From Octopus sinensis (Eukaryota), in the NCBI RefSeq assembly GCF_006345805.1, contig NC_043011.1:11470001-11534000 (forward strand): a stretch of 64,000 bases of DNA, read 5' to 3'. The first letter of the stretch is position 1. The number at the start of each line of letters is the position of its first letter. The translations under genes and the position numbers were made by a program. The notes under the pieces are model-generated. The model was given only the letters and a program-made list of their open reading frames with translations, was not told where the DNA came from and did not search any database. Positions 1-64,000 of the stretch are shown one piece after another.

Positions 1-3000
1 AAACGGCCACGATCAGATGGTGCTTTTTACGTGCCACCGGCACTGGGGCCAGCCGGGGCTTACAAACAGCCACGATCGGATGGTGCTTTTTACGTGCCAC
101 CTGCACAGGTGCCAGGTGAGGCTGGCAAACAGCCACGTTCGGATGGTGCTTTTTACGTCCCACCGGCACGGGGGCCGGGCGAGGCTGGAAAACGGCCACG
201 ATCGGATGGTGCTTTTTACGTGCCACCGGCACTGGGGCCAAGCGGGGCTGGCAAACAGCCACGATCGGATGGTGCTTTTTACGTCCCACCGGCACAGGTG
301 CCAGGCGAGGCTGGCAAACGGCCACGATCGGATGGTGCTTTTTATGTCCCACCGGCACGGGGGCCGGGCGAGGCTGGCAAACGGCCACGATCGGATGGTG
401 CTTTTTACGTGCCACCGGCACTGGGGCCAGGTGAAACTGGCAAACGGCCATGATCGGATGGTGCCGTTTACGTGCCGCCGGCACAAGGGGCAGGTGTGGC
501 CTACAAACGGCGATCATCGGATGGTGCCTTTTACGTGCCACCGGCACGTGGGCCGGGCGAGGCTGGCAAACGGCCACGATCGGATGGTGCTTTTTACGTT
601 CCACCGGCACTGGGGCCAGGTGAGGCTGGCAAATGGCCATGATCGGTGGTGCTTTTTACGTGCCACCGGCACTGGGGCCAGGCGAGGCTGGCAAACGGCC
701 ACGATCGGATGGTGTTTGTTACGTGCCACTGCACGGGGGCCAGGCGAGGCTGGCAAACGGCCACGATCGGAAGTTGCTTTTTACGTGCCACCGGCACGGG
801 GGCCAGGCGGGGCTGGCAAACGGCCATGATCAGATGGTGGTTTTTATGTGCCACCGGCATGGCGGCCGGGCGAGGCTGGCAAACGGCCATGATCGGATGG
901 TGCTTTTTACATGCCACCAGCACTGGGGCCAGGCTAGGCTGGCAAACGGCCACGATCGGATGGTGCATTTTATGCGCCAACGGCACTGGGGCCAGGCTAG
1001 GTTGGCAAACGGCCACGATCAGATGATGCTTTTTACGTGCCACAGGCACGGGGGCCAAGCGAGGCTGGCAAACGGCCATGATCGGATGGTGCTTTTTATG
1101 TGCCACCAGCACTGGGGCCAGGCGAGGCTGGCAAACGGCCCCGATCGGATGGTGCTTTTTACGTGCCACCGGCACTGGGGCCTGGCGAGGCTGGCAAATG
1201 GCCACGATCGGATGGTGCTTTTTACGTGCCAACGGCATGGGGGCCAGGCGAGGTGGCAAACGGCCACGATCTGATGGTGCTTTTTACGTGCCAGCAGCCC
1301 TGGGGCCAGGCGAGGCTGGGAAACGGCCATCATCGGATGGTGCTTTTTACGTGCCACCGGCACTGATGCCAGGCGACGCTGGCATACGGCCACGATTGGA
1401 TGGTGCCTTTTACGTGCCACCGGCACGGGGGCCAGGGGAGGCTGGCAGACGGCCACGATCGGATGGTGCTTTTTACGTGCCACCGGCACTGGGGCCACGC
1501 TAGGCTGGCAAACGGTCACGATCGGATGGTGCTATTTATGTCCCACCGGCACTGGGGCCAGGCGTGGTTGGTAAACCGCCACGATCGGATGGTGCTTTTT
1601 ACGTGCCACCGGCAAAGGGGGCCAGGCGAGGCTGGCAAACGCCCACGATCGGATGGTGCTTTTTACATGCCACTGGCACTGCAGCCAGGCGAGGCTGGCA
1701 AATGGCCATGATCGGATGGTGCTTTTTACGTCCCACCGGCACGGGTGCCAGGCGAGGCTGGCAAACGGCCACGATCGGATGGTGCTTTATATGTGCCACC
1801 GGCACTGGGGCCAGGCGAGGCTGGCAAACGGCCACGATCGGATGGTGCTTTTTACGTGCCACCGGCACGGGGCCCAGGCGAGGCTGGCAAACGGCCACGA
1901 TCGGATGGTGCTTTTTACGTGCCACCGGCATTGTGGCCAGGTGAGGCTGGCAGACGGCCACGATCGGATGGTGCTTTTCACGTGCCACCGGCATGGTGGC
2001 TAGGCGAGGCTGGGAAACGGCCACGATCGGATGGTGCTTTTTACGTGCCAACGGCACTGGGGCCAGGTGAAGCTGGCAAATGGCCATGATCGGATGGTGC
2101 TTTTTACGTGCCACCAGCACTGGGGCCAGGCTAGGCTGGCAAACGGCCACGATCGGATGGTGCATTTTATGCCCCAACGGCACTGGGGCCAGGCGAGGTT
2201 GGCAAACGGCCACGATCAGATGAGGCTTTTTACGTGCCACCGGCACTGGGGCCAGCCGGGGCTTACAAACAGCCACGATCGGATGGTGCTTTTTACGTGC
2301 CACCTGCACAGGTGCCAGGTGAGGCTGGCAAACAGCCACGTTCGGATGGTGCTTTTTACGTCCCACCGGCACGGGGGCCGGGCGAGGCTGGAAAACGACC
2401 ACGATCGGATGGTGCTTTTTACGTGCCACCGGCACTGGGGCCAAGCGGGGCTGGCAAACAGCCACGATCGGATGGTGCTTTTTACGTCCCACCGGCACAG
2501 GTGCCAGGCGAGGCTGGCAAACGGCCACGATCGGATGGTGCTTTTTATGTCCCACCGGCACGGGGGCCGGGCGAGGCTGACAAACGGCCACGATCGGATG
2601 GTGCTTTTTACGTGCCACCGGCACTGGGGCCAGGTGAAACTGGCAAACGGCCATGATCGGATGGTGCCGTTTACGTGCCGCCGGCACAAGGGGCAGGTGT
2701 GGCCTACAAACGGCGATGATCGGATGGTGCCTTTTACGTGCCACCGGCACGTGGGCCAGGCAAGGCTGGCAAACGGCCACGATCGGATGGTGCTTTTTAC
2801 GTGCCACCAGCACGGGGGCCAGGAGAGGCTGGCAAACGGCCACGATCGGATGGTGCTTTTTACGTGCCACCAGTACGGGGGCCAGGAGAGGCTGGCAAAC
2901 GGCCACGATCGGATGGTGCTTTTTATGTGCCAACGGCACTGGGGACAGGCGGGGCTGGCAAACAGCCACGATCGGATGGTGCTTTTTACGTGCCACCTGC

Positions 3001-6000
3001 ACTGGTGCCGGGCGAGGCTGGCAAACGGCCACGATCGGATGGTGCTTTTTATGTCCCAACGGCACTAGGGACAGGCGGGGCTGGCAAACAGCCACGATCG
3101 GATGGTGCTTTTTACGTGCCACCTGCACTGGGGCCGGGCGAGGCTGGCAAACGGCCACGATCGGATGGTGCTTTTTACATGCCACCGGCACGAGGGCCAG
3201 GCGAGGCTAGCAAACGGCCAAGATCGGATGGTGCTTTTTACGTTCCACCGGCACGGCGGCCAGGCGAGGCTGGCAAACGGCCACGATCGGATGGTGCTTT
3301 TTACGTGCCACCGGCACTGGGGCTGGTGAGGCTGGCAAATGGCCACGATCGGATGGTGCTTTTTACGTGCCAACGGCATGGGGGCCAGGCGAGGTGGCAA
3401 ACGGCCACGATCTGATGGTGCTTTTTACGTGCCAGCAGCCCTGGGGCCAGGCGAGGCTGGCAAACGGCCATCATCGGATGGTGCTTTTTACGTGCCACCG
3501 GCACTGATGCCAGGCGACGCTGGCATACGGCCACGATCGGATGGTGCCTTTTACGTGCCACCGGCACTGGGGCCGTATCAGACTGGCAAACGGCCATGAT
3601 CAGATGGTGCTTTTTACGTGCCACCGGCACGGGGGCCAGGGAAGGCTGGCAAACGGCCACGATCGGATGGTGCTTTTTACGTACCACCGGCATGGGGGCC
3701 AGGCGAGGCTGGCAAACGGCCAGAATCGGATGGTGCTTTTTACGTGCCACCGGCACTGGGGCCACGCTGGGCTGGCAAACGGCCACGATCGGATGGTGCT
3801 TTTTATGTGCCACCGGCACTGGGGCCAGGCGTGGTTGACAAACGGCCACGATCGGATGGTGCTTTTTACGTGCCACCGGCAAAGGGGGCCAGGCGAGGCT
3901 GGCAAACGGCCACGATCGGATGGTGCTTTTTACATGCCACTGGCACTGCAGCCAGGCGAGGCTGGCAAATGGCCATGATCGGATGGTGCTTTTTACGTGC
4001 CACCGGCACTGATGCCAGGCGAGGCTGGCAAACGGCCACGATCGGATGGTGCTTTCTATGTGCCACCGGCACTGGGGCCAGGCGAGGCTGGCAAACGGCC
4101 ACGATCGGATGGGGCTTTTTACGTGCCACCGGCACGGGGGCCAGGCGAGACTAGCAAACGGCCAAGATCGGATTGTGCTTTTTACCTGCCACCGGCACGG
4201 CGGCCAGGCGAGGCTGGCAAACGGCCACGATCGGATGGTGCTTTTTACGTGCCACCAGCACTGGGGCCAGGCTAGGCTGGCAAACAGCCACGATCGGATG
4301 GTGCATTTTATGCGCCAACGGTCCTGGGGCCAGGCGAGGTTGGCAAACGGCCATGATCAGATGGTGCTTTTTACGTGCCACCGGCACTGGGGCCAGCGGG
4401 GGCTTACAAACAGCCACGATCGGATGGTGCTTTTTATGTGCCACCTGCGCAGGTGCCAGGCGAGGCTGGCAAACAGCCACGATCGGATGGTGCTTTTTAC
4501 GTCCCACCGGCATGGGGGCCAGGCGAGGCTGGCAAACGGCCACGATCGGTGCTTTTTACGTCCCACCGGCACGGGGGCCAGGCGAGGGTGGCAAACGGCC
4601 ACGATCGGATGGTGCTTTTTACATCCCACTGGGACTGGGGCCAGGCGAGGCTGGCAAATGGCCATGATCGGATGGTGCTTTTGACGTGCCACCGGCACGG
4701 GGGCCAAGAGGGACTGGCAAACGGTCACGATCGGATGGTGCTTTTTATGTGCCACCGGCACTGGGGCCAGGCGAGGCTGGCAAACGGCCACGATCGGATG
4801 GTGATTTTTACGTGCCACCAGCATGGCGGTCAGGCGAGGCTGGTAAACGGCCACGATCGGGTGGTGCTTTTTACGTGCCACCGGCACGGGCCAGACGAGG
4901 CTGGCAAACGGCCTTGATCGGATGGTGCTATTTACATGCCACCGGCATTGTGGCCAGGTGAGGCTGGCAGACGGCCACGATCGGATGGTGCTTTTTACGT
5001 GCCACCGGCACTGGGGCCAGGTGAGCCTGGCAAACGGCCACGATCGGATGCTACTTTTTACGTGCCACTGGCACTGGGGCCAGGTGAGGCTGGCAAACGG
5101 CCACGATCGGATGGTGCTTTTTACGTCGACTGGCACTGGGGCCAGGCGAGGCTGGCAAACGGCCATTATCGAATGGTGCTTTTTACGTGCCGCCGGCACA
5201 GGTGCCAGGCGAGGCTGGCAAACGGCCATGATCGGAGGGTGCTTTTTACGTGCGACCAGCACGGCTGCCAGGCGAGGCTGGCAAACGGCCACGATCAGAT
5301 GGTGCTTTTTACGTGCCACCGGCACGGGGGCCAGGCGAGGCTGCCAAACGGCCACGATCGGATGGTGCTTTTTACATGCCACTGGCACTGCAGCCAGGCG
5401 AGGCTGGCAAATGGCCATGATCGGATTGTGCTCTTTACGTGCCACCGGCACGGGTGCCAGGCGAGGCTGGCAAACGGTCACGATCGGATGGTGCTTTTTA
5501 CGTGCCACCGGCACTGGGGCCAGGTGAGCCTGGCAAACGGCCACGATCGGATGCTACTTTTTACGTGCCACTGGCACTGGGGCCAGGTGAGGCTGGCAAA
5601 CGGCCACGATCGGATGGTGCTTTTTACGTCCACTGGCACTGGGGCCAGGCGAGGCTGGCAAACGGCCATTATCGAATGGTGCTTTTTACGTGCCGCCGGC
5701 ACGGGGGCCAAGCGAGGCTATCAAACGGCCAAGATCGGATGGTGCTGTTTACGTGTCACCGGCACGGCGGCCAGGCGAGGCTGGCAAACGGCCATGATCG
5801 GATGGTGCTTTTTACGTGCCACCAGCACTGGGGCCAGGCTAGGCTGGCAAACGGCCACGATCGGATGGTGCATTTTATGCGCCAACGGCACTGGGGCCAG
5901 GCTAGGTTGGCAAACGGCCACGATCAGATGATGCTTATTACGTACCACAGGCACGGGGCCCAGGCGAGGCTGGCAAACGGCCATGATCGGATGGTGCTTT

Positions 6001-9000
6001 TTATGTGCCACCGGCACTGGGGCCGGGCGAGGCTGGCAAATGCCCACGATCGGATGGTGCTTTTCACGTGCCACCGGCACGGGGGCCAGGCAAGGCTATC
6101 AAACGGCCAAGATCGGATGGTGCTTTTTACGTGCCACCTGCACAGGTGCCAGGCGAGGCTAGCAAACAGCCACGATCGGATGGTGCTTTTTACGTCCCAC
6201 CGGCATGGGGGCCGGGCGAGGCTGGAAAACGGCCACGATCGGATGGTGCTGTTTACGTACCACCGGCACTGGGGCCAGGCTGGGCTGGAAAACAGCCACG
6301 ATTGGATGGTGCTTTTTACGTCCCACTGGCACAGGTGCCAGGCGAGGCTGGCAAATGGCCACGATTGGATGATGCTTTTTATGTCCCACCGGCACGGGGG
6401 TTGGGCGAGGCTGGCAAATGGCCACGATCGGATGGTGCTTTTTACGTTCCACCGGCACTGGGGCCAAGTGAGGCTGGCAAATGGCCATGATCGGTGGTGC
6501 TTTTTACGTGCCACCGGCACTGGGGCCAGGCGAGGCTGGCAAACGGCCACGATCTGATGGTGCTTTTTACGTGCCAGCAGCCCTGGGGCCAGGCGAGGCT
6601 GCCAAACGGCCATCATCGGATGGTGCTTTTTACGTGCCACAGGCACTGGGGCCAGGCGACGTTGGTATACGGCCACGATCGGATGGTGCCTTTTATGTTC
6701 CACCGGCATGGGGGCCAGGCGAGGCTGGCAAACAGCCAGGATCGGATGGTGCTTTTTACGTGCCACGCTAGGCTGGCAAACGGCCATGATCGGATGGTGC
6801 TTTTTATGTGCCACCGGCACTGGGGCCAGGCGAGGCTGGCAAATGGCCAAGATCGGATGGTGCTTTTCACGTGCCACCGGCACGGGGGCCAGGCAAGGCT
6901 ATCAAACGGCCACGATCAGATGGTGCTTTTTACATGCCACTGGCACTGCAGCCAGGCGAGCCTGGCAAATGGCCATGATCGGATGGTGCTTTTTACGTGC
7001 CACCGTCACGGGTGCCAGGCGGGGCTGGCAAACGGCCACGATCGGATGTTGCTTTTTGTGTGCCACCGGCACTGGGGCCAGGCGAGGCGGGCAAGCGGCC
7101 ACGATCGGATGGTGCTTTTTACGTGCCACCGGCACGGGGGCCAGGCGAGGCTAGCAAATGGCCAAGATCGGTTGGTGCTTTTTACGTGCCACCGGCACGG
7201 CGGCCAGGCGAGGCTGGCAAACGGCCACGATCGGACGGTGCCTTTTACGTGCCACCGGCACTGGGGCCAGGTGTGGCTGGCAAACGGCCTTGATCGTATG
7301 GTTCTTTATACGTGCCACCAGCACTGGGGCCAGGCTAGGCTGGCAAACGGCCACGATCGGATGGTGCATTTTACGCGCCAACGGTACTACTGGGGCCAGG
7401 CGAGGTTGGCAAACGGCCACGATCAGATGGTGCTTTTTACGTGCCACCGGCACTGGGGCCAGCGGGGCTTACAAACAGCCACGATCGGATGGTGCTTTTT
7501 ACGTGCCACCTGCACAGGTGCCAGGCGAGGCTGGCAAACAGCCACGATCGGATGGTGCTTTTTACGTCCCACCGGCATGGGGGCCGGGCGAGGCTGGGAA
7601 ACGGCCATGATCGGATGGTGCTTTTTACGTGCCACCGGCACAGGTGCCAGGCGACGCTGGCGAATGGCCATGATCGGATGGTGCTTTTTACGTGCCACCG
7701 GCACGGCGGCCAGGCGAGGCTGGCAAACGGCCATGATCGGATGGTGCTTTTCACGTTCCACCGGCACTGGGGCCAGCCGGGGCTTACAAACAGCCACGAT
7801 CGGATGGTGCTTTTTACGTGCCACCTGCACAGGTGCCAGGTGAGGCTGGCAAACAGCCACGTTCGGATGGTCCTTTTTACGTCCCACCGGCACGGGGGCC
7901 GGGCGAGGCTGGAAAACGGCCACGATCGGATGGTGCTTTTTACGTGCCACCGGCACTGGGGCCAAGCGGGGCTGGCAAACAGCCACGATCGGATGGTGCT
8001 TTTTACGTCCCCCGGCACAGGTGCCAGGCGAGGCTGGCAAACGGCCACGATCGGATGGTGCTTTTTATGTCCCACCGGCACGGGGGCCGGGCGAGGCTGG
8101 CAAACGGCCACGATCGGATGGTGCTTTTTACGTGCCACCGGCACTGGGGCCAGGTGAAACTGGCAAACGGCCATGATCGGATGGTGCGTTTTACGTGCCG
8201 CCGGCACAAGGGGCAGGTGTGGCCTACAAACGGCGATGATCGGATGGTGCCTTTTACGTGCCACCGGCACGGGGGCCGGGCGAGGCTGGCAAACGGCCAC
8301 GATCGGATGGTGCTTTTTACGTTCCACCGGCACTGGGGCCAGGTGAGGCTGGCAAATGGCCATGATCGGTGGTGCTTTTTACGTGCCACCGGCACTGGGG
8401 CCAGGCGAGGCTGGCAAACGGCCACGATCGGATGGTGTTTGTTACGTGCCACTGCACGGGGGCCAGGCGAGGCTGGCAAACGGCCACGATCGGAAGTTGC
8501 TTTTTACGTGCCACCGGCACGGGGGCAGGCGGGGCTGGCAAACGGCCATGATCAGATGGTGGTTTTTATGTGCCACCGGCATGGCGGCCGGGCGAGGCTG
8601 GCAAACGGCCATGATCGGATGGTGTTTTACATGCCACAGCACTGGGGCCAGGCTAGGCTGGCAAACGGCCACGATCGGATGGTGCTTTTATGCGCCAACG
8701 GCACTGGGGCCAGGCTAGGTTGGCAAACGCCACGATCAGATGATGCTTTTTACGTGCCACAGGCACGGGGGCCAGCGAGGCTGGCAACGGCCATGATCGG
8801 ATGGTGCTTTTTATGTGCCACCAGCACTGGGGCCAGGCGAGGCTGGCAAACGGCCCCGATCGGATGGTGCTTTTTACGTGCCACCGGCACTGGGGCCTGG
8901 CGAGGCTGGCAAATGGCCACGATCGGATGGTGCTTTTTACGTGCCAACGGCATGGGGGCCAGGCGAGGAGGTGGCAACGGCCACGATCTGATGGTGCTTT

Positions 9001-12000
9001 TTACGTGCCAGCAGCCCTGGGGCCAGGCGAGGCTGGGAAACGGCCATCATCGGATGGTGCTTTTTACGTGCCACCGGCACTGATGCCAGGCGACGCTGGC
9101 ATACGGCCACGATTGGATGGTGCCTTTTACGTGCCACCGGCACGGGGGCCAGGGGAGGCTGGCAGACGGCCACGATCGGATGGTGCTTTTTACGTGCCAC
9201 CGGCACTGGGCCACGCTAGGCTGGCAAACGGTCACGATCGGATGGTGCTATTTATGTCCCACCGGCACTGGGGCCAGGCGTGGTTGGTAAACCGCCACGA
9301 TCGGATGGTGCTTTTTACGTGCCACCGGCAAAGGGGGCCAGGCGAGGCTGGCAAACGCCCACGATCGGATGGTGCTTTTTACATGCCACTGGCACTGCAG
9401 CCAGGCGAGGCTGGCAAATGGCCATGATCGGATGGTGCTCTTTACGTCCCACCGGCACGGGTGCAGGCGAGGCTGGCAAACGGCCACGATCGGATGGTGC
9501 TTTATATGTGCCACCGGCACTGGGGCCAGGCGAGGCTGGCAAACGGCCACGATCGGATGGTGCTTTTTACGTGCCACCGGCACGGGGCCAGGCGAGGCTG
9601 GCAAACGGCCACGATCGGATGGTGCTTTTTACGTGCCACCGGCATTGTGGCCAGGTGAGGCTGGCAGACGGCCACGATCGGATGGTGCTTTTCACGTGCC
9701 ACCGGCATGGTGGCTAGGCGAGGCTGGCAAACGGCCACGATCGGATGGTGCTTTTTACGTGCCAACGGCACTGGGGCCAGGTGAAGCTGGCAAATGGCCA
9801 TGATCGGATGGTGCTTTTTACGTGCCACCAGCACTGGGGCCAGGCTAGGCTGGCAAACGGCCACGATCGGATGGTGCATTTTATGCGCCAACGGCACTGG
9901 GGCCAGGCGAGGTTGGCAAACGGCCACGATCAGATGAGGCTTTTTACGTGCCACCGGCACTGGGGCCAGCCGGGGCTTACAAAAGCCACGATCGGATGGT
10001 GCTTTTTACGTGCCACCTGCACAGGTGCCAGGTGAGGCTGGCAAACAGCCACGATCGGATGGTGCTTTTTACGTCCCACCGGCACGGGGGCCGGGCGAGG
10101 CTGGAAAACGACCACGATCGGATGGTGTTTACGTGCCACCGGCACTGGGGCCAAGCGGGGCTGGCAAACGGACCATGATCGGATGGTGCCGTTTACGTGC
10201 CGCCGGCACAAGGGGCAGGTGTGGCCTACAAACGGCGATGATCGGATGGTGCCTTTTACGTGCCACCGGCACGTGGGCCAGGCAAGGCTGGCAAACGGCC
10301 ACGATCGGATGGTGCTTTTTACGTGCCACCAGCACGGGGGCCAGGAGAGGCTGGCAAACGGCCACGATCGTGGTGGTTTTTACGTGCCACCAGTACGGGG
10401 GCAGGAGAGGCTGGCAAACGGCCACGATCGGATGGTGCTTTTTATGTGCCAACGGCACTGGGGACAGGCGGCGGGGCTGGCAAACAGCCACGATCGGATG
10501 GTGCTTTTTACGTGCACCTGCACTGGTGCCGGGCGAGGCTGGCAAACGGCCACGATCGGATGGTGCTTTTTATGTCCCAACGGCACTAGGGACAGGCGGG
10601 GCTGGCAAAACCACGATCGGATGGTGCTTTTTACGTGCCACCTGCACTGGGGCCGGGCGAGGCTGGCAAACGGCCACGATCGGATGGTGCTTTTTACATG
10701 CCACCGGCACGAGGGCCAGGCGAGGCTAGCAAACGGCCAAGATCGGATGGTGCTTTTTACGTTCCACCGGCACGGCGGCCAGGCGAGGCTGGCAAACGGC
10801 CACAATCGGATGGTGCTTTTTACGTGCCACCGGCACTGGGGCCTGGTGAGGCTGGCAAATGGCCACGATCGGATGGTGCTTTTTACGTGCCAACGGCATG
10901 GGGGCCAGGCGAGGTGGCAAACGGCCACGATCTGATGGTGCTTTTTACGTGCCAGCAGCCCTGGGGCCAGGCGAGGCTGGCAAACGGCCATCATCGGATG
11001 GTGCTTTTTACGTGCCACCGGCACTGATGCCAGGCGACGCTGGCATACGGCCACGATCGGATGGTGCCTTTTACGTGCCACCGGCACTGGGGCCGTATCG
11101 ACTGGCAAACGGCCATGATCAGATGGTGCTTTTTACGTGCCACCGGCACGGGGGCCAGGGAAGGCTGGCAAACGGCCACGATCGGATGGTGCTTTTTACG
11201 TACCACCGGCATGGGGGCCAGGCGAGGCTGGCAAACGGCCAGAATCGGATGGTGCTTTTACGTGCCACCGGCACTGGGGCCACGCTGGGCTGGCAAACGG
11301 CCACGATCGGATGGTGCTTTTTATGTGCCACCGGCACTGGGGCCAGGCGTGGTTGACAAACGGCCACGATCGGATGGTGCTTTTTACGTGCCACCGGCAA
11401 AGGGGGCCAGGCGAGGCTGGCAAACGGCCACGATCGGATGGTGCTTTTTACATGCCACTGGCACTGCAGCCAGGCGAGGCTGGCAAATGGCCATGATCGG
11501 ATGGTGCTTTTTACGTGCCACCGGCACTGATGCCAGGCGAGGCTGGCAAACGGCCACGATCGGATGGTGCTTTTCACGTGCCACCGGCACTGGGGCCAGG
11601 CAAGGCTATCAAACGGCCACGATCAGATGGTGCTTTTTACATGCCACTGGCACTGCAGCCAGGCGAGCCTGGCAAATGGCCATGATCGGATGGTCCTTTT
11701 TACGTGCCACCGTCACGGGTGCCAGGCGGGGCTGGCAAACGGCCACGATCGGATGTTGCTTTTTGTGTGCCACCGGCACTGGGGCCAGGCGAGGCGGGCT
11801 AGCGGCCACGATCGGATGGTGCTTTTTACGTGCCACCGGCACGGGGGCCAGGCGAGGCTAGCAAATGGCCAAGATCGGTTGGTGCTTTTTACGTGCCACC
11901 GGCACGGCGGCCAGGCGAGGCTGGCAAACGGCCACGATCGGACGGTGCCTTTTACGTCCCACCGGCACTGGGGCCAGGTGTGGCTGGCAAACGGCCTTGA

Positions 12001-15000
12001 TCGTATGGTTCTTTATACGTGCCACCAGCACTGGGGCCAGGCTAGGCTGGCAAACGGCCACGATCGGATGGTGCATTTTACGCGCCAACGGTACTGGGGC
12101 CAGGCGAGGTTGGCAAACGGCCACGATCAGATGGTGCTTTTTACGTGCCACCGGCACTGGGGCCAGCCGGGGCTTACAAACAGCCACGATCGGATGGTGC
12201 TTTTTACGTGCCACCTGCACAGGTGCCAGGCGAGGCTGGCAAACAGCCACGATCGGATGGTGCTTTTTACGTCCCACCGGCATGGGGGCCGGGCGAGGCT
12301 GGGAAACGGCCATGATCGGATGGTGCTTTTTACGTGCCACCGGCACAGGTGCCAGGCGACGCTGGCGAATGGCCATGATCGGATGGTGCTTTTTACGTGC
12401 CACCGGCACGGCGGCCAGGCGAGGCTGGCAAACGGCCATGATCGGATGGTGCTTTTCACGTTCCACCGGCACTGGGGCCAGGCGAGGTTGGCAAACGGCC
12501 ACGATCGGATGGTGGTTTTTACGTCCCACCGGCACTGGGGCCAGGTGAAGCTGGCAAACGGCCATGATCGGATGGTGCTTTTTACATGCCACCGGCACAG
12601 GGGCCAGGTGAGGCTGGCAAACGGCCACGATCGGATGGTGCTTTTTATGTGCCACAGGCACTGGGACAAGGCGAGGCTGGCAAACGGCCATCATCGGATG
12701 GTTATTTTTACGTGCCACTGCACGGGGGCCAGGCAAGGTTGTCAAACGGCCACGATCGGATGGTGCTTTTTATGTGCCACCGGTATGGGGTCCAGGCGAG
12801 GCTGGCAAACGGTCACGATCGGACGGTGCTTCTTACGTTCCACCGGCACGGGGGCCAGGCGGGGCTGGCAAACGGCCATGATCGGATGGTGCATTTTATG
12901 TGCCACCGGCACTGGGGCCAGTTGAGGCTGGCAAACGACCACGATCGGATGGTACTTTTTACATGCCACCGGCACTGGGGCCAGGAGAGGCTGGCAAACG
13001 GCCACGATCGGATGGTGCTTTTTACGACCACTGGCACTGGGGCCAGGCGAGGCTGGCAAACGGCCATGATCGGATGGTGCTTTTCACGTGCCACCGGCAC
13101 TGGGGCCAGGCGAGGCTGGCAAACGCCCACGATCCCATGGTGCTTTTTACGTGCCACCGGCACCGGGGCCAGGTGAAGCTGGCAAACGGCCATGATCAGA
13201 TGGTGCTTTTTACGTGCCACCGGCACGGGGCCCAGGTGAGGCTGTCAAACGGCCACGATCGGATGGTGCTTTTTACGTGCCACCGGTACGGGGTCCAGGC
13301 GAGGCTGGCAAACACCCACGATCGGACGGTCCTTTTTACGTGCCACCGCCACGGGGCCCAGGCGAGACTGCCAAACGGCCATGATCAGATGGTACTTTTT
13401 ACGTGCCACCGGCACGGGGGCCAGGCAAGGCTGGCAAACGGCCACGATCGGATGGTGCTTTTTACGTGCCACTGGCACGGGGGCCAGAAGAGGCTGGCAA
13501 ACGGCCATGATCGGATGGTGCTTTTTATGTGCCAACGGCACTAGGGACAGGCGGGGCTGGCAAACAGCCACGATCGGATGGTGCTTTTTACGTGCCACCT
13601 GCACTGGGGCCGGGCGAGGCTGGCAAACGGCCACGATCGGATGGTGCTTTTTACATGCCACCGGCACGAGGGCCAGGTGACGCTAGCATACGGCCAAGAT
13701 CGGATGGTGCTTTTTACGTTCCACCGGCACGGCGGCCAGGCGAGGCTGGCAAACGGCCACGATCGGATGGTGCTTTTTACGTGCCACCGGCACTGGGGCC
13801 AGGCGAGCCTGGTGAATCGCCACGATCGGATGGTGCTTTTTACGTGCCAACGGCATGGGGGCCAGTCGAGGTGGCAAACGGCCACGATCTGATCGTGCTT
13901 TTTACGTGCCAGCAGCCCTGGGGCCAGGCGAGGCTGGCAAACGGCCATAATCGGATGGTGCTTTTTACGTGCCACCGGCACTGGGGCCAGGCGACGCTGG
14001 TATACGGCCACGATCAGATGGTGCCTTTTACGGTCCACCGGCACGGGGGCCAGGGGAGGCTGGCAAACGGCCACGATCGGATGGTGCTTTTTACGTGCCA
14101 CCGGCATGGGGGCCAGGCGAGGCTGGCAAACAGCCAGGATCGGATGGTGCTTTTTACGTGACACCGGCACTGGGGCCGCGCTAGGCTGGCAAACGGCTAC
14201 GATCGGATGGTGCTATTTATGTGCCACCGGCACTGGGGCCAGGCGTGGTTGGCAAACGGCCACGATCGGATGGTGCTTTTTACGTGCCACCGGCAAAGGG
14301 GGCCAGGCGAGGCTGGCAAACGCCCACGATAGGATGGTGCTTTTTACATGCCACTGGCACTGCAGCCAGGCGAGGCTTGCAAATGGCCATGATCGGATGG
14401 TGCTCTTTACGTGCCACCGTCACGGGTGCCAGGCGGGGCTGGCAAACGGCCACGATCGGATGGTGCTTTTTATGTGCCACCGGCACTAGGGCCAGGCGAG
14501 GCTGGTAAACGGCCACGATCGGATGGTGTTTTTTACGTGCCACCGGCACGGGGGCCAGGCGAGGCTAGCAAATGGCCAAGATCGGATGGTGCTTTTTACG
14601 TGCAACCGGCACGGCGGCCAGGCGAGGCTGGCAAACGGCCACGATCGGACGGTGCTTTTTACGTGCCACCGGCGCTGGGGCCAGGTGTGGCTGGCAAACG
14701 GCCTTGATCGTATGGTTCTTTATACGTGCCACCAGCACTGGGGCCAGGCTAGGCTGGCAAACGTCCATGATCGGATGGTGCATTTTACGCGCCAACGGCA
14801 CTGGGGCCAGGCGAGGTTGGCAAACGGCCACGATCAGATGGTGCTTTTTACGTGCCACCGGCACTGGGGCCAGCCGTGGCTTACAAACAGCAACGATCGG
14901 ATGGTGCGTTTTACGTGCCACCTGCACAGGTGCCAGGCGAGGCTGGCAAACAGCCACGATCGGATGGTGCTTTTTACGTCCCACCGGCATGGGGGCCGGG

Positions 15001-18000
15001 CGAGGCTGGCAAACGGCCATGATCGGATGGTGCTTTTTACGTGCCACCGGCACAGGTGCCAGGCGAGGCTGGCAAATGGCCATGATCGGATGGTGCTTTT
15101 TACGTGCCACCGGCACGGCGGCCAGGCGAGGCTGGCAAACGGCCATGATCGGATGGTGCTTTTCACGTTCCACCGGCACTGGGGCCAGGCGAGGCTGGCA
15201 AACGGCCACGATCGGATGGTGGTTTTTACGTCCCACCGGCACTGGGGCCAGGTGAGGCTGGCAAACGGCCATGATCGGATGGTGCTTTTTACGTGCTACC
15301 GGCACGGGGGCCAGGTGTGGCTGGCAAACGGCCACGATCGGATGGTGCTTTTTACATGCCAAAGGCACTGGGACAAGGCGAGGCTGGCAAACGGCCATGA
15401 TCGGATGGTTATCTTTACGTGCCACCGCACAGGGGCCAGGCGAGGCTGTCAAACGGCCACGATCGGATGGTGCTGTTTACGTGCCACCGGTACGGGGTGC
15501 AGGCGAGGCTGGCAAACGCCCACGATCGGACGGTCCTTTTTACGTGCCACCGCCACGGGGCCCAGGCGAGACTGCCAAACGGCCATGATCAGATGGTACT
15601 TTTTACGTGCCACCGGCACGGGGGCCAGGCAAGGCTGGCAAACGGCCATGATCGGATGGTGCTTTTCACGTCCCACTGGCACGGGGGCCAGAAGAAGCTG
15701 GCAAACGGCCACGATCGGATGGTGCTTTTTATGTGCCAACGGCACTAGGGACAGGCGGGGCTGGCAAACAGCCACGATCGGATGGTGCTTTTTACGTGCC
15801 ACCTGCACTGATGCCGGGCGAGACTGGCAAACGGCCACGATCGGATGGTGCTTTTTACATGCCACCGGCACGAGGGCCAGGTGACGCTAGCATACTGCCA
15901 AGATCGGATGGTGCTTTTTACGTTCCACCGGCATGGCGGCCAGGCGAGGCTGGCAAACTGCCACGATCTGATGGTGCTTTTTACGTGCCAGCAGCCCTGG
16001 GGCCAGGCGAGGCTGGCAAACGGCCATCATCGGATGGTGCTTTTTACGTGCCACCGGCACTGGGGCCAGGCGACGCTGGTATACGGCCACGATCGGATGG
16101 TGCCTTTTACGTTCCACCGGCACGGGGGCCAGGGGAGGCTGGCAAACGACCACGATCGGATGGTGCTTTTTACGTGCCACCGGGATGGGGGCCAGGCGAG
16201 GCTGGCAAACAGCCAGGATCGGATGGTTATTTTTACGTGCCACCGGCACTGGGGCCACGCTGCGCTGGCAAACGGCCACGATCGGATGGTGCTATTTATG
16301 TGCCACCGGCACTGGGGCCAGGCGTGGTTGGCAAACGCCCACGATCGGATGGTGCTTTTTACGTGCCACCGGCAAAGGGGGCCAGGCGAGGCTGGCAAAC
16401 GCCCACGATAGGATGGTGCTTTTTACATGCCACTGGCACTGCAGCCAGGCGAGGCTGGCAAATGGCCATGATCGGATGGTGCTCTTTACGTGCCACCGTC
16501 ACGGGTGCCAGGCGGGGCTGGCAAACGGCCACGATCGGATGGTGCTTTTTATGTGCCACCGGCACTGGGGCCAGGCGAGCCTGGCTAACGGCCACGATCG
16601 GATGGTGTTTTTTACGTGCCACCGGCACGGGGGCCAGGCGAGGCTAGCAAATGGCCAAGATCGGATGGTGCTTTTTACGTGCTACCGGCACGGGGGCCAG
16701 CTGAGGCTGGCAAACGGCCACGATCGGATGGTGCTTTTTACATGCCAAAGGCGAGGCTGGCAAACGGCCATGATCGGATGGTTACTTTTACGTGCCACCG
16801 CACAGGGGCCAGTCGAGGCTGTCAAACGGCCACGATCGGATGGTGCTGTTTACGTGCCACCGGTACGGGGTCCAGGCGAGGCTGGCAAACGCCTACGATC
16901 GGACGGTCCTTTTTACGTGCCACCGCCACGGGGCCCAGGCGAGACTGCCAAACGGCCATGATCAGATGGTACTTTTTACGTGCCACCGGCACGGGGGCCA
17001 GGCAAGGCTGGCAAACGGCCACGATCGGATGGTGCTTTTCACGTGCCACTGGCACAGGGGCCAGAAGAAGCTGGCAAACGGCCGCGATCGGATGGTGCTT
17101 TTTATGTGCCAACGGCACTAGGGACAGGCGGGGCTGGCAAACAGCCACGATCGGATGGTGCTTTTTACGTGCCACCTGCACTGGTGCCGGGCGAGACTGG
17201 CAAACGGCCACGATCGGATGGTGCTTTTTACATGCCACCGGCACGAGGGCCAGGTGACGCTAGCATACGGCCAAGATCGGATGGTGCTTTTTACGTTCCA
17301 CCGGCATGGCGGCCAGGCGAGGCTGGCAAACGGCCACGATCGGATGGTGCTTTTTACGTGCCACCGGCACTGGGGCCAGGCGAGGCTTGTAAATGGCCAC
17401 GATCGGATGGTGCTTTTTACGTGCCAACGGCATGGGGGCCAGTCGAGGTGGCAAACTGCCACGATCTGATGGTGCTTTTTACGTGCCAGCAGCCCTGGGG
17501 CCAGGCGAGGCTGGCAAACGGCCATCATCGGATGGTGCTTTTTACGTGCCACCGGCACTGGGGCCAGGCGACGCTGGTATACGGCCACGATCGGATGGTG
17601 CCTTTTACGTTCCACCGGCACGGGGGCCAGGGGAGGCTGGCAAACGGCCACGATCGGATGGTGCTTTTTACGTGCCACCGGGATGGGGGCCAGGCGAGGC
17701 TGGCAAACAGCCAGGATCGGATGGTTATTTTTACGTGCCACCGGCACTGGGGCCACGCTACGCTGGCAAACGGCCACGATCGGATGGTGCTATTTATGTG
17801 CCACCGGCACTGGGGCCAGGCGTGGTTGGCAAACGCCCACGATCGGATGGTGCTTTTTACGTGCCACCGGCAAAGGGGGCCAGGCGAGGCTGGCAAACGC
17901 CCACGATAGGATGGTGCTTTTTACATGCCACTGGCACTGCAGCCAGGCGAGGCTGGCAAATGGCCATGATCGGATGGTGCTCTTTACGTGCCACCGTCAC

Positions 18001-21000
18001 GGGTGCCAGGCGGGGCTGGCAAACGGCCACGATCGGATGGTGCTTTTTATGTGCCACCGGCACTGGGGCCAGGCGAGCCTGGCAAACGGCCAAGATCGGA
18101 TGGTGCTTTTTACGTGCTACCGGCACGGGGGCCAGCTGAGGCTGGCAAACGGCCACGATCGGATGGTGCTTTTTACATGCCAAAGGCGAGGCTGGCAAAC
18201 GGCCATGATCGGATGGTTACTTTTACGTGCCACCGCACAGGGGCCAGGCGAGGCTGTCAAACGGCCACGATCGGATGGTGCTGTTTACGTGCCACCGGTA
18301 CGGGGTCCAGGCGAGGCTGGCAAACGCCCACGATCGGACGGTCCTTTTTACGTGCCACCGCCACGGGGCCCAGGCGAGACTGCCAAACGGCCATGATCAG
18401 ATGGTACTTTTTACGTGCCACCGGCACGGGGGCCAGGCAACGCTGGCAAACGGCCACGATCGGATGGTGCTTTTTACGTGCCACTGGCACGGGGGCCAGA
18501 AGAGGCTGGCAAACGGCCACGATCGGATGGTGCTTTTTATGTGCCAACGGCACTAGGGACAGGCGGGGCTGGCAAACAGCCACGATCGGATGGTGCTTTT
18601 TACGTGCCACCTGCACTGGTGCCGGGCGAGGCTGGCAAACGGCCACGATCGGATGGTGCTTTTTACATGCCACCGGCACGAGGGCCAGGTGACGCTAGCA
18701 TACGGCCAAGATCGGATGGTGCTTTTTACGTTCCACCGGCATGGCGGCCAGGCGAGGCTGGCAAACGGCCACGATCGGATGGTGCTTTTTACGTGCCACC
18801 GGCACTGGGGCCAGGCGAGGCTGGTAAATGGCCACGATCGGATGGTGCTTTTTACGTACCAACGGCATGGGGGCCAGTCGAGGTGGCAAACTGCCACGAT
18901 CTGATGGTGCTTTTTACGTGCCAGCAGCCCTGGGGCCAGGCGAGGCTGGCAAACGGCCATCATCGGATGGTGCTTTTTACGTGCCACCGGCACTGGGGCC
19001 AGGCGACGCTGGTATACCGCCACGATCGGATGGTGCCTTTTACGTTCCACCGGCACGGGGGCCAGGGGAGGCTGGCAAACGGCCACGATCGGATGGTGCT
19101 TTTTACGTGCCACCGGCATGGGGGCCAGGCGAGGCTGGCAAACAGCCAGGATCGGATGGTGCTTTTTACGTGCCACCGGCACTGGGGCCACGCTAGGCTG
19201 GCAAACGGCCACGATCGGATGGTGCTATTTATGTGCCACCGGCACTGGGGCCAGGCGTGGTTGGCAAACGGCCACGATCGGATGGTGCTTTTTACGTGCC
19301 ACCGGCAAAGGGGGCGAGGCTGGCAAACGCCCACGATAGGATGGTGCTTTTTACATGCCACTGGCACTGCAGCCAGGCGAGGCTGGCATATGGCCATGAT
19401 CGGATGGTGCTCTTTACGTGCCACCGTCACGGGTGCCAGGCGGGGCTGGCAAACGGCCACGATCGGATGGTTCTTTTTATGTGCCACCGGCACTGGGGCC
19501 AGGCGAGGCTGGCAAACGTCCACGGTCGGATGGTGTTTTTTACGTGCCACCGGCACGGGGGCCAGGCTAGGCTGGCAAACGTCCAAGATCGGATGGTGCA
19601 TTTTACGCGCCAACGGCACTGGGGCCAGGCGAGGTTGGCAAACGGCCACGATCAGATGGTGCCTTTTACGTGCCACCGGCACTGGGGCCAGCCGGGGCTT
19701 ACAAACAGCCACGATCGGATGGTGCTTTTTACGTGCCACCTGCACAGGTGCCAGGCGAGGCTGGCAAACAGCCACGATCGGATGGTGCTTTTTACGTACC
19801 ACCGGCATGGGGGCCGGGCGAGGCTGGCAAACGGCCATGTTCGGATGGTGCTTTTTACGTGCCACCGGCACAGGTGCCAGGCGAGGCTGGCAAATGGCCA
19901 TGATCGGATGGTGCTTTTTACGTCCCACCGGCACGGCGGCCAGGCGAGGCTGGCAAACGGCCATGATCGGATGGTGCTTTTCACGTTCCACCGGCACTGG
20001 GGCCAGGCGAGGCTGGCAAACGGCCACGATCGGATGGTGGTTTTTACGTCCCACCGGCACTGGGGCCAGGTGAGGCTGGCAAACGGCCATGATTGGATGG
20101 TGCTTTTTACGTGCTACCGGCACGGGGGCCAGGTGAGGCTGGCAAACGGCCACGATCGGATGGTGCTTTTTACGTGCCACAGGCACTGGGACAAGGCGAG
20201 GCTGGCAAACGGCCATCATCGGATGGTACTTTTTACGTGCCACTGCACGGGGGCCAGGCAAGGCTGTCAAACGGCCACGATCGGATGGTGCTTTTTATGT
20301 GCCACCGGTATGGGGTCCAGGCGAGGCTGGCAAACGGCCACGATCGGACGGTGCTTTTTACGTGCCACCGGCATGGGGGCCAGGCGGGGCTGGCAAACGG
20401 CCATGATCGGATGGTGCTTTTTATGTGCCACCGGCACTGGGGCCAGGTGAGGCTGGCAAACGCCCACGATCGGATGGTACTTTTTACGTGCCACTGGCAC
20501 TTGGGCCAGGAGAGGCTGGCAAACGGCCACGATCGGATGTTGCTTTTTACGTCCACTGGCACTGGGGCCAGGCGAGGCTCGCAAACGGCCATGATCGGAT
20601 GGTGCTTTTCACGTGCCACCGGCACGGGGGCCAGGTGAGGCTGGCAAACGCCCACGATCCAATGGTGCTTTTTACGTCCCACCGGCACTGGGGCCAGGTG
20701 AGGCTGGCAAACGGCCATGATTGGATGGTGGTTTTTACGTGCCACCGGCACCGGGGCCAGGTGAGGCTGGCAAACGGCCATGATCAGATGGTGCTTTTTA
20801 CGTGCCACCGGCACGGGGCCCAGGTGAGGCTGGCAAACGGCCACGATCGGATGGTGCTTTTTACATGCCAAAGGCACTGGGACAAGGCGAGGCTGGCAAA
20901 CGGCCATGATCGGATGGTTATTTTTACGTGCCACCGCACAGGGGCCAGGCGAGGCTGTCAAACAGCCACGATCGGATGGTGCTTTTTACGTGCCACCGGT

Positions 21001-21900
21001 ACGGGGTCCAGGCGAGGCTGGCAAACGCCCACGATCGGACGGTTCTTTTTACGTGCCACCGCCACGGGGCCCAGGCGAGGCTGGCAAACGCCCATGATCG
21101 GATGGTGCTTTTTATGTGCCACCGGCACTGGGGCCAGGTCTGGCCGGCAAACGGCCACGATCGGATGGTACTTTTTACGTGCCACTGGCACTGGGGCCAG
21201 GCGAGGCTGGCAAACGTCCACGATCCAATGGTGCTTTTTATGTGCCACTGGCACTGGGGCCAGGCGAGGCTGGCAAACGCCCACGATCGGACGGTTCTTT
21301 TTACGTGCCACCGCCACGGGGCCCAGGCGAGGCTGGCAAACGGCCATGATCGGATGGTGCTTTTTACGTGCTACCGGCACTGGGTCCAGGCGAGGTTGGC
21401 AAACGGCGACGATTGGATGGTGCTTTTTACGTGCCACTGGCACTGGGGCCAGGCGAGGTTGGCAAACGGCCATGATCGGATGGTGCTTTTTACGTGCAAC
21501 CGGCACAGGTGCCAGGCGAGGTTGGCAAACAGCCACAATCGGATGGTGCTTTTTACGTGCCACCGGCACGGGGGCCAGGCGAGGCTGGCAAACGGCCATG
21601 ATCGGATGGTGCTTTTTACGTGCAACCGGCACGGCGGCCAGTCGAGGCTGGCAAACGGCCACGATCGGATGGTGCTTTTTACGTGCCAAGTGCACAGGTG
21701 CCAGGCGAGGCTGGCAATGGCCATGATCGGATTGGTACATTTTACGTGCCACCAGCACTGTGGCCAGGCGAGGCTGGCAAACGGCCGTGATCGGATGGTG
21801 CACTTTACGTGCCAAGTGCACAGGTTCCAGGCGAGGCTGGCAATGGCCATGATCGGATTGGTACATGTTATGTGCCACCAGCACAGAAGCCAGTCAGCCA
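1..21900. repeat. 63-bp tandem satellite array (>21.9 kb, runs off the left edge), consensus GGCGAGGCTGGCAAACGGCCACGATCGGATGGTGCTTTTTACGTGCCACCGGCACTGGGGCCA
   Basis: Unit recurs head-to-tail every ~63 bp with point variants and occasional 61-64 bp units. It degenerates at ~21880-21900 and is followed by (CT)n and AT-rich DNA. Confidence 0.99.
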
Positions 21901-22267
21901 AGTTCGGATGGGGCCACTCTCTTTCTCTCTCCCTCCCTCTCTCTCTCTCATTCATGTGTGCACAGAAAGTGCAATGCAGGAAACATTAAACATGTAATGT
22001 TTCCTGCATTATATACATGGGAAGTGCACTTCCTATGCAAGTTGAACTTAAAATCTTCTTCATGGCAAATACTTATAACACTATTAAAGTGACTGCTCAC
22101 AAAAAAAAAATAGTAGTAACCAGCAGATTCATTCTATAAATCTATCGCATATCGTAGCAAATTCAGACATATTGCAGCACTTATAAAATAAAGAATATTA
22201 AAGATTGTTCCCAAAAAAGAAAAATTCATCATGGAAATCAAAAATACCAAATAAACCTTTGTAACCA

Positions 22268-22496
22268 TTAACCCTTTAGCATTTAAACCGGTTATATCCG
22301 GCCAAAAGTATTCTTCCTGTTTTATGTTCAAACTGGCTAGATCTGGTCTCTCACACCAACCCTACAATATCATTTTAAAAATTAACAGCTACCTCATCAA
22401 AATCTCATAGCACCAAGATAATGCATGATTAGTTCAAAACAATGTGGATAAAAAAGGATTAATTTAGGCAGAATAATGCGAATACTAAAGGGTTAA
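22268..22496. mobile_element. piggyBac-type MITE (TTAA-CCCTTTAG...CTAAAGGG-TTAA)
   Basis: CCC/GGG termini, short TIRs, TTAA on both sides; related copies at 31519-31971, 37176-37794 and 49739-50365. Confidence 0.82.
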
Positions 22497-22858
22497 AAAA
22501 AAAACTGGTTAGAGAAATTTGCTGCCCATATTTTATGTTACACTTTATAGATCCATAATTATTATTCGAATATTTTCTACATTTTTATCAAATATTAACA
22601 TATATCAGTGGCTACTTGTAAGATACTTAATATTTTGGTTATCATTTCCTTGTGTATGGAGAACTGTAGAATTCTGGATAAGATGTTTTACTCTATTTGC
22701 TTTAGTTCCTTATTATTCCCAGTTTCATTCTAATTCCACTGGGATCAAGTTTTCTTTTTAACTCCTTGAGATTGTTTAATAAGAGCCACTAATATACTGA
22801 GCCAATTCTATTAACTGTAATGCAAAAAAAAAAAGAAAAGAAAATGTTAATGCATATA

Positions 22859-23043
22859 GGTGCAGGAGTGGCTGTGTGGTAAGTAGCTTGCTTACCAACC
22901 ACATGGTTCTGGGTTCAGTCCCACTGCGTGGCACCGTGGGCAAGTGTCTTCTACTAAAGCCTCGGGCCGACCATAGCCTTGTGGTTGGATTCGGTAGACA
23001 GAAACTGAAGAAGGCCCATCGTATATATGTATGTATATATATG

Positions 23044-23101
<58 letters not shown>

Positions 23102-23584
23102 ATATATATATATATACTTTATTTAAAGCAGCAGAAAATTCAACAAAACTGTTACTCTGAGTTTCACGTTGCTGTTCGTCGGACAGTTTTTGTTGAATTT
23201 TCTGCTGCTTTAAATAAAGCATATTACTCTACCACTGGTATTTGAGTACTCTTTTTTCCACCTTTTTTCACATTTATGTGTTTACTCCGGTATATATATA
23301 TATATTATATATATATATATAATATATATATATATACATATATATATACATATATATATCTATATATATATGTGTGTATGTTTGTGTGTCTGTGTTTGTC
23401 CCCCTAGCATTGCTTGACAACCGATGCTGTGTGTTTATGTCCCCGTCACTTAGCGGTTCGGCAAAAGAGACCGATAGAATAAGTACTGGGCTTACAAAAA
23501 GAATAAGTCCCGGGGTTGAGTTGCTCAATTAAAGGCGGTGCTCCAGCATGGCCGCAGTCAAATGACTGAAACAAGTAAAACAGT
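22859..23584 (+). mobile_element. tRNA-derived SINE, family A, with a ~175-bp insert in its (TA)n
   Basis: A-box TGGCTGTGTGG, B-box GGTTCAGTCCC, central (TA)n/(TG)n, tail AAACAAGTAAAA; many near-identical copies in the window. Confidence 0.88.
23149..23186 (-). ncRNA. Minimal type I hammerhead-like motif (core CCGACGA...GAAA) inside a 36-bp fold-back
   Basis: Minus strand reads CTGT CCGACGA ACAGCAACGT GAAA CTCAGAG TA ACAG; a degenerate second copy is at ~54028-54065. Confidence 0.55.
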
Positions 23585-23637
23585 ATGTACATACACACCA
23601 CATTCTAATTAAAATTTCCTTTTGCTGTTCTTCACAG

Positions 23638-23798
23638 GTCTTGCTTGGTTTATCATTCCATATACCCATATAGACGTCCATCTACAAAATTTTGCTTACA
23701 CCAACTGGCGCCTCTACCTTTCTGTCTGTGTCATACCTAGTTTGTCATCAGTGATTTTCTTCTTTTTTTTACCAGAAAGTCCGAAGTTTCTACTTTCG
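23638..23798 (+). CDS. SV2-like MFS transporter, first exon visible in the window (GLAW...WRLY...PESPKFLLS)
   Basis: Polypyrimidine tract and cag acceptor ending 23637; gtaag donor at 23799. Carries the MFS WR and PESPxFL motifs; starts phase 1, ends phase 0. Confidence 0.93.
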
Positions 23799-24584
23799 GT
23801 AAGAAGGTTTCCTTTCTTTAATTTTCATTTACAAAATGACATGATCTTTTACAGACCAGTGTTGTATATGTTGTAATTCTCTTTTTGTAATAAGTATATT
23901 CATCATCCTCTTCATCATCATCTTCCTCATCATCATTACTAACACTCCTTCCATGCTAGCATAGTTTGGATGGTTTGACAGGAGCTGGAAAGTCAGAAGA
24001 CTACATCAAGCTTTTACTATCTGCTTTGGCATGGTTTCTACAATTGGATACTCTTTCTAATGCAAACCACTTTACAGAGTGTATTGAGTACTTTTTACAT
24101 GGCACCAGCTGCAATTAACTCACCAAGCAACTTGCAAGACAAAAACCCTTCAACTGAGAGGAAGAGTAATTTTGAGGAAGGTAGATCTACGCCAGGTGAT
24201 GAGAGGGGAGAGTATGAAGAGAGGGACAGAATTAGGTGTCTGACATTGGGTATACCCCTTCCTAGACAACCTGACTAACTATATGGGTAACTAAGCCATA
24301 TCTCCCGCCACCAAATGTTTTAAGCATCTCAGTGGTAATTCCTGATTAGTCATATTAGTCTTCATATCCTTAATTTCTTTATCTATCACACTACTATCAA
24401 CTAAGATAGCTGGCCTCTCTGCTGGGTCCACATTAAGAAGACATTCTTTCTCACATGTATTCTCCACATGTAGCAGCTTTTCATAGTGGCACTTCCTTGC
24501 CACATTTCTTTTCAGTTACTAAGTGCAAGTGTATCATCACCCATCTGAAAACACTTCTCTCCTACAACATTGTGATTTTTCTCT

Positions 24585-24880
24585 TTCGAAATCAATCAAC
24601 ATCAATGGAAATTGTAGTTGACGATACCAGTGCCAGTGGCACATAAGAGAACCATCTGAACGTGGCCATTGCCAGCACCACCCCGACTGGCCTCCATGCC
24701 GGTTGCACGTAAAAAGTACCCACTACACTCACGGAGTGGTTGGCGTTAGGAAGGGCATCCAGCTGTAGAAACACCGCCAGGTCAGACTGGGCCTAGTGCA
24801 GCCTTCTGGCTTCTCAGACACCAGTTGAACCGTCCAACCCATGCTAGCATGGAAAGCGGATGTTAAACGATGATGATGAC
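24585..24880 (+). mobile_element. 5'-truncated RTE 3' UTR with 1-2 diverged 63-bp units and (GAT)n tail
   Basis: Same order as the 29027-29515 element, ending CCATGCTAGCATGGAAAGCGGATGTTAAAC(GAT)n. Confidence 0.82.
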
Positions 24881-25414
24881 ACTGTCTTGCAATCCAGAAC
24901 ACCTCATACTTCTGATCTTTTGCTGCAGAGCATCGGTAAACCCCTTCCGTTCTGCTTCTCCCATAGCTAAATATACTTGTCACATAGCCTCTCTTCAAGC
25001 TACCTGGTAAAGTTCTCTGTAACCTGAATTCTTCCAAGCGAAGACATGTGGCTTAGTGGTTAGGGTATTTGGCCTCACAATCATAAGGTCATGAGTTTGA
25101 CTCCCAGTGGAGCATTGTGTCCTTGAGCAAGACACTTTATTTCACATTGTTCCAGTTTACTCAGCTGGTAAAAATGATTGGTACCTGTTATTCATCCAGA
25201 GGGCCAGCATTGTCACATTCTGTGTCATGTTGAATCTCCCGGAGAACTACATTAAGGGTACACGTGTCTGTGGAGTGCTCAGCCACATGCATTTTAATTT
25301 CAATAGCAGGCTGTTCCGTTGACTGGATCAACTAGAATCTTCATTGTCATAACCGATGGAGTCCATATTTTTCCTAAGGAATTGCTTGATATTCAATGCA
25401 ACACTAAACAGATT

Positions 25415-26305
25415 CACACATTACATGATCCAAGAATGTAGGTCTTGCGATAATCAGTCCATGACTTGACCAAGTTAGTTTCCTTCTTGCAATCTCCAAG
25501 TACTTTTTTGACCATCAGAAGTTGATACTTGGTGCCACTGCACTTATGCTTGCACCCTTTCTGCTCACCTGGTAGAACTCCATTTTCTTCAAGATACCTG
25601 TTACATTGACTGCAATGATTCCAGTTAATAACTTCATCATAAGTAGCAAGCATAATATCAGTCTGTGGTTATCTACCACAATTTCTTATGCAATGTTTTT
25701 TGTGCATAAAACTGTCTTGTCCTTTGTCAGCCACTCAGGTGTCACTTGGTCAGCATTTAACAAAGTGTTGAATTATTCAGCTATTCATGCATGGATTTCA
25801 CTATATATTTTGATCCAGTAGCTTTGATTTTGATCCAGTAACTTGTCCCAAAGTCTTCCAGTTGCCCATTTTTTTTTTTACTTATTTCTTTCACATCTTC
25901 ATCTGAAATGTCTAGTTCTGCCTGCTGTGGACAAACTGTTGGAGCCAAACCAGTTGCTCCAAGCTTGCCAGGCACAATACATTAAAATCACTGAAAGAAG
26001 GAGAAAGTTATAAGTATCTAGGAGTATTAGAATCTGACAGAGTACTAACTACAGAATAAATGTGAAAATTGAGGTGTATGTCAGAAGGGTGAGAAAGTTA
26101 ATGAAGTCAAAACTAAATAGCCCAAATCTAGTAAAGACTGTAAATACTTGGGCAGTGTTTCTACTTATATGAATGGCGGACTTCATGCAAGAGCAGAAGT
26201 AGCAAGATTGTGTTTACCTAGAAAGGAAAGTGGCAGAGATTTAATATCAGTAGAAGACTGTGTAGAGTTAGCTAGAGTAGACATAGTCTTCTATGTAGGT
26301 AATAG
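25415..26305. mobile_element. Degraded R4/Dong-like non-LTR retrotransposon, two pieces in opposite orientation
   Basis: Minus: EQKGC..GTK.QLL..W.DY.K.Y (early RT). Plus: YKYLG.LE...SKLN..N.VK.VNTWAV...LCLPRKE.GR.L (post-RT). Confidence 0.75.
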
Positions 26306-26552
26306 TCCCATTAACACAGTTGTTCTCAAAATCCCAATTTGTCTTTGTCATCCATATGAGGTAGTGATTGTCAGTTCATGCAACTACTGGTGTCTTTATC
26401 ATGATACCATCACTAGGTGTACTGTTGACCAACACTTAGAGAGGCTCCAGTTACACTCATCTAGAGAGGCTATTTCCTCCCATACTGTACTTTATCTGTA
26501 CTTTATCTGTGCTCGTTGTTTGCATTGTTTTTTTGTTTTTTAATTTTACCAG

Positions 26553-26636
26553 ATTGGAAATGAATCTGAAGCCCTTGCTATCCTGAAATTGATTTACAAG
26601 AAAAACCACACAAGGGCATATGGTCACAAGTATCAA
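26553..26636 (+). CDS. SV2-like exon (IGNESEALAILKLIYKKNHTRAYGHKYQ)
   Basis: ccag acceptor, gtgagt donor, 84 nt phase 0/0. Resembles the G..DEA..ILK.IH..N segment that follows PESP in SV2 proteins. Confidence 0.9.
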
Positions 26637-26965
26637 GTGAGTTTATCCTGTTATATAGTTTTCATTTTACTGTTATTAGTAGTGCTGGCAGCAGTGGTGG
26701 TTGCTTTGGTAGGAGTGCTTGTGGTGCTGATGCATTTAGTTATATATGCAGTAGTAGTGGTATGTATTTTATAGGTGCTTATATTTTACTGGTGGTAGCA
26801 GTTAGCATTGTGGTGGCATTGATGGGCATAATCCCGGTGATAGTATTTATCCTACCCCCACCTCCAGGTCAGCTTTGATTGTGTTGTCCTATGATCAAAG
26901 ATGTTCCAGCCATAATCATCCTGTCTGTTACCCAGACTTAGTGCATCTATGAACACATCATCCAG

Positions 26966-27845
26966 TGTGACTCACCGTTTTGGGGAGGATGTTAGTGTTA
27001 TTTGAGGAAGATTTGGCTGCTAGTTCTATAAGAGGCTGCTTTGTACGTTCAAGGATTTTTTTTTCTTTTGTTTTCAGTTTACAAAATCAGCCACATGAGT
27101 TTTTCTTTTTTTGTAATTATATAGTTAGGGAGCTTGCTTCCTAGCCACATGGTTTCGGGTTCAGTCCCACTGCGTGACACTTTGGGCAGGTGTCTTCCGC
27201 TATAGCCCCGAGCCGACCAAAGCTTTGTGATTGAATTTGGTAGGCGGGAGTTAGTGCCGTGTGTGTATGTGTGCGTATAGCTGCTCAGTGCCTCTCCGAA
27301 AGAGAGAGAGGGATATTTGTTAGTATGAGGAACTGCAAATGAAGCTGCAGCCATAAGTATAATAGTGGGCAGATGTGGGCCATTAGAACCAGGTGGTGTT
27401 ACATTGGTTGTTGAAGAATTGTAAGATTTAAACTGTATTCTGAATCTTAATTGAGCTTGGCAGGGGTGAGGTCCTGAATTATAGAAGAGATGGATTTATT
27501 GAAAGACTGACAACCCACCAATCAATCATTCATATATACTTCTTAATGGTAGCCCACCAATCTCTCATAAAGACATAGTCTGTGGTCTCTGCAATCAACA
27601 GTGGGAGCACAGGTAGCTCTGCAGCCCAGGGCCGGAAGCTCACAGGCACCCTCATGCTGGACACTGGTAGTGTGGTTGGTCCAATGTAACTCACCGTTTT
27701 GGGGAGGATGTTAGTGTTATTTGAGGAAGATTTGGCTGCTAGTTCTATAAGAGGCAGCTTTGTATGTTCAAGAATTTTTTTTTCTTTTGTTTTCAGTTTA
27801 CAAAATCAACCGCATGAGTTTTTCTTTTTTTGTAATTATATAGTT
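26966..27845. repeat. ~160-bp direct repeat pair (26966-27126 and 27685-27845)
   Basis: ACTCACCGTTTTGGGGAGGATG...GTAATTATATAGTT occurs twice, ~719 bp apart. Confidence 0.9.
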
Positions 27846-27949
27846 GTTAGTATGCAATAGTCTCCTCCGAAATCCACTTTGCTGATCGTATGGGTTTCAT
27901 GTACAGTACTGGTAGTCTGTGATCAGAACTGAGGATGATGCGGCCCATT

Positions 27950-29025
27950 GATGTCTGTCTCTTGCAGCTGTGAAGCATCGCCGTCTATCCTCAAAGACAG
28001 GTACAGCAGTGTAGGTGATTGACCTCCAGGTAGCCCTGTTTTTGTGGCTGTAGTCTTGAGTTTGCGAGGCTAGATGTCACACCACTTTAGGTTGCCCTTT
28101 AGGGTGCCCTTATTTTTCAACTTGGGTCTTCCTTGTTACCTTCTGCCTTCCTTGTTGCCTTGTGCCTTCCTTCAGCTCACCATACATCAGCTGTCTGGGG
28201 ATGGTCGTTCATTCTGATGATGTGGTTGGTCCAATGTAACTGAGCTTTAGCAGAAGTGTCTCAATACCTGTGGACTCTGCTCTGTCCTACCAGCAGATGC
28301 CCATGATTGTGCACAGTGATCTTGTATGGAATTGTTCCAATTACTTGATCTTCTGGCAGAATGGAGTCTATGTTTCACAACCATACAGCAGTGTGGAGAG
28401 AGTGGAGGCACATGGCCTAGTGGTTAGAGCAGTGGACTCGTGGTCGAGGGATCGCGGGTTCGAATCTCAGACCGGATGATGTGTGTGTTTATAAGCGAAA
28501 CACCTAAGCTCCACGTGGCTCCGGCAGAAGGTAATGGCGAACTTCTGCTGATTCTTTCACCACAACTTCCTCTCACTCTTTCCTCCTGCATCTTGCAGCT
28601 CACCTGCGACGGACCGGTGTCCCGTCCAGGTGGGGAACCTATACGCCAAGAAACCGGGAAACCGGCCCTTATGAGCCAGGCATGGCTCGAGAAGGAACAA
28701 ACAACAAAGTGTGGAGAGAACAACAGCTTTGTATATCTTGAGTTTCATGGGCAGCCGCACACTTTTCTGTTGTAAGCTTTTAACTCTGAGTCTTACGAGT
28801 GCTTGGTTGGCTTTCTGGATTCTGGATGTGATCTCTTTATCTAGTGAACCATCTGTAGAGATAGTGCTGCCTAGGTACCTGAAGCTTTCAACACAGTTCA
28901 GTTCAACCCCATCAATGGTAATGGCTGGCTTAGGTTTTGTTGTATTTGGGGGCTGCCTAGAGCAGGACCTCTATCTTCCCAAGGCTGATGGTCAGGCCAA
29001 AGAGTCTGGATGCCTCAGCAAAGTG
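27950..29025 (-). mobile_element. RTE-clade LINE 3' ORF remnant interrupted by a SINE
   Basis: FRYLGSTIS.DG.LDKEI.SRI.KA...KLKIYKAVVLSTL|LYGCET...PRQLMYGEL on the minus strand. Confidence 0.85.
28402..28707 (+). mobile_element. tRNA-derived SINE, family B, with 12-bp TSD
   Basis: A-box TGGCCTAGTGG, B-box GGTTCGAATC, (ACA)n tail; AGTGTGGAGAGA on both sides. Confidence 0.92.
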
Positions 29026-29026
29026 G

Positions 29027-29515
29027 CTGATCTGGCAGTGTTTCTACAGCTGGATGCCCTTCCTAACGCCAACCACTCCGTGAGTGTAGTGGGTGCTTTT
29101 TACGTGCCACCTGCACAGGTGCCAGACGAGGCTGGCAAATGGCCACGATCGGATGGTGCTTTTTACATGCCACCGGCACAGGTGCCAGACAAGGCTGCCA
29201 ACAGCCACAATCGGATGGTGCTTTCTACGTGCCACCTGCACGGAGGCCAGTCGGGGCGGCGCTGGCAACATCCACGTTCAGATGGTTCTCTTACATGCCA
29301 CCGGCACTGGTATCACAGCTACAATTTCCATTGATGTTGATCGATTTTGATTTTGATTTTCACTTGCCTCAACAGGTCTTCACAAGTAGGGTTTCTGTCA
29401 CAAGAAGGAAAGGTATGCATAAGTGGGCTGGCAATGTCCCAGGTTGAGGCTACGGGTTATGGTCTCACTTGTCCTGCCGGGTCTTCCCACGCACAGCATA
29501 CTTCCAAAGGTCTAG
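29027..29515 (-). mobile_element. RTE LINE ORF end plus 3' UTR carrying ~3-4 copies of the 63-bp satellite unit
   Basis: Minus strand reads DLWKYAVRGKTRQDK*, then UTR, then satellite-type units (29091-29310), then GGCGTTAGGAAGGGCATCCAGCTGTAGAAA. Confidence 0.8.
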
Positions 29516-30143
29516 TAATGTTACTATATAAACATTAAAATGGAATGCAAAATAGATGCAATGTTGCCTATCTTTTATCCTGATAAGAATAAACTTTATT
29601 TGGCTTTCATGCTTGTTACAATATTAAATGTATATTAGAGCTATTTATAGTTTATGTTGGAGATATACATCACAAAACTTAAGATCTGAATAATATTTCC
29701 TTACACCACTGTATTTTTAAGCTATTTGATAATATTACTATGATAAATTCTTTTGTCATATTTGAGAAGACCAAATAATGATTATAGGTGTCAGACAACA
29801 TATTCAAGTTTTCATTTAATTTTTTCTTTATTTTAGCTACCCACTTCTCCACCATGAATATAACCTACCTCACTCATACCACCTGCTCCTAAGAACTTAA
29901 ATTCCTTGCTTTTAAGGAATCTAATTGCAACACCTCTCCATCTTAATGATTTTTAGCAAAAAAAACAAAAAACAATACACATCATTTTAATCACTACAAA
30001 CATCAAGAAAGTTATAGAATAAATGTGAAGTGGCCTGACTATTGAAAAGTTACTAGGTAGACATAAATACTGAAAATAAACGCATGAGAGTTATAAATGG
30101 TGCTGAGGTTATTAGAGAGTAGTACAGAAGTGAATTACCTAAA

Positions 30144-30540
30144 TCTTTATATATAAAAGTCAAGTTGTGTGTCTGTCTCCTACGATTTAGATTCCTAACT
30201 ACTCCTACATTTTGCGGTGCAGTTTAACCAAAACCGGGTATCTTATAGTCGTGATTCATATCAAGCCCTTCTGGGTATTAGCGCGCGTCTACGATGAGTC
30301 TACGATTTAAAAAGAAATTTACCATCATTTTTTTCCATTTTAATGCATTTTTTCGCTATTATATAAGGGAAGTAACTCTCTAAAAATGTCTATGATGAGT
30401 CAACGATTTAAAAAAAATTTACCATAATTTTTTTTCCATTTTTAATGCATTTTTTTGCTATTTTTTGGCTATAACTCTCTAAAAATGCTTATATAGTTAT
30501 TTCCCTTACAAACCCGAGCAACGCCGAGTGATACTGCTAG
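30144..30540 (+). mobile_element. Non-autonomous Helitron
   Basis: 5' TC start (TCTTTATATATAAAAG), GC-rich subterminal segment and CTAG end, inserted between A and T; internal ~100-bp duplication. Confidence 0.8.
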
Positions 30541-30641
30541 TATTTTATAGAATTGTTCACTAAATAGGCATTTTGATTTGTGGTGAAAGTTTTGTGTAAA
30601 TGCTTGTCAAAGGGAACTAAAATGATTATTAATCTGTACAG

Positions 30642-30725
30642 GTGTTTTCACTTCGGAGCTCGAAAGATTTCAGTAGCAGCAAACACTCTTTCACACAGTC
30701 TACCATAACAGGGAAATTAAAACAT
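30642..30725 (+). CDS. SV2-like exon, cytoplasmic loop (VFSLRSSKDFSSSKHSFTQSTITGKLKH)
   Basis: acag acceptor, gtaagt donor, 84 nt open, phase 0/0 compatible with both neighbours. Poorly conserved region, so support is mainly splice signals and phase. Confidence 0.72.
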
Positions 30726-30770
30726 GTAAGTATTCTTATTTATTTATCATAGGTACTCTTTGATATCTCT

Positions 30771-31192
30771 ACTCTTTTACTCTTTTACTTGTTTCAGTCA
30801 TTTGACTGCGGCCATGCTGGAGCATAGCCCTTTAGTCGAGCAAATCGACCCCCAGGACTTATTCTTTGTAAGCCTAGTACTTATTCTATCAGTCTCTTTT
30901 GCCAAACCGCTAAGTTACGGGGATGTAAACACACCAGCATCGGTTGTCAAGCGATGTTGGGGGGGGGGGCAAATACAGACACACAAACACACACACACAC
31001 ACATATATATATATACATATAGATATATACGACAGGCTTCTTTCAGTTTCCGTTTACCAAATCCACTCACAAGGCTTTGGTCAGCCCGAGGCTATAGTAG
31101 AAGACACTTGCCCAAAGTGCTATGCAGTGGGACTGAACCCGGAACCATGTGGTTGGGAAGCAAGCTACTTAACATACAGCCACTCCTGCGCC
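30771..31192 (-). mobile_element. SINE family A
   Basis: Reverse-complement match to the family A head, body and tail. Confidence 0.88.
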
Positions 31193-31518
31193 TAAGGCAA
31201 TTTATATTACTTAGGCAATTTATATTACTTAGCTTTGTGTAATCGCTCTGTAAGAATATAGTATTATCCTTTTATTGTGTTCATAGGAAAGATTCATTAT
31301 TCTATTTAACTTGCTGACACCAGGATTTACAATGGGAATAGTTCTATGCTATAGTAAAATGTGAGTGGCTAGCCTGCATTGATGGAGAGATCATGAATGT
31401 TGTATATGCCTAGTATGCAAGTATAGCCACAAGACAGATCACTTGTGCACTCTCCAACCACTTTTACCTTTGTGGGATATGGAGCTACTTAGAGAGAAGA
31501 ACCATCTCTCCTAGTTTC

Positions 31519-31971
31519 TTAACCCTTTAGCATTTAAACCGTCCATATCCAGCCAAAAGTATTCTGCCTGTTTTATGTTCAAACTGGTCATATCTGGTCT
31601 TTCACACCAACCCTACAATATCGTTTAAAAAATTAACAGCTACCTCATCAAAATCTCATAGCTACAAGATTAATGCCTGATTAGTTCAAAACAATGTAGA
31701 TGAAGAAGCATTAATTTTGGCAGAATAATGCAAACACTTATGAAACCACGACCTGTTCACTGACCAGTGAACAGGTCGCGGTCTTAAAGCGACGAAAATA
31801 TTTTGACAAATTAAACTTAAATGTTGAAGTGAATCGAACAGCTTTTGTGTGTTTCTTAAATGGCTTACAAATGCCTTCCACGCTGCAATTGTTTTCGTTT
31901 CAGCACATGCTCTCAGATCAAATCACTTGCTATGCTAGTACATCTCCGTAATGCAAACACTAAAGGGTTAA
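31519..31971. mobile_element. piggyBac-type MITE with a 210-bp insertion (13-bp TSD TAATGCAAACACT)
   Basis: Matches 22268-22496 apart from 31739-31948. Confidence 0.82.
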
Positions 31972-32807
31972 TATTCTTATTCCAAGATGGCTAAAGTATC
32001 TCATTGACTCTGAAGCTGATATCACTTAAGATTCAATCATGCTGAACTGACGTAAGGAAAAAAATGAAAACAAAGTTCTTTGATAAATTGTGTTAGTCCT
32101 ACTTATGGACCTACACTTCCAAAGAATCTCATCATGTTAAAAATACTGGGTAAACAGTGCTTTAATTTTGCTGAATATTTCAGACTTTACTATTTCTATC
32201 AGTAGCTATGTGAAAACGAAATTGGAAAGAAAGAAATTGAGCAATTGATGCCATGTTATAACTATCTCAAGAGTTTTCAGGACTAACAAAAGATCCATGC
32301 AAATAAATTGAGATAAGACAGAAAAAGTTGTATTTTTAAAAATACTTTAAAATACATATTTAGGAAAAATTATGTCGGTCAGAGAATGAATAATTGATTA
32401 AAGCTGAAGTATTTTGTCATTTGAAGTAGAGATTCGGTTTTTTGTAGGAAAAGATCATCAGACAGTATGAAGCTTTGCTTTTATAGTAAGTTTGAAAGAA
32501 ATAATCTAGTACTATTTCCTTGCTGTATTAGATCTACAAATACCATATATATATTGAAAGTAGTCTCGTTCATTGATCCAGATTATGAATTTCATAATGT
32601 TAAAGGAAAGGATAATTAGAAGTCTACAACATCAGGCTGAAAGTTACTACTTTAACAAAAACCAACCAACTAAAGATGGTTATATTCATGAGAAATAAAT
32701 GTATATCACATTACCTGAGATTACTCCAGAGATAGCCAAAACAGTTTAATAAGATGATATTCTCCTCCAGACCAGTGATTTCAATTGATGTGATACTATA
32801 TTTTGAA

Positions 32808-33050
32808 CTAACAGAGTTACCCGGTGTTGCCCGTGTTACATGCAATTAAAGAATTAGACTTTTCTGTTATATTTTCTCTAATGAACTGGAATACCTGTGT
32901 TTCGAATTTCATCAAATTGCAGATGAGGGTTATTTCCCTCTTTACACACCCTAAAAAAATTGTAATCGTGCCACATGTATCCCATGCTACTGATTTTTAT
33001 GCACATATTCCAAAATTCCAGTCTTATAGAACCTGTTAAAAGGATTTTGC
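32808..33050 (-). mobile_element. Probable Helitron-like 3' end
   Basis: Minus strand ends CACGGGCAACACCGGGTAACTCTGTTAG, similar to the 3' end at 30512-30540. Confidence 0.5.
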
Positions 33051-33797
33051 TCCTGAAAAATGGAGGTCATGGAGCTCTAAAATGTGAGAGTTAAGGCCTC
33101 TGTTGGAGGTGGGCATCTTAATGTCAAGCAGAGAAGTTGAATTGTTGAGAATCTTTTTAAGTTGGGTCCTATATCTATTGTTTGAATTTCTTTGAAATAG
33201 GAAATATATGTTCACTGGGTTTGTAAAAGAGAGCAAAGCTACAGGAAACCAAAAGACGAAGGATCACAATAAGCAGTTAGCTACCTTACCCTAGTCGTTA
33301 CCACTCCCAATGTAGGATTCATCACCATCCAGGTGACAGGCACAGCCGTAAGATGCATTATGAATGTATAGCAATTGGAAGGGCATGACCCAACCGAAAT
33401 GAACATTAATAACTGTGTGACGTGAGGGCTAAGGAGAAATGAAAGTTGGAATTTGCAAATAACCACTATACTGATACATAACTGGACAGAATAAATTTAC
33501 AATCTATAAATTTCTTTGAATAATCAGTCACTCATCTGGGAAGGCCTTGAAATCAATGTTACCATGTGGGGACTATGTGTGACCCAGTGATAATAAAAAG
33601 ACTGAAAGGAGGTCTGCAATCAAATAGCTTTACTCAACACTTTGCAACTGAATCAGTGGAGTCAAAGATGCCTCTCATTTACTTGGCAATTTATGCAGCA
33701 CATTGCAGAAATCACAATGTAAGTGTATGTCAAAGCAAACTCTTACACTGTTGTACCATTGAATTACAAATAATGCTCATCCTTTATTCTTGGGTAA

Positions 33798-34447
33798 CCC
33801 TACAGCTTCCAAGAGTACAACTGTATTCGTCTTTGCTTAGATAACATGACAAAATTGTGGGTGTTAAGTCCCCATGGAGGAGTCTTTCTAACTTCTAAGA
33901 AGATGAAATTTTATAAATATTATTTCATTTGTGTCTAATATCTGTGATTAAAATTTCATCAACAGCAAAAATATATGAATTGTCATGGGGGTTATGGCCC
34001 TTATGCATAAAATATAATTTCCAAATTTCATAAAGATCCATTCAGTACTTTTGACCTAGTTTTGGACCCTACAGCTTCCAAGAGTACAACTATATTCGTC
34101 TTTGCTTAGATAACATGACAAAATTGTGGGTGTTAAGTCCCCATGGAGGAGTCTTTCTAACTTCTAAGAAGATGAAATTTTATAAATATTATTTCATTTG
34201 TGTCTAATATCTGTGATTAAAATTTCATCAACAGCAAAAATATATGAATTGTCATGGGGGTTATGGCCCTTATGCATAAAATATAATTTCCAAATTTCAT
34301 AAAGATCCATTCAGTACTTTTGACCTAGTTTTGGACCCTACAGCTTCCAAGAGTACAACTGTATTCGTCTTTGCTTAGATAAAATGACTAAATTGTGGGT
34401 GTTAAGTCCCTATGAAGGGGTCTTTCTAACTTGTAAGAAGATGAAAG
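33798..34447. repeat. 269-bp tandem repeat, ~2.4 copies
   Basis: CCCTACAGCTTCCAAGAGTACAAC at 33798, 34067 and 34336; the first two units are almost identical. Confidence 0.93.
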
Positions 34448-34450
34448 TGC

Positions 34451-35591
34451 TATTTTGAGTGGGCGGCATGTTTCGCTTTTGCATAACCTACCACAGCTGC
34501 ATAGGATGGAGTACTCACAGTTTTTAATCATATTCTCTTCAATCGGTGGTTTTACCCGAAGAAGATATTTGCGAAGTGTTGTATTACTCTTGAATACTGT
34601 ACTAATGTCATATGGGCCGCATATCTTTTGTATCTTTTTGGAGAGGCCTTTCTCATAGGGTAGACAGACTGTGGACAGTTTATTGGTGTCATCCTCTCTT
34701 TCCTTCATAATTAGAGTGGAGAATATGCTTTTGGGGTAGTTGTTGCTTAATAGATTGTTACTGAGCTTGATCATTTCTTCGTGGTGGGTATCACGATCGC
34801 TACTCATATTCTTTACTCAATGTTTTAGGCACTGAGTAATCCTTCTCTGAATGGATGGTGGGAATTGAAGTTAAGATATCATCCAGAGAAGGTCGGCTTG
34901 TGGTATACGGATGTCCTGAATCCATACCTGGTGCGTTATTAATACCCCCAGGAATGCTAGCTGATTGTCTTTTTCGTTTTCCATTGTGAACTGTATGGAT
35001 GGCTTTATTGAGTTCACATGATCTAACAGCACTTGGACATCTTCCTGGTGGGGCCAGAGTATAAAGGTGTCATCAACATATTGCAGCCATAGGGTTGGTT
35101 TTAGTGGTGTTGACCCTAAAGCCAAATTCTCAAAGTATTCCATGTATATATTGGCTATTATCAGTGATAATGGTGAACCCATAGCTAAACCCTCTTCTTG
35201 TCGATATATATCAGTGTCCATACTGAAGTAGGTAGTTTCTACACAGAAGGTCAACATTTCCATCAAGTTTCTGATTGGTATACTAGCGCGTTCTTTTAGA
35301 TGGGTGTCTGTCACTAGTTTTTCTTGTATCACCAATAGTGCTTCACCAGTTGGGACTTTGGTGAACAGGCTTATCACATCTCAACTCACCATCTGGTTGG
35401 ATTCAGTGGGGGTATCCTTGATCAATTCTGTGAAGTGGGTGGAATTCTTCACAGTACAATGTTGACTTTCCTGCTAATGGACTGATTATATCCACAAGGA
35501 AGTGGCTCAGTGGATGACATACTGAACCTCTACAGCTCACTATAGGTCTTAATGGAATACCATCCTTGTGAATCTTAGGGAGACCGTACAT
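34451..35591 (-). mobile_element. Penelope-like retroelement remnant: reverse transcriptase plus start of GIY-YIG endonuclease (frameshifted)
   Basis: YGLPKIHK.G.PLRPIVS, SLFTKVP, GLAMGSPLS, YVDDTF, FTME.E.DNQL.FL, then YSI.CSCG...ETCRPL. Confidence 0.92.
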
Positions 35592-35658
35592 ATAGGTATG
35601 AGTTTAAGCTCATACCTATATTTCTAATACTTTAATAACATGTACAGTAAACTACCAC

Positions 35659-35935
35659 ACATGCCACCCCCTCAAAATAAGGGTAGAGGAACATCAAAAT
35701 AAGGGTAGAGACAAAGCTGTGACACGAGGAGATATTGATAAATCGGGTATAGCAGATCATGTATGAAAAAATGGATACCAGCTCCCCCTGTGAGATGAAG
35801 TTAAAATAATAGACAGAGAGCACTACTGGAAAATACTAAAGCTAAAAGAAGCAGCACATATGCTAGGACACAACAATCTCCTAAGTAGACCAAGTACAGA
35901 TATGAGTAGCATATGGGAAACGGTATTAAGGTAGG
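35659..35935 (+). mobile_element. C-terminal half of the Penelope GIY-YIG endonuclease, inverted relative to the RT
   Basis: Translates across a short duplication/frameshift as TCHPLKIRVEEH...KSGIADHV...VKIIDREHYWKILKLKEAAHM...LSR. Confidence 0.8.
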
Positions 35936-35988
35936 ATAGGAAAATATTAGATTTATAAGTCCTAAAATTCACTCCAAAATTGCCCATA

Positions 35989-36252
35989 GGCATATGGTGT
36001 AGTGGTTAAGAGCGCAGGCTACTAACCCCAAGATTCTGAGTTTGAGTCCAGGCATTGACCTGAATAATAATAATAGTAATAATAATAACATTGAAAAATA
36101 CCTTAGGAATGAGAACCTAGGTTCGAAATTTCTCCAAGACACCTGATGAAGGCTGGGGGGTAAAATGTTGTGTTAACAACAAACAAGATGAGGACAAATA
36201 TCCGTCAAATGTAAATAATGTACATAATTCCTCATCTCTTCAATATAGAACA
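35989..36252 (+). mobile_element. tRNA-headed short repeat, family E, with (TAA)n and a degenerate hammerhead-like 3' part
   Basis: TGGTGTAGTGGTTAAGAGCG head and CTGATGA at 36143; a second, rearranged copy lies at ~52215-52504. Confidence 0.75.
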
Positions 36253-36419
36253 GTATGGTCACTGTTGTGGAAATGAGCTTAAATACTCTAAAATTTAATT
36301 GTTATATAGGACTGGGACATAATAGTTATTAAAATATTAGAGATATAGGTATGAGTTTAAGCTCACACCTATATTTCTAATACTTTAATAACTGCTATGC
36401 TCAAGGTATATGTTTACAT

Positions 36420-36565
36420 GCCGAGGTCGACTTTGCCTTTCATCCTTTCGGGGTCGATAAATTAAGCACCAGTTATGCACTGGGGTCGATGTAATTGACT
36501 TAATCCCTTTGTCTGTCCTTGTTTGTCCCCTCTATGTTTAGCCCCTTGTGGGTAATAAAGAAATA
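36420..36565 (+). mobile_element. SINE family C, 5'-truncated
   Basis: Body and tail match; near-perfect GGTATATGTTT(A/G)CATG flanks. Confidence 0.83.
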
Positions 36566-36741
36566 GGTATATGTTTGCATGTAGATATAGAAAATGAAGT
36601 GAGCAAAATATAGTTTAGAATAAGATACATTGAAGATAAACCATAGAAATCTAGAAATTTTAAATTACTGTAGTGATTAATTTTTAAAAACAAAATGTTT
36701 TTTTAAACTGTTTTATCTTCTGTATTCTCTCTATTCTGCAG

Positions 36742-36830
36742 ACTATGAAGAATACCGCAAGTCTTTTCAAAAATCCTCTGCTCTACAATTCAGCTGCCTT
36801 AATGGTTATCAGTTTTACACTGTCCTTTGG
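36742..36830 (+). CDS. SV2-like exon (TMKNTASLFKNPLLYNSAALMVISFTLSFG)
   Basis: ctgcag acceptor, gtaagt donor; ends phase 2 and joins the next exon to give FTLSFGYYGL, the SV2 TM7 motif. Confidence 0.92.
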
Positions 36831-37175
36831 GTAAGTTTATGGACTTCCTTCATTCCTATGATTAGAGTTGCTGGGAAAATTAATGTAATGATGACAGGGG
36901 GGGGGGGGTGTCCTTGTTGCTGTTCCCAACAATGACTACAGTGCAAGATTTAAAAAAATTGATCTTAAAATATTACCAGGGTTTATTTTAACTTGTAATG
37001 GTGAGAAGCAAAATTTGAGCTTTGACATAAAAGACACTTAACTAAAATCTGTACAAATTCTGATATGCTTGACATTGATTTTCATCCTAACAATGAACTA
37101 TTATTACTGGTGCATTCAGTTAAATAGCTGGTCTTTTGCCAAGTGGTAATACAAACCAATTCTATTGGTAAAGTT

Positions 37176-37508
37176 TTAACTCTTTAGCATTCAAACCAGC
37201 CATATCTGGCCAAAATATTCCCCCAGTTTTATATTGAAACTGAGTAGATCAGGCCTCTCACACCTACCCTACAATGTCATTTTAAAACTAAACAATCACA
37301 TAATCGAAATCTTTAAACTACAAGATATATATATATAAATATATAGGCGCAGGAGTGGCTGTGTGGTAAGTAGTTTGCTAACCAACCACATGGTTCCGGG
37401 TTCAGTCCCACTGCGTGGCATCTTGGGCAAGTGTCTTTTGTTATAGCGCCGGGCCGACCAATGCCTTGTGAGTGGATTTGGTAGACGGAAACTGAAAGAA
37501 GCCTGTCG

Positions 37509-37545
<37 letters not shown>

Positions 37546-37794
37546 TTGTGTGTCTGTGTTTGTCCCCCTAGCATTGCTTGACAACTGATGCTGGTGTGTT
37601 TACATCCCCGTCACTTAGTGGTTCGGCAAAAGAGACTGATAGAATAAGTACTGGGCTTACAAAGAATAAGTCCCGGGCTCGATTTGCTCGACTAAAGTCG
37701 GTGCTCCAGCATGGCCACAGTCAAATGACTGAAACAAGTAAAAGAGTATGCAAGCATCATTTTTGCCAGAATAATCTGAATACTAAAAGGTTAA
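37176..37794. mobile_element. piggyBac-type MITE interrupted by a family A SINE
   Basis: Diverged TTAA...TTAA ends; body similar to 22268-22496. Confidence 0.75.
37346..37747 (+). mobile_element. SINE family A nested in a TTAA MITE
   Basis: Full head-to-tail copy inside 37176-37794. Confidence 0.88.
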
Positions 37795-39357
37795 ACACTC
37801 TACTATCTGCTATTTCTGAAGGACATGGTCTTTTTATTTTCTAATGTTCTAATTATTATTTTCTAATGTCTTTTTTTGTTATTCCTTAATGGTTATTTTT
37901 GCTTTTCATTTATATTATAACTCTTCTATATTTTTTAAAGCACGTTTTTCACAATACTTTTCATTTCTATTTCATGTTTTAGTTTTATTTATAGAAGTGC
38001 AACAAAGCTTTTTGACACTCAATCTTATTGAGAAATAAGCAAAAAGTGAATGGAACAGTTTTTATGCAATCCTACATGGCTAAAATAGCTCTTCTAACAA
38101 ATGATCGAGCCAGATCAAGTTTCTTCCTCAACAAATACAGTTCACAAATATTTCAATTATTTTTGTCCTATTTTTAATTTTAAAATTATTTTTTGGTAAC
38201 ATACTTTTTTATTTTCCATATTTTCTTTTTTCTTTATTTTCAGTTCTTTTGTTTAGGATACCTTAGACATTTCATCCCCATTTTAAAATTTTCATTTTAA
38301 TTTGGACTAAGCATGCCTACCTGCAGATGTAAGTGCTTCCAGTTGAAAGCACTACATACTGGAAGCTAGCAAATTTATGGGGTCATCAGGAAAAAATTGC
38401 ATGCCATTTCAGGGCCTTCGTCTTGACAGCATCATTGCACACCACCACCCCATTCACTAAAATGAGGCCCTTCTTGCGAGGTCAACTGGTTATTAGGTTT
38501 CATTCAATGTTCTTCTAGTCATGGATATCACTCATGGTGGTATTTGCTTTATGATGAGTTTGGCCTAGTGACAACAATAGTCACCTCACACTGTGTCCAA
38601 CTCAACGACTCCTCTACATCCGACTTCAATTGGAAAATGCTCTGCAGCTTGCATCTTGCATCTTCACTTGCATCTTCCAGCTTGCATCTTCACATTCCTC
38701 AAGGAGATTTTTCATAACTGTCTATCTTCCAAGCCCCAGTGGTGCCCATGTTATCTTCATGAGGAACTGTTAACATGACTAGATTTACCACTTACTTTCA
38801 TTATCATCATAAAATGATATCTGGTTTCTTTGTGACTAGAATGGGGAAAATCCTTGACACTCTGGTAAATCTGCAGTCACCTCCTAATAGCTGTTCCACT
38901 TTTCATTGTTCACTGGAACTTTCTTCTTCTCCAAATGGAGCTGCTGTCCCGAAGGCATGAAGGTAATGAAATTGCTGGTTGGTTTGATCAGTGGGTTTTT
39001 TTTTGCCACTGTTGATGAGAACAATTTGGTTCTTTATAGCATTGAAGATGATCTTAAGGACTCAATTGTGTCTCCATGTATATGTATGCGGTTTGATCAA
39101 TAAGTATCTGGACTGTTGTCATAGTAATGAAGCTAAAGCATGCAGAGTGAAGCCGCTTGGTACAGATTGATCAGAGCTTGTATTTAATGCCAGTGAACAG
39201 TTGGAAAGAATATGTTTCAGTGTTCCAACTTTTTCACATCTGCATCTATCATTTTCTGATATGTTCCATCTTACTAGATTATTAGTTACCTACCAAGATG
39301 TTTAAAGTTGATGGTTGGAAGAGCGTCCAACTATAAAAGCAGTTATACCATCTTACC

Positions 39358-39590
39358 CATCATCATCATCATCATCATCATCATTTAACGTCCGTTTTCC
39401 ATGCTAGCATGGGTTGGACGATTTTGACTGAGGGTTGGCAACCAGATGGCTGCACCAGGCTCCAATCTTGATCTGGCAGAGTTTCTACAGCTGGATGCTC
39501 TTCCTAACGCCAACCACTCCGAGAGTGTAGTGGATGCTTTTTACGTGCCACCTGCACAGGGGCCAGTGAAGCGATGTTGGTAACGATCAC
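39358..39590 (-). mobile_element. RTE 3' end with (CAT)n tail and one satellite-like unit
   Basis: Reverse complement of the tail seen at 24720-24880; GCTTTTTACGTGCCACCTGCAC at ~39536. Confidence 0.82.
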
Positions 39591-40074
39591 CCATATTTAC
39601 TTAAAACTTCGTTTAAGACTATTTTCTGTAGGACATTTTCATGTTTTTTTTTTATCAGTTTTGTCTTTTTATTTATTTTATGCAACAATTCTGAGATTAA
39701 GGTGTTGAGATTAATATTAGCATTAATTTGTGCAACTGACAGCAGGTGCTGCTCATACAGTATAGTTCAGTGATTAACTTTAGAAAAGATTGTTCAGCCT
39801 TTGCTACAAGCCATTGTTTTCTTCCCGCTGATACAAGTTCCATAACTATTCCTGTTACAGGATCACTGACTAATAATAGGTCCCATAGGCTGGGGAGCTG
39901 TCCAGACTTCAAATTGTTTGTTGTGGGATGGTTTCTATAGCTGGACACCTTTCCTAACACCAACTACTTTACAGAATGTACTGGGTACTTGCCATTTGCC
40001 ACTGGCATGATGGTATGAATTCATTTTATGTGACATCAGCGCCTATAAAGGATAAGCTTGTATATACGGATGAC

Positions 40075-40565
40075 AACAATTTTTCTTGGTTTGGTACAAT
40101 AAATCACCACAACCCCTGGTCCCTTGTCATTTCCTCAGTGAGGCCCCGCATCTGAAGATCCTTTCTCACCACTTTGTCCCATATCCTCCTGGGTCTACCC
40201 CTTCTACAGGTTCCCACCACAGTTAGAGCTCAACAATTTTTCTTGGTTTGGTACAATAAATCACCACAACCCCTGGTACCTTGTCATTTCCTCAGTGAGG
40301 CCCCGCATCTGAAGATCCTTTCTCGCCACTTTGTCCCATATCCTCCTGGGTCTACCCCTTCTACAGGTTCCCACCACAGTTAGAGATCAGCACTTCTTCA
40401 CACAGCTGTCCTCATCCATACACATCCCATGACCAACCCAACACAGTCTTCTCTCTTGCACGCATCATCTGATGCCTCTTATAATTTTCTTCTGAAATCA
40501 TTCGCACTCTGCTGTGTGTGCATTACCCATCCATTGGATATTGCTAGCTTTATTTCTTTTCAAGC
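40075..40565 (-). mobile_element. RTE LINE ORF C-terminal fragment containing a ~157-bp direct duplication
   Basis: R.RL.W.GH....D...VK......G..RRGRP..WD pattern; 40075-40230 is repeated at ~40232-40385. Confidence 0.7.
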
Positions 40566-40769
40566 CTTTGCATGTCAAAGCCAATGTCTCACTGTCATGT
40601 AACGTAGATGTATACTCTTTACTCTTTTACTTGTTTCAGTCATTTGACTGCGGCCATGCTGAAGCACCGCCTTTAGTCAAGCAACTCGACCCCAGGACTT
40701 ATCCCTTTGTAAGCCCAGTACTTATTCTATCGGTCTCTTTCGGACTTACTTTGCCTTTGGTTTTTGTTA

Positions 40770-41315
40770 AGCTAACTCTAAGGCCCCTTAGATTCCATAC
40801 CTGAAATTTCTTCTTTCGGTCAAGTAGTGACAAAGTCATCAGAATAGAAGAGCTCCTAGGAGCAGCAAGTCCTGAATCTCTCTGTTAAGGCCTGGAGTAC
40901 TATAATAAACAAGAGGGGGTGCTGAGAACTGATCCTTGGTGAACTCCTATGTGTACATTGAATTCATTGCTATACTTGATGCCAACCTTCACCTTACTGG
41001 CAAACATCCCTGTACATGGCTTGTAGAGCTCTCACTAACCACTCGTCTATCCTTAGCTTCCACATTGACCACCAGATAAGGGAGCAGGGAGCCCTGTCAA
41101 AGGCTTTCTCCAAGTCAATAAAAACCAAGTACAGAGGTTTATTTTTGGCTAAATACTTCTCCTGCAGCTTTCTTACCAGGAATAAAGCATCAGTCGTGCT
41201 TCTCCCAGGCACAAAACTGCATCTCATCTAGGCTAACCATCTTGCTAATTAGTTGAGCTGTAATCCTCTCTGTAGCTTTCATTACCTGGTCCTACAGTTT
41301 GATACCTCTGTAATC
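40770..41315 (-). mobile_element. RTE-clade LINE reverse transcriptase fragment
   Basis: FVPGRSTTDA.F.VR.LQEK....F.DLEKAFDR, GVHQGSVLS.LLF, LLYSDD. Confidence 0.9.
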
Positions 41316-41357
41316 ATACATTCTTTTATTTCTCTTTTTATTTGTTTTTAGTTTGTG

Positions 41358-41903
41358 TACCATATTTTCCAGGTTATAAGCCGCTGTTTTTTACCTGGGA
41401 AATGAAGTGTACGGCTTATAGAAAGGCGCATCTAATGTGTGTATTTTTTATAAGTTTCAAGAGGAAAATAATTTGTGTATGGAGGTCAAATGATTCCACT
41501 GATTTTTTTCAGAGGAAAAGTTGGTCAGTGAACAATGTGAAAAGCTTCTACTTCAGTACATTGGTGCCCGGAAGAAAACAAAGCATTTTTGTTTTGTTTT
41601 ACCTTCATGTTTTGATAAGGTTATTTTTAATCTAATAAAGACTTTGATATTGACAAAATGTTATTTGTTGTTGATTATAGTAAGATAAAATCATAACAAT
41701 AACAATACAACTCATAGTTGTAAAATAAGGCATTTTGAAACTACATTACACGTCAACAACAGAAAAAGCTAGCTGCAGACCCATAGCTCTATAGGTCTTT
41801 TAAACAGCTGTGTGCTTCATGTGTGGATAAAACCAAAATTTTCCCCCAAATTCAGCCCTGCAGCTTAAATACCGATGCATTTTATAGACTAGAAAATACG
41901 GTA
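41358..41903. mobile_element. pogo/Tigger-like MITE
   Basis: Imperfect TIRs TACC(A/G)TATTTTC..G..TATAA ... TTATAGACTAGAAAATACGGTA with TA ends. Confidence 0.68.
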
Positions 41904-42517
41904 GTATGACAAAGTTTATTCCAAATAAACAGCAGTCTGTATATAATCACAGGATTATGGGTTACCATTGGTTGGACTTTGCATCCAACCAAAAACTCTA
42001 CTCAGAAACCTGGATGTGTCTGGTTACTCATATGATTCGGGTGTACCAGCTCTGACTGTTGCTTGATTTTCCAAGCTAGACCCGGCTTACCGTATTCTCT
42101 TCACTGAGGACCCAGCTGGGTTGATGGTTCATGTTGGTTTACCACATGCCACATGACCACATGAGAAATTATCCCATGAAAATGGATAGGGGACTGACTA
42201 GAACTCTGCTCTATAGATTGCCTGAGAGGACCAAGGAATATACCAACAAATGGTGAACACAGCAACACACTGCAACTGTGCATATCCCCACATCTGACCT
42301 ATATACTGGATAGTTTTTTTTTTCTCTGACACACAAACATCCATTTATTGTTGCCCAATGTCAGGCTTTATACACCACTTTATTCTCGCACAGAAGTCAT
42401 TTTATTTGTCTTTAGGACATAAATCTCCCATCCTCAATTATTAATCCATCTCTGTTGTGCAGACTAGCTACTGTACTCCAGTTTCTTTCAAAAAAGTAGT
42501 GATTGCACTTACATTTA

Positions 42518-42921
42518 GGCGCAGGAGTGGCTGTGTGGTAAGTAGCTTGCTAACCAACCACATGGTTCCGGGTTCAGTCCCACTGCATGACACCTTGGGC
42601 AAGTGTCTTCTACTATAGCCTCGGGCCGACCAAAGCCTTGTGAGTGGATTTGGTAGACAGAAACTGAAAGAAGCTCATCGTATATATGTATGTATATATG
42701 TGTGCGTGTATGTTTGTGTGTCTGTGTTTGTCCCCCTAGCATTGCTTGACAACCAATGCTGGTGTGTTTACGTCCCCGTCACTTAGCGGTTCGGCAAAAG
42801 AGACCGATAGAATAAGTACTGGGATTACAAAGAATAAGTCCCGGGGTCGAGTTGCTTGATTAAATGTGGTGCTGCAGCATGGCCGCAGTCAAATGACTGA
42901 AACAAGTAAAAGAGTAAGAGT
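42518..42921 (+). mobile_element. SINE family A
   Basis: Full copy. Confidence 0.88.
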
Positions 42922-43122
42922 ATTTAACTCACTTTTCCTATCACTCATCTCTCTTATCTAGACATAACCAATAACAACTACATTTTGCTCTGGTTGAAAA
43001 TAGTTCAACTATTGTCTGTGTCATTTCTAGATTTCTTTTAATCATCATCAACCGTTGAAATAACAAAGTGGCTGAAACCTAATTTCTGGTATATTCTTCC
43101 ATATCTCTCATCCATTGATGTT

Positions 43123-43430
43123 TTTTGTTGTTTGTTCCTTCTCGAGCAATGCCTGGCTCATAAGGGCCGGTTTCCCGGTTTCTTGGTGTATAGGTTCCCC
43201 ACCTGGACGGAACGCCGGTCGATCGCAGGTGAGCTGCAAGATGCAAGAGGAAAGAGTTAGAGAAAGTTGTGGTGAAAGAGTCAGGAGAAGTTTGCCATTA
43301 CCTTCAGCCGGATCCACGTGGAGCTTAGGTGTTTCGCTCATAAACACACACATCTTCCGGTCTGAGATTCGAACCCGCAATCCATCGACCGCGAGTCCGC
43401 TGCTCTAACCACTAGGCCATGTGCCTCCAC
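43123..43430 (-). mobile_element. SINE family B with 11-bp TSD
   Basis: CCATTGATGTT on both sides. Confidence 0.92.
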
Positions 43431-44170
43431 CCATTGATGTTATCACATTTCATACCAAACATAACAACAACCCTGTTCCATTGTCAGCACAAAAATGCCA
43501 TGTATAACACACATCAAGGAATATTATAAAAAATGCATAATTAAACCTTCACGAATTTTGCAAATGCTAGGCTTCTCAGTGTTTTTAAGAAGTCTAGCCA
43601 AAACATGACATAATCAAGACTACATCTCAAAAGCTAAGCCTTCTTATCAGAGTGAGAAACTACTTCAAATCTGAGAAGCTGCCAAACCCTATACAAAACT
43701 TGTATACACATTGAAGTAAAACTTAGAGCATCTGACAAAAGATCATCGACTTGATTGGCAAATTATCACTCATTATAACCACTTGCAATTCAACCAGTTA
43801 TTTTTTCTTTCTGTTACAATAATGGTTCTTCTTCTGATCTGGTAAAATATCAGTTCATCCAGTTCATCTACCTTTTCTTTTGTCTAGTAGGGAACTAAAC
43901 CTCGGTCCATATTCTTTAATTAACACTTCATCTAAATTTTTATGCTCAGAACTGCAATATTCTGCAACTGCCTTCTTATCCACTTTTTTTTTTAACAAAT
44001 TGACCTTGCTAGTCTTGAGAAGTCTGCAAAAACAATGCAACTTTTTTCTAAAGTATTTTCTCAGAAAATTGTCAAAAAATTAAAAACTAATCTGTCATTA
44101 AAAAATTATATGCATAAGTGAAAATTTTCTTTTTTCTATTTTGTTTAATGTGTGATTAATCCTTCCACAG

Positions 44171-44397
44171 CTATTATGGTCTGTCAATGTGGTTCCCAAG
44201 TATGTTCGACAAAATAGAGAAATATGGAGGTTCAATATGCAGCCCTGGAAAACCTACAAATACTACGTTTAATCTGACTTGTCAGGAACCTGACAAGGAC
44301 ATTTACTTTGATGGTTTCTTGACTTCTGTTTCCAATTTACCTGGCAACATACTCAGTATGCTGCTTGTAGATAGAATTGGTCGTAAAATCCTCTTAG
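44171..44397 (+). CDS. SV2-like exon (YYGLSMWFP...NLPGNILSMLLVDRIGRKILL)
   Basis: cacag acceptor, gtaag donor; YYGL..WFP and LPGN...DRIGR MFS motif; phase 2 to phase 1. Confidence 0.95.
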
Positions 44398-44630
44398 GTA
44401 AGATTGAATATTATCAACAATAGGGTTGAAGGGAGCTATCTTGGGTGAGCATTTTGCATACTAAATATATATGTGGTATAGTCTTACATGTGTAATATAG
44501 TAAGTTGAAAATCATTAATTCACTGAGATTATTCTTGCAGTCAAAGCACAAAATGCTTAAAAATAACTCAAATCTGTCAATCCAAATTCTTGGAAAATAA
44601 GGACAAAGCAGTTAGGGGTGGATCTTGTGT

Positions 44631-44826
44631 TTAACCCTGCCGTTACCAACCTGGCTGAAACCGGCTCTGGCTCTGAGTACAAATGTTTTGTTTTCATAAG
44701 TTTTGAATTAAAATTTTCCACCAAACCTTAGTCACACTTTATGTTCCTAACACTAGTTATTTTACTTTAAAGTAATTGAAAGACACACAGAGCATCTCAA
44801 AATAAATACAGTAACGAAAGGGTTAA
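44631..44826. mobile_element. Second piggyBac-type MITE family
   Basis: TTAACCCT..CGTTAC ... GTAACG..AGGGTTAA; related to the outer element at 49621-50464. Confidence 0.72.
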
Positions 44827-44960
44827 AGCTAATAAGTGCAGGCAACAGACATCTTTTGATCTTGTTAGATCTCATGAGCAAAGCATATTCAGTGCAATAA
44901 GTTAAACTTAATCACATATATGTAAGTTGCATGTGCATAATACACATATATATACACATA

Positions 44961-45361
44961 GGCACAAGAGTGGCTGTGTGGTAAGTAGCTTGTTTACCAA
45001 CCACATGGTTCCGGGTTCAGTCCCACTGCATGGCACCTTGGGCAAGTGTCTTCTACTATAGCCTTGGGCCGACCAAAGCCTTGTGAGTGGATTTGGTAGA
45101 CGGAAACTGAAAGAAGCCTGTCATATATATGTAAATATATATATATGCATGTGTGTGTCTGTGTTTGTCCCCCTAGCATTGCTTGACAACCGATGCTGGT
45201 GTGTTTATGTCACCGTTACTTAGCGGTTCAGCAAAAGAGACCGATAGAATAAGTACTGGGCTTACAAAAGAGTAAGTCCTGGGGTCGAGTTGCTCGACTA
45301 AAGGCGGTGCTCCAGCATGGCCGCAGTCAAATGACTGAAACAAGTAAAAAAGTAAAAGAGT
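44961..45361 (+). mobile_element. SINE family A
   Basis: Full copy. Confidence 0.88.
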
Positions 45362-45978
45362 ATATGTGTATTATAGTACATTTGCTCTTATTTTGTTGTT
45401 TGTTGAATTTCAAGTTTGATGTATGTTTATATTTATGGCTTTAATGAATCAAGTATTGTGTGACATCATGAAGTCAGACATATTTATTACTCTTGTTGTT
45501 GTAATTTCATAATTGATTATCTATTGGCAACAAATTTATGGTACAGAAATGTTTGACCGAATCTGCCTGTTGGAAATATTTATAACTTTCTTTTACTGTG
45601 TTCTAAAGTAAGAACATTGTACACAATTTATGAGTGTTTTCTTGGAGCAGAAAAATTTGAGAGGAATATGTAAATTAGTATCATTAATACAAAATGTGAA
45701 GCAATACGGGACTGTAAGTGAAGTAGAGGAAAAGTAGTCTTACCAGATTATGATCATTGGGTAGAATTGAATAATTACATTATAATATTTGATGTGAGGC
45801 TAAAGTAACACAAAACAAGAGGCCTTGATTGAATGTATTGTAATTTGAAAGTGGGATACAGTAAGCAAAAGTCTAATGGGTACATCTATCAATGACACCA
45901 CATCATCTTATGTTTATATTTTCATGTTTCATCCCTCGCACTGTGTTACTTCAAAAACACTTTCATTTCTCTCTGCAG

Positions 45979-46138
45979 TTGTTAGCATGGTGATCTCTGG
46001 ATTAAGTGTCTTCTTCATCTGGTTTGTCAAAACAAAAGTACAAAGTTTGGCATTGTCATGCCTATTTGGTGGCATTTCCGTTATTGGATGGAACTCTCTC
46101 GACACTATATCAAGTGAAATATTTCCAACACAACTAAG
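45979..46138 (+). CDS. SV2-like exon (VVSMVISGLSVFF...GWNSLDTISSEIFPTQLR)
   Basis: ctgcag acceptor, gtgagt donor; WN.LD...E.FPT..R motif typical of SV2/MFS; phase 1 to phase 2. Confidence 0.95.
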
Positions 46139-46851
46139 GTGAGTATCATAATCCTCATCAGCAGCGCCACCATTGCCACCACCACCTCATCATCATCATC
46201 ATCATCACCACCACCACCACCACATCATCATCATCTAATGTTCATTGTCCATGCTGGCTTGGATTGGATGGTTTGATAGGATCCAATGCATCCGAGGACC
46301 ACATTGTGATCCAATGTTTGCTTTTGCATTGACTATGGTTGTTTGCCCTTCCTGACACTAATCACTTTACAATGGGGCCAGCATTGGTGATGTTTCCAAG
46401 TCTAACATCCCTTTGATTGAATGAAGCTACAGTGGAGAGCGAGGAGGCTTTATGCCAGGAGATGAGAAATTAAAATATGAAAGAAGGGGCCAGAACAGGA
46501 AAGGTTTCTTGCTGTAGGAGAGATACATGGCTACTCACATTATAGAAAAGTGGATAGGAGAAACTGGGATGGATCCAGAAAAAGAGAGAAAGTAATTGTG
46601 ACAGAGTGTTGGAATGGATTCTCAAACTACAAGAAGGTGAATAAAAGTGAGTGGGTACAGAATAAGAAGTGTGAGTGGGTAGAGGTTACAAGAAGAGAGT
46701 AAAGGATGGTAAGAGAAGGAGTAATAGGTGAGGAGGTAAATATACTGAAGGAAAAAGGTTGAAGGATGGTCAATAATGAACGTGTTGGAGGGAAGGCAGA
46801 ATGTAGTGAATGATGGACAAGAGTGGAAGAGTGATTAATGATATATGAGCT

Positions 46852-47270
46852 GGAAGGCGGCAAGCTGGCAGAAACGTTAGCACGCTGGACGAAATGCGTA
46901 GCTGTATTTCGTCTGCCGTTATGTTCTGAGTTCAAATTCCGCCGAGGTCGACTTTGCCTTTCATCCTTTCGGGGTCGATTAAATAAGTACCAGTTACGCA
47001 CTGGGGTCAATATAATCGACTTAATCTGTTTGTCTGTCCTTGTTTGTCCCCTCTGTGTTTAGCCCCTTGTGGGTAGTAAAGAAATAGGTATTTCGTCTGC
47101 CGCTACGTTCTGAGTTCAAATTCTGCCGAGGTCGACTTTGCCTTTCATCCTTTCGGGGTCGATTAAATAAGTACCAGTTACGAACTGGGGTTGATATAAT
47201 CGACTTAATCCATTTGTCTGTCCTTGTTCGTCCCGTCTGTGTTTAGCCCCTTGTAAGTAATAAAGAAACA
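46852..47270 (+). mobile_element. SINE family C, tandem dimer, 12-bp TSD
   Basis: GGCGG..AGCTGGCAGAAACGTTAGCACG head, GTTCAAATTCC B-box, second partial unit from ~47087; GATATATGAGCT flanks. Confidence 0.88.
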
Positions 47271-47766
47271 GATATATGAGCTCAAAGAGGGGGGTAAGGG
47301 AGAGCAGGGGAAGACTTACAGGATGAAAGGGATGAAGAGCACAGGGTAGTAATGATAATAGGGGGGAATTTGAGAGAAAGTGAGATGACATGAAGGTGGG
47401 TATGTTGCATGAATATAGGTAGAAGCAGGTGTAGTGTATAGGGAGAGTCAGAAATATATGGTTGTGGAAAAGGAGAGATAATTTGATAGCAGAGAAGGGT
47501 GCTTTGAGGGGAGGACATTAAGTGCATTGGTTGTGAGTTGAGAGAAAGATAACTGGTATTACAGAAAGAAAAATGATGAAATACGAAGTTCTGCTCTCAT
47601 TTAATCACAGCAGCAGAATCCTGCAACTAGGGTAGAGGCTGGAGGAAACAGTGACAGTTTAAAAAGCTTTAAATATTTCAAATGATCTTGAGATTTTTTA
47701 AACGTGGCAACTTATCCATACCTTTTCAATTTTCACTCTCTCTGTGCCTCTGTCTTTTTACCCCCA

Positions 47767-47805
<39 letters not shown>

Positions 47806-47906
47806 CCATAAACATGTTTTAGCCCGAGAGAAGCTTAATTTCTCAAGATTGGTACTCAGGTAGAGTGTTATATATCCCAGTGTCCCAATAATTATATATA
47901 TATATA

Positions 47907-49195
47907 CGAGGGGCGTTCAATAAGTAATGCCCCTGACCCACTTCCCATAGAAGTAGAGCAACGAAACTTGGCACAGTTATTAGTCTTTTTCTGCATAGAA
48001 AATACCCAGAGTTATGCATTTCTCCCATCGTCTGATGCAGCTCTCGAGACCATTTTAGTTCAAGACCCCAGCTAGGTCCTCCAACGACGACGTGACTTCA
48101 GAAATCAAGGCTGCATCATCTGGAAAACGCTTTCCTTTCAAAAACAACTTCATGACTGGGAAGAGGTGAAAATCAAGGGGTGCAAGGTCAGGAGTGCAAG
48201 GATGGGGGAAGAGTTCATAGCCGAACGCCTGCGCTTCTTATCTGGCAACATGCGAGTTGTGAACCGGTGCGTTGTCCTGCAGGAGGGGGATGCCTTTGCT
48301 GATCTTGCCCCGCCTCTTGATTTTGATAGCTCCTCTTAATTTCCTCAAAAGTGAAGCTTAATAGGCTCCTGTAATTGTGGTACCCTTTGCCAGGAAATCT
48401 GTCATCACTACTCCGTCCTGGTCCCAGAAGACTGTGAGCATGACCTTGTCAGCGGAGGGCTGCACCCTTGCCTACTTTGGAGGAGGTGAATCACGGTTCT
48501 TCCACTGCATTGACTGGGATTTGGTCTCTGGATCATCGTGATGGACCCAGGTTTCCTCCTGTGTAATCAGTCTTTTGAAAAATTTTGACTCATCTTCTTG
48601 GCACATCTCCAAATTCATCCTCGAGCACTCGACGCGTTCTTGCTTCTGGAAAGGTGTGAGCAACCTGGGAATCCATCTGGCAGACACCTTTTGCATATGC
48701 AAATGGTCACGAATGATAGTTTCCACAGATCCGGTACTAATCTTGACCTCATGGGCTATTTAGCGAATAGTTATGCATCGATCTTCCAAAATAGCAGCCT
48801 CAACTTGACGGACAGATGCCTCATCAATGGCAGAAGGGGGGTGACCAGATCTGGGAGCTGTTTCCACAAGTTCCGACCATATTTGAATTCACGATGCCAG
48901 CGTTTTACAAGGTCATATGATGGGGCGTCATCACCATAAGTTACTTTCATTTCAACAAAAGTCTCCCGTAGTGTGCGTTCTTTCAAATACAAAAACCGGA
49001 TCACTGCTCGACACTCAACAAGCTCCATTTCACACTTGACTCAGTTCAAACACCTGTAAATCAGAAACCACAATTAGTTCAGAGCTGTAATTTGTCACTT
49101 AATCTATAGAGATATACATAATTGCACATGCAAAATTTCAGCTAGATCAAACAAGTGCGAGAGGGTCAGGAGCATTACTTATTGAACGCCCCTCG
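47907..49195 (-). mobile_element. Full-length (~1.29 kb) defective mariner transposon
   Basis: ~33-bp TIRs CGAGGGGCGTTCAATAAGTAATGC(C/T)CCTGACCC with TA flanks; transposase remnants on the minus strand. Confidence 0.95.
47980..49028 (-). pseudogene. Mariner transposase pseudogene
   Basis: N-terminal HTH (RAVIRFLY...VKRWHREF), KVSARWIPRLLT, ITQEETW (first catalytic Asp lost), LLQDNAPVH, HPCTPDLAPLDFHLF; frameshift and stops. Confidence 0.93.
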
Positions 49196-49620
49196 TATAT
49201 AATTATTATTTGAGGGAATAAAACTTACAAGGAAAAAAATTCAATTTAGAAATACTAAATCCAATTTTCACACAATATTATATATATATATAAAAAATTA
49301 GAACAAAACCACCTTTTATCAATTCAAAATGAACAATTAAATTACACCATCTAAAAAAATTACATATAATAGAAAATTAAAATTAAAATAACAATAAAAT
49401 GTCAAAGATTAAGTAAATTGCAAAACTTAATCTTTGACATTTTATTGTTATTTTAATTTTAAAACCTGCCCTCATTCTATTGATAGCGGCTATAGGTATT
49501 TGAAACTTCAGTTACTTATATACCACTTTTCGATTCTATGAGTGACATGGATGTATCCAGACTAGTGGCTATCATGGATCCTAAATATGAATAACAGCTG
49601 CTTCACAAAACAACATTTTT

Positions 49621-50464
49621 TTAACTCTTTCAATACCAACCTGCCTGAGATTACTCTTGGTTCTGTGATGCAAACTAAAATGTGCCAACTTAAAATATTC
49701 ATCAAAATTCCATGTTCATTTATGTTCCAAACACCAGCTTAACCCTTTAGTGTTTAAACCGGCCATATCTGGCCAGATGTGGAGGCGCAATGGCCCAGTG
49801 GTTAGGGCAGCGGACTCGCAGTCATAGGATCACGGTTTCGATTCCCAGACCAGGCGTTGTGAGTGTTTATTGAGCGAAAACACCTAAAAGCTCCACGAGG
49901 CTCCGGCAGGGGATGGTGGTGATCCCTGCTGTACTCTCACCACAACTTTCTCTCACTCTTACTTCCTGTTTCTGTTGTACCTGTATTTCAAGGGGCCGGC
50001 CTTGTCACTCTCTGTGTCACGCTGAATATCCCCGAGAACTACGTTAAGGGTGCACGTGTCTGTGGAGTGCTCAGCCACTTACACGTTAATTTCACGAGCA
50101 GGCTGTTCCGTTGATTCGGATCAACCGGAACCCTCATCGTCGTAACCGACGGAGTGCTTCCATCCATCTGGCCAGAATATTGTCCTTGTTTTATGTTCGA
50201 ACTTATGAGATTCAGCCTCTCACACTTATCCTACAATGTCATTGTAAAGATAAATAATCACATCATCAAAATTTTGAAGTTATGAGACAAGGCACAATTA
50301 ATTCAAAACAATGTGAATAAATAAGTATTACATTTGACAACGTAATCTAAACACTAAAGGGTTAAATAATGACAAAATTATTTTATGAAATTTTTCAGTG
50401 TTTTCAAAATTAATTAAAATGAAGGAGGTGTATTTCAATAGAAATATGATAACCAAAGGGTTAA
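49621..50464. mobile_element. Nested stack: outer TTAA MITE > inner TTAA MITE (49739-50365) > SINE D
   Basis: Matching termini or TSDs at each level. Confidence 0.78.
49779..50165 (+). mobile_element. tRNA-derived SINE, family D (head related to family B), 11-bp TSD; diverged relative at ~25040-25365
   Basis: TGGCCCAGTGG A-box, GGTTTCGATTCC B-box-like; ATCTGGCCAGA flanks. Confidence 0.85.
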
Positions 50465-50644
50465 AATCATTCAAATGTAGTGAACATTTTTCTGAGGTAT
50501 TAATTGTAGAATAGCACCTGATGATGGAGGCCTACAGTTTACATTGGAACTAGTTTCTCAGCTGCAGAGGAGAAATGAGTGAACTGGAACATAGATTTTT
50601 GTACAGAGTCCAATCTCTCTTCAGGATCACCAGCTGAGTGTTTA

Positions 50645-50944
50645 CTTACTTTTTACTTGTTTCAGTCATGTGACTGTGGCCATGCTGGAGCACTGACTTT
50701 AGTCGAGCAAATCGACCCCAGGACTTATTCTTTGTAAGCCTAGTACTTATTCTATTGGTCTCTTTTGCCAAACCGCTAAGTTACAGTGACAGGCTTCTTT
50801 CAGTTTCTGTCTACCAAATCCACTCACAAGGCTTTGGTCGGCCCGAGGCTATAGTAGAAGACACTTGCCCGAGGTGCCATGCAGTGGGACTGAACCCAGA
50901 ACCATGTGGTTGGTAAGCAAGCTACTTACCACACAGCCACTCCT
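50645..50944 (-). mobile_element. SINE family A with the central microsatellite region deleted
   Basis: Tail and head halves are joined directly at ~50788. Confidence 0.85.
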
Positions 50945-51290
50945 ACACTCAAAAGCAGTATGATAAGGTTGATGCAGTTTTTATTTTTATTCACTAATCG
51001 ACCAAGTCAGTAACAAACATGCCAATATAAAGAAATGCCTGACACTAGGATTGTCTCTATATTTTGAGTTAGAATCCTGACAGAATAACTTTTACCTTCC
51101 ATCTGCCTCGAATTGATTGTTACCATCCAGATTCTAGGCTCCTTTTGAGTGACTCTACCCTCACCTTTTAAACATTTGTAACTTTTGCTAGTAAAAATCA
51201 TTACATTTATTATTGTTTCATTATTTATTTCACATAAATGCATCAGAATTTGTATGGCTTTTTGTTTGACTTAGCATAATTAACTGTACT

Positions 51291-51589
51291 GTGGAGGCAC
51301 ATGACCTAGTGGTTAGAGCAGCGGACTCGTGGTCGAGGGATCGCGGGTTCGAATCTCAGACCGGACGATGTGTGTGTTTATGAGCGAAACACCTAAGCTC
51401 CACGTGGCTCCGGCAGAAGGTAATGTCGAAACTTCTGCTGACTCTTCCGCCACAACTTTCTCTCACTCTTTCCTCCTGTGTCTTGCAGCTCACCTGCGAC
51501 GGACCGGCGTCCCGTCCAGGTGGGGAACCTATACGCCAAGAAACCGGCCCTTATGAGCCAGGCATGGCTCGAGAAGGAACAAACAACAA
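51291..51589 (+). mobile_element. SINE family B
   Basis: Full copy; imperfect ACTGTAC flanks. Confidence 0.9.
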
Positions 51590-51812
51590 TTTACTGTACC
51601 CATCACTTGATGGTTGCATCATTGATTTGTTGGAGGGAGAAATATAACTTGTTGTTGCTATGCCTTTTCTAAGGTCATTAATGACTATTTAAGTGAAATG
51701 AAGAGTTCTGAAAATGGAAGCTTACTAATCAATATACATGAAATTTTTCTCTCTGTTGACACTTATGTTCAATATAAATAATGCTGTTTATGATTTTGTT
51801 TTAAATTTTCAG

Positions 51813-51996
51813 ATCCACAGGCTTAGGTGTACAAACAGCTACATTGAGAATTGGTGCAATACTTGGAAACCTGTTTTTTGGGATTCTTATAAATGCACAA
51901 TGTGCTATACCAATGCTTCTAACTTCTGGACTTCTGCTACTTGGAGGTCTCCTTGCAATAAAGCTACCAGATTTGACTGGCAAAGACCTGTCTTGA
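51813..51996 (+). CDS. SV2-like terminal coding exon (STGLGVQTATLRIGAILGNLFFG...LPDLTGKDLS*)
   Basis: ttcag acceptor, phase 2 completes the Arg codon; last two TM helices and an LPD motif like the SV2 C-terminus; TGA at 51994-51996. Confidence 0.95.
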
Positions 51997-52142
51997 TATA
52001 TTTCTGTTAACTGACATGTCTTTCTATATAATATATCAATATATCAAACTATTTTTTCAATTCAAAATATTTTAAATTTGCATAATATATTTTAAAAAAT
52101 ATATTTTTTATTATTTTGATGTTTGGTTTTATATTCAGTTAT

Positions 52143-52148
52143 AATAAA
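52143..52148 (+). terminator. Candidate polyadenylation signal AATAAA of the SV2-like gene
   Basis: AATAAA ~150 nt after the stop; the AT-rich context makes chance occurrence likely. Confidence 0.4.
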
Positions 52149-52214
52149 ACAATTTTCTATATTTCTCTGTCCATACACACACACATACAAATAATCCAAA
52201 GTACAACTTCAATG

Positions 52215-52504
52215 ACCAGTTCTGTATTTAAGAGATGAGGAATTATGTACATTATTTACATTTGACGGATATTTGTTCTCATCTTGTTTGTTGTTAACAC
52301 AACGTTTTGGCTGATATACCCTCCAGCCTTCATATGGCATAGTGGTTAAGAGCGTAGGCTACTAACCCCAAGATTCCAAGTTCAATTCCTGGCAGTGACC
52401 TGAATAATAATAACAATATTGAAAAATACCTTAAGAATGAGAACCTAGGTTCAAAGTTTCCCCCAAGACACCTGATGAATGGTGGAGGGTATATCAGCTA
52501 AAAA
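52215..52504. mobile_element. Family E repeat: inverted 3' part joined to a forward 5' part
   Basis: 52215-52333 is the reverse complement of ~36146-36253; 52334-52504 matches ~35994-36160. Confidence 0.78.
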
Positions 52505-52733
52505 GGCGGCGAGCTGGCAGAAACGTTAGCACACTGGGCGAAATGCTTAGAGGTATTTCGTCTGCCGCTATGTTCTGAGTTCAAATTCTGCCGAGGTCGA
52601 CTTTGCCTTTCATCCTGTCGGGGTCAATAAATTAAATACCAGTTACGCACTGGGGTCGATGTAATCAACTTAAATCGTTTGTCTGTCCTTGTTTGTCCCC
52701 TCTATGTTTAGCCCCTTGAGGGTAATAAAGAAA
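52505..52733 (+). mobile_element. SINE family C
   Basis: Full copy. Confidence 0.87.
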
Positions 52734-53380
52734 CATATCTTATTTGAGAGTTCAGTTCAAGTGTGTAAACATCCACAAGTTCGAAATATTCTGATTTTCT
52801 ACCTGTTCAGGACCACAATGTGTGTATTAGGTCCAAGAATTCCAATACACTGCTTAATTCCAGATCTGAAAGTTTTAGCAGGTATAAATACATAGACAGG
52901 TTTCTTTTATCAAACCACCTGCCCAAGATTGAGTTGCTGTCTCGCAGACTTTGACATATTTTCTGTTATTTTGTTCCATACCAGCAGCATTAATTGTAGT
53001 TTCTGCAGTTAGGGAGGATGATGTCTTAGTTTTCTTTCTTCTTGTTTCATTTTTTGCATCAACCTTCTTCACGTTTTTCTTTTCATTTTTTTTCTATTAT
53101 TTCTTCACTGTCCAGCAGCCTTATTTAAAGTATATATAATGCATAAAGAAACCTGAAAGATTACTTGGAGATAAATGGGATATTTTATAAATATGCCTAA
53201 TTAAAGTATCGTAGAAGCGTGAAACTATTACTAGCCCTTTTGGTTGTGTATTAAATTGATATCTACTTTTTACTGGATAGAGTGTTTGTTTTGTTAATTC
53301 AACTATTTTGGATCTATCTATATATATATATATATCTATGTATTATGTATATAAGTATATCTATGTTTGTGTGTATATAT

Positions 53381-53591
53381 AGGGTGGTTGCTAGAAAAAT
53401 GGAAAATTCATTTAATGCCATTTTATATTTTCACAAGATTTATTTGATAACAAAGTTTGTTATCATATTAGCACTCAGAAATGTTCAAACTATCCAATAA
53501 CAGAAACAACAAATCAGAAACCACCTATCAGAGTTTTTTGATGATACTTGTTAGTTTTGCCTTCATTTTCCGCTTTTCTAGCAACCACCCT
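53381..53591. mobile_element. Tc1/mariner-like MITE in a TA tract
   Basis: TIRs AGGGTGGTTGCTAGAAAA..GGAAAAT / ATTTTCC..TTTTCTAGCAACCACCCT. Confidence 0.75.
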
Positions 53592-53605
53592 CAATATATA
53601 TATAT

Positions 53606-53986
53606 ACTCTTTACTTGTTTTAGTCATTTGACTGCGGCCATGCTGGAGCACCGCCTTTAGTCGAGCAAATCGACCCCAGGACTTATTCTATCGGTCTCTT
53701 TTGCCGAAACACTAAGTGACGGGGATGTAAACACACCAGCATCGGTTGTCAAGCAATGCTAGGGGGACAAACACAGATACACAAACATACACGCACACAC
53801 ATATATATATACATACATATATACGACGGGCTTCTTTCAGTTTCCGTCTACCAAATCCACTCACAAGGCTTTGGTTGGCCCGAGGCTATAGTAGAAGACA
53901 CTTGCCCAAGGTGCCATGCAGTGGGACTGAACCCGGAACCATGTGGTTGGTAAGCAAGCTACTTACCACACAGCCAGTCCTGCGCC
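53606..53986 (-). mobile_element. SINE family A
   Basis: Reverse-complement copy with a small internal deletion. Confidence 0.87.
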
Positions 53987-54489
53987 TATATATACTTTAT
54001 TTAAAAGCAGCAGAAATGTAACAAAAACTGTTACTCAGAGTTTTGCATTCCCGTTCGTTGGACAGTTTTGTTAAAATAGAACAGAAATAACAATTTGATC
54101 AAAACTAGTTAAAGGATACACCTTTAAAAATGGATTTGTTTCATTGGTCCTTTCAAATAATGGTCTTAAGCATGTGATAAACAAACAAAATAAATGAATT
54201 CAATATAAATTGTATATTATAAAAATCGAGGAAAAACCTTAAATCGAAGAGCAGATTCAAAATACATATTGTCATTAATTATATATGAAATATAATTCGA
54301 TTAATACAATTAATAAATTAAAAATTAAAATATTTCACAACAGAATATACGCATATTAAACCATCAATGTACATATATACATCAAAATACAGATAGCTGT
54401 ACACAGACCACATACATATGCAGACATATATATGCAAGACATAAATATACACACAAATACACATATACATATGTATACGCTCAAGTTAA

Positions 54490-55133
54490 AACAAACATTA
54501 TTAAAGAGATTTTAACTGTAATTGAAGTATTCATTGGAGACAATAAAAAATATAACATTTTTTCTAGTAATAATTTTGGAGTTGGTTATTCTACTACTAA
54601 TAATGTTGGTAACATTATTTCTTTTAATGAATTTAAGCTAAGTTTTACAAAAACAAATCAAATAATTATTCCAATAATAATAATAAAGACCAGAATATAA
54701 TTAATTGTACATGTAGGGATAAAACTAAATGTAATTTTGATGATGTAGTATATAAATGTGTAGTGACTTTGATTGATGACAATAATAGGAATGGTTATAA
54801 TTTAAATGCCATTTACATAGGGTCGACTTCAAATAATATTAAATTACGGGTGGCTCAACACATTAATTCTTTTAAGAATAGAAATCTAATTAATTCTACT
54901 GGCCTTAGTAAATATATATGGGAACTAAAATCTAAAAATATTAAGTACAATTTAAATTGGGAGATAGTTTGTAAGGCAAAATCATATCAAATAGGTAGTA
55001 ATTTTTGTTTATTATGTACTAACGTATTTAAGGAGATATTATTAACTAATAATAAAAAATTCATTAATTCCCTAGACAAATGAAAAATTAAATGTAGACA
55101 TAAATTGAATTACTTATATAATAAGTTTAGCTA
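54490..55133 (+). mobile_element. AT-rich GIY-YIG endonuclease remnant of a second Penelope-like lineage
   Basis: CTCR..VVY...YIGST..KLR..H..SF..T.LSKYIW.LK..W.I....C.LC....KCRH pattern; one in-frame TGA at 55081-55083. Confidence 0.82.
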
Positions 55134-56940
55134 ATTTGTGTATATATATAAACCCTGTTTTATGCTACTAATTGTTGTAATTATAATTTGTAGTAGTAAA
55201 ATGTGTATAAATTAGCACAAGATTATATTGACTATATTACATAATTAGAATAGGTTGAAAATTAGATGTTTATAAAATAAATAAATTAATTAGTGAAAAT
55301 AGATTAAATTATAAAATTTTAGCTTAATTTATGTTTATTATATTATATATTTTACGTATTTAGTATTTAAATTATTTAGACTTTACAATTTTTCCAGTAA
55401 ATGGTATATTAAAGTTAATTTTTATCCCTTATTCCCAGAGCTAAAATACATTTGTAATTTTAATAGCTTAAATACATATTTCTATCTATTTCTTCTATAA
55501 ATTTTATTAACGCCATATTTTCATGCAATATATTTCTTATAACTGCTAAGTTCTTTAAATTTTTAGTTAACAAAAATCCTTCGATAAGATAAGTTATATT
55601 TTTATTTTAAGAAATATTGTTAAATGCTTTTCGATTATTTATAGTTAATACACATATTTTTTTATATATTTATTTGATAATTAATATAAGTTTAGATGAG
55701 TACATTTATTATATTATTATTTTTTCTATCTATTTATTATTTTAGACCTGATGAGTGACTATATTTTTAAATAGAATGAATTTTAGATTGATTAATAATC
55801 AGCACTTGTTTGTGCAGCTGTTCTCATCCATATGCATCACAGGACCATACCAACACAGTCTTCTCTGTTGCACACTACATCTGATGCCTCTTATGCCCAA
55901 GTTTTCTCTCAACACATTTAAGTGTAACAGAAAAACAAAATACTTGAGAGAGCCAAGTGATCTCTATGCTGGTGTTTAACACACTCATCTCTATACATAA
56001 GCATGTATTTATACACTATATACTCACGTATGTATGCACTAACACTGAATTTTTTATTAAATACATTAATCAAAAAGTAGTGCCTGGTGAAATCAATGCA
56101 GTTAATGTTCAGTTTGAACTTTTGTAAGTCAATATCTGCAACGAAAATGTGGGCATAGAGAAAATTTCAGAGTGTCACAATTCTAGAGTAGTATTGGTTT
56201 GGTTAAGAAGATTGACACTTTTCACCAGTAATATTTTGTTTATGTTCTGATGGAAGAAAGAAAAATTAACAAGACACAACTACAATTAAAAGGTCTGACA
56301 GATTTTATTGCTTGGACTATATGCAGTAAAAGTAAACCAGAATACCCTACTTTCAATGCTTTATATATAGATGTAAACACACATCCACCCAATAACCACA
56401 CACACAAAGTTAAAATAGGTTATGAGTTCAAAGCTTGGTACAGCTACTATACTGTATCTCTGACAAGCAAGACATTGTTCTGTCTCACCTCAATCTCACA
56501 TAGCCAAATATTAGAGGTCACTTGCTTGTAGGAGAAAACCAAACATTCAGCTGTGAAGGCACATACTCCAATGATTCAAATGTAAATATAAACATTCTGA
56601 GAAATATTCCTACAAATGATAACAAAGAAAAATGAATGCAAAACAGTAAGAAAATAGATGTGTGTCTATTAATATATTTTGTGTTGATTTGTTATGTATA
56701 TGAATGGAAAAAGTTTCCATAAATATGGAAAGGTGCTTAGCACAAGGCCTAAACAAAGAGACATGCACACTATGTAATACTAGGGAATAGGTCTCCAAAG
56801 GTTCTGGTTCTGGAAGATATACTAGTGATTGCTAAACTGAGAAAGTTCCAAGATATAGTAGATGATTTATTATAGTGTCCTGTACTTCAGCTATGTTCAA
56901 TGCAAGAAGAATAGCCCAGTAGGAGTTATGTTTTTGTATC

Positions 56941-56973
<33 letters not shown>

Positions 56974-57569
56974 ACATTGGTGATAATGGGATAAAGGAAG
57001 GATTCCAACGTCTAAAGGTAAAGTGAGTGTGGAAGTAAAAGGCAATACAATTGGAGACTGCTCGTGTATATGAAAAGTAGCGATTAAGTGAGCAGCCCTA
57101 CATGAGTATTACTTTAAAAAGCAGTTTGAATGATCGGTCATTCCCATTTTTATATTATATACATAATTTTCTATAAAAACATTATCCAATGTATCCATTA
57201 TTTTATTACAATAGTGTGTGAATTTAGAAAGATTTGGCTGCTGTTTTAACAGTCAAGTGCCAATAAAGAGCTATGTATGTGTGTGCATAAGAGTGCGTGT
57301 ATCATGTATTGGTGACATGCTAAGGCCAAGTCACTCAATTATAGCTACTTTTTTTTACAAAAGTTAAAACAAAATGCATCATATCAAATAGTTGTGTGAA
57401 ATAAATTCTAAACAGAGTAGACAAAATAATTAAAATGCCAATCATTTTTGCAAAAGATAAAAATCCATAGCTACAGTGTTTAACTCTTCTTTCTGTTAAG
57501 TTCTCACACTCTATATAATGATAAAGGCAAGACTTGATAATAACATAACCACACCCAGGTTAGCAAACC

Positions 57570-57787
57570 TATTTCTTTACTACCCACAAGGGGCTAAACA
57601 CAGAGAGGACAAACAAGGACAGACAAACGGATTAAGTCGATTATATCGACCCCAGTGTGTAACTGGTACTTATTTAATCGACCCCGAAAGGATAAAAGGC
57701 AAAGCTGACCTCGGTGAAATTTGAACGTAACGGCAGACGAAATACTGTTAAGCACTTTGCCCGGTGTGCTACCAATTTTGCCAGCTC
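57570..57787 (-). mobile_element. SINE family C
   Basis: Reverse-complement copy with TAGCAAACC flanks. Confidence 0.85.
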
Positions 57788-58664
57788 TGCTCAGGATAGC
57801 AAACCAACGTATCTCTGATGTTTTTTCTATAAAAAAATTGGTATATTTTCCCTAAATTCTTGTTAACTGAGGTAATATAGAACTATGTATCCTTCCTGGA
57901 AACAAAAAGTAATAATACACAACAACTGCAGCTGATTTTAAATCAGAAATTCTAAATTTTCAGTTCAATACTTAACATTTTCAATAGATACTGGATAAAT
58001 GTGTGTGTGACAGAAAATATATGTACAGCTACCAAGGTGTATAGATGTTTGTGTCACTGGATATGTATGTATATCATATGTAGATGAGGTAACCTCTAGG
58101 TAGAATCTGTTTCAGAGTTTATATAACAAAGCAAGTCAGGCTGGATAATAAAATATCATTTCATCTATACACATGCACACGCTGCTATAACCATAACCAA
58201 ATATTTTCTTGGTGGTACCGTTGCTGTTGTATGAAGTCCAGAGCAGTGATTGTAATTTTAGGTTTGTCAGATAGATTAGGTATATTGTATGCAAAAAAAA
58301 AAAAAAATGAAGATGGTTAGATAAATAATGGTGGACAATAAGAAAAGAACCCAACAGTCATAAATATTGATGAAATAAAATGGGAAATGATTGAAAGAGT
58401 TAGAAAGGATGAGGAGAAAGAGAAATGAAAAAGACAAAAAGATAAGGAAGTTAAAAGAAAAAGATGGAAAGAACAACAGAGTAAAAGAAAGGCAGGAAAA
58501 GAGTATAGGTGAATGCACTTGGGCAATAAATCAAGGAACGTGGGTTCAAATACCACATGACTGTTTTGTTATTCTTTTTCTTTTCTTCAACTTTGTGTTC
58601 TTGTTGAACACATAGACACACTCGCAACTGCGCAGTAGAGGACAAGAGCATTTGCAGTGTCTGC

Positions 58665-58822
58665 CTAGCTGCGCAGAGCTTCTAACCGAGCTCGCATCTC
58701 GTCTTCCTCTTCATCATCTTCTTCTTCCTCCAGCGCAATTGATGCTGTAGCTGCTGTGGCACCAGCGACATCAGTTGACGGCAAAGAATCTTTGACAGCG
58801 GAAGGCATTTTGCCAAGTTCTC
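58665..58822 (-). CDS. CHMP3: CHMP3/VPS24 (ESCRT-III) last coding exon (GELGKMPSAVKDSLP...EEEDEMRARLEALRS*)
   Basis: tttcag acceptor on the minus strand; acidic tail and C-terminal M..RL..LRS MIM1 motif as in CHMP3; TAG at 58665-58667. Confidence 0.95.
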
Positions 58823-58932
58823 CTGAAACAAAGAGACACAAATCAGAAGTGGAGTGTGTACATAAAAAAAATAGACTCGAATAAGGAATAAAATAGTGCG
58901 ACCAATAGTCTCTCATATGCACACAGACACAC

Positions 58933-59323
58933 ACTCTTTTACTCTTTTACTTGTTTCAGTCATTTTGACTGCGGCCATGCTGAAGCACCGCCTGTAATCG
59001 AGCAACTTGACCCCGGGACTTATTCTTTTGTAAGCCCAGTACTTATTCTATCGGTCTCTTTTGCCGAACCGCTAAGTAACAGGGACATAAACACACCAGC
59101 ATCGGTTGTCAAGCAATGCTAGGGGGACAAACACAGACACACAAACACGCACACGCACACATATATACGACGGGCTTCTTTCAGTTTCTGTCTACCAGAT
59201 CCTCTCACAAGGCTTTGGTCGGCCCGAGGCTATAGTAGAAGACACTTGCCCAAGGTGCCACGCAGTGGGACTGAACCCAGAACCATGTGGTTGGTAAACA
59301 AGCTACTTACCACACAGCCACTC
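58933..59323 (-). mobile_element. SINE family A in the last CHMP3 intron
   Basis: Reverse-complement copy. Confidence 0.87.
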
Positions 59324-59487
59324 CATCTAAAATTCTTAGATAATTAGAAAAGTTCTAGTTAATGAGTTAATTAGAGAATTAAGCAGTGTTAGAAGCACAG
59401 CTAGAACTCAATGGTATACTGCAACTAGAATTTGCATATATGTTCTATTTCACTTTATTTACAGGCAACATGCTGTCTGTATATATA

Positions 59488-59718
59488 TTTCTTTACTACC
59501 CACAAGGGGCTAAACACAGAGGGGACAAACAAGGACAGACAAAGGGATTAAGTCTATTATATCGACCCCAGTGCGTAACTGGTACTTAATTTATCGACCT
59601 CGAAAGGATGAAAGGCAAAGTCGACCTCGGCGGAATTTGAACTCGGAACGTAACGACAGACAAAAAAGGCTACGCATTTCGCCCGGCGTGCTAACGTTTC
59701 TGCTAGCTCGCCACCTTA
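59488..59718 (-). mobile_element. SINE family C
   Basis: Reverse-complement copy with ATG(C/T)TGTCTGTATATA flanks. Confidence 0.87.
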
Positions 59719-59874
59719 TATGTTGTCTGTATATAGGTTTAAGTACTGGCCTCATTGGTTTTGGAGAGTTTATGAAATATTGAATCAAATACAAATATTT
59801 TCAAACTGTTAAAACAACTTTTCTATAATTTTTTAAAAACACATTTCAAATGATTTAGTATTCATCAAATGCCA

Positions 59875-60104
59875 ATTTCTTTACTGCCCACAAGGGGCTA
59901 CACACAGAGGGGACAAACAAGGACAGACAAACGGATTAAGTCGACTATATCGACCCCAGTGCGTAACTGGTACTTATTTAATCGACCCCGAAAGGATGAA
60001 AGGCAAAGTCGACCTCGGCGGAATTTGAACTCAGAACGTAGCGGCAGACGAAATACCGCTAAGCATTTCGCCCAGCGTACTAACGATTCTGCCAGCTCGC
60101 CGCC
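59875..60104 (-). mobile_element. SINE family C with 17-bp TSD
   Basis: GTATTCATCAAATGCCA on both sides. Confidence 0.92.
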
Positions 60105-60294
60105 GTATTCATCAAATGCCATATATGTAGATAGGCTGCAATTAACCTTTACAAACATTTAAAATTCTAAAGGATTCCAATCAGAAAAAATGAAGTTAAC
60201 AGAATAAACAATTTTACTCGCAATAACAAATTCATCTAAAAAATGGGATAGGGACAAATCACAAACATAATTACATTTTTAAACATTTACAATA

Positions 60295-60816
60295 GGCGCA
60301 GTGTGACTGTGTGGTAAGAAGCTTGCTTCTCAACCACATGGTTCTGGGTTCAGTTTCAGTGTGGTACCTTGGGCAAGTGTCTTTTACGGTAGCCTCGGGC
60401 TGACCAAAGCCTTGTGAGTGGATTTGGTAGACAGAAACTGAAAGAAGCCTGTCGTATAATATATATATATGTACATATTTGGCATTAGGAAGGGCATCCA
60501 GCTGTAGAAACTCTGCCAGATCAGATTGGAGCCTGGTGCAGCCTTCTGGCTTGTCAGCCCTCAGTCAAACCGTCCAACCCTTGCCAGCATAGAAAGCGGA
60601 TGTTAAACGATGATGATGATGATGATGATGATTTGTGTGTGTCTGCTTACCCCTCACCATCACTTGACAACTGATGTTAGTGTGTTTACATCCCTGTAAC
60701 TTAGCAGTTCAGCAAAAGGGACCAATAGAATAAGTACTAGGCTTACAAAGAATAAGTCTTGGGGTCGATTTGTTCAACTAAAGGTGGTGCTCCAGCATGG
60801 TTGCAGTCAAATGACT
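60295..60816 (+). mobile_element. SINE family A (more diverged) with an RTE-tail insertion
   Basis: Head and tail halves flank 60479-60632. Confidence 0.83.
60479..60632 (+). mobile_element. Short RTE 3' tail inserted into the microsatellite of a family A SINE
   Basis: AGGAAGGGCATCCAGCTGTAGAAA...(GAT)n lies between the two halves of the SINE. Confidence 0.82.
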
Positions 60817-61206
60817 AAATTAATAACTGATGTGATGAACTTTTGAAAAAGTCACAAGAATTTAATCAGCTTCCCTCTTGTGTCTTGGGTATGTTTTTCT
60901 ATCTGGGAAACAAGTTTTCTACAGAATGTATCCATGTGAGTGGAGAGAGCTTTCGTCACTAGCCTATGGTTGACTCATACTGAGGATGGATAACCACCCA
61001 GAAACCTAGGTCTGTGAGTATCATGTAAGACTAGAGATGGGAGCGATGACATCCCTTGCAAATGCTATACATATACAGACTGTGTATCGATGGCCAGCTG
61101 TTACTGTTACTGTATATCTCTTGCTCAGAGATTTAAAACAAGTTGTTTTTGTCTGCATCCATCATTATTTGCTGAAAAAGTCACTGTAAAAATTTTTTCA
61201 CTTTAC

Positions 61207-61321
61207 CTGCAGTTAATTCATAAAGAATTTTATCAACTTCATTCTGAGATTCGTCTTCAAGTTCATCAGCATCTTCCAGCCCTTCAAATGTATCTTCCAA
61301 CATTTCTTCAATAATTCCTGC
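61207..61321 (-). CDS. CHMP3: CHMP3/VPS24 penultimate coding exon (AGIIEEMLEDTFEGLEDADELEDESQNEVDKILYELTAG)
   Basis: ttacag acceptor, gtaaag donor, 115 nt, phase matches the last exon. AGIIEEMLEDTFE is recognisable CHMP3 sequence; upstream exons were not found in the window. Confidence 0.96.
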
Positions 61322-62277
61322 CTGTAAAATGATAACAATAACACAGTCATAATGTTCCACCTAAGAGCAGTATGTATTAGTTTTTAGTTTGCTTCTCTGG
61401 CAGTTGTAAAAACACCTGTACTAACAATGATATACAAAAATTATAATTTTCATACTGGAAAAACAAAATATAAACTACAAACATGATTGCAAGAACATTT
61501 GTAATAAATGAAAGCAGGTAAATTCTACAGTTGAGTTGCTATTTCTAAACAGTAGTCATATGACATATAATAATAATAAAACATTGTGTACAGTGCTCAG
61601 GTGCACTACAACTCATCAAAAGTGTATATATAATCAGGTGTAGTTTCGGTGGATTTCGGAAAGCATGAAGGCCTTAAAGGATGCAGTGTCATGGCAGTCA
61701 ACAACTGACGCAGGCAGTTTGTTTCATGCTTCAGCAACTCTGAGCGTGAAAAAATGTTTCCGAAAGTCATGGGAGCTGTGTTGTTTTCTGACTTTGTAGG
61801 CATGTCCACGTGTGTTAGACACATGGAGATGAACTTGGTATAATTAGAATCTTATTTCTACTTTAGAGGATATTATCAGAAGTGTGCTATTATCCTAGTC
61901 ACATTACTAAAAACTTTATGAAATAGTGTATTTTTTCAGTTAATACCCACACATCAGTTAATACCGTCATGCATACTATTATGCAATAGTATAGATTCTT
62001 TTGTGCAAAGCTGCTTCTATATACTGAAATACAAGAGAGCTCAATGCTTTGCCGTTGTTGTAGATCAAACCTGATAGAGCTGACTTATAGCAGGTTAAAT
62101 GGTATGATCTAGAGTTCCAACACTTCATCTGATTTTGTAATAGGTTAGAGTATGGATGAAGTGTAAAATTCAAAGCATGTCATGTTGTTTAGTCTTGTGT
62201 GCTGGTTGATGGTCAAAGAGTAAGAAGAAAGGTCTTAGTCAAAATGTGTTAGTTCCAGTTCCTTAGTATTTGTCTAT

Positions 62278-62596
62278 GTTTTTTTTTTTTGTTGTTTGTT
62301 CCTTCTCGAGCCATGCCTGGCTCATAAGGGCTGGTTTCCCGGTTTCCTTGGCGTATAGGTTCCCCACCTGGATGGGATGCCGGTCCATCGCAGGTGAGCT
62401 GCAAGCTGCACGAGGAAAGAGTGAGAGAAAGTTGTGGCGAAAGAGTCAACAGAAGTTTCGCCATTACCTTCTACCGGAACCACATGGAGCTTAGGTGTTT
62501 CGCTCATAAACACACACATCGTCCGGTCCAAGATTCGAACCCGCGATCCCTTGACCGCGAGTCCGCTGCTCTAACCACTAGGCCATGTGCCTCCAC
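62278..62596 (-). mobile_element. SINE family B with 13-bp TSD
   Basis: AGTATTTGTCTAT on both sides. Confidence 0.92.
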
Positions 62597-63009
62597 AGTA
62601 TTTGTCTATAGTAGTGTGCATCCCAGTAGAGGGATTGAGTGAATGTTATGGATGCTAATGCTATTTTTGAATGCATATGATTTTTTAATAATTTTCTTGG
62701 CTGAATGGGAAAAGATAGTGTTTTGAAGTTTTATAATTATGCTTGGTGTTTGGCAGAAGAGTGACCATGTAGTAGCAGAATGTAATTTACTGCAGTAAAA
62801 GCTGTGCTCATGCATATCCAGGTAGGTTCTTCCCTTTTGAGTTTCTATGTTTTACAGTATAGATAGCTAATGAGCAAGATCTATTTTGCAGCCTTTGATC
62901 AGGTGAAGTGCACCATTTTTTTAATGCAATTTTTGTATAACAGTTGTTGTTCTTAGTCTTGAGCAAACTTATGTTTGTTTACTTTTTTTTATTTAATTCT
63001 ATCCCCTAA

Positions 63010-63410
63010 TATAGTTGTGATATCTGTGCCGGTGGCACATAAAAAGCACCATCTGAATATGGCCGATGCCAGCGCCGCCTTGACTGGCTTCTGTGCCGGT
63101 GGCACATAAAAAGCACCATCCGAATATGGCCGATGCCAGTGTCACCTTGACTGGCTTCTGTGCCGGTGGCATGTAAAAAGCACCAACTGATCGTGGCTGC
63201 TGCCAGTCTCCCCTGGCACCTGTGCCGGTGGCACATAAAAAGCACCCACTACACTCACAGAGTGGTTGGTGTTAGGAAGGACATCCAGCTGTAGAAAAAC
63301 TGCCAGATCAAGATTGGAGCCTGGTGCAGCCATCTGGCTTCCCAGACCCCGGTTGAACCGTCCAACCTGTGCTAGCACGGAAAATGGACGTTAAACGATG
63401 ATGATGATGA
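63010..63410 (+). mobile_element. 5'-truncated RTE 3' UTR with ~3.5 tandem 63-66 bp units and (GAT)n tail
   Basis: GTGCCGGTGGCA..TAAAAAGCACC occurs four times in 63026-63246, followed by the common 3' tail. Confidence 0.87.
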
Positions 63411-63669
63411 ATGTGATGTGGATGTTGAAGTTTCTGAGTGTTTGATACAGGTTGAAGCTGTGTCCGGTGAAGACAGGATTGTGTAATTGGAATGCTATAA
63501 CAATTACATATGCAAAGGATGCTGGCATGTGGCAGTGGACTACATTGTTGTCGTTGTATATCTACAAGTCAGCTCAAACTGAGCACACTGATGACATGTA
63601 AGGAGGCAGCCTAATGACTAGGTGTAACTTACAAATAGTACATGAGTGTCACTGCTAATAAATAATGAT

Positions 63670-63905
63670 GGTGGCAGTGGTAGCTGGCAGAAACGTTAGC
63701 ATGCCGGGCGAAATGCTTAGCCGTATTTCGTCTGTCGTTACGTTGTGAGTTCAAATTCCGCCGAGGTCAACTTTGCCTTTCATCCTTTCGGGGTCGATTA
63801 AATAAGTACCAGTTACGCACTGGGGTCGATGTAATCGACTTAATACCTATGTCTGTCCTTGTTTGTCCCCTCTATGTTTAGCCCCTTGTGGGTAATAAAG
63901 AAATA
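63670..63905 (+). mobile_element. SINE family C
   Basis: Full copy. Confidence 0.87.
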
Positions 63906-64000
63906 GGTATATATCTACATGCATCTTGTAATACACTGACTAATAATCAAGCAAGCTAACCTTCATCATTTCTTTAGACATCTCCATCATAGTAGAATTA

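What the first reader, a model, noticed from the sequence alone, without database searches (positions are those of the whole stretch)
1..21900. 22-kb satellite apparently born from a minisatellite in the 3' UTR of an RTE LINE
Seen: the 63-bp unit also occurs as about 1, 1.5, 3.5 and 3.5 copies in four dispersed elements (39358-39590, 24585-24880, 29027-29515, 63010-63410). It always sits just before the AGGAAGGGCATCCAGCTGTAG segment that leads to the (GAT)n tail, and at 29027-29515 it follows what reads as an RTE ORF end. The last array unit (GCACAGAAGCCAGTCA, ~21881) matches the variant at ~63080. Inference: this window holds a graded series from LINE-borne minisatellite to a ~350-copy satellite, with the LINE seeding new arrays.
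Basis: partly seen in the sequence, partly recalled or inferred. Interest (0 to 1): 0.75.

Follow-up and report, generated by a model that had tools for sequence, protein, structure and literature searches.

The report
Retrotransposon tail repeat grown 466-fold
A 63-base repeat that a common jumping gene carries a few times in its tail stands about 466 times in a row inside one such tail, filling 90% of an intron of a synaptic-vesicle-type gene; it likely grew on the spot by recombination, and dozens of other copies in this genome (likely an octopus) hold shorter arrays of it.

Summary
Confirmed and extended. The array runs 7.4 kb left of the window: about 466 units, 29.3 kb. Its left end joins the predicted LINE tail and (GAT)n; its right end is the LINE's 5'-most unit type, of the same subfamily as the tail. 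So it lies inside one 5'-truncated copy of an endonuclease + reverse-transcriptase LINE (RTE-like; clade not tested by tree), antisense in a 32.8-kb intron of an SV2-like gene. Ordinary copies hold 1-4 units. Elsewhere I found arrays of 6-125 units; 62 of 63 end in the LINE tail, units cluster by locus, and duplicated insertions differ in unit number (21 vs about 74). This favours repeated growth in place over capture from a satellite. It is a single-locus array, not a homogenised multi-locus satellite. Of 34 placed arrays of 12+ units, 24 lie on the ten smallest chromosomes (baseline 10 of 70; a sample, not a census). The kind is known (Ogre 3'UTR satellites, squamate SINE satellites); I found no RTE or cephalopod case in print. 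This scan noted the same phenomenon, with a 69-bp unit, on other DNA of this genome.

The parts
1..21884 (-). 63-bp tandem array, window part (347.7 of about 466 units). It continues left to window coordinate -7443 (L003:2558), where it joins the LINE tail and (GAT)n at L003:2381-2557.
21865..21911 (-). 5'-most unit type of the LINE 3' UTR with an internal deletion; 5' truncation point of the host copy; no target-site duplication seen
21913..21961 (.). (TC)n-rich microsatellite flank at the 5' junction
23638..23798 (+). Exon of an SV2-like transporter gene (SV2A residues 310-362). The preceding exon (SV2A 269-308) ends at L003:847, so the array lies in one 32,790-bp phase-1 intron.
26553..26636 (+). 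Next exon candidate of the same gene (AG..GT borders, frame continues; read by eye)
24585..24880 (+). 5'-truncated LINE 3' end: head, about 1.5 units, full tail and (GAT)n
29027..29515 (-). LINE ORF end, unique 3' UTR, about 3.5 units, tail cut short
39358..39590 (-). LINE 3' end with under one full unit, full tail
63010..63410 (+). LINE 3' end with about 3.5 units (two of the 67-bp type), full tail; same broad subfamily as the array's host

Best explanation
The array is the 3'-UTR minisatellite of one 5'-truncated LINE copy, which sits antisense in an intron of an SV2-like gene and likely grew there from a few units to about 466 by repeated unequal exchange and gene conversion. Shown: the LINE carries the unit as part of its 3' UTR (ORF stop, about 160 bp unique, 1-4 units in a fixed order of types, about 150 bp tail, (GAT)n); the array keeps the first unit type at one end and the tail at the other; many other copies hold 6-125 units with locus-own variants; unit number changes after insertion. 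Inferred: retrotransposition scatters about 10^5 seeds, a small share expand independently, and the driver is recombination between misaligned units rather than one-unit slippage or rolling circles. No function for the host is proposed; the array is most likely neutral cargo of a long intron.
For: Junctions. Head and tail variants of the host agree with one subfamily (13 of 19 copies with this head variant have this tail variant, against 3 of 31 with the other head). 29 of 30 top hits to the unique UTR show units then tail. 62 of 63 arrays of 6+ units end in the tail and 30 of 63 also keep a head marker (C27a corrected). A 14-15-unit copy has head, tail and a 13-bp target duplication (L130); a 125-unit copy has head and tail (C30). 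Nearest neighbour of a unit lies in its own array for 250 of 351 units, tied for 53, elsewhere for 48; chance 1.7%. Same insertion, different length: 21 vs about 74 units with 95-96% identical flanks, and 2/5/5 in a tandem triplication. Inside the big array, neighbours are no more alike than distant units (8.45 vs about 8.3 differences), while blocks of 4-11 units recur at offsets of 6-304 units and cover 179 of 460 units. CpG transitions run 4 times above other transitions (0.098 vs 0.024 per column), as expected of old methylated DNA rather than read errors.
Against: Timing is not shown. Units are 7.5% from their consensus and the host tail is 5.7-7.5% from its relatives, so the array is about as old as the insertion. 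Across 31 arrays, unit divergence was below tail divergence against the pooled majority (3.1 vs 5.4%) but not against the nearest copies (3.1 vs 3.8%, 19 of 31, p = 0.31). The host copy has no target duplication, so a later deletion or an exchange between two copies of one subfamily is not excluded. No short allele or empty site of this locus was seen. One 70-unit array has no tail (C18a). Three arrays share a unit variant (L124, L125, L137), so some 'private' marks are subfamily marks. Recombination itself was not observed.
Confidence: 0.78

Rival explanations
1. The array was made largely at insertion: the reverse transcriptase slipped back over the repeat many times, or a source element with a long array was copied, and later recombination only reshuffled it.
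For: Unit and tail divergence are similar at this locus and the unit variation is star-like with no gradient. Position-picked copies reach 8 and 11 motif counts, so sources may carry more than 4 units.
Against: Duplicated insertions differ in unit number. Arrays carry variants fixed in most of their units and absent elsewhere. 29 kb is far above the length of the element (about 3.5-4 kb from the shared extents).
Confidence: 0.1
2. Capture: an older satellite gave the unit to the LINE, and this array is a piece of that satellite with a LINE tail beside it.
For: This array is the most diverged of 36 blocks measured. An unassembled satellite cannot be excluded from an assembly.
Against: The array sits in register between a LINE head unit and a LINE tail inside a gene intron. 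A 68-base stretch equal to its majority form occurs 3 times in the genome, all in this array. Its private variant is in 0 of 172 short-copy units. Long arrays nearly always have LINE ends.
Confidence: 0.04
3. Rolling-circle amplification of an excised circle of units and its reinsertion into the LINE copy built the array in one or a few steps.
For: Multi-unit blocks are duplicated; the C8 array has inverted blocks, a sign of template-switch repair.
Against: No dominant higher-order period: offsets are scattered from 6 to 304 units. An early circle of 1-2 units could have been erased by later mutation.
Confidence: 0.06
4. Assembly artefact: a short repeat was expanded by the assembler.
For: One assembly only; no read spans the array in my data.
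Against: 272 distinct sequences among 390 63-bp units, with a CpG-biased spectrum. Contigs of two public runs (X3, X18) hold the array's own terminal variants at single-copy depth; X3 may be the sample behind the assembly. The exact length could still be off.
Confidence: 0.02

Closest known systems
Ogre/Tat LTR-retrotransposon 3'UTR repeats that expand into satellites (PisTR-A; nine Lathyrus sativus satellites; PMC7004042, abstract and Discussion read)
   Same: Short tandem repeats are a built-in, variable part of the element's 3' UTR, are scattered by retrotransposition and occasionally expand; all stages coexist.
   Different: Here a non-LTR element in an animal. Arrays are single-locus, at most 29 kb in my sample, keep both element ends and have locus-own variants. 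They crowd on small chromosomes, whereas the Lathyrus arrays lie in primary constrictions.
SINE-derived satellites (sSats) of squamates
   Same: Arrays of up to about 1000 units with a terminal unit that runs on into the retroposon end; graded lengths; uneven chromosomal position (subtelomeric).
   Different: sSats arise by new duplication of part of a non-autonomous SINE and long loci are homogeneous within and between loci. Here the repeat already exists in an autonomous LINE and long arrays are not homogenised between loci.
Other element-derived repeats in the review PMC9659126 (passages and Table 1 read): cetacean common satellite (L1 3' end), chicken HinfI/SCR1 (CR1), 18HT (HeT-A/TART 3' UTR), DINE central tandem repeats, Tetris TIR-220
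   Same: Tandem repeats derived from 3' or internal parts of mobile elements, including LINEs.
   Different: The word RTE does not occur in that review (0 hits). The L1 and CR1 cases are monomers cut from unique element sequence, not a pre-existing internal minisatellite.
RTE-clade LINEs as sources of microsatellites (PMC2887409, abstract only) and octopus RTEs (PMC9115989; passages, section 8 and rows of supplement 1 read)
   Same: One ORF with endonuclease and RT, frequent 5' truncation, simple-repeat tail.
   Different: Lepidopteran RTEs have a very short 3' UTR of simple repeats; RTE-2_OV has a C2H2 finger and a microsatellite 3' UTR. This element has a PHD-like insert after the RT core and a 63-bp minisatellite. 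Whether it equals the O. bimaculoides element of that paper (3206 nt) was not tested.

Membership tests
LINE, RTE clade | AP endonuclease and reverse transcriptase in one ORF | tested here: met
   Pfam Exo_endo_phos E=2.5e-6 in L163 and RVT_1 E=3e-13 to 2e-22 in L170, L035, L040, L056. Continuity of the ORF is read from overlapping frames of different copies; no intact copy was seen.
LINE, RTE clade | Copies share the 3' end and are variably 5'-truncated | tested here: met
   30 loci: shared upstream extent from about 0 to over 1500 bp
LINE, RTE clade | Short tandem-repeat tail instead of poly(A) | tested here: met
   (GAT)n in 54 of 63 arrays by script and at the host copy
LINE, RTE clade | Target-site duplication | tested here: inconclusive
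   6 bp or more in 15 of 136 copies vs 4.4% in shuffled pairs; 13 bp at L130; none at the big array. 5' ends were set by BLAST and may be off.
LINE, RTE clade | RT groups with RTE references in a tree | not tested
   No reference set at hand; the Atlas look-up failed. The RTE label rests on recalled motifs and architecture.
Satellite DNA in the strict sense | Long contiguous array (tens of kb or more) | tested here: met
   29.3 kb, about 466 units
Satellite DNA in the strict sense | Family homogenised across several long loci | tested here: not met
   Units cluster by locus; mean distance 3.8 within vs 8.7 between arrays
Satellite DNA in the strict sense | Heterochromatic, centromeric or subtelomeric position | not testable with these tools
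   Lies in a gene intron 11.5 Mb into a 67.9-Mb chromosome; chromatin unknown
Element-borne tandem repeat that expands in place (Ogre 3'UTR type) | Unit present as short arrays inside dispersed elements | tested here: met
   (59 incidental copies: median 2, maximum 9 motif counts)
Element-borne tandem repeat that expands in place (Ogre 3'UTR type) | Graded series of expanded arrays still flanked by element sequence | tested here: met
   6 to about 466 units
Element-borne tandem repeat that expands in place (Ogre 3'UTR type) | Expansion favoured in a particular chromosomal setting | tested here: inconclusive
   24 of 34 on C21-C30 vs 5 of 37 and 5 of 33 for LINE copies; sample from best-scoring hits, centromeres unknown

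The most novel reading that the evidence does not exclude
This LINE is a natural reporter: about 10^5 near-identical minisatellite seeds scattered over the genome, of which those on the smallest chromosomes expand several times more often, each along its own path. That would show that long arrays are born where recombination per base is high, the reverse of the low-recombination pattern reported for Ogre-derived satellites, and would let expansion rates be mapped against recombination, methylation and element age in one genome.
Probability: 0.35. Interest if true: 0.65.

Novelty: new member of a known kind. Interest (0 to 1): 0.42.

Why it matters
How a short repeat becomes a long array is usually argued from end products. 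Here seed, intermediates and a 29-kb product all keep the ends of the element that delivered them, so each array can be tied to its insertion and subfamily. It extends the Ogre 3'UTR route to an animal LINE and offers many replicate loci to test which genome regions favour expansion. The array also makes up 90% of an intron of an SV2-like gene, an example of how introns in this genome grow; no effect on the gene is shown.

Tried and rejected
Orthologue or empty site through public runs: the left junction gave no cover of the unique flank in 4 of 4 runs; at the right junction the microsatellite breaks the contigs, so no record bridges it. Summed contig depths show no excess of unit over tail, but are not copy numbers and were not used. 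Special DNA fold of the unit: z between +0.5 and -0.9 for three window stretches (two identical) on both strands, so no hairpin argument. Fixed higher-order repeat: none. Array age against element age: result depends on the baseline, not used as support. C14:17.2 Mb looked like a long array but is a tandem triplication of element plus flank. My motif counter over-counted some short clusters and cut C27a early; counts were corrected. An exact-match, genome-wide chromosome baseline for the LINE tail was not obtained, so the enrichment rests on smaller baselines. Pfam missed the endonuclease in a C-terminal fragment. The ESM Atlas was not available. A by-sequence look-up of earlier findings returned nothing. 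Literature searches found no description of this unit or array; Repbase, Dfam and subscription journals were not searchable, and two large supplements of PMC9115989 could not be read and may hold the element's sequence.

Full report
Observation. TRF gives one array at window 1-21884, period 63, 347.7 copies, GC about 62% against 23-45% in the rest of the window. The window is G000:C15:11470001-11534000 in a 2.72-Gb genome. That the animal is an octopus is my inference from recalled repeat types and from earlier notes of this scan; no tool named it. In 100 kb fetched to the left the array continues without a gap to window coordinate -7443, about 29.3 kb and about 466 units. The four dispersed elements are present as described, with the corrections given under the observation check.

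The parent element. A search with the unique part of the 29027-29515 copy had 1610 candidates, 40 were scored and I took the best 30 as loci. In 29 of 30 the same order follows: units, tail, and in most a (GAT)n end; one is broken by another insertion. Upstream sharing runs from about 0 to over 1500 bp, the pattern of 5' truncation. The long copies encode a reverse transcriptase (Pfam RVT_1) with a weak PHD-like insert after it (E 0.036 and 1.7e-4, below Pfam's cut-off) and an N-terminal endonuclease (Exo_endo_phos, E 2.5e-6). This is a LINE; RTE is likely from architecture and recalled motifs but was not tested by a tree. A 72-base tail stretch has 3501 exact matches; 5 of 153 held tails match it exactly, which scales to about 10^5 copies, a rough figure. 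Ten copies picked by position from the first 100 listed matches on C1 hold 1-11 motif counts; 59 incidental copies have a median of 2 and a maximum of 9.

The array lies inside one copy. In short copies the unit types have an order: a 67-bp type at or near the start, and a distinct last type in 47 of 55 multi-unit copies. The big array starts with the 67-bp type (with a deletion) and ends with the last type and the tail. Its head and tail variants belong together: 13 of 19 copies with this head variant have this tail variant, against 3 of 31 with the other common head (copies without a scorable head or tail were left out). No target duplication is visible, but duplications of 6 bp or more are found in only 15 of 136 copies (4.4% in shuffled pairs). 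Exons on both sides match consecutive residues of SV2A (269-308 and 310-362, E 1e-8 and 7e-3; SV2B E 2e-6 for the second) and join in phase 1, so the element fills 29,531 of 32,790 bp of one intron, antisense to the gene.

The graded series. Two searches with multi-unit queries (39 candidates scored of 4215 and of 12485) and one exact pattern (34 matches) gave the loci that I fetched (one weak locus, on C17, was not fetched). They hold 63 arrays of 6 or more units apart from C8, with sizes of about 466, 125, 102, 74, 70, 44, 43, 39, 33 and down; C8 holds about 85 units in four blocks of alternating direction and ends in the tail. 62 of the 63 end at the start of the tail, 58 include the AGGAAGGGCATCC segment, and 30 keep a head marker (with C27a corrected). 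The exception is C18a. The big array is the largest that these searches found; this is not a census.

Direction and independence. A 68-base stretch equal to the array's majority form occurs 3 times in the genome, all in this array. Its commonest private variant is in 148 of 458 units, 7 of 1225 units of other arrays and 0 of 172 units of short copies. In a sample of up to 10 units from each of 36 array blocks plus 172 short-copy units, the nearest neighbour lay in the same block for 250 of 351, was tied for 53 and lay elsewhere for 48; chance is 1.7%. The C8 array and a separate short copy share both an unusual unit and an unusual tail, so unit type follows the host subfamily. Unit number changes after insertion: one insertion duplicated on C27 has 21 and about 74 units with flanks 95-96% identical, and a tandem triplication has 2, 5 and 5. 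These results fit repeated growth in place and do not fit capture from a master satellite.

Mechanism. Units of the big array are 7.5% from their majority, with CpG transitions four times the other transitions. Adjacent units are no more alike than distant ones, which argues against one-unit slippage as the recent mode. Twenty runs of 4-11 near-identical units recur at offsets of 6 to 304 units and cover 179 of 460 units, with no dominant period. I read this as unequal exchange and patch-wise gene conversion (inference; the link to minisatellite germ-line turnover is recalled knowledge). Against a simple 'late growth' story, the array is about as diverged as its tail, and across 31 arrays the comparison is not significant once the nearest copies are the baseline (p = 0.31; the pooled baseline gave 3.1 vs 5.4%). 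Early growth, or a longer seed at insertion, remains possible. The unit has no unusual fold.

Position. 24 of 34 placed arrays of 12+ units lie on C21-C30, about 10% of the genome (nine lengths from the fetch calls, C22 estimated); 2 lie on C1-C10. LINE copies from the same tool fall there in 5 of 37 and 5 of 33 cases (Fisher p 1e-6 for the first, 2e-8 pooled). Incidental copy density is 5.7, 10.0 and 10.1 per 100 kb on large, middle and small chromosomes, and the listed part of C1 has the genome's mean density of the exact 72-mer. Caveats: best-hit sampling, baselines drawn from longer copies, an unrelated repeat gave 14 of its top hits on C21-C30, and the largest array itself is on a middle-sized chromosome.

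Reality check. 272 of 390 63-bp units are distinct. Contigs of runs X3 and X18 carry the array's terminal variants at single-copy depth, with one more terminal block than the assembly or a variant of it; X3 may be the assembled sample. No record spans a junction or the array.

Known and new. The route from a 3'UTR repeat to long arrays is established for Ogre elements (PMC7004042) and a close animal parallel exists in squamate SINE satellites (PMC10702118); the review PMC9659126 lists L1, CR1, HeT-A, DINE and Tetris cases and no RTE. A recent octopus repeat annotation does not mention satellites (PMC13282606: first third read, term search 0 hits), and PMC9115989 does not mention tandem repeats. 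Searches found no account of this repeat; Repbase and Dfam were not checked. An earlier unreviewed note of this scan (e1-10336020) describes the same picture with a 69-bp unit, about 400 copies, in another intron of this genome; I did not test that locus and do not count it as support. Verdict: real, well supported, a new member of a known kind, valuable mainly as a many-locus natural experiment. Interest 0.42.

Noticed in passing
L003:727-847, L004 near window -13282, window 23638-23798, 26553-26636, about 44370 and 46116: Exons of an SV2/SVOP-like MFS transporter gene on the + strand that spans the whole window.
   Followed up: partly
L095 (G000:C8:75.982-75.987 Mb): About 85 units in four blocks of alternating orientation with sharp junctions inside the unit; the blocks are partly duplicates of each other.
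   Followed up: partly
L104 + L115 (G000:C18:17.259-17.264 Mb): 70-unit array without the LINE tail; it switches half way to a homogeneous 56-bp unit; an 11-bp inverted match lies in its two flanks.
   Followed up: partly
L159:360-1010 (G000:C1:49.269 Mb): Another subfamily whose 3' UTR repeats a longer block of roughly 190 bp that contains the 63-bp core.
   Followed up: no
L035:1663-2883, L056:3090-4292: PHD-like zinc finger inserted after the RT core of the LINE ORF (Pfam PHD below cut-off).
   Followed up: no
window 27880-28410 and 28720-29030, minus strand; L056:1-1899: Fragments of a second, BovB-like LINE family (by eye; RVT_1 hit in L056). The 29027-29515 copy abuts one of them.
   Followed up: no
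L065, L102, L123 with L080/L117: Small segmental duplications that carry the same LINE insertion with different unit numbers.
   Followed up: partly
L167, L168, L169: Three unplaced contigs with 99-100% identical sequence, likely redundant assembly.
   Followed up: no
window 33797-34446, 40074-40466, 46904-47275: Short tandem duplications of 269, 157 and 184 bp.
   Followed up: no
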